NCBI GenBank assembly: GCA_023261845.1 | Contig: JALNJZ010000004.1 | Span: 73,003-137,002 of the forward strand | From: Candidatus Terraquivivens tengchongensis | Lineage (GTDB): Archaea; Thermoproteota; Nitrososphaeria_A; Caldarchaeales; Wolframiiraptoraceae | Length of the DNA: 64,000 nucleotides | Reading direction: 5' to 3' | Shown here: in pieces, positions 1 through 64,000 of the stretch | Layout of the letters: each line of letters opens with the position of its first letter | How positions within the stretch are numbered: position 1 is the stretch's first letter | The notes under the pieces: model-generated | The model's database searches: none | What the model was told of the DNA's origin: nothing | What the model saw: only the letters and a program-made list of their open reading frames with translations | Translations under genes and position numbers: made by a program

Positions 1-1
1 C

Positions 2-139
2 CTGTGCCTTATGGACCCAAAACAAGCCATCGGTCTCGTGGAAAAGTTAGACAATACAGAGGCTATGCTCATTCTGGCAGACAGTAAGATTTTGAGGACG
101 AGCAAGTTTGCGGCTTATGAGCTCAACAGGACGTTATAA
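2..139 (+). CDS. 3' end of probable FAD:protein FMN transferase (ApbE family), partial at window edge
   Basis: Frame from nt 2 reads LCLMDPKQAIGLVEKLDNTEAMLILADSKILRTSKF..., stop TAA 137-139; resembles the ApbE C-terminal segment; not in the ORF track. Confidence 0.5.
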   Translation: MCLMDPKQAIGLVEKLDNTEAMLILADSKILRTSKFAAYELNRTL

Positions 140-240
140 CAAGAAAACGTAAAGATGCCCTTCTACGTTCATCGAAATAACGAGGCTTACTAGAATTCAT
201 GTTTATATATTTGTGCCTTTTTCTGAACCCGTAAAGTAAT

Positions 241-2046
241 ATGCGGCTGGAAGCAAAGGCTTCTACATTAATCCCGAGCATTGAGGAGATGACGATAGGG
301 GGCTTTAAGGAGTCATTTAGGAAGATCTTAGAGCTTAAGCGGAGATGTGGGATAGAGCCAGTACTCGATAATCCGCCAGATCTACTAGAGCGCGCCAAGC
401 TCTATGCGACAAAATACAGGAATGGATCCCTCGGTTGGGCCTCAAATATTTGGCATAGATCCGAGGCTGGCTCAGCCGTTATCATGAAAGACGATGATCT
501 TAGAGGAGAGCATAAGTTACTTATGCGAAGGGTTCTCGAACATATTCTCGCCCAGGGACCCCTGATCAAAGTGGACGGAATTCTAGGAAAGCCTGGTAGC
601 AGGGTTGAGATGAGATGTAGGCTTTATTGCGATCCACAGTTTCCGGACATAGCATACAGGTGGAGCCAACTTGCGTTTCCAGGAGATCCGACAAAGGACC
701 CGGATGTTGAACTGATAAACATACCTCATTATCTTGGAAACCCGGTGAATCCAGAGACTGGGCGAATGCTCATGGTTCTTAGATTCCCGAATCATGACTT
801 CACGATAGTTACCTGCTCATCCTATCAGGGCGAGGTAAAAAAAGGGTTTCTAAGCCACTGGATAATTCATGTCTATAAAAAAGGCGGGACAGGAGAACAT
901 GCAGCTTTCAGGGAGTTCACGGTGAAAAGAAAGGATGGTAACGAAAAAAGGATAATCTTATGCATCTGGGGGCTCACAGGCTCGGGAAAATCGACCCACG
1001 GATTCTACGTCTGGGATAAGTCAAACATCAATACATACATTGAAAAGTTCGGGATAAATCCGCTCGACTATGTTAAGGATCAGGAAATTAAGAACGACGA
1101 CATAATAGCTATCTTTGAGGATCGAGTAATCGGATCAGAGCGGGGATCGTGGACGAAGACCGAGGATGTTGATCCAAGGCAGGTGGCGATCTGGAGAGCT
1201 GCTGTGTCGCCCAGAGCGCTTCATGAGAACACAGAATTCGATGAGAATGGTAATCCATCGCTTAGTGGGGAGCTTTACCAATATTATGGTATGTTCAATA
1301 AAAATGCTAGATCCGTCTTCTTCCTTGAGGATACTGGTTACTTTAGGGGCGATGTTGAGTCAAGTGGGCCGATGAACACAGCAATCTTCATTTCCCCTGG
1401 ATACTTCACTGACTACGCATGGGTTAAAATCACAGATCCGGCTTTCGCTGCAAAAGTCCTAGCTGATGGAAGAACCATAGGACATCCAGCCCAATCAAGG
1501 GATGCCTATGGAGTAATCTTCTCTACGAGGTACTGCAAACCATTCACAATGGGGGTTCCATCCACAAACCACGTAGTTAGGTTTTACGAGATGCTAAAGA
1601 AGAGAATGGAGCGAGGAGACCCGGTAGAAGTTTATCAGTTCAATACTACAGGCAGGATAATCGCAAAGTATCAGTGGACAAGGATCAAGCTTGGCGATGA
1701 GGAGCTTGAAGTACCTCAGCCAGTATTCAAGTTAGCTCCAGATGGCACGATGAAACCTGTTGGTGGGACATCCCCGACGATAGAAGAGACAGAGCTCTTC
1801 ATACTCCAAGCATCCCGCGGCGCTGTCGAGTACGAGCCCCACCCAGTTTGGGGTGAGAAAGTTCTAATACCAGTAGAGGTCGAGGGGCTATCCGAGAAGA
1901 GGCTTAAGGAGCTTCAACCAACAACATATCTCTCTCTGAGTGAGTTCAAGAGATTGCTAGAAGCTCAAGTGAAGCTAAGCAAACATTATCTTGATAAGGA
2001 CTGTCCGGACCTTCCACCGGAGATATACAACGCAATGGACTTTTAA
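241..2046 (+). CDS. pckA: Phosphoenolpyruvate carboxykinase (ATP)-like protein
   Basis: YQGEVKKG, GEHA, P-loop GLTGSGKST, kinase-2-like IKNDD, ENT and NAR motifs. Confidence 0.7.
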   Translation: MRLEAKASTLIPSIEEMTIGGFKESFRKILELKRRCGIEPVLDNPPDLLERAKLYATKYRNGSLGWASNIWHRSEAGSAVIMKDDDLRGEHKLLMRRVLEHILAQGPLIKVDGILGKPGSRVEMRCRLYCDPQFPDIAYRWSQLAFPGDPTKDPDVELINIPHYLGNPVNPETGRMLMVLRFPNHDFTIVTCSSYQGEVKKGFLSHWIIHVYKKGGTGEHAAFREFTVKRKDGNEKRIILCIWGLTGSGKSTHGFYVWDKSNINTYIEKFGINPLDYVKDQEIKNDDIIAIFEDRVIGSERGSWTKTEDVDPRQVAIWRAAVSPRALHENTEFDENGNPSLSGELYQYYGMFNKNARSVFFLEDTGYFRGDVESSGPMNTAIFISPGYFTDYAWVKITDPAFAAKVLADGRTIGHPAQSRDAYGVIFSTRYCKPFTMGVPSTNHVVRFYEMLKKRMERGDPVEVYQFNTTGRIIAKYQWTRIKLGDEELEVPQPVFKLAPDGTMKPVGGTSPTIEETELFILQASRGAVEYEPHPVWGEKVLIPVEVEGLSEKRLKELQPTTYLSLSEFKRLLEAQVKLSKHYLDKDCPDLPPEIYNAMDF

Positions 2047-2089
2047 AACATTCCAAAAGCTTTTTATATTTTAACGCTAAAGTATAAGC

Positions 2090-3607
2090 ATGTCAAATTC
2101 CGAGAAAAAGGTTACTAGAAGACAAGTACTAGCAGCAATATCTTCCGGCATAGCTGGACTAGTGGTCGGAGGCATCGTAGGAAGTCAGGCTTTTCCGAAG
2201 GCGGAGAAGGTAACAGAGACGGTTACAACAACTACGACGACTACGCAGACTACTATCGTTAAACCTCCAGAGCCTCCGTTCGAGGAGCATGAGATAGTCA
2301 TCGTCGGCGCTGGGATGGCTGGTCTTACCGCGGCTATAGCCGCTTACGAGGCTGGTGTCAAAGATGTAGTTGTATTGGAAAAAGGCCCGAGTGTTTATAG
2401 TTGTAACAGCTCCGTCAGCGGAGGTGCATTCTACATCTCTACACCAGAATTCCCACCATCAGAGTACGTTAAGGCCGTTATGAGAATCACATACAATAAA
2501 GCATTTCCGGAATTAATAGAGGTTCTCGCCGAAAAATCTTACGAGACTGTCTTAGAGTGGTTACCTAAGGTAGCCGGCGTAAAATTCCTTCCAAAAGAGA
2601 AGTGGTTGGCACCGAACGCTCCAGGTGTAGAAGGAGGCGGGCCCAAGTTGATGGAATACATGGTCAACGCAGTAAAGGCTAGAAATATTCCGATAATATT
2701 AGAAACCAAAGCCGTGTCACTACTTGTCAGCATCAAGGGAGAAGTTCTGGGCGTAAGGGCTCTTACCAAAGATGGTTACAAAGACTTTAAGGCGAAGGCG
2801 ACGATACTTGCATGCGGAGGGTTCCAAGCAAACCAAGAGATGGTCGTGAACTATATATCGCCTAAAGTTGCTTACAACTCAATTCTCAGAGGTCTTCCAA
2901 ACAACACGGGCGATGGGCATAGAATGGTTTCTGAGGTTAGGGCGAAACAGATATTCATGGACCAATACCACGGGGCGACAGTTCAACCGGAGACATACGC
3001 CAACCCAGGAGGTTTCTTCCCGCAAGGCATAATCGTAAACAAGCACGGTAAAAGGTTTATCGATGAGGGTGTCGCAACGTATGTCGAGGCTGGAAAAGCA
3101 GCCCTCGATCAGCCCGATGGGCTGGCTTACATAATACTAGACGCCGAGGGGTTCAAGAGAGTTAGCCCATGGTGGAGAGACTACTTCTTGGTGCAGTACA
3201 AAGGGAGGCTAACGGAGGCAAACAGCATAGAAGAGTTGGCGAATATATTTGGTATAAATGTCGAAGGTCTCAAAAAGACCATCGAGGATTTCAATAATGC
3301 CGTCAGGGATGGATACACAGAGGGCATAACACCTCCGAAGAGTAAGAACGCGTACAGAATAGAGACTCCACCATTCTATGGCATAAATTATGTCTGCGGA
3401 ATAACGTTAACGTTTGGAGGGCCGTTAACGGATAAATACGCTCGTGTTCTGGACCTAGAGGGCACACCCATACCGAGGCTTTACGCGATTGGTGAGTTGA
3501 CTGGAGGGTTCTTCTTCGAAAACTATCCTGGTGGTGGAAGCTTAGCTAGATGTGCCGTTTTCGGGAAGATAGCCGGAGAGCATGCTGCTTCCATTGTCAA
3601 AGGCTAA
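2090..3607 (+). CDS. Tat-exported FAD-dependent oxidoreductase (FAD_binding_2; flavocytochrome c/TcuA-like)
   Basis: TRRQVL twin-Arg signal and hydrophobic helix, Thr-rich linker, GAGMAG FAD motif, LACGGF, NTGDG, GKRFIDE, TLTFGG, NYPGGGSL. Confidence 0.8.
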   Translation: MSNSEKKVTRRQVLAAISSGIAGLVVGGIVGSQAFPKAEKVTETVTTTTTTTQTTIVKPPEPPFEEHEIVIVGAGMAGLTAAIAAYEAGVKDVVVLEKGPSVYSCNSSVSGGAFYISTPEFPPSEYVKAVMRITYNKAFPELIEVLAEKSYETVLEWLPKVAGVKFLPKEKWLAPNAPGVEGGGPKLMEYMVNAVKARNIPIILETKAVSLLVSIKGEVLGVRALTKDGYKDFKAKATILACGGFQANQEMVVNYISPKVAYNSILRGLPNNTGDGHRMVSEVRAKQIFMDQYHGATVQPETYANPGGFFPQGIIVNKHGKRFIDEGVATYVEAGKAALDQPDGLAYIILDAEGFKRVSPWWRDYFLVQYKGRLTEANSIEELANIFGINVEGLKKTIEDFNNAVRDGYTEGITPPKSKNAYRIETPPFYGINYVCGITLTFGGPLTDKYARVLDLEGTPIPRLYAIGELTGGFFFENYPGGGSLARCAVFGKIAGEHAASIVKG

Positions 3608-3634
3608 AATTCCATAATTTTTTTGTGCTGGCGT

Positions 3635-5086
3635 TTAAGCACAATGCTGAGTTAGATTTTCTCCTTCCAGTATAGAGCCAACCACCTCGTTAAATTTACT
3701 GCTCAACTCTATTATTTGCGACTCATTTAGGTACTCGGTATCGTATCCCAACCTCGACGGAGGCACAGTACCTTCCGCGAAGCACTTGTACATCTTATAG
3801 AAGTCGCTAAAGCTTCTGAACTTCAATCTTATACCATACTTCTTCGGTAGAAGGAATCTAGGTGAGCATGGTTCTAGAAAGAGCGGATTGCATGATATAG
3901 CAACAACATTATTGTACGTTCGGAGTATCCTTTCGCCGAGCTTCATAGTCTTATTAAACTCCTCAACAGTCTCGCCGCTTAATCCCGATGCGAAGTACAA
4001 CTCGGCAGGAACCATCCCTTCCTCTAGCATCTCGAGCCATCTTAGGAGAGATTGGTTATCATAATAGAAGCCCTTGTTCTTAAGCCTAACAAAGTCTGAG
4101 CCAGTCTCTGGTGAAATCGTGAGCGTCGTGTAAAGCGGATTAAATGTCTTCTTTAAATCTTGAACGAAGTTCCTATCGGTTAGAGACCATATGAGGAACT
4201 GGGAGCTTATATCTATCCCCTCTTTCCTCACGAGTTCAAAAAGCTTATAGTAGAACTTTCTATTAGTGTATGGGTCAAAATCCATGTAGGCACAGGAAAT
4301 GCCAAGTTCCTCGAATGCCCTAAGGTCCTCGGCAACTTTCTCTGGTGACCTAAAAATCGGCTGTTGTCTTCCGAATATCTTCCTATGAGCTAAGTTTGCA
4401 CCGCCGCAGTAGGAGCAATTTACGGAGCAACCGCGTCCGATCATCAACCAGCCTTGGGTCTTCAGCTTCGGCGAGAGAACATCGTTCTCGTGTATAAGCC
4501 TGACATAAAGGTCCCAGTCTTCCAAAAGTTTTAAGTCAGAGCATGTCAGCTTATCCAAGTCCTCACTGCTTGCTAAGTATGCTCTTCTACTCCTCTTTAC
4601 TGCAGAACCTTTTCTGTACACTAAGTTCGGCACATCGCTCACTTCCGTACTTTTCATTAACGCCTTTATCAATTCAATCATAGGAAGTTCCGCATCACCG
4701 ACTATTACGTAATCTACACAATCAAATGAGCTTAGTATCTCATCTGCAAAAAAGGAGGCTGTCATCCCACCTAACACGACTTTGGCATTTGTACATCGCT
4801 TTACACAATCCGCCAGCTTAATTGCATCATAAGAGTGGCAGTACCAATGAAGATCTATCCCAACTAGTGTGGGCTCGAGCGCTTTTATAAGATTCTCGAC
4901 TTTATAGTTTGGATCAAGCATTCGCTTAAGCCCTACGTGAACTATCCTCGTAGAGTAACCATTCCTTTCTAGCAGGTCTGCTAACGCAAACGTTCCCATG
5001 GGCACGGCTACGTACCTTACCACTTCACCATCAGATGTTGACACATACGTGGACGGATGAAGGAAGAGCACATCAACATCGCCCAA
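3635..5086 (-). CDS. Cobalamin-binding radical SAM protein
   Basis: N-terminal B12-binding domain (PMG, GIDLHW, VVLGG, GDAE) and CxxxCxxC motif (GCSVNCSYC). Confidence 0.85.
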   Translation of the reverse strand: MGDVDVLFLHPSTYVSTSDGEVVRYVAVPMGTFALADLLERNGYSTRIVHVGLKRMLDPNYKVENLIKALEPTLVGIDLHWYCHSYDAIKLADCVKRCTNAKVVLGGMTASFFADEILSSFDCVDYVIVGDAELPMIELIKALMKSTEVSDVPNLVYRKGSAVKRSRRAYLASSEDLDKLTCSDLKLLEDWDLYVRLIHENDVLSPKLKTQGWLMIGRGCSVNCSYCGGANLAHRKIFGRQQPIFRSPEKVAEDLRAFEELGISCAYMDFDPYTNRKFYYKLFELVRKEGIDISSQFLIWSLTDRNFVQDLKKTFNPLYTTLTISPETGSDFVRLKNKGFYYDNQSLLRWLEMLEEGMVPAELYFASGLSGETVEEFNKTMKLGERILRTYNNVVAISCNPLFLEPCSPRFLLPKKYGIRLKFRSFSDFYKMYKCFAEGTVPPSRLGYDTEYLNESQIIELSSKFNEVVGSILEGENLTQHCA

Positions 5087-6103
5087 TTAGACCAGCTCCT
5101 TGCTCAAGATTGTCGTATAACATGCGGGCCTGAACCCTACCCCTGATAGTGCACGCTTAACTTCTTCCAAACGGTCTTCTACACCTGCTATCTCCGTCCT
5201 CTTGAAACCTTTTAGAGTCTCTGAATGTATAAGTTTCTTCAAGGATGCCAATAGGGTGTCTATATCTTTTGCGAGCCACATAACTACCTTCAAGTTGCTG
5301 AAAGGGTACTTTCCAAGAGTCTTTTGGTATAGTTGTGGTATAGGTGTCCTATACTTTTTAGCAAACTCAAGCAAATCTGGCCGTAGTATGAAAGCCGCCT
5401 CAGTTAGACCGTCTCTAGAGGCGAATTTAGCGATTTGAGGGGTGCCAAATGGTTTCAGACCGTGCTCAAGTGTCGGTAAAGTCCAAGATCTGTAAGAGAA
5501 CAAGTTCTCATAGATGAACATTCTGCTGACACTTTCGGGGCTTACGTCTTGTAAACAAACTGTTTGTTCATCGTCATCTAAAGGAGCAATACCATAAGTC
5601 CAAACTTTTACATATTCTTTGTATCCCATAGACCTTAGTTGTTCGACAAATACGTCATGATTGCAGGATATGCTACTGAGGTCGTAGGATATGCAAGTAT
5701 ATGACGTAGGGTAAGAAACGTATTCATCCAACACTTGATGTAACTCTATATCAACACCATTTAAGCAAGCTTCCTTTGCAAAATCCTCGATATTTTCTAT
5801 AAAGAACTCGAATCCTTCACGGATGTCATCAACAAAGGTTATGGGTTGTGTTACGAAGAACCTCTTTCCGTTTATACTTTGATAAATGAAGCAGAAAGAA
5901 AACAAAACCTCCTCATGTTGTTCTTGCGTCTTATCCAATCGAACAAGAGTTAAAGGATAAAATCTCCAAACCCACTTACCGAGGTGCATTAAGCCACTCG
6001 GTATGAAGCCTGTATGAAAGTATCTTAATCCTATACCTGAATATACTAAGGACACCTTAGAAAAAAGTCTCGGCGGCATTCTAGCTTCTATCTTGAATTC
6101 CAT
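5087..6103 (-). CDS. Hypothetical protein, directly abutting the B12 radical SAM gene
   Basis: 338-aa ORF; its stop abuts the next start with 0 nt gap; no motif recognised. Confidence 0.6.
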   Translation of the reverse strand: MEFKIEARMPPRLFSKVSLVYSGIGLRYFHTGFIPSGLMHLGKWVWRFYPLTLVRLDKTQEQHEEVLFSFCFIYQSINGKRFFVTQPITFVDDIREGFEFFIENIEDFAKEACLNGVDIELHQVLDEYVSYPTSYTCISYDLSSISCNHDVFVEQLRSMGYKEYVKVWTYGIAPLDDDEQTVCLQDVSPESVSRMFIYENLFSYRSWTLPTLEHGLKPFGTPQIAKFASRDGLTEAAFILRPDLLEFAKKYRTPIPQLYQKTLGKYPFSNLKVVMWLAKDIDTLLASLKKLIHSETLKGFKRTEIAGVEDRLEEVKRALSGVGFRPACYTTILSKELV

Positions 6104-6157
6104 TCTATATAACGAAGCACTTTTTAGGATATAAAGCCAACCCGGTCCTACAACCTC

Positions 6158-6679
6158 TCAACTTATTTTTATGATATGCTTTGCGGCTATCTCGGCGGCC
6201 TTTGCCATCACATCGGCGCACTTGTTCATCGCTCCAGATTCGGCAAAGACCTTCAAATCCTCGGAATTTCTTAGGTCATAGACTCTGCCGAAAAGCCTCA
6301 GATGTATATCTTTACACCTGACACTTCCATACGTTTGCTTAAACTCGTCGTATATCTTAATCGCCAAGTCCATGCATTTTGAGTAATCCTCCGACTCACT
6401 TGTCCTTTCTAACCTTCTCCTACCATGAAGCATGCCAACGAACATCAGGGCTCCGAGTAATGCACCACATGCTTCTCCGCTTCTTGCCACACCACCGGCG
6501 AGTGAGGTTGCTGCCATGAAGACGTTTTGGTCTACTACACCAAACGTTTCTTGAAGGGCCTTCAGGGTCATCTGTGAACATCCGCTAAACTCTTCGCCAA
6601 GTATCTTGGCAAGCTTTGCGGCCCTGTTAACCAGCTTGTCAGCTTTCTGACACATGAGGACATTAACATGAACGAACAA
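6158..6679 (-). CDS. C_GCAxxG_C_C family putative redox protein
   Basis: GCSQ...ACGALLG...SVRCKDI...KCAD cysteine pattern. Confidence 0.8.
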   Translation of the reverse strand: MFVHVNVLMCQKADKLVNRAAKLAKILGEEFSGCSQMTLKALQETFGVVDQNVFMAATSLAGGVARSGEACGALLGALMFVGMLHGRRRLERTSESEDYSKCMDLAIKIYDEFKQTYGSVRCKDIHLRLFGRVYDLRNSEDLKVFAESGAMNKCADVMAKAAEIAAKHIIKIS

Positions 6680-6703
6680 TATAAGATTAATGTCAAAAAA
6701 GGC

Positions 6704-7576
6704 TTATTGATTATTCTCCAATCCCTTGATCGTGTCGAGTATCTCCTTGTCAAGCGGTTTGTGTTTTCTCTTTCGGTGCCTGCCAGAAAAGTAAGGTCCG
6801 ACGTTCATGAAGGCCCTCTCCGCCAACTCATCACCTTCTCCCGGAGAAAACCTCCTCCAAGCATTCGGGAAGTGTTGAAAGGATTCCGGAAGCGTCCAGT
6901 CGATGTGAAACTCTGATAGGTTCTCTGGCAAGACGCAGACGGCCACGCGGTCAATCTCCCTGTGAAGCGAAAGGGGCGCGGTGAAGACCCTCTGGATGTC
7001 AATTATCGCTTCAACGACAGCACCGCCTTCTGGCTCGAGCTTACCTACGATGAACTTCGCTACGGAATACGCTATGTCGAGCGGGTCTATTCTCTTCCTC
7101 ATATCCTTGCTGAAAGCCTCTTGGTGAATATGAACGTGTGCTCCCCTCCCGCTCCACTTGAAGAAGACGGAGTTAACTATTCCGTATTTCTCCAGCAGCT
7201 TGATAATTTGCATAGCCTTCTCAACGACGTTCCTCCAGTCTCCATCCTTGCAGTCTATGTCCAAAGTTGGAGAGGATGCGATGATGTTCTCCCTATCAAT
7301 GACGTTATATCTTGACTCCAGGGTTCGGTAGATATGTGCCGATGCGTATATTGCCCTAGGCTTGTACTTTACATACTCCGAGAACAAACATTGGATGTCG
7401 TCCTCGGAGAATATCCTCAGCGGTCTTCTTTTTGCATCGTATCTGAGCATGATTTTGTTTCCTTTTTGGTCAACCTCTTCGCAATGTAATGCTACCCAGC
7501 GGTTGGCACAGTATTCTGCTATCTCATGCTTCACGTCCTTACGGGAGTAGTGCTCCAGCACATCCTCCCATTCCAT
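6704..7576 (-). CDS. Archaeo-eukaryotic primase (AEP) superfamily protein, probably a stand-alone paralog rather than PriS
   Basis: AEP motif I TLDID, motif II KWSGRGAHVH, motif III IDIQRVFTAPLSLH. Confidence 0.7.
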   Translation of the reverse strand: MEWEDVLEHYSRKDVKHEIAEYCANRWVALHCEEVDQKGNKIMLRYDAKRRPLRIFSEDDIQCLFSEYVKYKPRAIYASAHIYRTLESRYNVIDRENIIASSPTLDIDCKDGDWRNVVEKAMQIIKLLEKYGIVNSVFFKWSGRGAHVHIHQEAFSKDMRKRIDPLDIAYSVAKFIVGKLEPEGGAVVEAIIDIQRVFTAPLSLHREIDRVAVCVLPENLSEFHIDWTLPESFQHFPNAWRRFSPGEGDELAERAFMNVGPYFSGRHRKRKHKPLDKEILDTIKGLENNQ

Positions 7577-8395
7577 TCAGAGAACTTCCTCCGACTTCCT
7601 CTTAGCATCGAGTATCCTCCTTACAACTTCGGGTGGGAGTTTATAGTCCTCTGCCCTCATCTCCACTCTCCGCAGGACCACCATACCAACGCCGGGCTTT
7701 ATGTCGATCTCATGTAGATACCTACTGTGGTTTGTCTGCCTCATCTTCTCGATTATCACGAACCTCTTCAACTCGCCCCTTCTCAAGAGTCTCCTGAACC
7801 TGATTATACCATCCGCTATATGCTCGATTCCCCAGCCGAAGCTCTCCGCGGTCGTTATCGCGTACTGGCTGACTGCCAGGATCGTGAAGTTCCACTTTGA
7901 TAGCACCTTCTTCACAAAGTAGCTGTATCTTCTAGCCATCGCGGGCTTATCGAGCCAGAAGGCTGATAGACTATCTATTACAACCCTTGCCCTACCGTAA
8001 CCGAGCTCCTTCTTAGCCTCGATTATCTTGCCGATGAGTCCTTCTGGCTCGAGGTTTTGGAGGCTCCATTTATCTTCCCTACCCATCAGGGCGTCTATTA
8101 CGATCAGCTTTCCATCATTTACCGCATCTGCAAACCTCATGTTGAACTGCGATGCTTGCTTTATTATCGATTCTCTGCTCTCTTCAGTCGTAACGTAAAT
8201 ACATTTGTCACCCTCAGCTATTCCTTGGTTGATAAAATGAATAGAGAATATCGTCTTTCCGCAACCCGGTTCTCCAGTCACGGCTACGAAGAACTCTTCT
8301 GGAATACCACCTTCCAGTAATTCATCCATACCTACGACGCCCGTCTTCAGCCTCCTGCCTTCGCCTAACAACCCAAAATAAGCATTGCGTAGCAT
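7577..8395 (-). CDS. KaiC-like (RecA superfamily) ATPase, single domain
   Basis: TGVVGMDELLEGGIP, Walker A GEPGCGKT, YVTTEE, IDSLS, SQ, EHIADGII, EKMRQT. Confidence 0.9.
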   Translation of the reverse strand: MLRNAYFGLLGEGRRLKTGVVGMDELLEGGIPEEFFVAVTGEPGCGKTIFSIHFINQGIAEGDKCIYVTTEESRESIIKQASQFNMRFADAVNDGKLIVIDALMGREDKWSLQNLEPEGLIGKIIEAKKELGYGRARVVIDSLSAFWLDKPAMARRYSYFVKKVLSKWNFTILAVSQYAITTAESFGWGIEHIADGIIRFRRLLRRGELKRFVIIEKMRQTNHSRYLHEIDIKPGVGMVVLRRVEMRAEDYKLPPEVVRRILDAKRKSEEVL

Positions 8396-8528
8396 GAAAT
8401 AAAGGTTGAAGACCTTATATCCTTCTTGCTACCCATGAAAGGAACATGTCCACTTTTGCACCATCTTTAAGTTTCAGCTATATGCTTATATTTTTAGGCT
8501 TGAAAGTCCTCCCCAAAGGTGCAAAAGA

Positions 8529-9632
8529 TTGTCGGACGACAAAAGAGCGATAGATCCGTGGAATTCAACACTTCCAGCAGATTACGAAACCCTGATGGCA
8601 GAGTTTGGTATAGAACCGATAACCGACGAGCTCATCTCTGCTTTTCCGTCAACCCATAGACTCCTAAGAAGAAAAGTCGAGTTTGGCCATAGAGACCTTT
8701 TGAGAATCGTTGACAGCATAAGAAGGAATGAGGCGTATGCCGTGATGAGTGGAATAAAGCCGACGGGTGAGTTCCATCTTGGAACGATGATGACCGCGGA
8801 GGAGATCATATTTTACCAGAGCCTCTCGGATAAATCAGTAGCCCACTACTGCATAGCGGACCTCGAGGCATTCGCGGATAACGGTATACCTCTTGAGGAG
8901 TCGCATGAGATAGCCGTGGGAAATGTCGCAGACCTGCTCGCGCTTGGGCTGGACTATAAAAGGGCTTACATATACAAGCAGTCTGAGGAAAGGCTAGTTC
9001 AGAAGTTGGCGTTCATATTTTCGACCGCCGTGACGTTCAACATGTTAGAGGCAATTTACGGTCCTAAGCAGATCAAGTACTATCTATCCGCCCTAATACA
9101 GGTCGGAGACATTATGCTGCCGCAGACCGAGGAATATGGCGGTCCGAAGCCCGTCCTCGTACCGGTAGGAATCGACCAAGACCCGCACATCAGACTCTCC
9201 AGGGACATCGCCAAGAAGTTTAAGTTTGTACCGCCAAGCGCCGTCTTCCATAAGCTGACGAGGTCTTTGCTAGGTGAAGAAAAGATGTCGAAGAGGAATC
9301 CGATGAGTATGATGACGTTATCGGATGACCCGAAATTAGCTGAGAGAAAAATTTGGTCAGCACTTACTGGTGGTAGAGGCACAGTCGAGGAGCAGCGAAG
9401 GCTTGGTGGTGAGCCTGAAAAATGTGTTGTCTTTGAACTCATGACGAATCACTTCATCGATGACGATGATGAATTGAGAAAAATTTACTGGGAATGTAAA
9501 ACGGGTGCTAGGTTGTGCGGGGATTGTAAGTCTCAGCTTGCGGACATCGTATCGAGTTTCTTGAGAAAACACCAACAAAAGAAGGAGGGGCTCATGGACC
9601 TTGCAAGGAACATAGTAGAGGGAGAACGATGA
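8529..9632 (+). CDS. trpS: Tryptophan--tRNA ligase
   Basis: SGIKPTGEFHLG (HIGH-like), VPVGIDQDPH, KMSKR, ALTGGR. Confidence 0.95.
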   Translation: MSDDKRAIDPWNSTLPADYETLMAEFGIEPITDELISAFPSTHRLLRRKVEFGHRDLLRIVDSIRRNEAYAVMSGIKPTGEFHLGTMMTAEEIIFYQSLSDKSVAHYCIADLEAFADNGIPLEESHEIAVGNVADLLALGLDYKRAYIYKQSEERLVQKLAFIFSTAVTFNMLEAIYGPKQIKYYLSALIQVGDIMLPQTEEYGGPKPVLVPVGIDQDPHIRLSRDIAKKFKFVPPSAVFHKLTRSLLGEEKMSKRNPMSMMTLSDDPKLAERKIWSALTGGRGTVEEQRRLGGEPEKCVVFELMTNHFIDDDDELRKIYWECKTGARLCGDCKSQLADIVSSFLRKHQQKKEGLMDLARNIVEGER

Positions 9633-10531
9633 ACGAAGAAGCTCTTGATCTCTTATTCCAAGCTGGAAGGATAGCAGCCCGTGTAAAGGAAAGGATATAC
9701 AGTTTAGTGAAGGAAGGCGTTAAGTTGGTGGAGGTATGCGAGGCCGTCGAGATGATGATAGAATCTGAGGGCGGAAAGCCCGCTTTTCCTTGTAACGTTT
9801 GCGTGGATGAGGTTGCGGCCCACTACTCGCCGCTACCAGACGACCAATCCACAATACCTCCGAACGCACTCGTCAAAGTGGACTTAGGTGTACATATCGA
9901 CGGCTATATAGTTGATACGGCCATAAGTGTCTCGCTCTCGAAGGAAAAACAACCGCTCGTAGCCGCGGCCGAAGAGGCGCTACGCGCCGCTGTGAAATTC
10001 ATCAAGGCGGGCACAAGGTTGGGAGAAATAGGCGCTGTAATTCAGAGCACGATACAAAAAGCTGGGTTTAAACCCATCAAAAATCTTACGGGCCACGAGA
10101 TATCCAGGTATAACCTTCACGGCGGAGCGTCCATACCGAATATTGCGATACCTGACATAAGAAGGGTAGCGAAGGGAGCAGTGTATGCTATAGAGCCTTT
10201 TGTAAGTTTCGCGAACGCGGCTGGCGAGGTGGTAAACGCAGACGCTTCGACTATATTCAGGCTGGATGTTAAAAAGGTCCCGATGGCGAAGTTGAAGCTT
10301 GACGAAAAAGCCCTCGTCGAGTACATAGATGAGAACTTCAAAGGCCTACCATACTCGCCAAGATGGTTGCGCGCCTCAAAAGTCCCCGACCCCTTAGGCG
10401 TCCACGAAAGGCTCGTCAAAACAGGTAGAATCCACAAGTACCCAGTGCTTGTCGAGAAAAGAAGACAGCCGGTGGCGCAAGCAGAGTGTACGGTATATGT
10501 TGAGGAGAACGGATGCAGGGTCCTAACTTAG
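9629..10531 (+). CDS. map: Methionine aminopeptidase type II
   Basis: AFPCN, AAHY, KVDLGVHIDGYIVDTA, NLTGH, AIEPF. Confidence 0.95.
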   Translation: MNEEALDLLFQAGRIAARVKERIYSLVKEGVKLVEVCEAVEMMIESEGGKPAFPCNVCVDEVAAHYSPLPDDQSTIPPNALVKVDLGVHIDGYIVDTAISVSLSKEKQPLVAAAEEALRAAVKFIKAGTRLGEIGAVIQSTIQKAGFKPIKNLTGHEISRYNLHGGASIPNIAIPDIRRVAKGAVYAIEPFVSFANAAGEVVNADASTIFRLDVKKVPMAKLKLDEKALVEYIDENFKGLPYSPRWLRASKVPDPLGVHERLVKTGRIHKYPVLVEKRRQPVAQAECTVYVEENGCRVLT

Positions 10532-10782
10532 GTCTTCTTCTCCCTTTCCTTGACGTATATTCCGACTATAAGTAGCTCGTTGTTGCCGCATTTGGGACAT
10601 ACCTCGTTCGTCTTCTTGAAGACGTAATCCTCCTCTTTAAACGTCCGAGAATTCTCCGTACCGCATGACGTGCACTTTAGGAATGTTAGCGGCGGCACGT
10701 ACCTCAGCATCATTTTGGATGGTGGAAAGCTCTCCAATGAGCACACCTGTCTCTTGAGACTAGAATAGCTTATTATAAACAT
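10528..10782 (-). CDS. Small Zn-ribbon protein (true start probably ~10713)
   Basis: CTSC...CPKC, followed by LIVGIY. Confidence 0.65.
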   Translation of the reverse strand: MFIISYSSLKRQVCSLESFPPSKMMLRYVPPLTFLKCTSCGTENSRTFKEEDYVFKKTNEVCPKCGNNELLIVGIYVKEREKKT

Positions 10783-10790
10783 TTTCTTGA

Positions 10791-11930
10791 TCAGCCGATG
10801 CCTACAGTATTTCCTATGCCGGCAATTATCGCTGTTGAACCAGCCGGAACTTTCTCCAGTAGAACGCTTTTTATCTTCTCGACAACGACATCTGCTGCTT
10901 TTGCTATCACTTCCCTCATCGGCGTTATTGCCTCGACTATCGACTCGTAGATAACGAAAGCGTATAACGGTATTTGTCTCTCCTTCGCTATCTCTTCTAT
11001 CTTATACTTGTCAATTCCAGGCCCTCCGATGGCGACACCCACTCCTTCAACCATCTTGCCCGATTCGTCACCCTCCAGTCTTAAACCGGCGTCTATCGTT
11101 ATTATTAGCTTCACGTTGTCGCCCTCCCTTTCAATGAGCTTCTTCACACCCTCGCCCGGTCTGCCTACAGTTCCTCCTGGACCAGTCGCCCTTACTATCA
11201 GAACCCTCCTATTCTCGAATTCTATCTCAGATACCGTAGTATCCTTTGCTATCTCGTACCGCGCCTTTTCCTTACCATACGCCAGCTTAGCTGCCGCCAA
11301 CACGCCGATACCGTCGCCTATCGGCTGACCATAAGCGAACGCATAACTTGCAAGCCTGAGCGCCTCCGTCATCTCCATAAGCTGGGGCATCAACATCTGC
11401 AGCTGAAGTATCAAGTATATGTTGGCAGTCTTCTTTCCGAGTAGATAGTAGTGCCTGACTATACGGTATAAGTAGTTGGTCGTCCTCGCAACTTCCATCA
11501 AGTTTGCCAAGGTCTTAACCTTGTAATCTTCAGCAGCCGGGCTTAACTTCCTAATTTCCTCTTCAAACCTTGACTCACCAGTCTCTAGTATGTGCTCGAG
11601 CTTGTAGACTATACCGTAGGGGTCCATAGATTCAGGCTCTATTACGAAGAACTCCATGAGTTTATCAATATCCTGCGTAGGATCTTTCTCAGGTTTTCCA
11701 ATCCTCTTTATAGTTTCTATGGTCCTCTCCCTGACCTCGTCCTTAACCAGCTTGAGCCTCGCTAGCTTCTTTTCGAGGTCCCTTAACATATAGCCGAGCT
11801 GTATCCTCTGGCTCATCGTAGGGTAGAACAGGAACAGCATCATGAGACCGAGCCATATTAGCCATACTAGCATCCCCAAACCCGTCTCATCAAACCCTCT
11901 TAACTGATTTAGGAAGAGGTCCTCCATCAT
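10791..11930 (-). CDS. DUF1512 family membrane-anchored protein
   Basis: N-terminal TM; DPYGIV, QPIGDGIG, GPGGTVG, IDAGLRLEG, GIGNTVGIG. Confidence 0.8.
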   Translation of the reverse strand: MMEDLFLNQLRGFDETGLGMLVWLIWLGLMMLFLFYPTMSQRIQLGYMLRDLEKKLARLKLVKDEVRERTIETIKRIGKPEKDPTQDIDKLMEFFVIEPESMDPYGIVYKLEHILETGESRFEEEIRKLSPAAEDYKVKTLANLMEVARTTNYLYRIVRHYYLLGKKTANIYLILQLQMLMPQLMEMTEALRLASYAFAYGQPIGDGIGVLAAAKLAYGKEKARYEIAKDTTVSEIEFENRRVLIVRATGPGGTVGRPGEGVKKLIEREGDNVKLIITIDAGLRLEGDESGKMVEGVGVAIGGPGIDKYKIEEIAKERQIPLYAFVIYESIVEAITPMREVIAKAADVVVEKIKSVLLEKVPAGSTAIIAGIGNTVGIG

Positions 11931-12070
11931 GCTTTCCGTTCGTGTTAGCCTTTATGGAGCCTCTTTTTAAATGTTTAGAAATGGGACGGAGCAAATATTC
12001 TGGTAATCCGTTCCACTTTCGGTGAGCTCTCTGGAAGTTAACCCTTTTTAAGCGTGTTTAAAGCAGTAAC

Positions 12071-12634
12071 ATGGTGATGAATATAGACCTAGAGCCTTCA
12101 CCTCTCGGCGAGTTGCTAAGAGAGGTTGAATTCGAATACATGAACACTTACTGCAAAGTAGTTTTACTGAAAGATGTGCCGAGGTTAGAAGTAGCAGGCA
12201 TCACTATGGAGAACCTGAAGCAGGGAAATGTTTTACAGCTCAGGAAGTGGGCTGCCGACAAGCTTGTCGAGATGGGCATGGCGAAATGGGCAGAACCCAT
12301 CGTCGACTTGAACTACCTATCGCAACTTTTGTGGAAAGAGAAGAATAATGTTACAGAACTCCAAGAGGTGCCAAGGTACTTTTACATGGAGGTGAAGAGG
12401 TTGATAGATGAGGCCTCTAAGACGAGCAAAGAAAAAGCCGACGAAATCAGGCGGAGGTTAATGGATATAATCTCGCTCAGGCTGTTAAAGCTACTTTCAT
12501 ACGCCGCGAAGAGAATTAGACCTGCTACGATTAACAGGATGACACCGGAAGAAAGCATGCTCTTCGAGTTTGTGATGAAGCTCGTTAACGATTGGGTCTC
12601 TCATGTCTGCCCGAAAGGAGGTACTGAGGTTTGA
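12071..12634 (+). CDS. gins23: GINS complex subunit Gins23
   Basis: B-domain first (W..L..G), then helical A-domain (FY...RL.KL...MTPEE); overlaps mcm start by 4 nt. Confidence 0.8.
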   Translation: MVMNIDLEPSPLGELLREVEFEYMNTYCKVVLLKDVPRLEVAGITMENLKQGNVLQLRKWAADKLVEMGMAKWAEPIVDLNYLSQLLWKEKNNVTELQEVPRYFYMEVKRLIDEASKTSKEKADEIRRRLMDIISLRLLKLLSYAAKRIRPATINRMTPEESMLFEFVMKLVNDWVSHVCPKGGTEV

Positions 12635-14649
12635 GCGTGCCGATTGAGGAAAGACTCGTGGAGTTGTTCAAGAGCGAAAAATACAGAGCCCTGCTCGCAA
12701 GGGCTGCGCTCACGAGTCAAAAGTCCATACCGGTTGACTTCAACGACCTAATAGCGTTCGACGAAGAACTGTCTCATAAGATAGTTGACGAACCTTTGAC
12801 GTACCTACCGATACTCAGCAGAGCCGCCTATAAGCAGCTCCAAATAGAGAGTCCAGAATACGCCGCAAAGGTAACGAACTTCTATGCTAGGGTTCACAAC
12901 CTACCAGTCGTCACGCCGATACGTGAGATAAGGTCCACGCATCTAAGGAAGCTGATAATGGTAGACGGCATAGTCGTGAGGGCGACCGTGGTCAAACCGA
13001 TGCTTGATGTCGGCGTCTTTCAGTGTAGATACTGTGGCGAAAAGTATAGAGTACCACAGAACAACGCACCTAGATTGAGGCAACCAGAAAGATGCACGAG
13101 TCCCCAGTGCAGGGGAAAGAGGCCCGTGTTCGACCTCATCCAAGAAGAATCAGAATTCGTGGACTACCAAGTGATCGGCGTACAAGAAAAACCCGAGGAC
13201 CTCCCGCCAGGTCAGCTACCCAGAGTTATCGAAGTAAGGTTAAGAGACGACCTAGTGGACAGGGCAAGGCCAGGGGACAGAGTCCTAATAACGAGCATAC
13301 TGCTTTCATCTCAAGAAAGGACGGGCGAGGTACCTCTAAGGACGTTCAAGTCGTACTTGGATGCAGTCTGGGTCGAGACTGTCAGCAAAGAACCCGAGTC
13401 TCTCCAGATAACTCCGGAGGAGGAAGAGCTGTTCAAGCAGATGGCTCAAGACCCGCTCATCTACAACAAGATAATGGACTCGTTAGCACCGAGCATCTAC
13501 GGGCTTGAGCACATAAAGGAGGCAATAATGCTGTTGCTCTTCGGCGGTAGAAACAAGGTCTTTCCTGATGGTGTGAAGGTCAGGGGCGACATTAACATCT
13601 TGCTGGTCGGAGACCCGGGTATGGCGAAGAGCGCCCTACTGCAGTACGTAGCCAACATAGCACCGAGAGGTCTGTATACGTCAGGAAGGGGTACAACGGC
13701 TGCTGGCTTGACCGCTGCAGTAATCAGGGAGCAGGGCGGCGGCATGGTGCTAGAGGCTGGTGCAACTGTCCTCGCGGACATGGGAGTGTGTTGCATAGAC
13801 GAGATAGATAAGATGAAGCCCGAAGACAGGGTGGCTCTGCATGAGGTGATGGCGCAACAAACGGTAAGCATCGCCAAGGGCGGCATAGTGGCTACGTTGA
13901 ACGCCAGAACTTCGATATTAGCAGCGGCAAACCCTGCGCTCGGTAGATACGACCCCTACATGTCTTTCACGGATAATGTCAACTTACCCGTAACTCTGCT
14001 ATCTAGGTTCGACCTCATATTTGTGTTGAGGGACGAGCCAAACTTGGAGCAGGATAAAAAAGTCTCCTCGCATATACTTGCGCTCCATTCAACGGGTAGC
14101 CCGACGGTAGCGCCGCCGATAAAACCGGAGATACTGAAGAAGTACATAGCGTATGCGAAAAGGGTGAACCCTGAACTTACACCTGGAGCGTTAAAGATCT
14201 TGGAAGATTTCTACCTCCAGATGAGGTCAGTCTACGAAAAGACCTCCACGGTCACGATAACCGCGAGGCAGTTAGAATCCTTAATAAGGCTCGCTGAGGC
14301 AAGGGCCAGAGTTGCGTTGAGGGATAAGGTAACAGAAGAGGATGCTGGTGCCGTCGTCCTCTTGATGAAGAGAAGCCTGCAGGAGGTCGGCATAGACGTC
14401 AAGACAGGGAAGCCGGACATAGACGTCATCATGACAGGGAAGCCGAAGAGCGTTAGGGATAAGCTCGCCATCGTCCTGAACATGATAAAGGAATTCGAAG
14501 AGAGGAAAGGGGTCGCGGAGGAAGAGGAGCTGAAGGCTGCCTTGGTGGAGAATGGGTTGAGCGAGCCCGAGATCAACAGGATACTGAGTTGGCTAATAAC
14601 CGAGGGTAAAGTTTATACACCGAAGCCAGGCTGTTATAAGGTCGCGTGA
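12631..14649 (+). CDS. mcm: Replicative helicase MCM
   Basis: Zn finger, QEKPEDLPPGQLPR, GDPGMAKS, IDEIDKM, LSRFD, ITARQLES; no intein. Confidence 0.97.
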   Translation: MSVPIEERLVELFKSEKYRALLARAALTSQKSIPVDFNDLIAFDEELSHKIVDEPLTYLPILSRAAYKQLQIESPEYAAKVTNFYARVHNLPVVTPIREIRSTHLRKLIMVDGIVVRATVVKPMLDVGVFQCRYCGEKYRVPQNNAPRLRQPERCTSPQCRGKRPVFDLIQEESEFVDYQVIGVQEKPEDLPPGQLPRVIEVRLRDDLVDRARPGDRVLITSILLSSQERTGEVPLRTFKSYLDAVWVETVSKEPESLQITPEEEELFKQMAQDPLIYNKIMDSLAPSIYGLEHIKEAIMLLLFGGRNKVFPDGVKVRGDINILLVGDPGMAKSALLQYVANIAPRGLYTSGRGTTAAGLTAAVIREQGGGMVLEAGATVLADMGVCCIDEIDKMKPEDRVALHEVMAQQTVSIAKGGIVATLNARTSILAAANPALGRYDPYMSFTDNVNLPVTLLSRFDLIFVLRDEPNLEQDKKVSSHILALHSTGSPTVAPPIKPEILKKYIAYAKRVNPELTPGALKILEDFYLQMRSVYEKTSTVTITARQLESLIRLAEARARVALRDKVTEEDAGAVVLLMKRSLQEVGIDVKTGKPDIDVIMTGKPKSVRDKLAIVLNMIKEFEERKGVAEEEELKAALVENGLSEPEINRILSWLITEGKVYTPKPGCYKVA

Positions 14650-14668
14650 AGTTTTTGAAAAACTACTG

Positions 14669-16837
14669 GTGCCATCTATGCTCATAACCGACCTTCCGAT
14701 ACCAGACTATCTCAAGTCAAACCTCTTGAAGTTCGGGATAAGAGAGCTTTACCCTCCGCAGGTTGAGGCGATAAGGAGGAACGTCCTGAGCGGGAAGAAT
14801 CTCGTCCTAGCGACGCCGACCGCCAGCGGAAAGACTCTGGTAGCCATTCTTGCTGCTTCAGTCCACCTCGCGAAAGGCGGCAAGGTGATGTACCTCACGC
14901 CGCTTAGAGCCCTGACATCAGAGAAGCTGCACGAGTTTAGGACGTTGCTGGCTTCCGGAGAGGGTGGAAGGATAAAGGTGGCGGCAACGTCTGGCGATTA
15001 TGACAGCGAAGACAGATGGCTTGCCGACTACGACGTCATAATATGCACGAACGAGAAGGCCGACAGCCTCTTGAGGCATGGTGCAGAGTGGGTAAGAGAT
15101 GTGTCACTATTAATCGTTGACGAGGTTCACGTCATAGGTGAACCGGAAAGGGGTCCTACACTCGAGGTCGTATTGACGAGGCTCAGAGAGATGGCACCGA
15201 AGGCACAAGTCCTTTCGCTCAGCGCAACCATAAGGAATGCAGAAGAGCTGGCAGATTGGTTAGGCTGCGAGTGCGTGACGAGTGAGTGGAGACCTGTTCC
15301 GCTTAAGGAGGGGGTCTACTTTGACGGCAAGCTTGAGTTTAACGACAGCAACATCAAGCTAAAGAACTACGAATCAGACCCTACCTTGAACGTGGCTATA
15401 TGGACAATTATGGAGGGCGGACAAGCGCTAATATTCGCGTTATCCAGAAGGAAAGCAGAGAGCTTAGCGGAAAAGGCGGCCGCCGCTCTGAGCAGACACC
15501 CAGAGTGCATCAACTACGAAGAATCAGAGATGTTGAGAAGGTTCGCTGAGGAGATGATGAGCGAAAGCGAGCGCTCAAGCTTCACCGAAAGGCTTGTCAG
15601 GCTCATGGTTAGGGGAAGCGCATTCCATCATGCTGGCCTCGGTTACAAGCACAGGCAGATAATTGAGGAGGCATTCAGGAGCAGGTGTCTGAAGATACTT
15701 TGTGCCACTCCGACACTTGCTGCTGGCGTAAACCTTCCGGCAAGGACCGTTATAATCCCGGAGCTTTGGAGGTACGAGCCGACGTACGGCATGCAGTACA
15801 TATCAGTCATGGAGTACAAGCAGTTTTCGGGAAGGGCTGGAAGGCCGAGGTACGACGACGTGGGATACGCGGTCAGTATAGCAAGAAAAGAGGTGGAGCG
15901 CGAGATGATATTAAGCAGGTACATAATGGGCTTACCCGAAAAGATCTACTCGAGGCTCTCGAGCGAAAGGCACATCAGGATACAGACTTTGGCCTTGATA
16001 GCTACGAGAGCTACGGAAAGCACGAAGGAGCTGCTCAGCTTCTTCGAGAAGACCTTCTTCGGATACCAGTACGGTGTCATCGGCGTGAAGGACAAAATCA
16101 TAAAGGCCATAGAGTTCTTGGACAAGCACGGCATGGTGGAGGTTGTTGACGGTGCGCTGAGCGCCACAAGGCTAGGCAAGAGGGTCTCAGAACTTTACAT
16201 CGACCCGCTGACTGCAGTTAGGCTTATAGAGGCGATGAATGTGAAGGCAGGGGAGATAACGGACGTGACGCTCCTTCATATGCTCTGCATGACACCTGAC
16301 GTTCCATCCATACCTATGGCTAAGATTTCGCTTGATAGGCTCGCCAACTACTACGAGAAACACAAGGAAGAACTGCTCCTTAAACCACCAGATCCTGATG
16401 AAGAACCAGAGGTCTACGAAGCTTACCTTGAGACTCTGAAGAACGTGATGGTCTTGGAGGCATGGGTAAACGAAGTGAGTGAGGGTGACATATACGAGAG
16501 GCTGGGCGTCGAGCCAGGCGACCTTGCAGCCCTTAGGGAGAAAGCTGAATGGGTCTGCTACTCGGCCCATCAGATAGCGAACGTCATAAAGGCAGTTGAT
16601 TTCATAAGTCCGTTGCGCGTGATGACCGAGAGGCTGAGGCATGGGATAAAGGAGGAGCTCATACCGCTGACGAGGCTCGAGGGGATAGGCAGGGTTAGGG
16701 CAAGGGCGCTGTACAGCAAAGGTTTCAGGAGCATAGAGGACTTGAAGAGGGTGAGCATAAGCGAGCTGATGTCCGTGCCGGGCATAGGACCGCAGATAGC
16801 GCGCAGGATAAAGGAGCAGCTCAGCGAAGTTCCTTGA
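14669..16837 (+). CDS. hel308: Ski2-like DEAD/H helicase Hel308
   Basis: PTASGKT, DEVH, LSAT, FHHAGL, TLAAGVNLPA, GRAGRP, C-terminal HhH (GIGRVRAR). Confidence 0.93.
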   Translation: MPSMLITDLPIPDYLKSNLLKFGIRELYPPQVEAIRRNVLSGKNLVLATPTASGKTLVAILAASVHLAKGGKVMYLTPLRALTSEKLHEFRTLLASGEGGRIKVAATSGDYDSEDRWLADYDVIICTNEKADSLLRHGAEWVRDVSLLIVDEVHVIGEPERGPTLEVVLTRLREMAPKAQVLSLSATIRNAEELADWLGCECVTSEWRPVPLKEGVYFDGKLEFNDSNIKLKNYESDPTLNVAIWTIMEGGQALIFALSRRKAESLAEKAAAALSRHPECINYEESEMLRRFAEEMMSESERSSFTERLVRLMVRGSAFHHAGLGYKHRQIIEEAFRSRCLKILCATPTLAAGVNLPARTVIIPELWRYEPTYGMQYISVMEYKQFSGRAGRPRYDDVGYAVSIARKEVEREMILSRYIMGLPEKIYSRLSSERHIRIQTLALIATRATESTKELLSFFEKTFFGYQYGVIGVKDKIIKAIEFLDKHGMVEVVDGALSATRLGKRVSELYIDPLTAVRLIEAMNVKAGEITDVTLLHMLCMTPDVPSIPMAKISLDRLANYYEKHKEELLLKPPDPDEEPEVYEAYLETLKNVMVLEAWVNEVSEGDIYERLGVEPGDLAALREKAEWVCYSAHQIANVIKAVDFISPLRVMTERLRHGIKEELIPLTRLEGIGRVRARALYSKGFRSIEDLKRVSISELMSVPGIGPQIARRIKEQLSEVP

Positions 16838-16885
16838 AATTAGTTCAGCACCACAGAAAATTTTTTCCAGCATGCTGAACTAATT
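16838..16885. repeat. 48-bp element with perfect 13-bp terminal inverted repeat (copy 1)
   Basis: AATTAGTTCAGCA 16838-16850 / TGCTGAACTAATT 16873-16885; second copy at 46981-47029. Confidence 0.8.
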
Positions 16886-17026
16886 GGCGGTGTACGAGCG
16901 TACCATGGGCCGATGATATCAATGGTTTTTGGTGTTATATTATTCAGCTACTGCAGCCTTCATCATGCCATCAGTGTACCTCAACCTCATCATTCATAGG
17001 GCTTAACTTTTGCACAATTATATTCT

Positions 17027-17527
17027 TCAAAGCTCGTTAAAGACTTTTTCTGCGAAAGCGTACACCGAGGCCTCCTGTAATGGTTCCACCGAACCAGGCC
17101 TTAGCTTCCTGATTTTCTCTATCGCCTCGTTCGGATAAATCTTCTCCGAGGCTACGAAGTATGCCGCTATGACCGTACCGGTCCTTCCTAAGCCTGCCGC
17201 GCAGTGAACAACCGTGGGCCTGCCCGCGCTTATGTTGGACCGTATGAATTCGACACACTTCTCGATATCTTCAACGCTCGGAGGTTCATGGTCCTTCATG
17301 GGCACATGCATGTAAACAAGGTCTGTCGATTCCAACCATTCCTTCGGGAGTGGGCTCTCGGTTAAGCTGAGCAGCGCTCTTATGCCCTGCTCGCATAACC
17401 ATAGGACTTGAGATCTCGATACGGGTCTACCGCAGGCTGCGAGCATGCTATCAACCCAGCTGAAGTTGTGGGGTCTATCCAACAAAAGACCCCTAAGCCT
17501 TCTGTAGGCCTCGCCTAAGCTGCTCAT
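17027..17527 (-). CDS. Dual-specificity protein phosphatase
   Basis: CX5R motif VHCAAGLGRTG; MKDHEPP loop. Confidence 0.9.
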   Translation of the reverse strand: MSSLGEAYRRLRGLLLDRPHNFSWVDSMLAACGRPVSRSQVLWLCEQGIRALLSLTESPLPKEWLESTDLVYMHVPMKDHEPPSVEDIEKCVEFIRSNISAGRPTVVHCAAGLGRTGTVIAAYFVASEKIYPNEAIEKIRKLRPGSVEPLQEASVYAFAEKVFNEL

Positions 17528-18123
17528 GGTTCCTTGCCCTTCGGATCGGGTAGGAAAGGTCTAAGCTTGGCTAAGAGCTCTTCGGTAACCTGGCTTGGTG
17601 GCTTCGAGCCGTCCAGCAGCATCAACTCGCCAGCTGCCGCCATGTCTAGGTACACCTTTCTAACGGCCTTTAGTAGCTCGAGCCTCTCGAACCTACTTCT
17701 CGGTTTCTTTATCCTAGATAGCGCGAGCTCCGGCTCCACGTCCAAGAGGAAGGCCACGTCAGGCTTCGGTACGAATTTGTTGATAGTCCTTACCCACTCA
17801 ACATCTCCGAGCATTGCACCCTGATATGCTATAGAGGAGTGCACGTACCTATCGGAGACGATCACGTAACCCTTCTTAAGACCAGGTTCTATCACCCTTC
17901 TCACGTGCTCTATCCTATCCGCAGCGAAGAGGAGCGCCTCCAAAGCCGGCGATGCCGTTGAGCCCAGTTTATTCAACAGCCTTCCTACACCAAAGGACGT
18001 TGGCTCGTTCGTGTACTTCGCCACGTAACCGTTCTTCTTGAGCCATCTGACCACGGCTTTCGATTGCGTTGTCTTGCCCGCACCGTCTATACCCTCGATC
18101 GTTACCAAGATGCCCCTATCCAT
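17524..18123 (-). CDS. tmk: Thymidylate kinase
   Basis: EGIDGAGKTT, LLFAADR, SDRYVHSSIAYQG. Confidence 0.95.
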   Translation of the reverse strand: MDRGILVTIEGIDGAGKTTQSKAVVRWLKKNGYVAKYTNEPTSFGVGRLLNKLGSTASPALEALLFAADRIEHVRRVIEPGLKKGYVIVSDRYVHSSIAYQGAMLGDVEWVRTINKFVPKPDVAFLLDVEPELALSRIKKPRSRFERLELLKAVRKVYLDMAAAGELMLLDGSKPPSQVTEELLAKLRPFLPDPKGKEP

Positions 18124-18321
18124 ACGACAGCCCGATGTGTCATCTTTACTAAACTTTTTAAATTAAACGCACACGCCACGCCTTGTCTAGGTACACTACT
18201 TGTTGCCGTACAACCCTCCAAGTTGTAAAAAAAGTTATGAACATGTCAAGAGATTATAATGTAAACGTCATAAATTCGAGCCTGTAAAGTTTATATATTA
18301 ACATCCAACTGCACTAATATA

Positions 18322-18648
18322 ATGTCAAATTTGTTTACTGAAGAGCAGATAGAGCATGTTTCGAAACTCTTCGAGACCTTGGGCAATAGGACGAGGCTTA
18401 AAATACTCCTCATGGTGGCTGACAGTAAAAGGCCGCTCCATATAAAGGCCGTCGCCAAGAGCCTAGGGATGGACTACGCGGCCACATACAGACACGTGAA
18501 AGCGCTGGAGGAGGCGGGTATAGTGGAGATTTATGAGGTTGGAAGGTCTAGGGTTTTATCTCTTAAAAACCAGGACCGACTCATGGACCTGTTTCTTAAA
18601 ACAATTGAAATTAGTCAGTTAGATAAATCTTCACAAATTGAACAATAA
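18322..18648 (+). CDS. ArsR-family winged-helix transcription regulator
   Basis: LGNRTRLKIL...HVKALEEAGIV...VGRSR. Confidence 0.85.
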   Translation: MSNLFTEEQIEHVSKLFETLGNRTRLKILLMVADSKRPLHIKAVAKSLGMDYAATYRHVKALEEAGIVEIYEVGRSRVLSLKNQDRLMDLFLKTIEISQLDKSSQIEQ

Positions 18649-18733
18649 TTTGCAAAAATTGTCATATTAATTTTGTGGAAAAATTTTTATAACTAAACAC
18701 ATGAGATAAGATAAGTTACGAAGGGGCGAGTTT

Positions 18734-19318
18734 GTGTTGAACCCGAGGTACTGGGCTTTTGCGATCATCATGGGAGCCTTAGGAAACGCTTTGGCGGCCC
18801 TGACGGTCATCCCGACGATGGTTCAGCAAGTCGCGCTTGACTTCTCCCTACTTCCAGCCATCATAGCGGGTATATATGGAGGCTGGGCACTAGGCGGCCT
18901 GACGGGTTTCATAGCAGGAATACTTCCCTCGATATGGTTCGGACCTCTTGGGAATCTTGGTCCTTTGGGCATCACAGCGAGCATCGGGAAGGCCATCATG
19001 GGAATCACAGTAGGCCTGCTTTCGAGGGCCTTTAGGAGGTGGCTCGAGGCCAGGACTTGGCTCTACATCCCGGTCGTTGCTTTGGCCTTCTTACCCGAGG
19101 CTTTATGGATATATCTCGTGTTCGCAGTAATGGTACCGCTCTTTTTACCAGCAGCACCAGCCTTTCTGCCAGGTCTATGGGCTCCAATACTTCTGAAGGG
19201 ATCTTTCGAGATAGCAGTCATGGGATTCTTCACCGCAGCACTCGCAGGTCATAACGGCTTCAAGAGTCAAATACTCTCTTTCCTGAACTCTACGGCGTTG
19301 CCCATTAGAAAAACCTAG
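18734..19318 (+). CDS. ECF transporter S component
   Basis: About 6 hydrophobic segments; LDFSLLPAIIAGIYGG..GGLTG pattern. Confidence 0.7.
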   Translation: MLNPRYWAFAIIMGALGNALAALTVIPTMVQQVALDFSLLPAIIAGIYGGWALGGLTGFIAGILPSIWFGPLGNLGPLGITASIGKAIMGITVGLLSRAFRRWLEARTWLYIPVVALAFLPEALWIYLVFAVMVPLFLPAAPAFLPGLWAPILLKGSFEIAVMGFFTAALAGHNGFKSQILSFLNSTALPIRKT

Positions 19319-19386
19319 CAATACTACTAATTTTTTACTCAAAAATTGGTAGAAACTAAAGTTTAAGTAAATGCTTTAATGATCTA

Positions 19387-20079
19387 TTGGGTAGTATGGA
19401 GCGCAAGGAACGTTCAAAGAGCCTGTTGGTCGCAGTCGCGGCGGTGTTCGGAGGCCTCTCCTCGGTCATTGCCATGCTCAAACTCAGCTTCCCATTCCCA
19501 TTATTACCGTACCTTAAGTTTGACTTGGCGGAGCTTCCTGCTATCTTTTCATTCCTAGCCTTTGGACCTTTCTTAGGCCTCGTGACGTCGCTAGTGTACT
19601 GGATAGTCTTAACGATTGCTACCATGGGAGAGTGGCTTTGGCCAATAGGTCCGTTCATGAAGTTCTTGGCAGTTATATCTACACTTGTAGGTGTCTGGCT
19701 AGGCTCTAGGATATTCGTGAAATCCGAGAGGCACCCCCTCGGCTCGCTCCTGTTACGTATGGGCGTGCTGGCCGCCATACTCAGGACAGCAGCCATGGGT
19801 GTGATGAACTACCTAATCTTAGTAATAATGGTACCTGAGTCGCTCACCTTCGTTAACTACTTGCTCTCGACGACTCTAGGCCTGAATTTAGGCTCCGAGT
19901 TAGAGCTAATTTTACTCGTCATGGCCCTTACGTCAGTCTTCAACATAATCCATACAATCCTCTCTCTGGTGCCGCCGGTTATTGTCGTTCAAAGGATAGA
20001 AAGAGCGGGCGCTTTTATGAGGATGGTCGGCAACTCTTGGATTGGCAACCTCGTGAAAAGGGTATACGATTCTAAATAA
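19387..20079 (+). CDS. ECF transporter S component (RibU-like)
   Basis: FPFPLLPYLKFDLAELP, FGP..G, N..L..P motifs. Confidence 0.75.
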   Translation: MGSMERKERSKSLLVAVAAVFGGLSSVIAMLKLSFPFPLLPYLKFDLAELPAIFSFLAFGPFLGLVTSLVYWIVLTIATMGEWLWPIGPFMKFLAVISTLVGVWLGSRIFVKSERHPLGSLLLRMGVLAAILRTAAMGVMNYLILVIMVPESLTFVNYLLSTTLGLNLGSELELILLVMALTSVFNIIHTILSLVPPVIVVQRIERAGAFMRMVGNSWIGNLVKRVYDSK

Positions 20080-20121
20080 TAGATCATAAATATACGTAGC
20101 GTACTCTTATGTCTATCGGAC

Positions 20122-20529
20122 ATGTCCAGAGGTGGCGTAGCCAGAGTCAGCATCTCAATACCGCCTGATCTGTTGAAAGAGCTGGATGATATGCTCAAGA
20201 AAATCGGCTACGATAGGTCAAAAGCCATACGGATAGCGATAAGGAACTTCCTGACAGATTATAAGTGGACGCAAGAATCTGGTGACGTTGCTGGTGCATT
20301 GATACTATTATATGATCATAAGAGCAGGGGCATAGAGGAATCTCTGACAGACATACAACACGAGCATGGTGGCATAATCACATCCACGATGCATGTGCAC
20401 CTTGACAAGGAAAACTGCCTAGAGATAATTGCAGTGAAGGGGGGCTCGAGGAGTATAAAGGAGCTTGCGGAGCGCATGATGAAGGAAAAGGGCGTAAAGC
20501 AGCTCAAGCTTGCCGTTGTCACCAAGTAA
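20122..20529 (+). CDS. nikR: NikR-family ribbon-helix-helix regulator
   Basis: RVSISIP, DRSKAIR, YDH, QH, HVHL...CLE metal-site residues. Confidence 0.85.
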   Translation: MSRGGVARVSISIPPDLLKELDDMLKKIGYDRSKAIRIAIRNFLTDYKWTQESGDVAGALILLYDHKSRGIEESLTDIQHEHGGIITSTMHVHLDKENCLEIIAVKGGSRSIKELAERMMKEKGVKQLKLAVVTK

Positions 20530-20553
20530 CCTTCAAGCGCGTAAGATAATGGT

Positions 20554-21525
20554 TTAGGTCAACTGTTTTATGATACCCTCTGCTACGTCGAATGCCTTTT
20601 TCATGATATGTTCCGGCAACTTTCCAGCGGCGCACGCCTCCCTTGGTTCGTCTTGGTCTATAATGCTCGGCTCCTTACCGAAGGGCCTAACAACATCTAC
20701 GCCTAAGTCCACGTACCTGACGTAAGTGTCGTACATCTCTACTGGCGTGCATATATTGTAATACTCACCTTTTAGGCTACCGTTTAAGGAGTAGTATTTT
20801 GTGACCGTGTACATGCACCCCTTCTTGAGTTCCGTTATGGCGTAATCTCCCGGCGACTTCGGCACGTTAAGACCGTCGTAGACGCCACCTCCGAGGATCA
20901 GCCTTCGAACCTTAACGACGCCGTCCCCTCTCCATATGACCTTAGCCGGGCCCATGATGATGTTTCTCCCGTTCAGCTTCGAGTGGACGATGTGTATAAC
21001 ACTACCCAACCTAGGCGTCAACGTTGACACGTATTCTTTGAACATCACGTAAACCTTCTCCGGTTGGAGCAAGCCCTCCTCGAGCAACTGCTCTGCGAAT
21101 GAAACCATCAACGAAAGACTCTCGCTACCAGCCCTGCAAAAATGGTGCCATGGTACGGTATACGTTACCTCGCTCCTGAGGGCGTCAAGCTCCAGTTTCG
21201 CATCCAATGAGAACGCCGCGATGAGCTGAACATTCTCCTGGGAACCTTCTAATTGCCTTGCTTTGCCGACGAGTATTGTGGATGGAACACCCTTTTTCAA
21301 CATTTCGACAAAGTCCTCCACGTGTTCTCTCCTTCCCAAGATCTTAACGGCGTGCTTATCTTGTGTGTCACTCACTATCACGTCGGGCGATTCTGTAGAC
21401 CATGTCCCAAATCTTTCTTTTTGAGATGTTGTGGGTGAGGATATTTCGTGCCCATTCTTTAAAACAAGCCTTAGTAGCGCGGTAGAATATATTCCCCTAA
21501 CCATAACTTTCAATAATCCACTCAC
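20554..21525 (-). CDS. FAU-1/DUF402 family RNA-binding protein (probable ribonuclease)
   Basis: VRGIYSTAL N-terminus; GVYDGL, YYNICTPVE, YVDLGVDVV. Confidence 0.8.
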   Translation of the reverse strand: MSGLLKVMVRGIYSTALLRLVLKNGHEISSPTTSQKERFGTWSTESPDVIVSDTQDKHAVKILGRREHVEDFVEMLKKGVPSTILVGKARQLEGSQENVQLIAAFSLDAKLELDALRSEVTYTVPWHHFCRAGSESLSLMVSFAEQLLEEGLLQPEKVYVMFKEYVSTLTPRLGSVIHIVHSKLNGRNIIMGPAKVIWRGDGVVKVRRLILGGGVYDGLNVPKSPGDYAITELKKGCMYTVTKYYSLNGSLKGEYYNICTPVEMYDTYVRYVDLGVDVVRPFGKEPSIIDQDEPREACAAGKLPEHIMKKAFDVAEGIIKQLT

Positions 21526-21595
21526 CGTTAGAGGGTGATAGAAACAACCCTAACATATGCTGATGTTTTGGTAATTGTTGATACTTGCTGGCACA

Positions 21596-21886
21596 TCATT
21601 GTTGGGCAGCCCTTATTGTCTCCAACAAAGACATCGCCATCCAGAGCTGCGTCCTAGTGAAGGGCGGCATGTTTGGGTCTGAGATTATCTCGTCAATTAT
21701 CTCGATCGCATTCGCCGCCCTTACAGCAGGTATGAACCTTTCGTCGAAAAGAGTGTCGCTTGCAGATTTTGCCGCCCTCCTTATGTTCCTAGGAGTGCTT
21801 GTGTCGTTTGCTATGGCCTCGAGTATCTGAACTATTTGCTGTCTTTTCTCTTCCCATGATTGCTTAGATTCTGACATCCGGAACAA
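21596..21886 (-). CDS. UPF0147 family protein
   Basis: DTSTPRNIRRAA, DPNMP..TRT..W. Confidence 0.9.
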   Translation of the reverse strand: MFRMSESKQSWEEKRQQIVQILEAIANDTSTPRNIRRAAKSASDTLFDERFIPAVRAANAIEIIDEIISDPNMPPFTRTQLWMAMSLLETIRAAQQ

Positions 21887-21966
21887 CCACCCCTCTTCAA
21901 TTTAGGTATAAGTTTTCCGCTTCCCCTTGAGTGGGGAGCGGCATTTAAGAATTTCTCAGGGCCCGC

Positions 21967-23886
21967 CTACGTTAGGCCTATCTTCTTCGCGTATTCTGTT
22001 AACCCCAACTCAGCGAGCTTCTCTAGCTTAGGTTTGCCTTCCTTTGTCCATCCCCTTATGCTGTAAAATTCATCCAACATTTGATCGAATTTTCCCCTAT
22101 CTACGACCTCACCCTTTGACGCACCGAAGGCTAGCGGATCTTTGTACATTCTCTCTGGGAGATAATCGTCCTTCCTTGTCAAACCTTCTCTGATGTTGTA
22201 GAGCCTGATAATGTTGTTAATTCTTTCTCCTATCCTCCTAAGCTCTGCCGCGTTTATACCCGCTCCGGTAGCCATGTTGTAGATGGTCGTCACACCCTCC
22301 CATAACATCGGGCCGATTGTCGGTAAGGAGTAAAACTTACACATTATCATGCTATCGATGACTGCGTAAAAGTCCTCCTGCTCTGCGACGTACTCGGCAT
22401 GACCGTCGTAGGACAACCTGTCAACTGTAACATCTGGTTTGAACGGATGCTTCCCTGTCAGGTTCGGCCTGTAGGCCACGTGCCTTAGATGGCACGCACC
22501 CCTTTGTGAGACGGCATAAGCAAGGGCGACACCCTTCAAACCTCTTGGATCGTATCCCGGGAACTCCAACCCTTTCACATGGACAGCCAGTTCAGGAACG
22601 CCTAAAATTTCTGCGGCACGTCTTACACCCTCAGCAAGTATCTTTCCAAGACCTCTCTTGAACGCTATAACCTCAACCGCCCTAACGAGCGAGTCACCGT
22701 CACCGAACTTCAAGCCTATGTCGTTCTCTTTTAGAAGACCCCGTTCAGCTAAGTACATAGCGAAACTCACAACGTTCCCGAGTGTTATCGTGTCAAGTCC
22801 ATACAGGTTTGCAAGCTCGTTGGCCGCTGCAACCGCAGCTAAGTCGTCGATTCCACATAACGGGCTTAGCGCGTATAGGGTTTCGTACTCGGGCCCTTCC
22901 AAGACTATAGTTTTCCCTTTATAATCAACAACACTATGCCTACCACAAGCTACTGGGCATGCAAAGCAAGTTATGTGCTTCTTCACTATAGTACTGTTCA
23001 TAGTCTCTGGTCCGACTTTTTCATAACCATCAAAACTTCCGCCTTGATAGTATCTGGTCGATAAGGAACCCGTGTTTTGTGTAAAGGCCATTATGCCCGA
23101 TGTGCCGTATTTTGCGAGCGCAGTTAATGTGTTTCTTGCTTTGTTCGATACTTCCCTCCTTAACTCTTCGTACGCCTTCTCATCAGCTGGAGCGACCTCA
23201 AGTGTACCTTTTATTACGATGGCCTTCAGCTTCTTGCTTCCCATGACAGCACCGCCTCCAGTCCTACCGAAGAAACCACCTCTCAAGCCCTTAACGCTGT
23301 GCTGGTATATGCCGTGGACTATACATGCAAACTTGACCAAATTCTCGCCTGCTTGACCTATGACGGCTGTCTGGACTTTATCGCCGTGTTCCTTCCAAAG
23401 AGCCTTCTCGGCTTCTAATGTGTTCAGACCCCAAATGCCAGATGCATCACGTATTTGGACTTCGCCGTCCTCAACATAAAGATAGACTGGCTTGCTCGAC
23501 GCACCTTTTACCACGATAGCGTCAAGCCCAGCTTTAGCCATCTCGGTGCCGATGTAACCGCCACAGTAACTCTCGCCGAATAAGTTAGTGAGCGGCGACT
23601 TAAAGCACAACGTCATCCTAGCGGCGCTCGAGAGGGCAAGACCCTCTATCGGTCCAACAGAGAAGACAAGAACGTTGTCTGGTGAAAGCGGATCTATCTT
23701 AGGTTCCGTGTTGTCGAATAAGAGCTTCGCACCTAAACCCTTTCCACCTATGAAATTTCTATAGACATCCTTACCAGGGTCGAAATATTTCACGGAACCA
23801 TCAGATAAATCAACAAAGCACACCCTATGCCAATATCCTGATTCTCTAATACTAGGTTTCATCACAAATACCAGCAAAACAGACAT
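21967..23886 (-). CDS. aor: Tungsten aldehyde:ferredoxin oxidoreductase family protein
   Basis: KSPLT, GRTGGGAVMGSKKLKAI, CFACPVAC, GPEYET, GLDTI, VKGLE..YDPR, RGACH. Confidence 0.92.
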   Translation of the reverse strand: MSVLLVFVMKPSIRESGYWHRVCFVDLSDGSVKYFDPGKDVYRNFIGGKGLGAKLLFDNTEPKIDPLSPDNVLVFSVGPIEGLALSSAARMTLCFKSPLTNLFGESYCGGYIGTEMAKAGLDAIVVKGASSKPVYLYVEDGEVQIRDASGIWGLNTLEAEKALWKEHGDKVQTAVIGQAGENLVKFACIVHGIYQHSVKGLRGGFFGRTGGGAVMGSKKLKAIVIKGTLEVAPADEKAYEELRREVSNKARNTLTALAKYGTSGIMAFTQNTGSLSTRYYQGGSFDGYEKVGPETMNSTIVKKHITCFACPVACGRHSVVDYKGKTIVLEGPEYETLYALSPLCGIDDLAAVAAANELANLYGLDTITLGNVVSFAMYLAERGLLKENDIGLKFGDGDSLVRAVEVIAFKRGLGKILAEGVRRAAEILGVPELAVHVKGLEFPGYDPRGLKGVALAYAVSQRGACHLRHVAYRPNLTGKHPFKPDVTVDRLSYDGHAEYVAEQEDFYAVIDSMIMCKFYSLPTIGPMLWEGVTTIYNMATGAGINAAELRRIGERINNIIRLYNIREGLTRKDDYLPERMYKDPLAFGASKGEVVDRGKFDQMLDEFYSIRGWTKEGKPKLEKLAELGLTEYAKKIGLT

Positions 23887-24013
23887 TTAAAAAAGTTTAG
23901 TTTTCTTATCAATGCTTCATACAACAATCAGCAATACGCTACTTAGAGCCTCTTAGACGTAAACCGCAAGCTTATTTAATGAAGAATACTTCATAAAGAA
24001 TGGTGATAGAAGA

Positions 24014-24652
24014 TTGTCACTAAAGCCTCCAAAGAGAGTGGCGCTTCGTAATCCATCCTTGAAGGGTACAATGTCTGTCGAGGAGGCAATATCTTGGCGT
24101 AGGTCCGAGAGAAGATACTCACCGAGTAAGCTTACGCTCGAGCATGTTTCGCAACTGATGTGGTGCGCCCAAGGTATAACGGATCATAGGAGCATGCTAA
24201 GGGCCGTACCATCCGCGGGCGCAACTTATCCGCTTGAGATTTATGCTGTCGTGAAGGATGGTGGCGTAGAAGGACTGGAGGCTGGTGTGTACCATTACCG
24301 ACCGGAAGACCATTCTCTAGAACTGATTAGAAGCGGCGACCTCAACGAGGAACTAGCATCAGCCTGCCTTGGACAAAGTTGGGTAAGAGATGCTCCGCTC
24401 AACATCGTCATAACCGCAATATATGCTAGGACAACGAGAAGATACGGGACGAGGGGGGAGAGGTATGTGCATATGGAGGTCGGGCATGCAGGCCAGAACA
24501 TATACCTCCAGGCTACGGCCATGGGCTTAGGAACTGTTGCCGTTGGAGCGTTTTACGACGACAGAGTCAAAGAAGTTTTGGGAGTGTCCGGAGAAGAGAG
24601 ACCGCTGTACGTTATGCCCATTGGCATATCCGTCAGGAAAAGAGTTGTTTGA
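24014..24652 (+). CDS. SagB/ThcOx-type nitroreductase family protein
   Basis: RRSER, PSAGATYPLE, EVGHAGQNIYL, GAFYDD. Confidence 0.9.
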   Translation: MSLKPPKRVALRNPSLKGTMSVEEAISWRRSERRYSPSKLTLEHVSQLMWCAQGITDHRSMLRAVPSAGATYPLEIYAVVKDGGVEGLEAGVYHYRPEDHSLELIRSGDLNEELASACLGQSWVRDAPLNIVITAIYARTTRRYGTRGERYVHMEVGHAGQNIYLQATAMGLGTVAVGAFYDDRVKEVLGVSGEERPLYVMPIGISVRKRVV

Positions 24653-24710
24653 GGTTAAGCATCCTGAATAATCCTTTATAATATCTATAGTAGTTTCTGC
24701 CATAGCAAAA

Positions 24711-27458
24711 ATGGAAGGCAACAAGCCTATGGTCGAAAATTGGCACTCGATGAGCGTCAAAGAGGTCATGGCTAGGCTTAGGACCGACCCGGAGAGGGGA
24801 CTAACTAGCGACGAAGCAATCAACAGGCTCTCTACGTTCGGTCCGAACGAGATCGAAAAACCGAAGAAGGTCTCAGGTCTAAAGATATTCATCAGACAAT
24901 TTAAGAACGTCTTGATTTTGTTACTGCTTGTTGCCACGGTCATATCTGCAATCTTAGGTGAACTTGTTGAGTCCATACTAATATTCATAATAGTGATGGC
25001 AGCAACCATCTTAGGATTCGTCCAGGAGCTAAGGGCAGAGAAGGCGCTTGAAGCTCTGAAGAAAATGCTGAGCCCGAGGATCAACGTCATCCGGGACGGA
25101 AAAGTTGTCAACATAGCGACTAAGGAGATTGTTCCTGGCGACGTTATGCTCCTCGAGGCGGGCGACAAGATACCTGCTGATGCACGGCTCATTTACGTCG
25201 CTAACCTGCAAGTTAACGAGGCATCCCTTACTGGTGAATCCGTACCGGTTTTGAAGCAGGTTGAGCCCTCGCCCGTGGATGCAAGCATTAGTGATAGACG
25301 CTGCATGGTGTTTGCAGGTACAACTGTTACTTACGGTAAGGGCAAGTGCGTAGTCGTTGCTACGGGAATGAATACAGAGCTCGGTAAGATAGCCAGAACT
25401 GTGGCTACGATCGAAAAGGAGGAGACACCACTCGAGAGGAAGACGAAGGAAATAGGCAACTTCCTCGTTAGGGTCGTAATAATCGTAATAAGCTTGATAG
25501 CTATTGCAGGCATCCTCGAGGAGCTGTTTCTGTACGGCAATCTGACCGTTGATTTCGTCGTCGAGATGATGGTATTCGCTGTAGCCCTAGCGGTGGCAGC
25601 GGTTCCGGAGGCATTACCGGCGATCGTTACGGGCACGCTGGCTATAGGCATGTATGTGATGGCTAAGCACAATGCCTTAATCAGGAGGATGTCAGCCGTG
25701 GAGACGCTCGGTTGCACACAGGTCATATGCTCCGACAAGACTGGGACGCTCACTAAGGGTGAGATGACAGTTGTGCAGCTCTTTGTTTCAGGAAGAAACA
25801 TCAAGGTCTCGGGCACAGGTTACGAGCCAAAAGGAGGGTTCTTCGAGGATGGGAAGATCATAGAACCCGATGGGTCAATCCATCTGCTCCTTAAGGCAGG
25901 TTCACTTTGTAACGATGCGCAGCTCGTGAATACCAACGGAGGATGGAGCGTGATAGGAGATCCGACAGAGGGTGCACTCATAGTCGTTGCCAGAAAGGCT
26001 GGAATAGACGAGCTAGAACTCAGGAAGGCAAACCCAAGAGTCTTCGAGGTACCATTCAGCTCGGAGAGAAAGAAGATGACGACTGTCCACAAGACGCCGG
26101 ACGGGTCTTTGGTTGCATACATGAAGGGAGCTGTCGAGGTAGTTCTAGATTCTTGCGATAGGATTCTCCTGAACGGAGAGGAGGTACAGCTATCGGATGA
26201 GTTGAGGTCGGATGTACTTGCGATAAACGACGAGATGGCAGCAAACGGTCTCAGGGTGTTGGCTATAGCATATAGAAGTAGTGTTGACTGTGAGGAATAT
26301 ACAGATGCCGAAAAGCTCGAGAGGAATTTCATACTGATCGGCCTATTCGGCATGATGGACCCGCCAAGAGAAGATGCCATAGAGGCCATCAGGGTGTGCA
26401 AGCAGGTTCAGATAAAACCCGTGATGATTACTGGTGATCATAAGCAGACGGCCGTGGCCATCGCAAAAAGCATGAAGATCTACGAGGAAGGGGACATCGT
26501 GCTAACTGGTCAGGAGTTGGAGAAGATAGACGATGCCGAGCTTAGCAAGGTGTGCGAGAAGGTCACAGTTTATGCGAGGGTTTCTCCGCTAGACAAGCTG
26601 AAGATAGTTAAGGCATGGAAGCGAAGGGGAAAAATCGTCGCGATGACTGGTGACGGTGTGAACGACGCACCAGCGTTGAAGCAGGCCGACATAGGCGTCG
26701 CCATGGGAATAACGGGGACTGAAGTCTCGAAGGAAGCGGCCGACATGGTCCTGTCCGATGACAACTTCGCTACAATCGTGAAGGCTATAGAGCTGGGCAG
26801 ATGGATATACGACAACATCAAGAAGTTCCTGCTCTACCTACTCGAGAGCAACATAGTTGAGGTAGCGGTCATAGCCATACTCGTGCTCTTAGGGTTTCCG
26901 CTCCCTCTGCTACCAGTCCACATACTGTACATAAACTTGGCAACCGATGGTCTCCCTGCGATCGCTCTCGGCTTAGCGCCGCCAGAGCCTGGACTCATGA
27001 ATCGACCACCGAGAGATCCGAAGGAATCCGCATTCTCGCGTGAAATTAAGTTTCTGTTAGGCTTAATAACTTCCATTCATACGCCGTTCTTTGTTTGGAT
27101 CTTCTTCTCGAACATAGGCAGGGGTATCGACGTTGCTAGGACTATTCTCTTCCTATCCTTCGTCATCGTTGAGCTTTCTCTTGCGTTGAACCTTTGCTCG
27201 ATAAGGTACCCAATAACTAAAGTCAAGCCACATAAGTGGTTATTGCTTGCTGTACTATGGGAAGTTTTCATGTTGTGTATGATAGTCAGCTTGGAAGGTC
27301 TAAGAAACGTCTTTCAGCTAGTGCCGCTATCGTCCCAAGATCTTATTACGTTAGCGTTTGTAGCGCTCATACCATTTGTCGAGTTTGAATTGATAAAGCG
27401 TATAGCACCAGACCTCCTAATACCAGAATCTGAGTTGAAGTTTCAAAAAATAAGTTAA
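24711..27458 (+). CDS. P-type cation (Ca2+-like, type IIA) ATPase
   Basis: TGES, VPEALP, DKTGTLT, KGA, MITGD, GDGVNDAPAL. Confidence 0.95.
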   Translation: MEGNKPMVENWHSMSVKEVMARLRTDPERGLTSDEAINRLSTFGPNEIEKPKKVSGLKIFIRQFKNVLILLLLVATVISAILGELVESILIFIIVMAATILGFVQELRAEKALEALKKMLSPRINVIRDGKVVNIATKEIVPGDVMLLEAGDKIPADARLIYVANLQVNEASLTGESVPVLKQVEPSPVDASISDRRCMVFAGTTVTYGKGKCVVVATGMNTELGKIARTVATIEKEETPLERKTKEIGNFLVRVVIIVISLIAIAGILEELFLYGNLTVDFVVEMMVFAVALAVAAVPEALPAIVTGTLAIGMYVMAKHNALIRRMSAVETLGCTQVICSDKTGTLTKGEMTVVQLFVSGRNIKVSGTGYEPKGGFFEDGKIIEPDGSIHLLLKAGSLCNDAQLVNTNGGWSVIGDPTEGALIVVARKAGIDELELRKANPRVFEVPFSSERKKMTTVHKTPDGSLVAYMKGAVEVVLDSCDRILLNGEEVQLSDELRSDVLAINDEMAANGLRVLAIAYRSSVDCEEYTDAEKLERNFILIGLFGMMDPPREDAIEAIRVCKQVQIKPVMITGDHKQTAVAIAKSMKIYEEGDIVLTGQELEKIDDAELSKVCEKVTVYARVSPLDKLKIVKAWKRRGKIVAMTGDGVNDAPALKQADIGVAMGITGTEVSKEAADMVLSDDNFATIVKAIELGRWIYDNIKKFLLYLLESNIVEVAVIAILVLLGFPLPLLPVHILYINLATDGLPAIALGLAPPEPGLMNRPPRDPKESAFSREIKFLLGLITSIHTPFFVWIFFSNIGRGIDVARTILFLSFVIVELSLALNLCSIRYPITKVKPHKWLLLAVLWEVFMLCMIVSLEGLRNVFQLVPLSSQDLITLAFVALIPFVEFELIKRIAPDLLIPESELKFQKIS

Positions 27459-27485
27459 ATACGTGATAGTAGCACTCGTAACATC

Positions 27486-28088
27486 ATGGAGAAAAATGTA
27501 AAATTCATGGTCGAGGCATATAAGGATGAGTACATTGATTCGTGCCTCTACAAAAACATGGCCGCATACGTTAAGGATGAGGTTAAGAGACAGACCTTCG
27601 ATGAGTTGTCCAAGGTAGAGAGGACGCACGCAAATTTTTGGTATGATTTTTTGGAGAGTATGGGAATAACGCCAAGCATAAGTCTGAGCTCTAGGTTGAA
27701 GTTGTTCTTCATGATTCTGTTCACGAGGCTTCTTGGATACAAGCTAACCATAAGGCTCTTTGAGGCGGGCGAGCTAGCCGCGATAAAGAAGTATTCAGAG
27801 CTATATAGGTCTGCAGACCTTACCAAGGATGTTCGAGAACAACTTGGAAAAATAATCTACGATGAGATATCACATGAAGAATACTTGATGTCTGAAGTGC
27901 TAAAGATTAAAACGATGTTTGAACGTGTGAGGGATGCGTTGTACGGTATGGTGGATGCGCTTGTCGAGGTTCTTGCGGTCGTGGTTGGCTTGGCGAGCGT
28001 AATTCGAGAACCTGTAGTTGTGGCTTTGGCAGGAATAATAGCCGGTTCTGCTGGGACTTTCTCCATGGCACTTCATCCATACAACTAG
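27486..28088 (+). pseudogene. Ferritin-like/rubrerythrin-VIT1(CCC1) fusion protein, 3'-truncated
   Basis: ExxH pairs, then VIT1 start RDALYGMVDALV...AGTFSMA; homology ends at ~28070 and the remaining TM helices are absent. Confidence 0.75.
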
Positions 28089-28269
28089 CACAACCCAAGG
28101 TCAGGGTTAGCGTACTCTTACCGTAGCCAGTCGGAAGTAAAAAAATACAAAACGTTGGTAAATTATTATGTAAAAATTCATCAACTACCTTTAGGGGCTT
28201 ATGTATGAGTGTTCTTGCCCGCCAAGAAAGAGCGCCACATATGTTCAAGTACAACTCATGTAATGTCAC
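28071..28269 (-). pseudogene. cas3: Cas3' helicase N-terminal stump
   Basis: Overlaps cas5 stop; LPTGYGKST Walker A typical of type I-A Cas3'; breaks after ~66 codons and runs into the antisense of the VIT1 gene. Confidence 0.75.
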
Positions 28270-29056
28270 GTGAGATCACCATAACGTTTTCACCATCGGT
28301 GTATGCCAGACCCTTACTTGACAGTCTGAGTTCAATGACATCGCTTTCGATAAAACCACGTACTTTCCCTGGAATTATATAACGGACTGGTTTTGGTTTC
28401 TTAGCGCCGAATTCATCATCCCAAAACTCTACCTCATCGTAGTTATGGTTCTCAATCGATTCTTTAGCTTCTGAAGGAAAGTAATACGAAGTTTTGACAA
28501 CGTCCTGTTTAACAAGCCATGAATCGTTAAGCTTAACATCCTCGACACTTACTATGCTCTCCTTTGAACCTATCCGAGTGATGCTCCAAGCACTACGAAT
28601 TAAAGATTGTTTCCAGCCATCGCCTAAAATCGACTTTACCTTGTCTTCGTCTATCAAGTAAAGCGCATGAAACGCTCTATGAGGCGCAAGCACTTTTCCA
28701 GACGGAATTGCGCCAAACCTATACTCCATCAACGCTCTTCTTGCAGGTTTTTGGAAGTGAAGCACGATGTAACGATTGATATCCAGCCATTCGCTAGCGA
28801 CTTCATTGTGTTCATATTCGAATCTACATGAAGCAGCCTTTATGAAATTCATCAAAAATGCTGAGGATGTTAGATTGAGTTTTCTCCTCTTCATGGACGT
28901 GTATATTGTTTCGGAGTTATCCATGAGTCCCTTTAAAAGAGCTCCTTTGAGTGTATTAGGAGGTGGTAGCGCAAACGCTGGTTGACCCTTGCTAGAAAAC
29001 GGATGTTTAACAGAGTAGCCCCAATGAAACCTCGCTCGTATATGAAGAAGCATCAT
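28256..29056 (-). CDS. cas5: Type I-A CRISPR-associated Cas5
   Basis: FHWGYSV, LPPPNTLKGAL, ITRIGSKESIVSV. Confidence 0.9.
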   Translation of the reverse strand: MMLLHIRARFHWGYSVKHPFSSKGQPAFALPPPNTLKGALLKGLMDNSETIYTSMKRRKLNLTSSAFLMNFIKAASCRFEYEHNEVASEWLDINRYIVLHFQKPARRALMEYRFGAIPSGKVLAPHRAFHALYLIDEDKVKSILGDGWKQSLIRSAWSITRIGSKESIVSVEDVKLNDSWLVKQDVVKTSYYFPSEAKESIENHNYDEVEFWDDEFGAKKPKPVRYIIPGKVRGFIESDVIELRLSSKGLAYTDGENVMVISRDIT

Positions 29057-29061
29057 CTTCT

Positions 29062-30135
29062 TCAGCCGGACATTTCTTGGTCCACTAACTTAGCTACTTC
29101 CAGTAAAGCCTCCTCTAGGCTACTTCCTAGTTTAAGTGTGACATTATCGTAGGTCTCCTCAGCTATGTCCTTGTCTTCTTTTGTTACCGCAAATATGCTG
29201 ACTTTTTCCTCTATACCATGTCTCGATAAAGCTTCAGTCATCTTCTTTGCTCGTTCCACAGAATCCCTTACATGAGTCCAATAGTTTCCAGGCGAAGCTA
29301 CGAAATCCGACATTCTTGACAAAGTTATGACTGCCGACCTGACGTCGATTATCGGATGGAAACGGCTTTTCTTTGCTCCAAATGACAGGTTTGTAAACAA
29401 TAGCGTAAGGGCATCAATCGCAAGCTTAATTCTTGGGATTCTTTGTTTCATGAGTTCTTCCTCCCTATTTACCTTGCCTTTAGGGACGGGCATGCCCTTC
29501 TCATCAAGCAAAGGTGTGGAGGGCATGGCTATACCATCTACATCTAAGTTGAACGTTAAAGTATACAGCGCAGAACCTACTTCGACATTATAGGGAATCA
29601 TCGGACGTGCTTGACCCGCTTCTTTCTCCTTCTCGACCTGGCTCAGGGCCATTCTGACATGGAATTGACTTTCGAGACCTATAGCATGGGAAGAATCTAG
29701 AGCTGGAATCATATAACTTGCTTGGAATCTAGAAGTTCTTCTTACAGGTATTTTGCCTGCATATAAGAACCCACCTATGTCTGCTACAACATCGTGTAGG
29801 AGCACATCTACCTCGAACCTTCTTGCATCTCTCTGATCTTCTGGCCGCTTAATACCTTCTAAGTAACTGTCATCCGCATACTTTATGAACTCTTTCGCTG
29901 CAGTTAGCGTACCGACTGGAAGACCATACTTTGGAGCAAGGTCTACTAATATGCTTTGGTACTCGTGGGCTATAGTTTCACCTGAAACCGCTGGGACGTA
30001 CCTTATTACATACTGACCGTCATCTTGTTTGACGACTATTGGCGCGGTCCTATGTCTAGAGAGATTTCCAACACTTTCGACCATGTTAAGCGCTTCAGCG
30101 TTTACCAGAAGCCTTAAGGAAAGACTAAGAAACAT
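29062..30135 (-). CDS. cas7: Type I-A Cas7/Csa2 (ORF track start 30171; likely ATG 30135)
   Basis: NAEALNMVESVGNLSRHR, VPAVSGE..AH.YQ, DIGGFL, RRTSRF, FGAKKSRF. Confidence 0.93.
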   Translation of the reverse strand: MFLSLSLRLLVNAEALNMVESVGNLSRHRTAPIVVKQDDGQYVIRYVPAVSGETIAHEYQSILVDLAPKYGLPVGTLTAAKEFIKYADDSYLEGIKRPEDQRDARRFEVDVLLHDVVADIGGFLYAGKIPVRRTSRFQASYMIPALDSSHAIGLESQFHVRMALSQVEKEKEAGQARPMIPYNVEVGSALYTLTFNLDVDGIAMPSTPLLDEKGMPVPKGKVNREEELMKQRIPRIKLAIDALTLLFTNLSFGAKKSRFHPIIDVRSAVITLSRMSDFVASPGNYWTHVRDSVERAKKMTEALSRHGIEEKVSIFAVTKEDKDIAEETYDNVTLKLGSSLEEALLEVAKLVDQEMSG

Positions 30136-30136
30136 A

Positions 30137-30517
30137 CTAACCACCTTCCTCCTTAAGCAACACATCCACAATCTTATAGGTGGCCTTAGCGGCGACCCGT
30201 CTGGCTAAAAGCAAGTCTTTCGTAGCCTCCTCCACGAAGTTATCCAGCTCACTATAGGAGGCAAGCTTCCCGGGAATTCGAAGCAACCTATCCTCCCTAT
30301 CTTTTACTTCGGTATAAGGCCTACCTGCTTCTTCGCAGACCCTTACTCTATCCTTTATAACGGTAAGAATTCGCGCAACCTCATAAGTGGCCTTTGCCAC
30401 GACCTCGCCGCTCATGGCGTTGGCTAACCTATCCACGGTAGAATAGCTTCCCGTGGCTGCAACAACTGCTGCGAATGCAACAGCAACACCATCAAACTTA
30501 GAGCTGATTGAACTCAT
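30137..30517 (-). CDS. csa5: Type I-A small subunit Csa5 (Cas11)
   Basis: 126 aa directly upstream of cas7; YSTVDRLANA...ATYEVAR pattern. Confidence 0.75.
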   Translation of the reverse strand: MSSISSKFDGVAVAFAAVVAATGSYSTVDRLANAMSGEVVAKATYEVARILTVIKDRVRVCEEAGRPYTEVKDREDRLLRIPGKLASYSELDNFVEEATKDLLLARRVAAKATYKIVDVLLKEEGG

Positions 30518-30562
30518 ATGTTGTCAATAGTTCGATTTCCGCATATAAGCTTAACTAAGAAT

Positions 30563-30580
30563 TTTGCATATATATGCAAA
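30563..30580. promoter_or_regulatory. Perfect 18-bp palindrome upstream of the csa5-cas7-cas5 TATA box
   Basis: TTTGCATATATATGCAAA; minus-strand TATA-like CTTATA at ~30545-30550. Confidence 0.5.
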
Positions 30581-30728
30581 CGGAGCTAAATCAATTAAAG
30601 ATGCACAATTAGGTGACACTCACTAATAACGTTCTAAGACACCAACACTATTCTAGAATTGGTTAATTCTGCTGTTGGGAGTGAAGCCTTTTTGCAAAAT
30701 TTGTGCCAAAAATATTTTTATTTTTAAT

Positions 30729-30752
30729 TAAGTATTTTAATAAGTATTTTAA
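30729..30752. repeat. 12-bp tandem duplication in promoter region
   Basis: TAAGTATTTTAA x2. Confidence 0.7.
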
Positions 30753-30768
30753 TAGTTAGGGGATAGAT

Positions 30769-31296
30769 ATGGGTAGGACTAGGGCTGTTTTGAGGAGGCA
30801 GGTTCCGCTCTGGCTATTAATACTCCTCGTCCTCTTGGTTGGGGCTGGAGCTGCTGTAGCCATAACAGCATATACGCTGACATATTATGCTAAGGCTGCT
30901 ACAGTAATAGTCTCCGATGACGCCCTCATCCATATTGACGGTTTCCCTGAGTATGGGATCTACATAGCAGAGACAAGCAAGTCCGCCAATACGAATGGTG
31001 AACTGAGCTATCCGTATAGTAAAGTTAATAATGATATAACCGCCGGACACTATGTAATATCATTTACGATTAGAGAGAATGAGAACTTAGAAGCATATGC
31101 TGGCAGCCGCTGGAAGGTATACGTCTACTTCGGCGTCACTAAGCTGGGCGAGTTCACCATAACACAAAACACAGCAGAAAGAGACATCATTGAGGGGGTT
31201 GAGGTCCACGTTGACCTCGGGCTCGGACCTGGACAGGAAGGTCAGCTGCCAGATATCAGTAATCCGGTGCGCATAATAGCCATAAGGCAATCATAG
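30769..31296 (+). CDS. Exported or membrane-anchored hypothetical protein
   Basis: Basic N-terminus plus long hydrophobic segment ending AVA; beta-rich body. Confidence 0.65.
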   Translation: MGRTRAVLRRQVPLWLLILLVLLVGAGAAVAITAYTLTYYAKAATVIVSDDALIHIDGFPEYGIYIAETSKSANTNGELSYPYSKVNNDITAGHYVISFTIRENENLEAYAGSRWKVYVYFGVTKLGEFTITQNTAERDIIEGVEVHVDLGLGPGQEGQLPDISNPVRIIAIRQS

Positions 31297-31397
31297 CAGC
31301 TCACAACTATAACGCAAAACAAACCTTTTTTATATTTACTTTGCATAATACCACCATAAACTATTGGGATCTCTCGGTTGTTGAAGGAATTGCCTTC

Positions 31398-31925
31398 TTA
31401 AGCATTCGCATCTGCGGGACTGTATTTACGTATATTGGCTAGCGATAAAATTATGTTGATCCATTTTTCTTCGGCTTTTGCTGAGGTCTCCTCGCCTAGC
31501 GCAGTATTAGGTCTCAGGTAGTTGTAGTATATTCGATACCCATTTATCATCTCCTCGAACTTTCCTCTTGCCCCTCTCTTCTCCCTAACCCACTCTTTGA
31601 GTGTGCCGTGCAGTCTCTCCACTATATTATTGTTCTCATCCTTTGCTAGGCCAGCATTACTTATGTGGCTTATTGGTAGGCCTAGGATCTCAAGAGCCCT
31701 TCTATAGGAGTGAAGCCCATCCGTCACCATTGCTTTTGGGATCTTGCCGGAGTTTTTAATTGCCTCCTTTATTGCCTTAATAGCGTCACCAGCGTCCCGA
31801 CCAGATGTGAGCAATGACGCTATGTATATCCTCGTCTCATAGTCCATTACATTCCACAGGTACATCGGCTCGCCATTAACCTTAACGACAGTTTCGTCTG
31901 CAAGCCACTTATCGCCGACCTCCAA
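31398..31925 (-). mobile_element. IS6-family DDE transposase, 5'-truncated
   Basis: WLADETVVKV, YLWNVMD, VTDGLHSY, NNIVERLHGTLK, YYNYLRP. Confidence 0.85.
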
Positions 31926-31970
31926 TTTAGTCTCCTCAGCCTCCTTAAAGACCTCTATAAGCCTTGACCC

Positions 31971-32160
31971 CTACCATGGGTAGTGAACCCATACTCTACC
32001 ATCCTGGTCAACCATGAAAACCCTTCTGGTCAAACCTATGACCTCAGTAGCCTTATTTAAAAGATTTAATAGAAAAGCTAGTGCAGCTTCATAGCCGCCT
32101 CTAGAAATGATGTCAACTACCTCGAAGACTTTATCAACTCTCATCAGATCAGCCCGGTTA
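31971..32160 (-). mobile_element. Highly degraded transposase-like relic
   Basis: Minus strand reads ...AALAFLLNLL...VFMVDQDG...YPW*, resembling the archaeal IS6 F.VD.GPWYPW region. Confidence 0.3.
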
Positions 32161-32396
32161 ATGCAGTATACTGCTAGGCAGAAACCATCCTCATCCTCCT
32201 TGAAAGCTCCATGATGCCATTCATTGTTATCAGTAGCAAGTCATCACCATACTTATCATGACTAAACTTGTTATTCAACCTCTCTCGAAAACGTTCGAAA
32301 TAACTGTGTTCTCTCAGCATATGTTCGAGAACGTTAGTGTTTTATCATATACCCCGTTTCAACCTGAGACCAATCCTCTTCGAAATCTGATTTGTT

Positions 32397-32420
32397 TTTC
32401 AATTCCCTTGTTGGTATCAG
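32397..32420 (-). CRISPR. Solitary degenerate CRISPR-repeat-like 24-mer with possible leader to its right
   Basis: Minus strand CTGATACCAACAAGGGAATTGAAA, like crenarchaeal ...AATTGAAAG repeats; TATA-like AAGTTTATATA at ~32503-32513 points toward it. Confidence 0.35.
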
Positions 32421-32608
32421 TGCGGCCTTTTTCCGGTTTCTACACCTTCATGAGCCGCTTTTGTAAACTACTCTTGCGGCGGCAGGGGTTAATCATGATA
32501 TGTATATAAACTTATTCTGCGTCTCGGTAATACTGAATTTGTTCGGCCGAAGCATATGAAAGCCGAACGCAGAAAACATAATACCAGACATAGGCTTTTA
32601 CATCCTTT

Positions 32609-34135
32609 GTGAATGCTCAGAAGACCAGCCTTCTTATCATGGCACCTATAGGGGACCTCTCAGGCTGGAGGCTAGCAAACTACTATATTCAAGGCAAACG
32701 CTACTCGACGTGCTGCTCTGCCATAGCTCTGGCCCTACACAACTCCCAGCGTTATAACCACATACATCTGCAGATTTATGTGCTCGACTCTCTAACATGC
32801 TCACCTTTGCTTGGGAAGTGGTCCGAGGATCAACCTTTACAGAGGCAAGTCATTAAGCAAGTTTTGGAGAAATCGTTTAAAGAGGAGGTGCTTAAGGTTG
32901 CCCAGAGATCAGGTATTGGGGCGCAAGTAGGGCATAACGGTGCTGTTTACATAAGAAGCCAGTGCACCCTGACAATATCGGTCCACATATCCCAAGCTGC
33001 TGGTGAATATGCTGTTAACAGGGAAGGAGCCCCAGTAGCATCAGCCGTATTTAACGGAGACCCCACATCAATATTCACAAAGATCATCTCCTCAGTCATA
33101 ACACTTCCTGAATACGGCGACATACTGTTAGACCTCACACATGGTATCAACTACATGCAGTCGATGGCGGTCTATGCAGTTGAGATACTTAAAAATCTTA
33201 TACCCGTCAACGTCAGGGTGCACAACGCCTCACCTTATCCGTCTGGAGTCTACCAAACAACCTTCTGCTTTCCCACAACCGTAAAGCAAGTAAAACAAAA
33301 CATAATGAGAAATCAGCCCGATTTAATGATACTCGACCTATCAGGCCTGCAGCACCTTTGGGATCTTTCGGCAAGCTTCTCCAATCTAACCCTTACTAGA
33401 AAAGATGTGGAGACTATTCGTAAAGCCCTCAATCACGTCATCTCTCAACTTAAGCTATGTAGCACAAGCTATAATGTTTTACAGGCTCGCCACACGGTAC
33501 TGGCTTGGTATTACTTAGCGGCTGGGGTGATCACGATAGGTTACATCAATGCGGTAAAGTCTTTCAAAGAGACGGTTGATCTGGACAACATCCAGCAACT
33601 TGCAAATAAAATAGAAGAGGCTGAAATCGGCTTCGATGTTGAGGGGGATAACGATCGCATCATATTCAAATACAGGGCTCGTACTGATTGGAGGTTTGCT
33701 GTTCCGTTCATTGTGTGGTACATGCGCCAGAGGCTAGCCCAAGTCATTAGCAGAAAGGATATTAAGGAAACGGATAAGATAACTGTCAATGGAAATGAGC
33801 TGATAACACTGCTCGACGGACTCTCTAATGTAAATCCTCTCTACATGGCCGTCGGGAATGCTCTGAGATATGAGAGGGACAGGATACTCCAGAAGAGCCG
33901 AGACCTTAAGATGTATGAGTTCTCCATGGAAAGATCTGAATATAGGAAGCTGTTTTTCGGTACAGATAGTCCTCTCAGCCAGCTAAAGTTAAGTGAAATG
34001 AAAAGACACCTACAGGCACACGTGGGTATAACATACGAACCAGTCACCCATATAAAAATAACCGATAATGAGGTTCAGTTAACGCTGAGGGTTGGGGACC
34101 TTGGAGAGGGTCCCTACAACGTATGGCCTAAGTGA
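32609..34135 (+). CDS. csx1: CARF-HEPN ribonuclease, Csx1/Csm6 (DxTHG) family
   Basis: APIGD..W..ANY N-terminus, LDLTHGINYM, NASPYP, C-terminal HEPN R-x4-H (RHLQAH). Confidence 0.85.
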   Translation: MNAQKTSLLIMAPIGDLSGWRLANYYIQGKRYSTCCSAIALALHNSQRYNHIHLQIYVLDSLTCSPLLGKWSEDQPLQRQVIKQVLEKSFKEEVLKVAQRSGIGAQVGHNGAVYIRSQCTLTISVHISQAAGEYAVNREGAPVASAVFNGDPTSIFTKIISSVITLPEYGDILLDLTHGINYMQSMAVYAVEILKNLIPVNVRVHNASPYPSGVYQTTFCFPTTVKQVKQNIMRNQPDLMILDLSGLQHLWDLSASFSNLTLTRKDVETIRKALNHVISQLKLCSTSYNVLQARHTVLAWYYLAAGVITIGYINAVKSFKETVDLDNIQQLANKIEEAEIGFDVEGDNDRIIFKYRARTDWRFAVPFIVWYMRQRLAQVISRKDIKETDKITVNGNELITLLDGLSNVNPLYMAVGNALRYERDRILQKSRDLKMYEFSMERSEYRKLFFGTDSPLSQLKLSEMKRHLQAHVGITYEPVTHIKITDNEVQLTLRVGDLGEGPYNVWPK

Positions 34136-34175
34136 TGCTAGAAAAGAATATAGACATCGTAGGCAACATCCATAT

Positions 34176-34888
34176 ATGCATAGTGATGTTCTGGACCTTG
34201 CAGCAGTCCTCAATACACTTAAGAAAACCCATGTCCAGACACTATGGACCATAGCCGAGCTCGGAGGAAGAGCTCGGCTCAAAGACCTTCAGAAGAAGAT
34301 TAAGGCCTCAAAGTCAACACTCAGCAGCAGGCTGGCAGCTTTAGCTGACAAGGGATTAGTGACATATGAAGCTGGCTTTGCGGAGCTTGTCTATAAAACA
34401 CCCCTATGTTATCTTGCAAACATTGAGAACATACCATACGCATATGTTGGCCTCCTCGGAAAACCCTTACCAGTGGAGCATAGGGAGCCTGAGACAGAGA
34501 CAGCAATTAGCCTCCTTCGCGAGGGGGCATTACAATAGATAAGATTCTTGTCGCCACCACCAAGGATGCTATTGAAGAATGGACTCCCATAATGAGTCCG
34601 GAATTAAGGGCGATGCTTGATTTTGCAATACTTGACATCAGGGAGATGAACAGCATTGAGGCGGTTATGGATAGGATGACCAGAAGGATACTTGACCTAA
34701 CTAGACGCTATATCACAATTCTAGATTGCACATCAGGGACAAGGCCGGCTGGCATAGCCTATTATGCCATTGCTGACAAGCTCAAAACGCCCCTGATATA
34801 TGTCTACGCTGATGAAAAAAGAATTTATTGGCTCAAAAACCGCAGAACGCTTATCACAGAGCTAAATTTACAGCACATAAAATCATAA
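34176..34888 (+). pseudogene. wHTH-CARF protein split by a 1-nt frameshift
   Basis: wHTH (SKSTLSSRLAALADKGLV) then CARF (YVGLLG...DKILVATT...LDCTSGTR...IYVY); frames join at the G5 run 34523-34527. Confidence 0.75.
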
Positions 34889-34920
34889 CCTCTCTAAGAC
34901 GGCTGAACCTTAAGAACTGT

Positions 34921-34945
34921 TCTTAATTCTCTTTTTGGGATTGAG
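34921..34945 (-). CRISPR. Second solitary degenerate CRISPR-repeat-like sequence
   Basis: Minus strand CTCAATCCCAAAAAGAGAATTAAGA; ~18/25 match to the 32397 copy with one gap; AT-rich tract to its right. Confidence 0.3.
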
Positions 34946-35115
34946 AGCATATATCAAGACTCATGATAATTTTTAATCCTAACTTTATTCATAATAAGGA
35001 GCATTCTTTGAAATGTAATAGGCACCATTACCTATAGAAAGATTTTATTTTTAAATATGTTAAAAACTTTAGCAGAGAGGTTGTGTAGCCTCGAAATCGT
35101 GAAGGAGATTGTAAC

Positions 35116-35517
35116 ATGGAAAAAACTTTAGGACCGAAAAGGATTCCTTTATTCATCGCAAAGATTATCTTCTTCGTTTATGGCATCGTGTGGACCCTTA
35201 AACGACGTTCAGCCAAGTCGATGAAAGATGTCTACGAGCTTTTTTACTTGGATTTTCTTAGATTGAACGAAAAAGATGTAGAGGTCGTTAAGCTTGACGA
35301 TGACGTACTCATCACGCGCTGCAAAAATCCGTGTCCAATTCTTAATCTATCCCTTTCGCTTAAAGTTGACACAAAAATATCCTGCAAGATTGTATCCGAG
35401 CCCGTTTGTAAATACGTGCTACGCAAGCTAAATCCAAGGCTGGCGTTCGAAAGAAATTACGGGCACATAAGACCTTACAGCGAGAGTTGTGAGGAAACAA
35501 TTTACTGGAAAAATTGA
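35116..35517 (+). CDS. Hypothetical Cys-containing protein (V4R/ATC-hydrolase-like ligand-binding fold possible)
   Basis: RCKNPCPI...C...EP.C...LNP...CEE pattern. Confidence 0.55.
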   Translation: MEKTLGPKRIPLFIAKIIFFVYGIVWTLKRRSAKSMKDVYELFYLDFLRLNEKDVEVVKLDDDVLITRCKNPCPILNLSLSLKVDTKISCKIVSEPVCKYVLRKLNPRLAFERNYGHIRPYSESCEETIYWKN

Positions 35518-35522
35518 GGCCA

Positions 35523-36989
35523 CTAAACGTCAAAGTAAAGGTAAAACTCATAGGGATGCGGTCTCAGAGAAACCTCCAAGTGTTGCCTTCTTGCCATATC
35601 CACTAGGACATCCACGAGTGAGTCGTCAAAAACCGGCTTTAAAAACTCCCTATCGCTCTCTAGACACTCCACAGCTTCAATCAAACTTCCAGGTAACTGC
35701 TTTATTCCCAATAGCGCTCTCTTCTCCGGAGACATCTTGTATATGTCCTCATCCACTGGATCGCCGCAATCTATCTTCCTCTTTATACCGTCTAAGCCTG
35801 CCATCAGTACTGCTGCAAAACACAAGTATGGGTTACAAGACGGGTCTGGTGTCCTGAACTCTATCCTCTTCTTTGATGCATTTGATTTACCCACATGGTA
35901 TACAGGTATCCTGATGTTCGCGGACCTGTTGGCCCTGCTCCACGCTATGAAGACCGGCGCCTCATAACCTGGAACGAGTCTCCTGTAAGAGTTGGTAGTG
36001 GGTGCGACTATTGCAGCCAAAGCCCTGCTGTGCTCTAGAAGACCACCGCAGAAGTATCTACCAATTTGACTCAGCTCGGCGTACGTGTCGTCTGGGTCAT
36101 AGAACGCATTCTGGCCGTCCTTCCATAAACTACAATGCACATGCATTCCGGATGCGTTGTCCATGAAAACTGGCTTTGGCATCATAGTGGCCACGAGCCC
36201 CATCTGATGTGCGACGTTCTTGACGACGTACTTGAGCGTCATCGATTTGTCGGCCATCCTAGTTAAGGTGTCGTACTTCATATCTATCTCGCATTGACCT
36301 GCCGTCGCGACTTCATGATGGTGAGCCTCCACTTCTATTCCGAAGTAGTCAGTAAGTATCCTTGCGCATTCGTTCCTAAAATCCATCAAAGTATCTTGGG
36401 GCGGAGCTGGGTAGTAACCCTCCTTAAACCTTATCGGGTATCCTGTGCCAACTGACCACGGAGCCTCCTTAGATTCTATGCTGTAGCTCTGACCTCTCGA
36501 CGGAGTCTGAACATCCCAGCAAACCTTGTCGAAGACAAAGAATTCTATCTCAGGCCCCCAAAATGACGTGTCAAAGCCCATCTTCTTGAGTTCTTCCTCG
36601 GCTCTTTGAGCAACGGCCCTCGGGTCCCTCTCAAACCTTCCTTTCCCGAGTCCCCAATAGACGTCGCACAACATCCTAGCGGTCTTCGTTGAATTTGCTG
36701 ACCAGGGAATTATGGCGAACGTGGATGCATCAGGTTTGAGAACCATATCGGACTCTTGTATCTCGACGAAGCCCCTTATCGATGAACCGTCGAGTTTGGG
36801 AACGCCGACCTCAAATGTCTGCTCGTCAAGGTACTCGGTTGTGATGGTTACATGCTGGAGCTTTCCGGGAATGTCTGTGAATTGAAGGTCTATGAACCTT
36901 ATGCCCTCCCTCTTTAAGAGTTCCATGATCTTATCGACCTGACGTGTAGACTCTTCCTTTTTTTCCGCAGGGTGCTCGAGTATTTTCAT
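35523..36989 (-). CDS. glnA: Glutamine synthetase type I
   Basis: DGSSIRGF, GPEIEF, HHHEVAT, MPKP, SGMHVH, NSYRRLVPGYEAP, RIEFRTPD. Confidence 0.97.
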   Translation of the reverse strand: MKILEHPAEKKEESTRQVDKIMELLKREGIRFIDLQFTDIPGKLQHVTITTEYLDEQTFEVGVPKLDGSSIRGFVEIQESDMVLKPDASTFAIIPWSANSTKTARMLCDVYWGLGKGRFERDPRAVAQRAEEELKKMGFDTSFWGPEIEFFVFDKVCWDVQTPSRGQSYSIESKEAPWSVGTGYPIRFKEGYYPAPPQDTLMDFRNECARILTDYFGIEVEAHHHEVATAGQCEIDMKYDTLTRMADKSMTLKYVVKNVAHQMGLVATMMPKPVFMDNASGMHVHCSLWKDGQNAFYDPDDTYAELSQIGRYFCGGLLEHSRALAAIVAPTTNSYRRLVPGYEAPVFIAWSRANRSANIRIPVYHVGKSNASKKRIEFRTPDPSCNPYLCFAAVLMAGLDGIKRKIDCGDPVDEDIYKMSPEKRALLGIKQLPGSLIEAVECLESDREFLKPVFDDSLVDVLVDMARRQHLEVSLRPHPYEFYLYFDV

Positions 36990-37317
36990 AAACTTTCACC
37001 TGTATATTTTTATACCCTTTTTCTAAACAAATAGAATATTTAAACTTTTTTTCTGAACGTTTGTATCGGTTTTATAAAATAAATGAACATTTGTTTAGTT
37101 ACCGTCCGATTTAGGAAGTATTCTTATCCTCGCGGATTTTTGGGTTAGAACACCATAATCAATCTCCCCTATTAGGTTTATAAAAACTTTGGAGTCGTGG
37201 CCAACGATTGAACTAGCCCCAATACTGAGCAGCTAAGGAGGACTTCTGAAGCTAGATTAAGTGATTCAAGGTATGAACAAAACCTTTTTGAATAAGGCAT
37301 GCATAATAAAACAGGAA

Positions 37318-38055
37318 ATGGTCGAAAGAGTCGTAACAGGCATATCAGGATTGGATGAAATACTTAATGGAGGGATTCCTAAAAGGAATGTAGTTTTGCT
37401 CTCCGGTGGACCTGGTACAGGAAAATCGATACTTGGTCAGCAATACCTTTACAACGGATTGCTTCGTGGAGAACCCGGAATACTGGTAGTTTTGGAGGAG
37501 CACCCGGTACAAGTAAGAATATCCATGTCTCAGTTTGGATGGGATGTGAGGGTATACGAAGAGAAGAACGTATTCGCGATAGTTGACGCGTTCACAGCAG
37601 GAATAGGTGAGGGGGCGAAAAGGGAAAAGTATGTCGTAAGGGACCCGGGGGATTTTCAAGTTCTACTAGATGTCGTAAGAGATGCTATAAAGGACGTGAA
37701 TGCGGAAAGGGCCGTAGTAGATTCTGTCTCGACGTTATACATAACAAAACCTGCCATGGCTAGGAGCATGGTTCTACAGTTGAAGAAAGTCCTGTCCGGG
37801 ATGGGTTGTACTTCGATACTAATCTCTCAAGTAAGTGTGACTGAGAGGGGATTTGGTGGTCCGGGTGTAGAGCACGCTGCTGATGGCATAATCAGGCTCG
37901 ATTTGGATGAGGTTGACGGAGAATTGAAGCGCAGCATAATCATCTGGAAGATGCGCGGCACATCGCATTCCATGAGGCGGCATCCATTCGTTATAACCAA
38001 TAAGGGGATAGAGATAAGAGCGGCCGAGACTATAAAGGTTGGTGAAAGAGCATGA
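37318..38055 (+). CDS. KaiC-like ATPase, single domain (PH0284-type)
   Basis: [57 protein letters not shown]. Confidence 0.9.
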
Positions 38056-38519
38056 GCGAAGAAATCTCCCTCTCGCCCTTAGGTAAGGAACAGATACACA
38101 AGCTCGAGTCTGCTCTCTTGATAGGTACGATACTTAGGAGCGACGTACTGGAAGAATTGAAAGACCCTTCGGAAAGGTTGACGTGGGTTGATTCGTTAGC
38201 AGTAGCGGCTGCGGCCATCGCAAGGGAAAGGGCCAAGATGACAGTATCGCAAATAGCCGAAGACATAGGCAGGAGCGAGGCGACTATAAGAAATCATCTT
38301 GCGGGCAAGACTAGGGCAGGCCAGTTAATTCGTCAAACATTGGAGAGGTTTGCCAAAGAAGGCGTAAAGATAGAATTGCCATCAATTTCGGCAAAAGAGT
38401 TGGAAGATTTAAAGAAGCAACTGGAAGAAGAAAGAGAGAAAGTGAAAAGGTTGGAGGCATTGATCAGTGAAGTGAAGAGCTCGCTAAACACTCTCATAGA
38501 TAAGCTAGAAAAAGCGTAA
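38052..38519 (+). CDS. KaiC-associated HTH/coiled-coil regulator
   Basis: [33 protein letters not shown]-terminal coiled coil; 4-nt overlap with the KaiC gene. Confidence 0.8.
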
Positions 38520-38627
38520 CGTATATTCTTACCTCTTTACTCATTTCAACCCGTAGAATTATAAGCGGAATGTACAAAAACGATACACTTTATGTAAGGT
38601 CGGACGAAAAATGAAGATTATAGTAGG

Positions 38628-39950
38628 TTATCCCTTTTTCTTTCTAAGAAGTTTGTAAAGAGTTCCTAGAACTACAACGGCCGTCAGATATGGCGCAAAT
38701 TGGATAAGTTTTTGCTGGACTTCCACGTTTGCTATGCTTGTTGGGTATACGATGTATCCTCCGACCATAGAAGGTGCAGCTAGTGGATTTGACCCTGCGT
38801 TGACTTCTGCTCCATCGCTTATTCCATCTCCATCGGTATCTGGATTCCGAGGATTGCTTCCTACCACGAACTCTCTGAAGTTAGATAGCCCATCACCATC
38901 CGGATCCGAATTTCTATCGTTTGGATCATTTGGGTCTAAACCGTTTTCCTTTTCCCAATAATCTGACATTCCATCTCCATCATTATCAGTGATGAAATAT
39001 CGAAAGATGAATTCCCTATGCCCTACTGCCCATCCATCTTTAGAAGAGACCATATGTAGACCGCGTAACATCTCATATCTCCCAAGAGGTTCGATGGACC
39101 AAACTGGCGTTGGTGTTGACCCATCCCAATGGAAGATATGAGGTTCACCGCCTCCTACAATCCATCCATCATTACCGCTTACCATGTAAATCTCTCGGAG
39201 GTTCACACTATAAGCTGGCCAAAGGAATGAGGATTGCTCCCACGTAGTTCCATCCCAGTGATATATGCTCACCGAGCCGACGGCCCAAACATCATTAGAA
39301 CTTACCATAAACACTGAGTTCAGAAAACTTGCAAGTGAGATATAGTGCTTTGTCCATGTTGATCCGTCCCAATGAAGTGTTACAGCCCCTAGCATAGGGT
39401 TATCTTTCTCATGTTCTCCAACTACCCATCCATCGCTCGAGGATAACATATGTACTGATTTTAGATGTGCCGACGTGGGACTCGAAACGGAGCTCCATGA
39501 CGCACCATTCCAGCGAAGGATTGTTCCATTACCTCCAACGACCCAACCATCGTTTGCAGATACCATGTAAATCAAGTATAACCAATTGCTCTGAATGGAG
39601 CGTACTAAATGCCATGCTGAGCCATCCCAATGAAGAATTATTCCTATACTTCTTGGACTGTATTCAAAACCAACTACCTACACGTCATTTTCGGAAAGGC
39701 AGAACACATCTGTTAACGTAGTGTAAACAGACACAACACTATCTGGAATTATAACGATACTCCATGAATTCCCATTCCATTTAAGAACGATCTTACCATC
39801 CCCGACGGCATACCCAAGGTTACTGTCCGAAAGATGCACTGATTCTAACAATCCATCTGTTGGGCTAGGGAATTTGACCCAAGGATCATATAGTCCTGCC
39901 AAGACAGTTATAGGCATGCTCAAAAGAAGACATAGAATCAAAGAAAGCAT
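38628..39950 (-). pseudogene. Cell-surface beta-propeller protein with Ca-binding DxDxDG repeats, interrupted by in-frame TAG
   Basis: Signal peptide, repeated (D)GW.VG...HWDG..W blades, DNDGDG/DPDGDG/DTDGDG, C-terminal TM and KKK; ORFs 39678-39950 and 38628-39575 are in one frame with TAG at 39678-39680. Confidence 0.8.
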
Positions 39951-40242
39951 TATTAAAGATGTTTTTACTTAACAAAATTTTCACCTAAGCTTTTATTAAT
40001 TTTTTAATTTTTTTGAATATTTAAAATTTTTCCTGAGGTTGGATCGAAGTTTTCCGTTAATCCTATTTAAGGAGGCAATTTGCTCAATAAGTTGAAGGAC
40101 TTACTGAACGTTTTCGTGAAAGGGCTATAAAAGTGCAATAAGTGCCCAAATACGGTCTAACGACAAGGATTATGTGGAACTACAAGCGATTTATAAAAAT
40201 GTTTATAGTGAGTTATCTGAGCTGATAACTCGGAGGGAGATA

Positions 40243-41298
40243 ATGGTCCAAAAAGATTTACCGCGAATTGGGAAGTTGGCACCAGACATCTTCAACGAGA
40301 CAATATTTCCCAAGACGGGGACTCCAGACCGTGACTTATTGGTCGGTCCAAGGCATGGTTTTGATGCAGCTGTTTTAAAGGTCGGAGACAGAGTAATGGT
40401 TGTCGCGGAAGACCCAACGTTCGGTGTTCCATCTTGGGGTTGGAGGCAGTTCGGATGGGGCATAGTTCATATATGTGCCAGTGACGTCGCAGTTTTCGGT
40501 GTGAGACCGAAGTACATGACGATATGCCTGCTACTGCCACCAAACACGCAGCGAGGCGTTCTGGAGGAGATATGGAACTCGATACATGAGGAGTGTGTTA
40601 GGCTTGGTATAACGATCGTTGGAGGGCACACTGGTGTTTATGGAGGAATATCGTATCCATTAAACGGAGGATGTACTGTATGGGGGTTTGCCGAAGATGG
40701 TAAGTACGTTACGCCGGGAGGTGCTCGAGTCGGTGACAAGATCTTGATCACGAAGGGCGCAGCGATCGAAGCCACTGCGATTCTTGCGCTACAATATCCT
40801 AAAACGCTCACGAGGGTTTTTGGTTCTTCATTCGTCAAGAGGGCGCAGGACATGTATTGGCAGATGTCGGTCGTTGAGGATGCTCTTACAGCCTTCGATG
40901 CCGGAGGAGTTACGGCGATGCATGATGCGACTGAAGGAGGAGTTCTTGGAGGAATTTACGAGGTTGCTGAAGCAAGCAATGTTGGGGTCAAGATATATTT
41001 GAACAGGATAAGGGTCCCTGAGGAAGCTAGGAAGATATGTGATTTCTTTAGAATAGACCCATACAAATCAATTAGCGAGGGGACGCTCGTATTGACCGTG
41101 AGACCAAACAGTGTAGAAAACGTTATGAACGCTCTGAAGAGTAAAGGCATAGAGGCCATGGTTATCGGTGAGGTGACGGAGCTAAAACATGGACGAAGAG
41201 TCATCTCAGAGGACGGTAAGGAGCTCGAGCTAGAATTTCCAGAGGAAGATCCATTTTGGAAGGTATTCTTTGAAACTTTAGAGAAACCTGACATTTGA
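40243..41298 (+). CDS. AIR synthase-related (PurM/HypE/ThiL-like) protein
   Basis: GP..GFDAAV, EDP, ASDVA, VGGHT, AMHDATEGG, SISEG; GGAGGG ribosome-binding site before ATG 40243. Confidence 0.85.
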   Translation: MVQKDLPRIGKLAPDIFNETIFPKTGTPDRDLLVGPRHGFDAAVLKVGDRVMVVAEDPTFGVPSWGWRQFGWGIVHICASDVAVFGVRPKYMTICLLLPPNTQRGVLEEIWNSIHEECVRLGITIVGGHTGVYGGISYPLNGGCTVWGFAEDGKYVTPGGARVGDKILITKGAAIEATAILALQYPKTLTRVFGSSFVKRAQDMYWQMSVVEDALTAFDAGGVTAMHDATEGGVLGGIYEVAEASNVGVKIYLNRIRVPEEARKICDFFRIDPYKSISEGTLVLTVRPNSVENVMNALKSKGIEAMVIGEVTELKHGRRVISEDGKELELEFPEEDPFWKVFFETLEKPDI

Positions 41299-41306
41299 AA
41301 TGTTAG

Positions 41307-41915
41307 GTGTTGTGGATGATCTACCAAATTGAGCAGGAAAAAGACATCATTCTAGGGAACCTAGTTAGGGCTGTGCATATACTTGAATCATCAGAATACT
41401 TTGGGCTCCTTATACCAGAGGTTAGGGTTAACATCGTGTATTCTATGGAGAACGCATCATGCCCTGATGAAGTTGCAGGAATAGATGGACGAATAACCTT
41501 AGTAAACGGTAAGGTCAAGGCCGCAGGGTATCCAAGGTTTGGAGCGTCCGATCACATGGCAAGGCTCATAATAGAGGTTAGAAAGTACGACAGGAGTTAT
41601 AGGGCTGGAATAAACTTTGCATGGACGCCTGAACTATCAACTTTCTTGGAAGAATATTGTAAGGGAAGAGGCTGGGATTATGCTGGAATAGATAGAAGGA
41701 TGGAACCTGAAGAGTTTTCATCGGTAGAGAGAAGGAGTATGCCGTGGAAGATAAAAACACTCGTAGAAATATGTGGAGGTAAAGTGCCGAAGGTATTCTA
41801 CGAGGGGCCTGGCTTGGGTAAGGAACCTCTTACTGTGCTGCTAGGAAAGGATGCTGTAGAGGTAGCTACCGAGGTAGCTGAAATATCCAAACAGTATGCC
41901 TCAAGGTGTAAGTAA
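41307..41915 (+). CDS. thiN: Thiamine-phosphate synthase ThiN-domain protein
   Basis: LIPEVRVNI, VAGIDGRI, FGASDHMAR, DRRMEP, GLGKEP. Confidence 0.8.
   Translation: MLWMIYQIEQEKDIILGNLVRAVHILESSEYFGLLIPEVRVNIVYSMENASCPDEVAGIDGRITLVNGKVKAAGYPRFGASDHMARLIIEVRKYDRSYRAGINFAWTPELSTFLEEYCKGRGWDYAGIDRRMEPEEFSSVERRSMPWKIKTLVEICGGKVPKVFYEGPGLGKEPLTVLLGKDAVEVATEVAEISKQYASRCK
41855..41911 (+). repeat. thiN 3' end, copy A of a 57-bp imperfect direct repeat
   Basis: 46/57 identical, ungapped, to 45381-45437. Confidence 0.8.
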
Positions 41916-42023
41916 GCGCACGTCAATTTTGAGGGGACTGGCATGTTCATCTATGAAGGGGCTATGCCAAAGTTAGGCACCGATAATTTAATATTACTTT
42001 AATAACGTTAATTTTTCATATGT

Positions 42024-43456
42024 ATGAGTGTGGGCGATGTGAACCACATATCTACTGGGAGCGTGGAACTTGATTCGGTTCTTGGCGGTGGTTTTCCAGC
42101 AGGCAGCCTAATTGTGGTTACTGGCCCTCCTGGTACTGGTAAGACTATTTTTGCAGTAAACTGGATTTATAACAATATCAAGAAATTTGGCGAGAAAGGT
42201 TTGTATGTGAATTTTGTTGAGGGACATAAGAGCTTTATCGAGAACATGCGTAGTTTGGGCTTAGATTTTGAGGAGCTTGAGCGCACTGGAAAGTTTAGGT
42301 TTCTGGAGAGCGTTACACTTAAGGAGAGCGGCATCCCAGCGATTTTTGAGCAGATACTAAGCGAAATTGTTAATACGAAGGCAAGCATGCTCGTCATAGA
42401 TTCTTTCTCGGCGATATCACAAGTTATGGAAAAACCCTACGAGGCACGCATATTCGCCCACACAATTCTGAGTAAGATTGTTAGGGATATGGGATGCACG
42501 ACGATGCTCATAATCGAAAAAGCAGGTGTTGAAGAAAACTATGAGGTGACAGAATTCTTATCGGACTTCATAATCAACCTCTCTAAAACTGAGGTCAGCG
42601 GGGCCCTCTTAAGATACTTAAGGATACTTAAGGCTCGTGGAACGGAGATACGACAGCAACGATTGGCCTTCACGCTGAAAGATGGCTTTAACGTCTTCAA
42701 ACCGGTATCTATAAGCGGTCTTCCCGAGTCGACAAAGAAATTTAAGATTGTACCGCATGGTAATTACTATTACTCTTCCGGTATTCAAGATCTAGACAGA
42801 ACAGAATAGTTGGTATAATGTTTAGTAAAGGATGTTATAACCTCCTAGAGATTGAGAGGGATGTTACGTTACCACCTGAGCGTTTATTCCGGGTAACAGT
42901 CTCGAATGTGTTGAACCAAGGCGGTTGTGTTGTCATTCTTCCACCTCAGGGCCTAAGTGCATTAACGGTTTGGAATTCGCTTGAGTCATTCGTTTACAAA
43001 GATGCCCTGAACCGTAACCTTAAGATCGTTGACTTTAAAGCTACAGTCGTTGAGAAAGTTGAACCACATGCAATCCTCTTTGAGGGGAAGTCTTTGAGGG
43101 AGGATATGTTATGCTTTTGGAATGCAATCACAGATTTTAGGATAAAACATAACAGACCAGTTTTTACTATTGTTGGTTTTGATACGCTGGAATATGTTTA
43201 TGGAAAGGAGGAAGTTCTGAAGATTTTAGGTGCCGATCTATCCAGAGTGAGAAACTTTGGCGATATAAGATTGAATATTATTAGATCTGAATGTAACATA
43301 GTCGAGTCCTTAAGATCTCTGGCAAGCGTTCATCTTATTGTTAAGGAGTTATGCGGCGCATTCTTCCTTCAAGGAATAAAGCCAAAAACACCACTATTAA
43401 ACATCGACGTTCACATAGATGAAGAGACGGAGATCAGATTAACACCAGCACTATAG
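42024..43456 (+). pseudogene. Two-domain KaiC/GvpD-like ATPase split by a 5-bp duplication
   Basis: First domain GPPGTGKT...LKARGT; ACAGA ACAGA at 42796-42805; removing one copy restores SSGIQDLDRIVGIMFSKG and fuses both ORFs. Confidence 0.8.
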
Positions 43457-43630
43457 TCGTTTTTCACAACCTCGGCTAAACCTTGAAGTATATAATGCTT
43501 AGACTACACACTCGGGCTCGAGGTGAAGTTACAAAGTGTATTTTGGAGTGCAGATAAGCATGTGTCAATTACAGTATGGGTACTGAACGTAAGATTCAAA
43601 TAAATGAAATCATTTCGTATCATATCGTAA

Positions 43631-44470
43631 ATGGTAAAGAAAAAGAAAACCTCAAAGAAGGATAGACCGGTTAAAAGAGTACGTCGACGTTTATTTTTGG
43701 TTGCGCTCATCTTGTTAGGAGTAGCATCAGTTGGTGCAACGTTCTGGCTCCTATATCCCAGACCATCGTCCGAGGTACCAATATCGCTAAACTGTCCACA
43801 AGCGAGTAATGGAGAGAAAGTTGCTGCGATCATCGACGGTCTTTCTATCGACTTTCCGAATCAAGAGCTAATTGATGAATTAAAATCTCTATTGTCGAGT
43901 AACGGCTATGTAGTCGATGTCTTCCAGGGTTCAGATGTGACGCTGAACCTTTACAGATGTATACCTTCTATGGGCTACGATCTAATAATCTTTAGAATCC
44001 ACAGCGCCATCTTTAACCCTCAACTCGTTCCGAAGGAGGAGCTCTTTCCGGCCTTCTTTACCACTGAGGAATACAGCATGGAAAAATACTTGAATGAGCA
44101 GTTCAGCGGCTTAGTCGTTCCAGCAGTTCCAATAACACCGGGACTTTCATCAACGGAGACGACCCAATACTTTGCGGTAACGCCTGGGGTTTTCGTGCAA
44201 GCAAGCGGACGGTTTAAGAACACCGTGATAATCGTCTCAAGTTGCTTCAGCGCCATAACTGATAAAGCTGCCAAAGTATTCTTAGAAAAGGGTGCCTCGG
44301 CTTACATCGGCTGGAATGATCTAGTATCTGTTGAACACATGGACAGAGCTACGCTCCTCTTAGTCCAAGAAATAGTGAAAGGTACGAGCCCGTACGATGC
44401 GGTATCAAAAGTGAATACGACTTTAGGACCAGACCCTAACTCTGGAGGGCGGCTGCTGATATTCCGATGA
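43631..44470 (+). CDS. Membrane-anchored protein with caspase/CHAT/gingipain-like (clan CD) domain
   Basis: Basic N-terminus and TM; IIFRIHS and IIVSSCFS His/Cys strands; FLEKGASAYIGW. Confidence 0.55.
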   Translation: MVKKKKTSKKDRPVKRVRRRLFLVALILLGVASVGATFWLLYPRPSSEVPISLNCPQASNGEKVAAIIDGLSIDFPNQELIDELKSLLSSNGYVVDVFQGSDVTLNLYRCIPSMGYDLIIFRIHSAIFNPQLVPKEELFPAFFTTEEYSMEKYLNEQFSGLVVPAVPITPGLSSTETTQYFAVTPGVFVQASGRFKNTVIIVSSCFSAITDKAAKVFLEKGASAYIGWNDLVSVEHMDRATLLLVQEIVKGTSPYDAVSKVNTTLGPDPNSGGRLLIFR

Positions 44471-44477
44471 ATTTATA

Positions 44478-44984
44478 ATGTTAACCAATAACCATCGCGT
44501 TTTAATTTTGCTATTGTTCGTTTTAACGTTATCAGTAAGTGCAGCCTTTGTGCCGAGCGTTGCAAGCCAACCTATATGACCTTCTGATACGCAATGGATC
44601 TGGATCGATTATGATAAAAACGAGGACGGGCCACAGGATGACTGGGGGGATGTCAAAAACGCATATTACTATTATGACGGAACTTATCTGTATCTAAGGC
44701 TGGAGTGTTATGCTGCACCAGGCTCAAAGTGGCCGGCAGACAATGCACGTTACAAGCGGTTCATCAACATAACGCAAGTGCTCTACATGAGCGGAGGAAA
44801 CATAATCGGCGCAAAGTATCTATTATTCGTGGAGGATACAGACGATGATGGAACTGGCGAGATATACTTGCTCAAAGATATTATTCTTGATGGAAAGTTT
44901 GATGAATATGGCCCCGGGCAGGCATACGATTCTATTGGTGTCTTTAACGGAAATGGGGACGGAAAAATTTCGCAGAGAGTTTAA
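44478..44984 (+). pseudogene. Secreted protein with in-frame TGA, probably also 3'-truncated
   Basis: MLTNNHRVLILLLFVLTLSVSAAFVPSVASQPI*PSDTQW...YYDGTYLYLRLE...; TGA 44577-44579; same frame as ORF 44778-44984. Confidence 0.7.
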
Positions 44985-45113
44985 GTTTTAAAGTTTGATT
45001 TCCGCATCCTCATAGGCAAGGCGTATTAATATTGTTTTCAAACTCTTTCTATGTAGTTTATCGCATGCATTTGTTTGCCTATCTTCGTGATGAACACAAG
45101 CTTCCTATTGATT

Positions 45114-45296
45114 CTAGTGGCAACAATGCCCTGAATGTTCAGAATGTCCGCCAGCATATTTTGTCGGATTCTTATCGAACGTTGTCTTACATATTTGGTT
45201 ACAGAAGTAGTATGTTTTGCCCATATATTCTGATTTGAACTTGGCAGTTTTCTCGTCCACATCCATACCGCAAACTGGGTCTTTAGCCATATTCAT
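45114..45296 (-). CDS. YHS/TRASH domain metal-binding protein
   Basis: KDPVCGMDVD...YYFC...C...F..NP.KY, His/Cys tail. Confidence 0.88.
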   Translation of the reverse strand: MNMAKDPVCGMDVDEKTAKFKSEYMGKTYYFCNQICKTTFDKNPTKYAGGHSEHSGHCCH

Positions 45297-45380
45297 ATTT
45301 CACCTCCTATGTATTCGCTTACAACTTGAGGGATTTAAAATTGCCGAATTGCTGAGAGCAAATAAGTAACTGAAAACCAT

Positions 45381-45437
45381 TGTATAGGTAGCTACCGAGG
45401 TTGTTGAAATATCAAAATACTACGCTTTAAGATGCAA
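45381..45437 (+). repeat. Degenerate duplicate of thiN 3' end (copy B)
   Basis: Translates V*VATEVVEISKYYALRCK vs VEVATEVAEISKQYASRCK. Confidence 0.8.
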
Positions 45438-45573
45438 AAAACTGAAAAGCTGTCAGCGAGAGAGTGCTGTAATATCTGCTGGCTCTGGAAAACTAGGTAA
45501 GCTTTTCCTACACCAAAACATTTATTTCCGCCTGATTGAACTCTTCTTTTTAGCTAAAGGAGTCTAAAAGGAT

Positions 45574-46779
45574 ATGGCGCCAAGGATCTTATCTCAAGAG
45601 GTTGCGCGTGAATTTTATCTGCTGAGGGTTGATGATGAGAAAGTTAATTATTTCGAGGCCCTTTGGAGCATTCCAGAGAAAGTGACTTATAACGCGTATC
45701 TGTTAGTAGGAAATGGTGAGGTTGTTCTATTTGATTGCTGGAAGAATACCTATGCTGATGAGCTTGTTGAGACGATTAAAGGGATCGTGGACCCACGGGA
45801 TATAACGCATATAATTGTTCATCATGCCGAGCCAGATCACTCCGGTTCTCTTCCGAGGGTTCTTGAGGTAAACGGGTTCAGGGCTGAGGTTGTGACCTAC
45901 TCCATGGGCAAATCCATTCTCGAAGCCTTATACAAGATATCCCCTAAGTTCAGGATAGTGAAGGATGGTGATGAGCTCGCATTGGCTGGAGAGAACATCA
46001 AGATTATCCACACACCGTGGCTACACTGGCCCGAGACCATAATGAGTTATCTTTCAGGACGTAAGATATTGCTTTCGTGTGACGCTTTTGGAGGCTACTC
46101 GATCCCAAGAACCATCTTTGATGATGAAGAGGTTGTCCGAGAGTATCTGCCGAGTGTCAGGAAATACGTCGCAACAGTAATAGGATTCTACAGACAACAC
46201 ATAATCCGGAACGTAGAGAAAATTCAAAGCCTTGGACTAAGCATTGATATGATAGCTCCGGCCCACGGGCTTATATGGAAAAGGAGGCCACAACTGATTG
46301 TAGATTACTACAGGGCGTTAGCTGAAGGGCGTCCCGACGAGTATAAGATTCTAGTCATTTCCGGCTCGATGTACGGCCTGACGGAAGCGGCTACGAGAGT
46401 CGCCGTTGAAGAAGTGGAGAGGTTAGGGGGTCGTGTGGTTTTCTACCGGTTCGATGATTCCGAGCAACCTCCGTTTTCTGATATCCTAGGCGATGCAATA
46501 GACTCAAAAGCAATTATCCTCGCTACGCCGACTTACGAGGTTGGCATCTATCCGCCGCTAGATCAACTGGTTGAGTTAATCACTAAGAAGATTCCACAGA
46601 AGCCGGTACTCGTAGTAGGTTCTTATGGTTGGGCTGGTGTTGCGGCCAAGAAGGTCTCGGAGAAGCTTGGAGGTTCGGGCTTTAAGGTGATCGATGTTAT
46701 CGAATTTCAGGGATCTGCGAGTGAGAAGAACATTCAGAGGATTAGGGAGGGTGTGAAAAAACTTTTCGAATCACCATAA
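45574..46779 (+). CDS. fprA: Flavodiiron protein (FprA, A-type flavoprotein)
   Basis: TYNAYL, HHAEPDHSG, LHWPET, SCDAFG, APAHG, flavodoxin SMYG.T, GSYGW. Confidence 0.92.
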   Translation: MAPRILSQEVAREFYLLRVDDEKVNYFEALWSIPEKVTYNAYLLVGNGEVVLFDCWKNTYADELVETIKGIVDPRDITHIIVHHAEPDHSGSLPRVLEVNGFRAEVVTYSMGKSILEALYKISPKFRIVKDGDELALAGENIKIIHTPWLHWPETIMSYLSGRKILLSCDAFGGYSIPRTIFDDEEVVREYLPSVRKYVATVIGFYRQHIIRNVEKIQSLGLSIDMIAPAHGLIWKRRPQLIVDYYRALAEGRPDEYKILVISGSMYGLTEAATRVAVEEVERLGGRVVFYRFDDSEQPPFSDILGDAIDSKAIILATPTYEVGIYPPLDQLVELITKKIPQKPVLVVGSYGWAGVAAKKVSEKLGGSGFKVIDVIEFQGSASEKNIQRIREGVKKLFESP

Positions 46780-46980
46780 AAGCGAGAATTACGACCTGTT
46801 ATCTCTCGAGGATGTGGAGGGGTCTCTGATATGATGAACAGACCGTGGAGTGGATTGTACATGCTTAACATGTGGGCGGTGAAATTGCTACCACAATTCT
46901 CGTAACAGCCATATTCTTAGGATGTTTGAGAATATGACCGAAGGACGAGTTGCCATTTATCTATAGAGAGTTTGTTCCCG

Positions 46981-47029
46981 AATTAGTTTTACATCTGTGG
47001 AAAAATTTTTCCAGCATGCTGAACTAATT
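46981..47029. repeat. Second copy of the palindromic ~48-bp element (left arm decayed)
   Basis: 47000-47029 matches 16856-16885 at 29/30; starts AATTAGTT. Confidence 0.8.
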
Positions 47030-47156
47030 ACTCTATATACTCATAGAACTTTCTTTAATGCAAAACCGCAGACAATCAATCATATAAAGACGTATTTGTC
47101 CCATGCCATGGATAGTGACGGTGGATGGCACTATTATCTGGGAATTAATCTTTCGT

Positions 47157-47339
47157 CTACGTTTCTCTGGAATGATATTCACCAACGCCTACAATTATCG
47201 CCATTAAACCCAATAGTATAAGTATCCAAGGCCAGAAGCCAACATAAAAGAGTATGGCGAGTCCTATCAAGAAGGCCCCACCGGACACAGAAAGCCAAAG
47301 CCTCCTCCTCGAACTCCCATCTCTGCTTTTCTCAGGCAC
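47157..47339 (-). CDS. Small two-TM membrane protein
   Basis: GGAFLIGLAILFY..FWPWILILLG. Confidence 0.6.
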   Translation of the reverse strand: MPEKSRDGSSRRRLWLSVSGGAFLIGLAILFYVGFWPWILILLGLMAIIVGVGEYHSRET

Positions 47340-47762
47340 AAAATTTTTTCTCTTAGGGGAACTTAAAAGGTTTATGATTTAAACGCCAGCAACTATCTCC
47401 AATTGCCATATAACTCTAATGTAATTTTCATACCCTTAGGTTACGCTAGTCGGCAGATATACGTCCTTTTATTTTTTAACAGAAAGGGGAACGAAAAATT
47501 GAAAATATGGATATTATGTCATGAAAGATATTGATGAAGAAATTATTGGTTTCATTTTTGCTTCTTAATCAATGATGATGATTTTTATAGTAGTGATAAC
47601 AATAACCGCAATAGCCGCCTACTATGTGGAAAATCAGCCCAAAGAAAAGAAATATTCAGCTTTTAAGCAACTAGGTAGGCTAACTCTCTTCATAAGCCAT
47701 CGTGGAAAATAGGGTCGAAAAAATGAAAATGATTGTTACACCTGTAACAATTCTTAAAAGTA

Positions 47763-47847
47763 TGCGGGGGGTGGGATTTGAACCCACGAACCCCTACGGG
47801 ACAGGAGCCTCAGTCCTGCGCCGTTGACCAGGCTTGGCAACCCCCGC
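47763..47847 (-). tRNA. tRNA-Leu(GAG)
   Basis: GCGGGGG acceptor stem, CAGGA/TCCTG anticodon stem with CT-GAG-GC loop, long variable arm, GGTTCAAATCC T-arm; CCA not encoded. Confidence 0.95.
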
Positions 47848-47924
47848 CTTATTTTACCCAAGCTGATAGGAGGTTTTCTCCTTTTAATAAATTTACATAT
47901 CTGCATCCTATATTTTGTGCGGTT

Positions 47925-49124
47925 TTAGGTTATGCTTCGCTGAGGGGCTCTCATGATTTTTATACTCGTAAGTAAGCCGATGATTGCCACAGATTCTGTC
48001 GCTATAGCAAACAGCACCATAAGAATCACGAGGCCGTGTTGATATAGGTATCCGTAAACCATCGAGCCAACCATCCATGCCATTCCGAAGAAAGCTCCGA
48101 ACATACCGTATCCGTATGCTCTGCCTTCTATGGGCACTATGTCTGCTATTGCTGCACGCGCAGTGCTCTCGTAGATTCCCATTGCTGCTCCCCAAAACAC
48201 GCTGGACAATAGAACCAAACGAAGATCACCCATAACGAGTGTTGGAACGACTAAAGCCGATAGCACGGGCGCCACTACGAGCGAGGCTAAGCCGACCCTA
48301 TCGTAAATCATTCCCATAGGAAAAGCGAGAAATCCGTCGACGAGCATGGCTACAAGATACATCATAGCTATCACGTAATCTGCAAAGCCTTCAGCCCTAA
48401 GGTAATATGAGACGTTGACCCAAGGCATGAAGCCTAAGGCGATCAAAGACATAGAGGCTGTATACAACCAGAATGCCTTACCAAGTACAACTCTGCTCTT
48501 TAGTATTGGAACAGAAGCTTCTGCCGATCTCACCTTAGGGTATTTGCTGTATGCAGTGAGGAGGAGCGCTATGGATATGGCTGCGGGTAATGCTAACAGT
48601 GAAAACGTCACGAAGTAAGAGTTGCTAGTCACATACAACGTCACTGAAACCATCAAAGGGCCCATGACCGCCCCTGCCTGGTCCAGTGCTTCGTGGAGAC
48701 CGAAGGCTTTGCCCTTACCCGCCTTTTCCGTTACCTCGGCTATTATGACGTCCCTTACTGGAGTCCTCAAGCCCTTGCCTATCCTCTCTAGGAATATGAG
48801 AAATATCGCTAACTGCCAATACCCGGATAGCGCCAGAAGCGGGCAAGCAATCAAGTTCAGTGCATATCCAGCGAAGACCAATGACCAGTAAACCTTGCTA
48901 GACCTCCAATGGCCTGCTAGCGTGCCGCTAAGCAACCTCGCAACATAACCTAAAAACTCGCCTATACTCGCTAGGCTGGCGAAGAACGCCGTCGCACCTA
49001 AGAGCCCTACGTAAGAGCCAAAAACCGACCTGGCACCCTCATACGTCATATCTGCGAACAGCGAAACTAATGAGAGTAGAATGAAGACCGTGAAAAGCTC
49101 CTTGCCTAGGACGCGGAAACCCAT
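47925..49124 (-). CDS. MFS transporter
   Basis: SLFADMTYEGARS, ERIGKGLRTP.RD, GKAFGLHEALDQ.GA; ~12 TM. Confidence 0.9.
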   Translation of the reverse strand: MGFRVLGKELFTVFILLSLVSLFADMTYEGARSVFGSYVGLLGATAFFASLASIGEFLGYVARLLSGTLAGHWRSSKVYWSLVFAGYALNLIACPLLALSGYWQLAIFLIFLERIGKGLRTPVRDVIIAEVTEKAGKGKAFGLHEALDQAGAVMGPLMVSVTLYVTSNSYFVTFSLLALPAAISIALLLTAYSKYPKVRSAEASVPILKSRVVLGKAFWLYTASMSLIALGFMPWVNVSYYLRAEGFADYVIAMMYLVAMLVDGFLAFPMGMIYDRVGLASLVVAPVLSALVVPTLVMGDLRLVLLSSVFWGAAMGIYESTARAAIADIVPIEGRAYGYGMFGAFFGMAWMVGSMVYGYLYQHGLVILMVLFAIATESVAIIGLLTSIKIMRAPQRSIT

Positions 49125-49250
49125 CTTTTTATCACCAAGCGTTTTAATGTTGTCTCATGCAACGACCCGATGTTATGTGGTTTATTAAGACCGAGGCTGA
49201 TTTAAAAGTCATATTTCGTTAACCAGGCTTGGCATAATCCTTCCAAGCCG

Positions 49251-51062
49251 CTAAATCGCACATGTTTCAGGCATGGGTATTGCTTCTAGGAATTCCTTTT
49301 GGAATTCTGGCTCGGCAGCTAGCTCCACGTATTCTATCTTCTTAGCGACGTTACATGCAACATCTCTCAGGGTCTTTGAAAGAAGCATAGCTCTCGCACC
49401 GGCACCAGCAGCATTACCAACAATCCTTATCTTGCTCAAGTCTATGTTAGGATACAACCCTATAATTTTTGCCGAGATTGGATTAAGAAAGAAACCAAAC
49501 GTACCGGCAACGTAAAGCCTCTCAGCTTCTGATACATCTACCTGAAGCTTCTTCATCAAAATGTTCATGCCAGTCCTGATCGCTGCCTTTGCCAGCTGTA
49601 TTTCTCTTATGTCCTTCTGCGTCAACACTATGTCCTCGCCTATGGCCGTGTTCTCTTTGTATTCTACGACGAATTCTGGATAATTCCTATCATTCATCCT
49701 TATGCGTCTTGTGCCTACATTCGTGTTCAACCTTCCCGACTTATCCATCAGACCTGTCGTAAATAAACCAGCAACTAAGTCGACAACCGCAGAACCTGTC
49801 ATGCCTCTTGGCTTTACGTTACCTATAACACTATAGCTCACCTCACCATTAGCCATAACCTCTATCCCGTATATCGCACCGATGGTGGCCCGCATTCCGT
49901 AGGTTATGTGGGCGCCCTCAAACGCAGGGCCAGATGCGGTTGAGCAAGCGACAAATTTTCCATCCTTCTTGACGACTATCTCAGTATTCGTTCCTACATC
50001 AACTAAGATTGCAGCATCCGCATCTTCTTGCATGTTGGTTGCTATGATGTCGGCTACAACGTCCGAGCCCATATATCCCGCGATTAGCGGCGGCATAAAG
50101 AGTCTAGCTTCAGCATTCGCACGTATACCTACACTTTTTGCCATAACACATAATGGTTCTCTTGTCGTGGGTGTGTACGGGAAATATGCTAACCTTTTCG
50201 GCTCAAGACATAAAAGGAAATGATGCATGACTGTATTACCTACAGCCACTACCTCATAAACGTCTTCAACGTCACTTCCAGTTGTATCACATGCCGTGTT
50301 TATGAGTTTATTTATACAGCTGATTATTTTTTCTTGCAACGCTTTAACACCTTCCTTTAAGGCATAGTCGAGCCTAGATACGACGTCCTCACCATAAGCT
50401 ATCTGTGGGTTGATATCGGAAACTGTTGACAAAGTCTTACCACTCATTAGGTCGACTAGGTAACCAACAACTTTGGTTGTACCCACGTCTACTGCGAAGC
50501 CAAGAGGTCTGCAGTTCTCTCGTACATCGATTATCTCATCGTTGTAAGTTATAAGCGAGAGTTTTTTCTCAATACCTACATCGGCTATACGGGAAAGCTT
50601 CTGTAACGCATGAAGATTAAATCGTTTTGGTACACTTAACGATGATACAACTTCATCCAATGCACCCCATACTTTAGCAGGTAGTGTGACGTTAACTTTC
50701 TGGACTACAGAATCAAACCGCTCCTCAAACACTTCGCCTTCAACTGATACGACATATTCGCCCAACCTACTCTCGCCCGGCACGAATACCGATATCGCAT
50801 TCTCTCTAACTATCTTGCATCTGCAAGAAAGTCTATAACCTTCGTTCAGCTTCTTTGAGCTGAGCACTATTTTTTCATCACTAGTTAAATCAGATATACT
50901 ATCTGAGCCGACGATTATTTTGACCATACACTTTCCACATAACGCCTTTCCATTGCAAGGTCCAATGATGTCAATTCCTGCCCTGCGAGCAACTTCAAGC
51001 AAAGATTCGCCGATTTTTGCCTCAACCCTTTTCCCTTCTGGCATGAAGCTGACGATAACCAT
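49251..51062 (-). CDS. ASKHA-family reductive activator of corrinoid proteins (RACo/DUF4445 type) with N-terminal [2Fe-2S]
   Basis: CNGKALCGKC...RLSC ferredoxin; DVGTT, GEDVVSR, GNTVMHH, DVGTNTE, GPAFEG, QLAKAAI, GNAAG.GA. Confidence 0.9.
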   Translation of the reverse strand: MVIVSFMPEGKRVEAKIGESLLEVARRAGIDIIGPCNGKALCGKCMVKIIVGSDSISDLTSDEKIVLSSKKLNEGYRLSCRCKIVRENAISVFVPGESRLGEYVVSVEGEVFEERFDSVVQKVNVTLPAKVWGALDEVVSSLSVPKRFNLHALQKLSRIADVGIEKKLSLITYNDEIIDVRENCRPLGFAVDVGTTKVVGYLVDLMSGKTLSTVSDINPQIAYGEDVVSRLDYALKEGVKALQEKIISCINKLINTACDTTGSDVEDVYEVVAVGNTVMHHFLLCLEPKRLAYFPYTPTTREPLCVMAKSVGIRANAEARLFMPPLIAGYMGSDVVADIIATNMQEDADAAILVDVGTNTEIVVKKDGKFVACSTASGPAFEGAHITYGMRATIGAIYGIEVMANGEVSYSVIGNVKPRGMTGSAVVDLVAGLFTTGLMDKSGRLNTNVGTRRIRMNDRNYPEFVVEYKENTAIGEDIVLTQKDIREIQLAKAAIRTGMNILMKKLQVDVSEAERLYVAGTFGFFLNPISAKIIGLYPNIDLSKIRIVGNAAGAGARAMLLSKTLRDVACNVAKKIEYVELAAEPEFQKEFLEAIPMPETCAI

Positions 51063-51202
51063 TCTTTCCTTGTTCCCCCAGATTCAGCTCACATCCCCGT
51101 TAAAAGCATATATCCTTTAAAAGTCAAACTGCTATACCGATACAATATTTACACATACATGTAAAGCTATAAATAAATAGCAGATAAAAGTTTCGCGAGT
51201 AC

Positions 51203-51904
51203 GTGACGCAAGCAGAAGATGTTATAGTTAGCAAGCAACTAGCCAGACTTAAAGAGGCAATACTGAACGGTGATGCAAACACCGCAAGAGAGGCAGCTAC
51301 TATCTTAAAAGAGAAAGGTCTCTTGCCCCTCGACATAGTTAATCGAGCCATTAAACCAGCGATGGATGAGATGGGTAAAAGGTATGAGAGGTTAGAGGCA
51401 TTTCTTCCTGACCTAGTCTTAGCAGGTGAGGCGGCCCAAGAAGCATTGAAAGTTATACTACCAAAAGAAGGGGAAGAAGCTTTCATCAAGGGCAAGGTCG
51501 TCATCGGAACTATATACGGAGACATACATGATATAGGTAAGAACATCGTGGCAGCGATACTGAGTGCCAACGGTTACAAAATAATAGACCTAGGTAATGA
51601 TGTGCCACCTGAAAGGTATATTGAAACGGCAAAGAAAGAGGGCGCGCATATTATAGGCATATCATGTCTCCTGACACCATCAATGTACTATATGAGGGAT
51701 GTTATCAGAAAGTTAGAAGAAGAAAACATTAGGGACAAGTTTTACGTGATCATTGGTGGAGCAGCAGTTTATCCAGATTGGGCTAAGGAAATTGGTGCAG
51801 ATGGATGGGCCAAAGATGCCGAAAGAGCGGTCCAGCTTTGCGATACCCTAATCGAAAGGGGCAAGGAACTTCCTAAACCCGTTATTTTAGGCGAATGGCG
51901 CTAG
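51203..51904 (+). CDS. Methyltransferase cognate corrinoid protein (MtaC/MtmC-like)
   Basis: Cap domain FLPDLV; GDIHDIGKNIV (DxHxxG), DLG.DV, S.L, IGGA. Confidence 0.93.
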   Translation: MTQAEDVIVSKQLARLKEAILNGDANTAREAATILKEKGLLPLDIVNRAIKPAMDEMGKRYERLEAFLPDLVLAGEAAQEALKVILPKEGEEAFIKGKVVIGTIYGDIHDIGKNIVAAILSANGYKIIDLGNDVPPERYIETAKKEGAHIIGISCLLTPSMYYMRDVIRKLEEENIRDKFYVIIGGAAVYPDWAKEIGADGWAKDAERAVQLCDTLIERGKELPKPVILGEWR

Positions 51905-51920
51905 TTGGAGGGGCAACTTC

Positions 51921-53303
51921 TTGGATTTACTTTTCAACATTCTAGACAAGACACTCACAGGTCCTCCTATTGAAAAACGTGATTTTGAGTTTAAGCTAGT
52001 TCCAAAGACGACACGAGATGTTCTTAAAGAATACGGCCTCGAAAAGACGTTTGACCCAGAGAACCCAATAAACACTGACCTAAAGCTCGCTGAACAATTT
52101 TACAAAGCTGGATATGAGTTAGCACTAAGGCTCGGCATGTTCTGTCCAGATACGAAAAGGAGAGTAATTTTCACAGAAGAAGAGATTAAGGAAGCTTTAA
52201 GGAACGCTCCAACAGAAGTCACGCTCGGCTATGGCAAAGATAAAGTTACGATAAGGAGTAGGAAACCTGAGGATAGAAATCCTCCAGTCGCCGAAGGGTC
52301 GGCTTTAGGCATGTCGATAAGCGAGGAGTACTTCATACCGCTCTGCATGGCAATAGCACAGTACAAAGTCATAGATATCATTCTTGCACCTACACTAGAT
52401 ACGATAAATAAACGTGAAATTAGGGCGAGGACACCTTACGAGACAATTATGGGAATGTATGAGGCCAAGTACGTTAAAGAGGCCCTAAGACGTATAGGAA
52501 GACCTGGAATGCCGCTTCATGGTGTCGAGGGTGCTCCAACAGAGTACGGCTACTTCTCAGGCTTCCTCTGGGGTGGGTTCGAACCTGATAGAACAATTGG
52601 TATAGCGCTCATACCCGAGCCGATAACACTGTCCTATCAGATACTTCATAGAGTTGTCGTTAACCATCTAATAGGCTCACCCCTTGAGGCGGGACATATG
52701 CTAAACATAGGCGGCTACTTTGGTTCACCCGAAGGTGCGGTTGTCGGAGCCGTTGCTGCTCAGATTCTTCAGACTGCATCGATGTTCCCAACAGTCGTTG
52801 AAAGCACAATACTAGATGCGAGGTATTTCGTAAACACTAACAGAGAGGCTCTTTGGGCTACGAGCACTAGCATGCAGGCGAGAACGCTCGGCAACAAGGT
52901 AATGAACCTTGGCATAACGAGCCAGGTGAGTGGTCCATGTACGGACATGTTACTGTATGAAACGACAACGATAGCTATAGCGGATTCTGTTTCAGGTGTA
53001 GCGATAGAGATCGGCACAAGACCAGCGGCATGTAGGTACAAAGATCACGGAAGCGCGCTCGAAAACAAATTCTTCGCAGAGGTTCTTAAATCGTCGGCTA
53101 AGAACTTAAAACTTACAGACGCGAACGAGATGGTAAAGGCACTTTTGCCCAAGTATGAGCACAAGCTCAAAGATCCTCCAAAAGGAAAAAGCTTCCCAGA
53201 ATGTACGGACCTAAGGACGCTCCAACCTTCGAAAGAGTGGTTGGAGATATACGAAAGAGTTTGGAAGGAACTCGAGGACCTTGGACTTCCTCGGTGGGAG
53301 TAG
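51921..53303 (+). CDS. mtmB: Monomethylamine:corrinoid methyltransferase MtmB homolog without pyrrolysine
   Basis: C.DT.R.I.FTEEEI, GRPGM, GGY.G.PEG, AGP/SGPCT.M.LYE, PPKGKSF.EC; no in-frame TAG; GGAGGG RBS before TTG. Confidence 0.85.
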   Translation: MDLLFNILDKTLTGPPIEKRDFEFKLVPKTTRDVLKEYGLEKTFDPENPINTDLKLAEQFYKAGYELALRLGMFCPDTKRRVIFTEEEIKEALRNAPTEVTLGYGKDKVTIRSRKPEDRNPPVAEGSALGMSISEEYFIPLCMAIAQYKVIDIILAPTLDTINKREIRARTPYETIMGMYEAKYVKEALRRIGRPGMPLHGVEGAPTEYGYFSGFLWGGFEPDRTIGIALIPEPITLSYQILHRVVVNHLIGSPLEAGHMLNIGGYFGSPEGAVVGAVAAQILQTASMFPTVVESTILDARYFVNTNREALWATSTSMQARTLGNKVMNLGITSQVSGPCTDMLLYETTTIAIADSVSGVAIEIGTRPAACRYKDHGSALENKFFAEVLKSSAKNLKLTDANEMVKALLPKYEHKLKDPPKGKSFPECTDLRTLQPSKEWLEIYERVWKELEDLGLPRWE

Positions 53304-53304
53304 C

Positions 53305-54663
53305 TTGCCATTCAGAGAGTTGGCATATGAAAACGCATATGAGCTTGCCTTCGGTTTTGCTAAGAAACCTCTAAGTTATGGGTTAGGGCTTTCTGTCGGT
53401 GATGGTAAAGTTATACCCGAAGTCAAATACTTGCTAAAACCTGGCCTTGAACAGAATCTCAATGCACTTGTGGAAGAATATAAGAAGGTAACGCTTTCAA
53501 TCATGGAAAGAGCAGCAAACTTAGGGGTCACAGACGTTCAGCTAGAGACGGAGTTTGTTGAACCTATGACTATGAACCCTAGCTGGGGGGCGGCTGTGAT
53601 AGAGACACAGAAAGAGGTTCTTTCAACCTATTACGAAAGGTATGGAATTAGGTCAGCACTTAGAGCTACAATAGCCGACGTAAGGAGGTTTAGTAAGGGG
53701 CTTCGTAAGGGCGAGTATTTTCAGGCGATCATGGATTCGTTTATAAACGCGGCCGAGAGTGGTGCGGACCTACTATCAATCGAATCGAGAGGAGGTCAGG
53801 AAATTTTTTCATACTCGCTCATAAGAAACGATCTAGCAGGCATGCTGTTCTCTTTTGGTATCCTCGCGCCGAGGGATGTCAGATACATTTGGAAAGAAAT
53901 TGTGAAGAATGCAAAGAGGGTCATACCTGCAGGAGATACCGCTTGTGCCCTAGCTAACAGCGCCATGGTCTTAGCAAACGGGTTAGTTAACAGGAAGATA
54001 CCGCATACGCTGGCCGCAGTCATTAGGGCCATGTCGGCGGTCAGAACTCTGGCATGCTACGAAGAAGGTGCAATGGGTCCCGGAAAAGATTGCGCATACG
54101 AGAATGTAATAATCAAAATAATCACAGGTTATCCGATGAGTATGGAAGGCAAGACTTCGGCCTTTGCCCACTCCAGCCTAGTAGGTAACATAGTTGCCGC
54201 AGCATGCGACCTTTGGTCCAACGAGACGATAGTCGTTGAGGATACATTTGGTGGCAAGACACCTGCTATAATATTTGAGATGTTAAGTTACGACACGGCT
54301 TTAATGAACGAGTCGATAAGGTCAAGAAATAACAAGATTCTTCAACAATTGTTCATTAACTCAGACAAGTACAGAGACCCGCAAGCTTTAATCTTGTCAC
54401 CCGATAACGCGTTCAGAATAGCGTCCGCCATTGTTTCAGCAAATTCGGATTACGAAAGAACAATTTCCGCCGCACTTGAGGCAATCCGTATAATAGAGGA
54501 TAATCTGAGTATATTGAATATGCCAGAAATAGAGAAGCGATACCTTGCGACACTGAAAAACTTTTTTGAAGCAGTTCCTGATGAGCATAAATTAATTGAA
54601 GAATCTATTAAAAAGTATAGCGGAAAGGTTCCTGAATTTAATGCAACCAATTACGAGCTTTGA
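53305..54663 (+). CDS. mtaB: Methanol:corrinoid methyltransferase MtaB homolog (ORF track start 53281)
   Basis: LLSIES.GG.E, GDTACA.AN, GPGKDCAYEN, MEGKTS..AHS, DLWSNE, SD.YRDPQA. Confidence 0.9.
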   Translation: MPFRELAYENAYELAFGFAKKPLSYGLGLSVGDGKVIPEVKYLLKPGLEQNLNALVEEYKKVTLSIMERAANLGVTDVQLETEFVEPMTMNPSWGAAVIETQKEVLSTYYERYGIRSALRATIADVRRFSKGLRKGEYFQAIMDSFINAAESGADLLSIESRGGQEIFSYSLIRNDLAGMLFSFGILAPRDVRYIWKEIVKNAKRVIPAGDTACALANSAMVLANGLVNRKIPHTLAAVIRAMSAVRTLACYEEGAMGPGKDCAYENVIIKIITGYPMSMEGKTSAFAHSSLVGNIVAAACDLWSNETIVVEDTFGGKTPAIIFEMLSYDTALMNESIRSRNNKILQQLFINSDKYRDPQALILSPDNAFRIASAIVSANSDYERTISAALEAIRIIEDNLSILNMPEIEKRYLATLKNFFEAVPDEHKLIEESIKKYSGKVPEFNATNYEL

Positions 54664-54666
54664 AAC

Positions 54667-55608
54667 TTACCTTAATTTTTTGAATGGTTTTGCCAAAGAG
54701 GCTGGGCCTTTTACCTTTCTACCAGCGACGAATAAAAGGACTATCGTGAATAGATAAGGTAGCATCAGAGCAAACTGATAAGGTAAAAACGGTATGTTAA
54801 ATGCTTGAATCCTCAGTTGAAGAGCATCGATAAAGCTGAAAAGGAAAGCTCCGCCAAGCAGTAGCAACGGATTCCATCTAGAGAGTATTATTAACGCTAT
54901 AGCTATGTAACCTCTACCTTGCGTCATGTTATCTAAAAACATATTGTAGTAACCTATCGAGAGTAGTGATCCAGCAATACCAGCGATGCAACCTTCTAGA
55001 ATAAGCAGGGCATAACGCGTCAGGTTTACGTTGATTCCGAGGTAGTCGGCTGTTTGCGGGTCCTCACCTATAGCTCTGATCTTCAAACCTTTTTCGGTTT
55101 TGAAAAGCAGCCACCAAGTTAAGAACACTAACACGAAAGCCGCGTAAGTATGTGGGAGATGGCTAAACAGAATCTTGCCGATTACCAGTATCTGAGAGAG
55201 CACAGGTATCTCGATAGGTTGGAGCGTTGTTTGAATATGTGGAGGTATAGGACTGACGTACCAACCGAAGCTAGCCCTGTATAAGTAAGAAGTTATGCCT
55301 ATTGTTAGTAGGTTGAGTGCCAAGCCGGTGACCATTTGGTCTAGCGCCAGAGTTATCGTCAATATGGCAAATAGAAGGCACAGGACTGCTCCAGCGATGC
55401 TCGCAAGCAACGTGGCATAGTATAGATCTCCTGTATAAAAAGCGACCATAAACGCCACGAACGCGCCCATCAACATAGTACCTTCAAGGCTAAGGTTCAG
55501 GATTCCGCTGCGTTCGACAAGTAGCTCTGCTAGCCCAGCCAGCAGAAGTGGTGTGAGCAGAGTTATGCTGGAGTAGAGTAAACCTAAAATAACTTCGGCC
55601 GTTATCAT
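54667..55608 (-). CDS. Nucleoside-type ABC transporter permease
   Basis: ERSGILNLSLEG.ML.GA, GL..RA.GE.P, GRGYIAIA, LPY. Confidence 0.9.
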   Translation of the reverse strand: MITAEVILGLLYSSITLLTPLLLAGLAELLVERSGILNLSLEGTMLMGAFVAFMVAFYTGDLYYATLLASIAGAVLCLLFAILTITLALDQMVTGLALNLLTIGITSYLYRASFGWYVSPIPPHIQTTLQPIEIPVLSQILVIGKILFSHLPHTYAAFVLVFLTWWLLFKTEKGLKIRAIGEDPQTADYLGINVNLTRYALLILEGCIAGIAGSLLSIGYYNMFLDNMTQGRGYIAIALIILSRWNPLLLLGGAFLFSFIDALQLRIQAFNIPFLPYQFALMLPYLFTIVLLFVAGRKVKGPASLAKPFKKLR

Positions 55609-56669
55609 AACTTCAACCTCTCCATTACCTTTTTGGACAGCTTATCTTCAACGAAGTAACCTGTCAAGATGAATATTATTATAAGGGCCTGAATTATGCC
55701 CGCCATGCCCACAGGTATCTGGGCCATCCTATGCATTGTCATGCTTCCGTTTATTATCCCACCTAAGAAAAAGGAGGTTAGGGCTATTAGCAACGGATTC
55801 AGATAACCGAGTAGGGCTACGGCTATTCCAGTGTAACCATAAGGCGAAGTTGTTGGAGAGAGCTCGAGCCTCATCTTGTGCTGTATTCCTAAAACCTCAA
55901 AACCTCCAGCTAGACCCGCTAAGAAGCCACTTATGAGCATGGCTTGGATTATTAGATGCGTGGTGTTTATGTTCGCGTACTCTGCAACCCTTGGACTCGA
56001 ACCAAGTATATCCAGCTTGAGTCCGAACGCGCTCCTTTTCAGGAAGAAATAGGCTAGTGGAACGACAATGACAAAAGCCAATAAAACACCTACATGAATC
56101 CGAGTACCTTGTACAGCTATGGGCGCCCATAGCGCAGGGTTTATCGTTTCCGTCTCAGGAAACATCGAGACTGGGTCTCTGAACGGGCCGTGTAGAAGAT
56201 AGCTGACTAGATATATGGCTACGTAGTTGAACATCAAAGTGGTGATTACCTCGTTTATACCATACGATGCCTTCAGGATAGCCGGTATGAGTGCCCAAAT
56301 CGCTCCACCTAAACCTGCAATCAAAACAATGACCGGAAACGCTAAGGGCGCCGGAAGATCCTTAAACATTATGCCCATGATTGCCGTCATCATGCCGCCA
56401 ATGTAAAACTGTCCTTCCGCACCTATGTTCCATACCTTCGCCCTAAAAACCACCGCAAGCCCTATACTTATTAATAATAATGGTGTCGCCCTTACGAACG
56501 TCTCCGAGATTGCTGAAGGTGAAAAGGCGCCTTGAAAGAGCCAGTAATAAGCCTGTAGCGGGTCTTTACCCATGAAGAAGATTAAGACAGCACCAATAAA
56601 GAAAGCAAGACTAATGGTTAGTATGGCTAGTGCCGCTCTAATTAGCAGAAGTCGCTGCTCTAGCGTTAT
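55605..56669 (-). CDS. Nucleoside-type ABC transporter permease (first canonical start 56573; probable start ATA 56669)
   Basis: WNIGAEGQF, NEVITTLM.NY, GYTGIAVALLG; frame open upstream with an extra TM helix. Confidence 0.85.
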   Translation of the reverse strand: MTLEQRLLLIRAALAILTISLAFFIGAVLIFFMGKDPLQAYYWLFQGAFSPSAISETFVRATPLLLISIGLAVVFRAKVWNIGAEGQFYIGGMMTAIMGIMFKDLPAPLAFPVIVLIAGLGGAIWALIPAILKASYGINEVITTLMFNYVAIYLVSYLLHGPFRDPVSMFPETETINPALWAPIAVQGTRIHVGVLLAFVIVVPLAYFFLKRSAFGLKLDILGSSPRVAEYANINTTHLIIQAMLISGFLAGLAGGFEVLGIQHKMRLELSPTTSPYGYTGIAVALLGYLNPLLIALTSFFLGGIINGSMTMHRMAQIPVGMAGIIQALIIIFILTGYFVEDKLSKKVMERLKL

Positions 56670-58158
56670 AGCCGGCTCCCTCCGCGGCCAGCATATAGGA
56701 GCCTATCAAAACGGGATCTGCCTCTTCTCTTTCAAAAATCCTCGTAAACTTACCATCGCTGATTACGGCTATCCTATCGCTAAGTTCCAGAATCTCGTTA
56801 AGGTCTGATGAGATGAGGAGTATTCCAACACCTTTCGATGCAAGTTCTGACAACGCCCTCCTTACGTAATAAGCCGATTTGGCATCTAAACCTGCTGTCG
56901 GCTGTTCTGCTATCAGAATTTCCGATGATGTGATAATTTCACGGCCGACTATTATTTTTTGGATATTTCCGCCCGAAAGGTATTTCACTGGTGTCTTAAG
57001 GCTTGGTGTCTTCACATTCATGAAAGATACAACCTTTTTCGCGAACTCATTTATTCTACCAAAGTTTAGAGTATTGCCACGTTTTTTAAATTCTTCCTTA
57101 TCAAAGGATCTAAGGACACTATTTATCGCTACGCTAAGTGTTGGAGCTACGCCGAGCTCTACCCTTTCGGCAGGTATGTAGTTTAACCCATCCAAGTTGT
57201 CATTTTTCCCTCTAAAAGTTATAATGCCTGAGGCTGGTTTTCTAAGGCCTACTATGGCCTCAACGAGTTCCTTTTGACCATTACCCTCGACACCAGCTAT
57301 TCCTAGAATCTCACCCATGTATAGTTCAAAGGATATGTCTTTTACTTTTGTCAGACCTTCATCATCGTTCACCACTAAATTTTTTACAACCAACAAAGGC
57401 TCTTTATTGAATGAGGGTGCAACCTTTGTAGTTGTAGGCATAAGCCTTTCACCGACCATTAGCTCAACAAGACGTGATTCATCATCTATTTCGTCTGTTC
57501 TGAGGGTAGTTATGACACGACCCATCCTCATAACCGTTATCCTATCGCTGATGCGCATAGCTTCACGAATTTTATGCGTAATTAGAACTATGCTGTATCC
57601 GTTAGATGAGAGGGACTTGAGCAACTGTAGAAACCTGTCAATTTCAGGACCGCAGAGCATTGACGTGGGTTCATCAAATATTAAGATTCTTGCCCTGCTC
57701 AGTAAGAGCCTAAGTATTTCTATTCTTTGTCTTTCACCTACTGATAGAGCATAGAGTGGTGAATCTAATTTTACTTTAAACCCGAGAATCTTCGAAAGCT
57801 CCTCAATCTCCGTTAGTGTATGCTTCATATTAAATTTTTGACCAATAAGTCCAAGTCTCAGGTTCTCTAATACAGTCATCGTTGGTATGAGTGTGAAGTG
57901 TTGATGGACCATACCTATGCCTTGCTTTAAGGCATCTAATGGTGAGTTGAATTTAACTTCTCTTCCTTCGACATATATAGAGCCACTAGTCGGCTTAAGA
58001 CAGCCGCTCAATATTTTCATAAGCGTTGTCTTACCAGCTCCGTTCTCGCCCAACAAAGCATGAACCTCACCCTTTCTTAGATCAAAATCGACCTCATAAT
58101 TCGCCACTATACCTCCAGGGTAAACCTTCGTTATCTTTCTTAATTCGACTACGAGCAT
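56638..58158 (-). CDS. Nucleoside/sugar ABC transporter ATP-binding protein (tandem NBD)
   Basis: GENGAGKTT, VHQHF, LSVGERQR, DEPT, LSGGN.QK; likely start MLVVEL at 58158. Confidence 0.92.
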   Translation of the reverse strand: MLVVELRKITKVYPGGIVANYEVDFDLRKGEVHALLGENGAGKTTLMKILSGCLKPTSGSIYVEGREVKFNSPLDALKQGIGMVHQHFTLIPTMTVLENLRLGLIGQKFNMKHTLTEIEELSKILGFKVKLDSPLYALSVGERQRIEILRLLLSRARILIFDEPTSMLCGPEIDRFLQLLKSLSSNGYSIVLITHKIREAMRISDRITVMRMGRVITTLRTDEIDDESRLVELMVGERLMPTTTKVAPSFNKEPLLVVKNLVVNDDEGLTKVKDISFELYMGEILGIAGVEGNGQKELVEAIVGLRKPASGIITFRGKNDNLDGLNYIPAERVELGVAPTLSVAINSVLRSFDKEEFKKRGNTLNFGRINEFAKKVVSFMNVKTPSLKTPVKYLSGGNIQKIIVGREIITSSEILIAEQPTAGLDAKSAYYVRRALSELASKGVGILLISSDLNEILELSDRIAVISDGKFTRIFEREEADPVLIGSYMLAAEGAGYNARAATSAN

Positions 58159-58204
58159 AAACCTCGCACCTACAAAAAAAGTTTGTGTGTTGTTACAGGC
58201 TAAT

Positions 58205-59329
58205 TCACTTCCATCTTTCTGGGACCCAGTCTTCGTATATCGGGACAACAAACTTCCCATCTATTATTTGTTTTTCAAGATCTTCGACTAGTTTCAGCAC
58301 ATCTGGCGGAACTTTTGTCTTAAGCTCAGGGTTCCATACCAGCTTAGCCCACCCCTCTTTCATGCCCCAATTGTATATTCCACCTTCCCATTTGCCCGCC
58401 CGCTTCATCTCTATAAGGTGCTTCACGAACGTTTTCAGATCCCACGTTACACTGGCTAAGACGACATCTGGTGCCAATCCAGATTGATCAACGATGTTTC
58501 CGAAGCAATAGACGGTCTTACCCTCTTTCAGAGCTTCTCTGGCCGCTTCAAATGGACCGTATCTTTCAGCATATATGAAATCAGCACCAGCTTCGATTAA
58601 TGCTTTTGCCGCTTCCTTTCCCTTTACAGGGTCAAACCAGCTTTCGATAAATACCGCCCTGATATTAACCCCTGGGTTTACTGATTTTGCACCTGCTGCA
58701 AAAGCGTTGACCAGCCTATTGACGTCGGGTACGGCATACGCAGTAACTACTCCTATGACGTTTGTCTTTGTCATCTTACCAGCAGTCACACCAGCCAAAT
58801 ACGCCGCATCCTGAATCCAATAGTCGTAAAGCACAACGTTGGGTGGATACTCTAAGCCTGTTGGACCCGAGCCTTGTGCAAAAGCTACATTAGGAAATTC
58901 TTTCGCTATCTTTATGGTTACCTCATGGTATCCCCAGCTATGTGGAATTATTATATCATAACCTGCCGCTATGTATTCTCTGATAACCCTTTCAACGTCT
59001 GCTGTATCAACCTTCTCTGAATATACATACTCCACGTCTAAATTATTCACGGCCCACGTCATGGCTTCATGCATAACAGTATTCCATGGTTCTTCGATAG
59101 GCGTCACATAAATGACCGCAACCTTAATCTTCTTCACAGGGGTGGGCTGAGGCGCTACTCCTATGGACGAAAACGCATACCAGGCTACGATACCTACGAC
59201 TATTATAAGAGCCACGATCAATACCACAGCCATCTTTGATATGCCTCTCTTTACGTTGTCATGGATGGCACACATTTTTATCATGTATCCAGTAAAATTT
59301 TCCGAATATTTATCTATATTTTTACGCAT
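58205..59329 (-). CDS. BMP-family ABC substrate-binding protein (true start probably downstream of 59329)
   Basis: AYLAG..AG.MTKTN.IG, F..GAK.VNP, W.DP.K..EAA..LI..GAD; KRGIS class III-like signal. Confidence 0.9.
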   Translation of the reverse strand: MRKNIDKYSENFTGYMIKMCAIHDNVKRGISKMAVVLIVALIIVVGIVAWYAFSSIGVAPQPTPVKKIKVAVIYVTPIEEPWNTVMHEAMTWAVNNLDVEYVYSEKVDTADVERVIREYIAAGYDIIIPHSWGYHEVTIKIAKEFPNVAFAQGSGPTGLEYPPNVVLYDYWIQDAAYLAGVTAGKMTKTNVIGVVTAYAVPDVNRLVNAFAAGAKSVNPGVNIRAVFIESWFDPVKGKEAAKALIEAGADFIYAERYGPFEAAREALKEGKTVYCFGNIVDQSGLAPDVVLASVTWDLKTFVKHLIEMKRAGKWEGGIYNWGMKEGWAKLVWNPELKTKVPPDVLKLVEDLEKQIIDGKFVVPIYEDWVPERWK

Positions 59330-59546
59330 TTATGTAAATATTATACCAACATGGCAAAAAGTAAGGTCAAGCGCACTTTTATAGAGATAAAGTTAGCTAA
59401 TCTAAGAATAATACAGCTTACTGTTTTGAACAATGAGTGTAAGTGGAATATCCATGAGCAACCTAACCTTTTTAATTTTTATTAAAGCTCGTGAAACATT
59501 CTCGCATTAAGATTTATAATTTCCCAAGATAAGAATAAGAAACGGA

Positions 59547-59667
59547 CCCGCGGTAGCTCAGCCTGGTAGAGCTTCCGGCTGTAGGGTCTGCCTTTGGCAG
59601 ACCTCCCCAGCCTACCGGGCGCACAGAAACCGGAGTGTCGCAGGTTCAAATCCTGCCCGCGGGACCA
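59547..59667 (+). tRNA. tRNA-Tyr(GTA) with 44-nt intron at 37/38 (59585-59628), CCA encoded
   Basis: CCCGCGG/CCGCGGG acceptor (C1:G72), TCCGG/CCGGA anticodon stem, GTA 59581-59583, BHB-like CTGT/ACAG helix with AGG and AAA bulges. Confidence 0.93.
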
Positions 59668-59800
59668 TCTTCAATTTTTTGCTTTCATGTAAAAAGTTCA
59701 TTCGAAAGCTATCGTTTGACAGTTTTGAAGCCTATAACGAATGCAAGGTAAAGAATAGATATATAATATTAATTTTAGGATTTTTCACGAAAGACACGCC

Positions 59801-62233
59801 ATGTCCGATATCTCGCATGTAAAATTAAACGTTGAACTGCAACGGAGAAGGTCTTATGTCAAACCTATGAATGCGAGGATTGCAAAGCTTAGGGATGAGA
59901 GCGTTAATGCCGAGGTCAAGGTTTCTGCTGAGAGGGCAAAACTGGTGACAGAGTTCTATAAGAGCGGAGTTGCTAAGGGAAAATCCATTCCAGTTCAACG
60001 TGCTTTGATGTTTAAGTACTTAATGGAACATGTTAGCATCCCAGTTGAGGATGGTCAGCTTATTGTTGGTATAAGGGGAACAGGACCAAAAGAAGTTCCA
60101 ACATATCCCGAAATATGTGTCCATACTATTAATGACCTGGAGACTCTAAGTTCGAGAAAAAATATGCCATACAAGGTTGATAAAGAGACCAAAGAACTTT
60201 ATGAGCTTGAGATTATCCCGTTCTGGAAAGGTGCATCGATGAGAGACATCATATTCGAGCATCTCCCGAATGAGTGGAAAGATGCGTATGAGAGTGGAAT
60301 ATGGACTGAATTCATGGAACAAAGAGCACCAGGACATACTGCTGGGGGAGACAGAATATTCAAGATGGGGATTCTGGATATAAAGAAAGAGATCGGAAAC
60401 AAGATTGAGGAGCTGAGTGTGAACGACCCAGAATATTTTGATAAATTGGAAGAGCTGAAAGCCATGGAAATTGTGGCGGACGCTATCGTGAGGTATGCGG
60501 AGCGATATGCTGAAAAGTTGGAAAAAATGGCAAAGGAGGAGGAAAACGAGCAAAGAAGAAAAGAACTGAGACAGATGGCGGAGATATGTCGCTGGGTTCC
60601 AGCCCATCCACCAAGAACGTTTTGGGAGGCCCTCCAGCACTATTGGTTCATTCATGTCGGCATAACTTATGAGACCAATCCATGGGATTCATTCACTCCG
60701 GGACGGTTAGACCAACATTTGTATCCGTTTTATGAGCGGGATATAAAAGAGGGCAGGCTAACGAGGGAGCGGGCAAAGGAACTCTTAGAGGCTTTTTGGG
60801 TAAAGTTCAACAACCAACCCGCAGTCCCTAAGGTCGGCGTGACGCTCGAGGAAAGCTTCACTTATAACGATTTCTCAAAGATCAACATAGGAGGTTTAAG
60901 AGAGGACGGAACGGATACTGTTAATGAGCTTTCATACTTGATTTTGGAAGTATTGGAGGAAATGCAAACGATGCAACCAAACACGGCAGTTTTGGTAAGT
61001 AACAAGAATCCGGACCACTTTCTTATGAGAGCTTTAGAGGTTGTATCCAGAGGATTTGGAGAACCCCCGCTCTTTAATTTTGATGGGGCAATAATTAAAA
61101 TGTTGAGACAAGGAAAAAGCTTAGAAGATGCACGTACATGTGGGATCAGTGGTTGTGTAGAGACGGGAGTATTCGGAAAGGAAGCGTATATTTTAACCGG
61201 ATATTTGAACCTTCCAAAGATATTGGAGGTTACGTTAAACAACGGCATAGATCCAAGAACGGGCAAGAAAGTTGGATTAGAAACTGGTGATCCGAAAAAA
61301 TTCAAAACATTTGACGAACTAATTGAGGCTTTTGTGAAGCAGTTAAGGTATTTTATTTCCATCAAATGTATGGGAAATGATATCATAGAGGTGCTTTATG
61401 CTAAGTATCTTCCAGTACCGTTCTTGTCGCTTTGGATCGAAGATTGCTTAAAAAATGCAAAGGATTACAATGCCGGTGGGGCAAGGTACAACACCAGTTA
61501 CATTCAAATGGTTGGGTTGGGAACGCTCACGGATTCTTTAGTATCTTTAAAGTACAACGTATTCGAAAGAAAACTTTTCACAATGGATGAAGTTCTTATC
61601 GCTTTAAGTAAAAATTATGGGGGGTATGAAAATATGAGACAGATATTCCTCAACAAGACGCCGAAATATGGAAACGATGACGATTATGCCGATGAAATTG
61701 CAAGAAGGATAGTGGACATTCTTGTAGAAATCGTAGAAGGGATTCCTCCGACACCAGTAAGGAAAGCCTCACGTAGGGTTTACTTTCTTCCAACAACTGC
61801 GCACATATACTTTGGAAAAGTAACTGGTGCAACACCTGATGGAAGAAGAGCTGGTGAACCACTTTCTGAAGGTGTATCACCTGTACAAGGAATGGATAGA
61901 AGAGGCATAGTAGCGGTTTTTAGGTCTGTAGCGAAAATTGATTGGGATAAAACGGGAGGGGCGTTACTTAACCAAAAACTTACCCCAGACCTGCTACTTG
62001 ATGTGGAAAACATCAAGAAGATGGCACAACTCATAAGAACGTTTTTTGTGTTGGGAGGTCACCATGTGCAATTTAACGTTGTTAGTGCAGAATTGCTAAG
62101 AGAGGCGCAAAAGCGCCCTCAAGACTTCCAAGATCTGATGGTCAGGGTCGCAGGCTATAGCGACTACTTTGTAAATCTCCCGAGAGGTCTTCAAGAAGAG
62201 ATAATAGCGAGAACAGAACATAAAGCACTATAA
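59801..62233 (+). CDS. hypD: Glycyl radical enzyme, trans-4-hydroxy-L-proline dehydratase-like (likely start 59867)
   Basis: EFMEQRAPGHT, WDSFTPGRLDQ, PKVGVTLEESFTYNDF, SGCVE, YILTGY, LPTTAH.YFG, RVAGYS. Confidence 0.8.
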   Translation: MSDISHVKLNVELQRRRSYVKPMNARIAKLRDESVNAEVKVSAERAKLVTEFYKSGVAKGKSIPVQRALMFKYLMEHVSIPVEDGQLIVGIRGTGPKEVPTYPEICVHTINDLETLSSRKNMPYKVDKETKELYELEIIPFWKGASMRDIIFEHLPNEWKDAYESGIWTEFMEQRAPGHTAGGDRIFKMGILDIKKEIGNKIEELSVNDPEYFDKLEELKAMEIVADAIVRYAERYAEKLEKMAKEEENEQRRKELRQMAEICRWVPAHPPRTFWEALQHYWFIHVGITYETNPWDSFTPGRLDQHLYPFYERDIKEGRLTRERAKELLEAFWVKFNNQPAVPKVGVTLEESFTYNDFSKINIGGLREDGTDTVNELSYLILEVLEEMQTMQPNTAVLVSNKNPDHFLMRALEVVSRGFGEPPLFNFDGAIIKMLRQGKSLEDARTCGISGCVETGVFGKEAYILTGYLNLPKILEVTLNNGIDPRTGKKVGLETGDPKKFKTFDELIEAFVKQLRYFISIKCMGNDIIEVLYAKYLPVPFLSLWIEDCLKNAKDYNAGGARYNTSYIQMVGLGTLTDSLVSLKYNVFERKLFTMDEVLIALSKNYGGYENMRQIFLNKTPKYGNDDDYADEIARRIVDILVEIVEGIPPTPVRKASRRVYFLPTTAHIYFGKVTGATPDGRRAGEPLSEGVSPVQGMDRRGIVAVFRSVAKIDWDKTGGALLNQKLTPDLLLDVENIKKMAQLIRTFFVLGGHHVQFNVVSAELLREAQKRPQDFQDLMVRVAGYSDYFVNLPRGLQEEIIARTEHKAL

Positions 62234-62244
62234 GACGGGTAGAA

Positions 62245-63201
62245 ATGTCGGTCATTCTACACTCTAAAAAATGCACTGAAATATCAAATCACTCAGTTAA
62301 AGGAATCATATTTGATATAGAAAGGTATGCAATCCACGACGGTCCTGGCATTAGAACGACCGTTTTCATGAAGGGTTGTCCGCTTAAATGTTGGTGGTGC
62401 CACAATCCAGAAGGAATAGAGCTCTCCAAGAACCTGATGTATTTTGAGTATAAATGCATCAATTGCAAAATGTGTGTAAAAGTATGCCCGACAAATGCCA
62501 TATCTTTTGATGGTGAGAAAAAGACAATCGATAGAGTGCTTTGTTCAAGATGCGGCATATGTGCTGAATACTGTCCTACGGGCGCTCTTAGGATTGTCGG
62601 GTATGAGGTTACTGTATATGAACTGGTTAGAGAAATTAAGAAAGATGTCCTCCTATATGACCGCTCTGGGGGTGGAGTTACTTTTTCAGGCGGGGAGCCA
62701 CTCTTTCAACCGTTATTCTTAAAAGAAGTTCTAAAAGAATGCAAAAAGGCAGGCATACATGTAGCACTAGACACTACGGGATACGCTCCACCAGAAATAT
62801 TTGAATTATTTATAGATGATGTTGATTTATTTTTATATGATATAAAATTACTGGACGACAAAGAGCACAAAAAATATACAGGCGTTTCAAATGAATTTAT
62901 AAAGAAAAATTTAGCTATTCTTATAGAGAGGGGCAGAGGGAATTCTGTAATCTTACGGTTCCCAGCGATCCCTGAAATAACAGATACGGAAAAGAATCTA
63001 AACGAACTTTTACTCTTTATCTCGAAATTAAAAGGGGTAAACGAGGTTGACGTACTGCCCTTTCATGACGTAAGCGAAAAGTATGACAGACTTGGCATGG
63101 AATATAAGATGAGGGGGCATAAAGCTCCATCAAAAGAAAGACTAAAATACATAAAGGAAAAGCTCGAAGGGGTCGGATTTTACGTCAAAATTGGAGGTTA
63201 A
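62245..63201 (+). CDS. Glycyl-radical enzyme activating protein (radical SAM with 2x[4Fe-4S] insert)
   Basis: HDGPGIRTTVFMKGCPLKCWWCHNPE, two CxxCxxCxxxCP, GGVTFSGGEP. Confidence 0.95.
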   Translation: MSVILHSKKCTEISNHSVKGIIFDIERYAIHDGPGIRTTVFMKGCPLKCWWCHNPEGIELSKNLMYFEYKCINCKMCVKVCPTNAISFDGEKKTIDRVLCSRCGICAEYCPTGALRIVGYEVTVYELVREIKKDVLLYDRSGGGVTFSGGEPLFQPLFLKEVLKECKKAGIHVALDTTGYAPPEIFELFIDDVDLFLYDIKLLDDKEHKKYTGVSNEFIKKNLAILIERGRGNSVILRFPAIPEITDTEKNLNELLLFISKLKGVNEVDVLPFHDVSEKYDRLGMEYKMRGHKAPSKERLKYIKEKLEGVGFYVKIGG

Positions 63202-63354
63202 AAGATTCTCAAACGTTGACATGTTTAGGGTTTTTAGTCCTTATTTGATGTCTTCTGCGAGGTTAGGGGAGCTTTTTTTATAAAAATTTCCGAAAGTCTT
63301 ATTTACCTAATTGATCTTAACCATACACCTTGTGATGTAAAAATGTTGCCAGGT

Positions 63355-64000
63355 ATGAAGATGATGATATTCCCGAGAAGGTTCGTCATGGGACCTGGTG
63401 CTATGAAGATTGCCGGAAAGCTCACGAAGATATACGTAAAAAAACCGTTAGTCGTGGGTGGCAAAAGGGCCCTTGAGGCATGCAGGAAGGTAGGGTTCCA
63501 AGCAGGTCTGGAAAAGGAAGGCATCAAATTCGTTGAAGTTGTATTCGGTGAAAACGTTCCATACGGTCCAGAGTGCTGTGAACCAGAAGTAGAGAGGTTG
63601 ACGAAGATAGGAAGGGAAAACGGCTGCGACGGAGTAATCGCAGTAGGAGGCGGCAAGTGTCTAGATACTGGTAAGATCGTCGCAGACAGGCTTGGCGGTG
63701 AAACGATAATAGTACCAACTATAGCCGCTACCGATGCGCCCACTAGTGCACTATCTGTTGTATATACTCCAGACCATATATTTAAGGAAGTGTTGTTCTT
63801 CAACCTCAACCCAGCCCTTGTCCTAGTAGACTCCAAGGTAATCTCAGAATCACCAGCAAGGTGGTTAGCTTCTGGTATGGGTGACGCCGCATCAAAGAAG
63901 TTCGAAGGAAGAGCATGCTATAGAACTGGTGCTAAGAACTTGGCCATAAAGCCAGAGTGGCTTGGTGCAGGTCCAGACCTAGCATTCCTGATCTGCGAGA
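63355..64000 (+). CDS. gldA: Glycerol dehydrogenase (GldA family), partial at window edge
   Basis: Open frame not in the ORF track: GGGKCLDTGK, VPTIAATDAPTSALSVVYT, NPALVLVD, ASGMGDA. Confidence 0.85.
   Translation, partial: MKMMIFPRRFVMGPGAMKIAGKLTKIYVKKPLVVGGKRALEACRKVGFQAGLEKEGIKFVEVVFGENVPYGPECCEPEVERLTKIGRENGCDGVIAVGGGKCLDTGKIVADRLGGETIIVPTIAATDAPTSALSVVYTPDHIFKEVLFFNLNPALVLVDSKVISESPARWLASGMGDAASKKFEGRACYRTGAKNLAIKPEWLGAGPDLAFLICE

Follow-up and report, generated by a model that had tools for sequence, protein, structure and literature searches.

An eight-gene island joins a corrinoid methyltransferase cassette to an importer in a non-methanogenic archaeon and may encode hydrolytic N-demethylation

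Where does the methyl group go in a gene cassette that encodes an MtmB-like and an MtaB-like methyltransferase, a single corrinoid protein (CoP) and an activase, but no methyl-accepting second methyltransferase (MT2)? The locus lies in a 64,000-nt stretch of DNA (the window) from a non-methanogenic Caldarchaeales (Aigarchaeota) archaeon of a hot spring, whose genome (G000) is 99.4% complete. An earlier note on this DNA had described a divergent RACo gene and a tight operon of CoP, mtmB-like and mtaB-like genes, and all four genes were found in those places. The same note saw no MtaA/MtbA, methyl-H4F/H4MPT transferase, mcr or pyl gene in the window, and in a Pfam search none of the 54 window ORFs of at least 100 aa matched URO-D, MtrH, Pterin_bind or MCR.

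The eight-gene island

The real unit is an eight-gene island that consists of the four methyl-transfer genes and an importer and extends to position 59329 (Table 1).

Table 1. Coordinates of the island features within the window
Feature	Position	Strand	Basis and remarks
RACo-type ATP-dependent reductive activase	49251..51062	-	603 aa; divergent from operon; Pfam
Divergent intergenic region RACo/operon	51063..51202	.	140 bp, A+T-rich; TATA-like runs TTTAAAAG, ATAAATAAATA
Corrinoid (B12) protein CoP, methylamine/MtgC type	51203..51904	+	233 aa; Pfam, NCBIfam
MtmB-family methyltransferase (MT1), pyrrolysine-free	51921..53303	+	460 aa; PF05369 280 bits, whole profile
MtaB, methanol:corrinoid methyltransferase family	53305..54663	+	452 aa from TTG 53305; PF12176 553 bits
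ABC importer permease 1 (BPD_transp_2)	54667..55608	-	Pfam 133 bits; convergent with mtaB
ABC importer permease 2	55605..56573	-	Pfam 132 bits; syntenic in 6/6 relatives
ABC importer ATPase, two nucleotide-binding domains	56638..58260	-	ABC_tran 168 bits, two stretches
Bmp/PnrA-family substrate-binding protein	58205..59329	-	Pfam Bmp 153 bits

The RACo protein contains a 2Fe-2S ferredoxin, a middle and an ASKHA ATPase domain (Pfam Fer2 41 bits, Raco_middle 185, RACo_C_ter 273). Its NCBIfam scores were below the cut-offs for both AcsV (408 bits, cut-off 800) and the RamA type (147, cut-off 500). By family membership it is an activase of the type that would return oxidised Co(II) to Co(I) with ATP. 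The gene is present in a single copy in the host genome, and in six family relatives its position was constant and the identity was 52-78%. The intergenic region that separates it from the operon is a putative promoter.

The CoP has a B12-binding_2 domain (57 bits) and a B12-binding domain (94.5 bits) with the DxHxxG motif kept, and was the only gene returned by a PF02607 search of the host genome. It scored 186 bits for MtgC and 185 for pyl_corrinoid, compared to 130/120 for MtaC. The mtmB-like gene has no in-frame TAG, and His200 of the protein aligns to Pyl202 of Methanosarcina barkeri MtmB. Residues 5-456 could be aligned to PDB 1L2Q/1NTH (E 4e-55), and no NCBIfam family was matched. Conservation within the island was highest for this gene, with 86-95% identity in relatives and a dN/dS of about 0.01.

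The mtaB ORF as listed (53281-54663) overlaps the mtmB-like gene, but the length from TTG 53305 matches that of all relatives and this codon is thus the likely start. It stands one base past the TAG stop of the mtmB-like gene, with a GGTGGGAG motif just upstream, and mtaB is predicted to be translationally coupled to the mtmB-like gene. The protein scored 541 bits against NF040651, under the cut-off of 720, and aligned over residues 11-458 with PDB 2I2X (E 4e-128). At the positions that we take to be the zinc ligands of methanogen MtaB in 2I2X (164, 220 and 269) it has Glu, Cys and Cys, which were invariant in 20 sequences. The gene is intact and under purifying selection (dN/dS about 0.04), and dN/dS was far below 1 in all five island genes tested. 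Since the gene order of the cassette also recurs in nine other genomes, the cassette is no chance arrangement.

All eight genes were found in the same order in 6 of 40 relatives; with the window's own genome included, the class has 7 such genomes among 76. The flanks differed, with at least four contexts, and this supported that the island is a horizontally mobile and self-contained unit. That the cassette recurs without a linked MT2 could be confirmed: in none of the ten cassette-bearing genomes was an MT2 found in or beside it, in the 2 to 9 kb of flanking DNA available on each side (shorter at contig ends).

The importer at 54667-59329 had been overlooked when the DNA was first read. Comparative genomics supported that this convergent Bmp-type ABC importer is inherited together with the methyltransferase genes as one unit. 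Permease 1 was syntenic in 6/6 relatives at 68-89% identity, and a binding-protein orthologue of at least 74% identity was found in exactly the 7 cassette-bearing genomes among 41 relatives. The congeners G001 and G005 and the cassette-less g5 genomes had no such orthologue, only a paralogue of 39-41%. The listed ATPase ORF shares 56 nt with the binding-protein gene; its start is probably further downstream, as the relatives are 497-514 aa long. Bmp-type binding-protein genes also shared a locus with MtmB-like genes in 7 of 18 loci of more distant genomes (in 4 of 10 organisms, one by a weak match) and again at the metagenome locus L109, where the binding protein was 60% identical.

The nearest solved relatives of the binding protein are AtzT (PDB 6PI5, E 8e-49) and 3S99 (E 6e-41), both purine-base-binding solute-binding proteins of the Bmp family (PMC6834077). 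Compared to AtzT, the equivalents of Ser97 and Trp194 are kept and Glu165 is replaced by Asp, but Tyr45 is replaced by Asn, Asn218 by Glu and Asn220 by Tyr. With the guanine contacts changed and only partly kept, plain guanine is probably not the ligand. Gene context, together with a pocket that retains part of these contacts, would suggest a purine-like ligand, and the extra acidic pocket residues would suit a cationic one.

Ancestry of the corrinoid protein and of MtaB

In the CoP tree, all nine cassette CoP rows were placed on the side of the MtmB-linked CoPs (98/96), and their sister was the CoP of locus L051 (100/99). The L051 operon consists of a CoP, an MtmB-like enzyme and a UroD-type MT2, and L051 was again the sister in the tree of MtmB-like enzymes. 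This comparative evidence supported that the CoP is no MtaC and that its cognate methyltransferase is the pyrrolysine-free MtmB-like enzyme. The cassette MtaBs all shared one side of a branch (100). Comparative evidence also supported that MtaB was recruited once, without a CoP of its own, into the slot that the UroD-type MT2 holds in the sister locus. At the other MtaB loci of the phylum, MtaB had its own CoP beside it in 12 of 22 cases (within 1.5 kb on either side), and the nearest relatives of the MtmB-like gene (L051, L054 and L065) are found in MT1-CoP-MT2 operons.

One 5.4-kb metagenome contig (L106) carried the CoP and the MtmB-like gene (84% identical), followed directly by the convergent importer, but no MtaB. 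It was nested within the cassette clade (97), and MtaB was thus lost there while the rest was kept. Either another outlet for the methyl group exists in this organism, or the copy is decaying. An RNA-library contig of 1448 nt covered 51763-53210 in the mtmB-like gene at a depth of 12.2, and another covered the binding-protein gene at 28.6. The word depth was about 12 for the mtmB-like gene and 26-29 for the binding protein, compared to 0.8-1.5 for mtaB and 0.5-1.6 for RACo, in a single library with contigs only, and expression is only poorly reflected by contig depth. An obligatory partner of the MtmB-like enzyme might be expected at a similar depth, and mtaB was far lower.

Fates of the methyl group

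A search of the whole genome for mcr and for the methyl branch gave neither. McrA, MtrH, Pterin_bind, CdhD, MttB, MTHFR and Mch were not found across the 99.4% complete genome, and McrA was not found in five other cassette-bearing genomes. There is thus no recognised route by which the methyl group could enter energy or carbon metabolism. Tentatively, and with less than even confidence, we prefer the reading that the MtmB-like enzyme takes the methyl group from a cationic N-methyl compound that has been imported, and that MtaB discharges this group to water. The importer would bring a purine-like compound with a cationic or quaternary N-methyl group into the cell, and the MtmB-like enzyme would move its methyl group to the Co(I) of the CoP. 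MtaB would then act opposite to its role in methanogens, the zinc site activating water or hydroxide as acceptor for the methyl group of CH3-Co(III), which would yield methanol and regenerate Co(I). The net reaction would be a hydrolytic N-demethylation independent of O2, folate and CoM, and the gain for the cell would be the demethylated product.

We favoured this reading because the island moves without an MT2, the CoP is cognate to the MtmB-like enzyme, MtaB stands in an MT2 slot and the host has no methyl branch. The earlier note had proposed such a loading by the MtmB-like enzyme and unloading by MtaB to water, and these four circumstantial points speak for it. The loss of MtaB from L106, where the CoP, the MtmB-like enzyme and the importer were kept, and the low RNA depth of mtaB are evidence against it, as are the MtaA-like genes in some hosts. 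In vitro data suggest, in the text available to us, that the MtaB reaction is reversible (PMC13488299), and EmtA and AbeA, both related to MtmB, are described with opposite physiological directions (PMC11912376). A targeted literature search found no report of physiological methanol release by MtaB. In one free-energy table (PMC7374477, Table 2) a betaine-type quaternary methyl appears to rank higher than methanol, which speaks for hydrolytic N-demethylation, and simple methylamines rank lower than methanol. Hydrolysis would be uphill for simple methylamines under standard conditions, which counts against it. The only assayed Pyl-free MtmB, according to the available account of MtqB, has quaternary amines as substrates (PMC13044021).

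Close to the preferred reading, and still to be taken as no more than possible, is that the CoP has two inlets. The MtmB-like enzyme would load it from the imported N-methyl compound and MtaB from methanol, and an MT2 in trans would unload it. In this genus the outlet would be an MtaA-like protein that passes the methyl group to a thiol, in other hosts an unrecognised enzyme, and the methyl group would end in biosynthesis or in a volatile methyl-sulfur product. The earlier note had also considered an MT2 elsewhere in the genome, which holds only when taken literally. The sole MtaA-like gene of the host lies on another contig (G000:C13:3946-4968), and its product scored 207 bits for the methylcobalamin:CoM methyltransferase model compared to 44 for hemE. 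Orthologues with 86-90% identity were present in all six other genomes of the genus, including the four others of the genus that bear the cassette. However, two of the six are the congeners G001 and G005, which lack the cassette and have no corrinoid protein at all, and no MtaA-type gene was found in three of the ten cassette genomes (G020, 95% complete; G024, 91%; and G042, for which there is no completeness figure). No intact Pterin_bind and no MtrH were found in these three either. Comparative genomics thus decoupled the MtaA-like gene from the island. The gene of the genus is carried by five of the ten cassette genomes, and the MtaA-type genes of different hosts are non-orthologous, with 25-31% identity; G041 has many of them, and in G043 an MtaA/CmuA-family gene and the cassette are separated by about 13 kb. 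No MT2 orthologue goes with the cassette from host to host.

An MT2 in trans would be normal for the family, as MtqA/MtbA is described elsewhere in the genome of Methanococcoides methylutens (PMC13044021), and many MtmB-like and CoP-MtaB loci have no MT2 nearby. In the phylum it is common for a CoP-MtaB-RACo module to have no visible MT2, and Brockarchaeota are described in the same way (PMC8065059), which makes plausible an unrecognised class of MT2 that could also act for the island. L106, with a CoP and an MtmB-like gene but no MtaB, also fits two inlets, and a role in methyl-sulfur or methyl-selenide metabolism has been proposed, in the text available, for MtaA-like proteins of non-methanogens (PMC10418091). 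In contrast, no Mcr, Mtr, pterin-binding methyltransferase, MTHFR, Mch or CdhD was found that would use the product. Methanol uptake without an energy or carbon route would bring no obvious benefit, and MtaB would be paired with a non-MtaC CoP in any case.

It is unlikely that the two enzymes are paired the other way round, with MtaB loading the CoP from methanol and the MtmB-like enzyme methylating an amine or ring nitrogen. An imported or endogenous compound would then be N-methylated at the expense of methanol and without SAM. Catalytically the four-gene core is equally complete as for hydrolytic N-demethylation, and the direction of MtaB would be the usual one. EmtA, a relative of MtmB, is described as an enzyme whose physiological role is to methylate its substrate (PMC11912376), and the free-energy table makes N-methylation of simple amines by methanol downhill (PMC7374477). 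However, the relatives in L051, L054 and L065 must load the CoP in their MT1-CoP-MT2 operons, the linked importer suits a substrate for consumption more than one for modification, MtaB is missing from L106 while the rest was kept, and the methylated product has no evident use.

Similarly improbable is another outlet, either from the methyl-CoP to methionine by tandem split-MetE proteins or by the MtaB-like enzyme to a nucleophile other than water (e.g. sulfide). Tandem PF01717 (split MetE) genes were found in 5/5 genomes tested, and neither MTHFR nor Mch was found to supply methyl-pterin. With core MetE-type enzymes, methylcobalamin works as a methyl donor in vitro and the donors in the cell are believed to be corrinoid proteins, but adjacent split-MetE pairs are predicted, in the same available account, to use methyl-pterin and not corrinoid proteins (PMC7857596). 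The pairs are equally present in the cassette-less G001 and G005, and there is thus no co-occurrence. The MtaB sequence, with its high PF12176 score and kept zinc ligands, has no sign of a non-methanol ligand.

Ordinary methylotrophic methanogenesis from methanol and monomethylamine, suggested by the family names MtaB and MtmB only, was ruled out by the lack of McrA in six cassette genomes and of MtrH in the host, and by an mtmB-like gene without a pyrrolysine codon, unless a full mcr operon sits in the missing 0.6% of the genome.

Comparison with known systems

The cobalamin-dependent steroid methyltransferase and demethylase EmtAB and AbeABC have, by description, MT1 subunits that cluster with MtmB, work without pyrrolysine and act in either direction. 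In contrast to the island, the available text gives steroids as substrates and methyl transfer to or from carbon, and AbeABC has its own MT2 and the Wood-Ljungdahl pathway (PMC11912376). MtaBC with MtaA of M. barkeri (PDB 2I2X) is similar in that the island MtaB could be aligned and keeps the zinc-ligand residues. However, the island MtaB misses the NCBIfam equivalog cut-off (541 vs 720), the sole CoP is of the MtmB-linked and not the MtaC type, and there is no MtaA in the island and no MCR in the host.

Brockarchaeota are likewise TACK archaea without mcr in which mtaB adjoins a B12-protein gene, and in the accessible account they have no MtaA; the authors also had to assume a step, not described before, in which the methyl group is accepted (De Anda et al. 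2021, PMC8065059). They proposed tetrahydrofolate and a folate methyl branch, whereas MTHFR, a pterin-binding methyltransferase and Mch were not found in the island host (PMC8065059). The island also differs from that description in the MtmB-like gene between the CoP gene and mtaB, in a CoP that belongs to the MtmB-like enzyme, and in the importer.

MtqB/MtqC with MtqA(MtbA), the tetramethylammonium- and choline:CoM methyltransferase system of M. methylutens Q3c, combines by description a Pyl-free MtmB homologue with its own methylamine-type CoP and has no MT2 in the operon (PMC13044021, 2026). By analogy with the quaternary amine substrate of MtqB, a quaternary or cationic N-methyl donor would be the default expectation for the island; the Pyl-equivalent column varies widely across the MtmB-like family, and the substrates of the two enzymes thus probably differ. 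The Mtq system operates in a methanogen with CoM, MtbA and MCR, whereas the island host has no mcr and the island no consistent MT2. The Mtq operon as described has no MtaB, and that account reports no Bmp-type importer for it. The partnership with MtaB is the new element of the island.

Genes and neighbourhood of the eight-gene island

The earlier note had described a cassette of four genes, encoding a RACo-type activase, a corrinoid protein (CoP), an MtmB-like protein and MtaB, and all four were recovered by profile searches and alignments against structure databases. The RACo gene was divergent from the other three, with an A+T-rich spacer of 140 bp between them, and each of the four genes was single-copy in the genome of the window (G000; 1.22 Mb in 14 contigs, 99.4% complete). 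The most likely start of MtaB, judged from the sequence, was a TTG preceded by a GGTGGGAG motif and placed one base past the TAG that ends the mtmB-like gene, because the product is then 452 aa long, which equals the length in every relative. A Pfam-type scan found that the window also encodes MCM, GINS, a Hel308-type helicase and type I-A Cas genes. The sole other gene with a B12 domain seen in the window encoded a radical SAM protein that was unrelated to the cassette by position.

Features of the window and of the compared loci (positions are those of the window unless a contig or locus is named)
Feature	Position	Strand	Remark
B12-binding radical SAM protein	3635-5086		483 aa
tRNA-Leu(GAG)	47763-47847		two genes away from island
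MFS gene	47925-49124		beside RACo
RACo-type activase	49251-51062	minus	Fer2 + Raco_middle + RACo_C_ter
Corrinoid protein CoP	51203-51904	plus	scores best with MtgC/pyl_corrinoid models
MtmB-family protein	51921-53303	plus	PF05369, 280 bits
MtaB	likely start TTG 53305	plus	PF12176, 553 bits
Bmp-family ABC importer	54667-59329		four genes
ATPase ORF of importer	56638-58260		annotated start probably too far upstream
Binding-protein ORF of importer	58205-59329		PF02608, 153 bits
Glycyl-radical enzyme, activase and Fe-alcohol dehydrogenase gene	59801-64000		glycyl-radical enzyme 810 aa
MtaA-like UroD-family gene (L002)	G000:C13:3946-4968	minus	conserved 86-90% in all seven genomes of genus
Split MetE pair	G000:C2:85242-87272
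AlkZ-like DNA glycosylase gene	L050 3668-4909		near cassette
Guanine/5'-deoxyadenosine/triazine deaminase-family amidohydrolase	L051 2126-3481		just upstream of operon
Tandem Pyl-free MtmB paralogues	L058 441-4677
Tandem Pyl-free MtmB paralogues	L064 140-6221		lone Bmp binding-protein gene between them
Tandem Pyl-free MtmB paralogues	L067 1431-4185

The MtmB-like protein matched positions 3-450 of the 450 in its profile and aligned end to end with Methanosarcina barkeri MtmB (PDB 1L2Q/1NTH; E 4e-55). No in-frame TAG, the pyrrolysine codon, was present across the 460 open codons of the gene, and His200 aligned with the X at 202 of 1L2Q (Pyl202 in M. barkeri). The Pyl-equivalent column was among the most variable when 18 members of the MtmB family were compared. 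In MtaB, Glu, Cys and Cys were kept at positions 164, 220 and 269; these residues, which we take to be the zinc ligands, were invariant in 20 sequences. MtaB aligned with the M. barkeri enzyme (PDB 2I2X) at E 4e-128 and reached 541 bits against the NCBIfam MtaB equivalog model, below the cut-off of 720. The CoP scored higher with the NCBIfam MtgC (186) and pyl_corrinoid (185) models than with the MtaC models (130 and 120), and RACo stayed under the cut-offs of the AcsV and RamA models.

Directly after mtaB, and convergent with it, was a Bmp-family ABC importer consisting of two permeases (BPD_transp_2 proteins), a double ATPase (one two-domain ABC_tran protein) and a binding protein. The ATPase and binding-protein ORFs overlapped by 56 bases, and the annotated ATPase start is probably misplaced since the ATPases of relatives are 497-514 aa long. 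An MtmB-like gene of the cassette type was found in 6 of 40 relatives of the same order and MtaB in exactly the same 6, all of which carried the eight genes in identical order. The orthologous binding protein (74-87% identity) was present in precisely those genomes. It was missing from G001 and G005, congeners that have no cassette, and where members of the second genus were without the cassette they had just a paralogue at 39-41% identity. The co-inherited unit is eight genes, not four.

A search over 76 genomes, covering the whole class, gave seven carriers of the island and no further cassette genome. Two genomes of other Nitrososphaeria lineages (L049, L050) had the four-gene core without the importer, and a 2.8-Mb bin (L048) had the operon and the importer with no RACo match close by. 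There were ten cassette-bearing genomes in all; loci L044-L047, whose identity values equal those of four genomes already counted and which are probably those genomes, were not added to the total. When the island flanks were mapped onto G000, the neighbours fell on different contigs or at different places, giving at least four arrangements. Since the flanks differ between genomes, the block has moved as a unit. The MFS gene beside RACo was syntenic in no relative and was rejected as a member of the island. On the other side were genes for a glycyl-radical enzyme and its activase and then an Fe-alcohol dehydrogenase gene cut off by the window end; the glycyl-radical enzyme adjoined the island here and in one congener only.

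All five genes tested were under purifying selection. Against the closest relative, dN/dS was 0.09 for RACo, 0.011 for MtmB-like and 0.039 for both MtaB and the binding protein, rough values because dS was saturated, and 0.037 for the CoP, equally rough and with dS measurable against L015 only. The MtmB-like protein was by far the most conserved across relatives (86-95% identity), followed by MtaB (64-86%) and RACo (52-78%).

Of the words sampled from the stretch, 41% were present in the contigs of one metatranscriptome, which covered 27 of 30 bins in 45001-64000, very unevenly. Word depth in contigs is a poor measure of expression; it was about 12 on the mtmB-like gene, including one contig of 1448 nt with 4 differences, 26-29 on the binding-protein gene and 4-10 on the other importer genes, 0.5-1.6 on RACo and 0.8-1.5 on mtaB. 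By far the highest depth (165-197) was on the neighbouring Fe-alcohol dehydrogenase gene. Contaminating DNA would not be expected to give such unevenness, which points to RNA and hence to probable expression of the island in nature. Three raw-read runs (X2-X4) gave 4, 2 and 53 reads, mostly in the tRNA, binding-protein and glycyl-radical-enzyme regions, which is too few to bear on the cassette. In run X4, three reads skipped 22 bases (47801 to 47824) within tRNA-Leu(GAG), with 24 bases on the shorter side; the tRNA of a relative, or processing, may account for these reads.

Search for a methyl-unloading enzyme and a one-carbon pathway

In profile searches of G000, each with positive controls, McrA, MtrH, CdhD, the pterin-binding methyltransferase domain, MttB, MTHFR and Mch were all not found. 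The negative searches for CdhD, MTHFR, Mch and the pterin-binding domain answer the earlier note's call for a search for the Wood-Ljungdahl methyl branch, of which none was found. McrA (PF02249) was likewise not found in any of the six cassette-bearing genomes searched (G000, G020, G024 and G041-G043); the control search matched two methanogens. Ordinary methylotrophic methanogenesis, which the earlier note had tied to the presence of mcr, was not borne out.

The methyl-unloading enzyme (MT2) was also missing beside the cassette. None was linked to it in any of the ten genomes, within 2 to 9 kb either side and less at contig ends, so the cassette did recur without a linked MT2, a point that the earlier note had proposed to check. 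In three of the ten, no MT2 of any class was recognised. Two of these, both from the second genus, are G020 (95% complete) and G024 (91% complete). Neither had a UroD-family match over the cut-off, an MtrH or an intact pterin-binding domain; G024 showed a broken Pterin_bind fragment only. In the third, G042, for which no completeness figure is given, the only UroD-family gene was a true HemE between hemL and hemH. In G043 a gene of the MtaA/CmuA type was located some 13 kb away from the cassette; its product shared 31% identity with the MT2 of the sister locus L051 and 25% with the protein on contig C13 of G000.

The latter protein bears on the proposal that both methyl-loading enzymes (MT1) charge one CoP and the MT2 lies elsewhere. 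An MtaA-type gene does lie elsewhere in G000, but its distribution decouples it from the cassette. It is the sole UroD-family gene of that genome and scored 207 bits as an MtaA-type methylcobamide methyltransferase (cut-off 244) versus 44 bits as HemE. Each of the six other genomes of the genus had an orthologue (86-90%), among them G001 and G005, in which neither the cassette nor any CoP of the cassette kind is present. The gene was therefore rejected as a dedicated cognate MT2 on co-occurrence, being kept in those two genomes and lacking in G020, G024 and G042. Its neighbours are an ornithine-cyclodeaminase/alanine-dehydrogenase-like gene on one side and two alcohol dehydrogenase genes on the other. 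The island is not accompanied by any orthologous MT2 as it moves.

Origin of the parts, and what the importer suggests about the substrate

MtaB was found in 47 of 401 sampled genomes of the phylum and was at most 50% identical outside the cassette clade. Twenty-two MtaB loci outside that clade were inspected over 1.5 kb on either side; an own CoP adjoined in 12 and RACo in 13, and an MtmB-like gene or an MT2 in 0 of the 22. A tree of 36 CoPs split MtaB-linked from MtmB-linked proteins (support 98/96). The nine cassette CoPs in it formed one clade on the MtmB-linked side (100/99), and their sister was the CoP of L051 (100/99), a Nitrososphaerota locus whose operon encodes a CoP, an MtmB-like protein (63% identical) and a UroD-type MT2. 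In a tree of 68 MtmB-like rows, built by a quick method, the cassette clade (100) again had L051 as its sister (91). Outside these two were genes of Hadarchaeota and Hecatella that have Bmp importers linked to them and, in the case of L054, an MT2 and RACo. All ten cassette MtaBs fell on one side of a single branch (100). The simplest history suggested by these trees would be that MtaB entered an importer-linked (Bmp) operon of CoP, MtmB-like and MT2 genes a single time, without MtaC, and took the slot of the MT2, after which the operon spread. A metagenome contig of 5450 bases (L106) kept the CoP, MtmB-like and importer genes with mtaB absent; its mtmB-like stop (2755) and the end of the permease gene convergent with it (2761) were five bases apart, and the locus was nested within the cassette clade (97). 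Several Hadarchaeota and Hecatella loci (see table) had two or three MtmB paralogues in tandem, which suggests that the paralogues serve a family of related substrates.

The nearest solved relatives of the binding protein were AtzT (E 8e-49) and 3S99 (E 6e-41). PMC6834077 gives values of 110 nM for guanine and 2.5 uM for adenine as ligands of AtzT, which does not bind GTP, and states that 3S99 was modelled with adenine. The same paper names seven guanine-contact residues of AtzT, which were compared allowing for an offset of five between the numbering of the paper and the deposited sequence. Two were identical in the window protein (Ser97 and Trp194), one was a conservative change (Glu165 to Asp), one was a backbone contact (Phe98, here Trp) and three were changed: Tyr45 to Asn, here preceded directly by a Trp; Asn218 to Glu; and Asn220 to Tyr. 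The pocket thus compared would be purine-like with more acidic residues, and not a guanine pocket.

Bmp binding-protein genes also occurred at 7 of 18 more distant MtmB-like genome loci, from 4 of 10 organisms, one being a weak match. Locus L109, from a metagenome, has genes for a CoP and two MtmB-like proteins head to head with a binding-protein gene, whose product shares 60% identity with that of the window. Just upstream of the operon, L051 had genes for an MFS transporter and an amidohydrolase, and one cassette genome (L050) had a DNA glycosylase gene nearby; both enzymes are related to modified bases, which may be coincidence. Purine auxotrophy as a motive for import was considered and, being suggestive but not clear-cut, not used as evidence, as PurD (PF01071) gave weak matches only: 34.5 bits inside a 1082-aa frame in G000, probably another ATP-grasp enzyme, and at most 48 bits elsewhere. 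With no convincing PurD in G000 and four relatives, the lineage may rely on purines taken up from outside, and an island with a purine-type importer would agree with that.

Readings of the methyl transfer and comparison with known systems

With RACo, CoP, MtmB-like and MtaB in hosts without a recognised MT2 or methyl-branch pathway, the cassette would be catalytically complete only if both methyltransferases oppose each other on one CoP. Since the nearest MtmB-like relatives are in MT1-CoP-MT2 operons, the MtmB-like protein would be the loading enzyme, which leaves MtaB as the unloader with water as the acceptor. The earlier note had raised this option, with MtmB-like loading and MtaB releasing methanol, and we adopt it tentatively, as a reading that may well be wrong. 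The MtmB-like enzyme would take a methyl group from an imported cationic N-methylated purine-like base, and MtaB, facing it across the single shared CoP, would hand the group to water. The four-gene core would then be a B12-dependent, oxygen- and cofactor-independent hydrolytic N-demethylase. The whole cycle, as a mobile, base-salvaging system for such a base whose methanol leaks to neighbouring methyl-reducing methanogens of hot springs, is rather unlikely to be right in every part. Our guess at the substrate, from gene context, would be a ring-N-methylated guanine or adenine.

Reversibility of the MtaB reaction is suggested by in vitro data, as stated in a 2026 paper (PMC13488299). The MtmB-related EmtA and AbeA act in opposite directions in different bacteria (PMC11912376), and the sole assayed Pyl-free MtmB uses quaternary amines according to PMC13044021. 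Table 2 of PMC7374477, a part of that paper that combines differing sources, gives the following in kJ per mol CH4: methanol -107, a quaternary methyl of the betaine type -241, choline -63 and trimethylamine -31. Because of these values, methanol release would be downhill from an activated cationic N-methyl group and uphill from simple methylamines unless methanol is very low.

Several observations count against hydrolytic release. L106 dropped MtaB from inside the cassette clade yet kept the CoP, MtmB-like protein and importer; the low RNA depth on mtaB counts against an obligatory 1:1 partnership; and no report of physiological methanol release by MtaB was found in the literature searched. 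CoP-MtaB modules without a visible MT2 are moreover common in the phylum, and Brockarchaeota are described likewise in PMC8065059, which makes an unrecognised class of MT2 a live possibility. Two inlets with an outlet in trans, or of an unrecognised kind, would be consistent with these modules and is a doubtful but serious alternative, set against the missing MT2 in three cassette genomes. In methanol-driven N-methylation, methyl groups from methanol would end on the nitrogen substrate. The operons of the nearest relatives place the MtmB-like protein as loader, and this alternative is improbable. There is a similarly small chance of another outlet, such as split MetE or sulfide. Tandem PF01717 genes were present in five of five genomes with or without the cassette, and adjacent split-MetE pairs are predicted to use methyl-pterins (PMC7857596); split MetE was rejected as the outlet and kept as a weak rival. 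G000 has such a pair, yet MTHFR, Mch and a pterin-binding methyltransferase were not found there. Methanogenesis, in hosts in which McrA was not found, can be dismissed as exceedingly improbable.

Corrinoid methyl transfer is understood as an inlet (MT1), a carrier and an outlet (MT2) feeding coenzyme M or folate, and here an island was kept by selection and moved without the outlet, in hosts without a C1 pathway. If the MtmB-like protein and MtaB do oppose each other, water would be a physiological methyl acceptor, and the island would provide a new oxygen-free N-demethylation and an unrecognised source of methanol in anoxic hot springs. The four soluble proteins offer a small system for the role of MtaB in mcr-less TACK archaea, a question raised for Brockarchaeota, and the strict tie to an importer offers a practical way to the substrates of the large Pyl-free MtmB family. 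In these genomes, the label 'monomethylamine methyltransferase' on the MtmB-like protein and the label 'methanol methyltransferase' on MtaB should not be taken as a sign of methylotrophy. An Asgard wetland paper (PMC11291895) does not mention MtaB or MtmB.

Each cassette protein is, by sequence, a clear member of a known fold family, and the assembly lacks the defining features of the named systems. MtmB proper needs an in-frame UAG for pyrrolysine, whereas the cassette protein has no pyrrolysine. MtaBC/MtaA differs in having an MtaC-type carrier and MtaA, a three-component MT1-CoP-MT2 system in having a linked or co-occurring MT2, and methylotrophic methanogenesis in having mcr, which was not found in the six cassette hosts searched. 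Because of these missing features the assembly is none of the four. The closest system, compared by description, is MtqBC, by virtue of a Pyl-free MtmB with an adjacent cognate CoP, and the mcr-less MtaB brings the cassette close to the MtaB puzzle of Brockarchaeota. The island joins the MtqBC type and this puzzle in one mobile unit with an importer, and a genuine hydrolytic cycle would make it an enzyme system of a new kind made of known parts.
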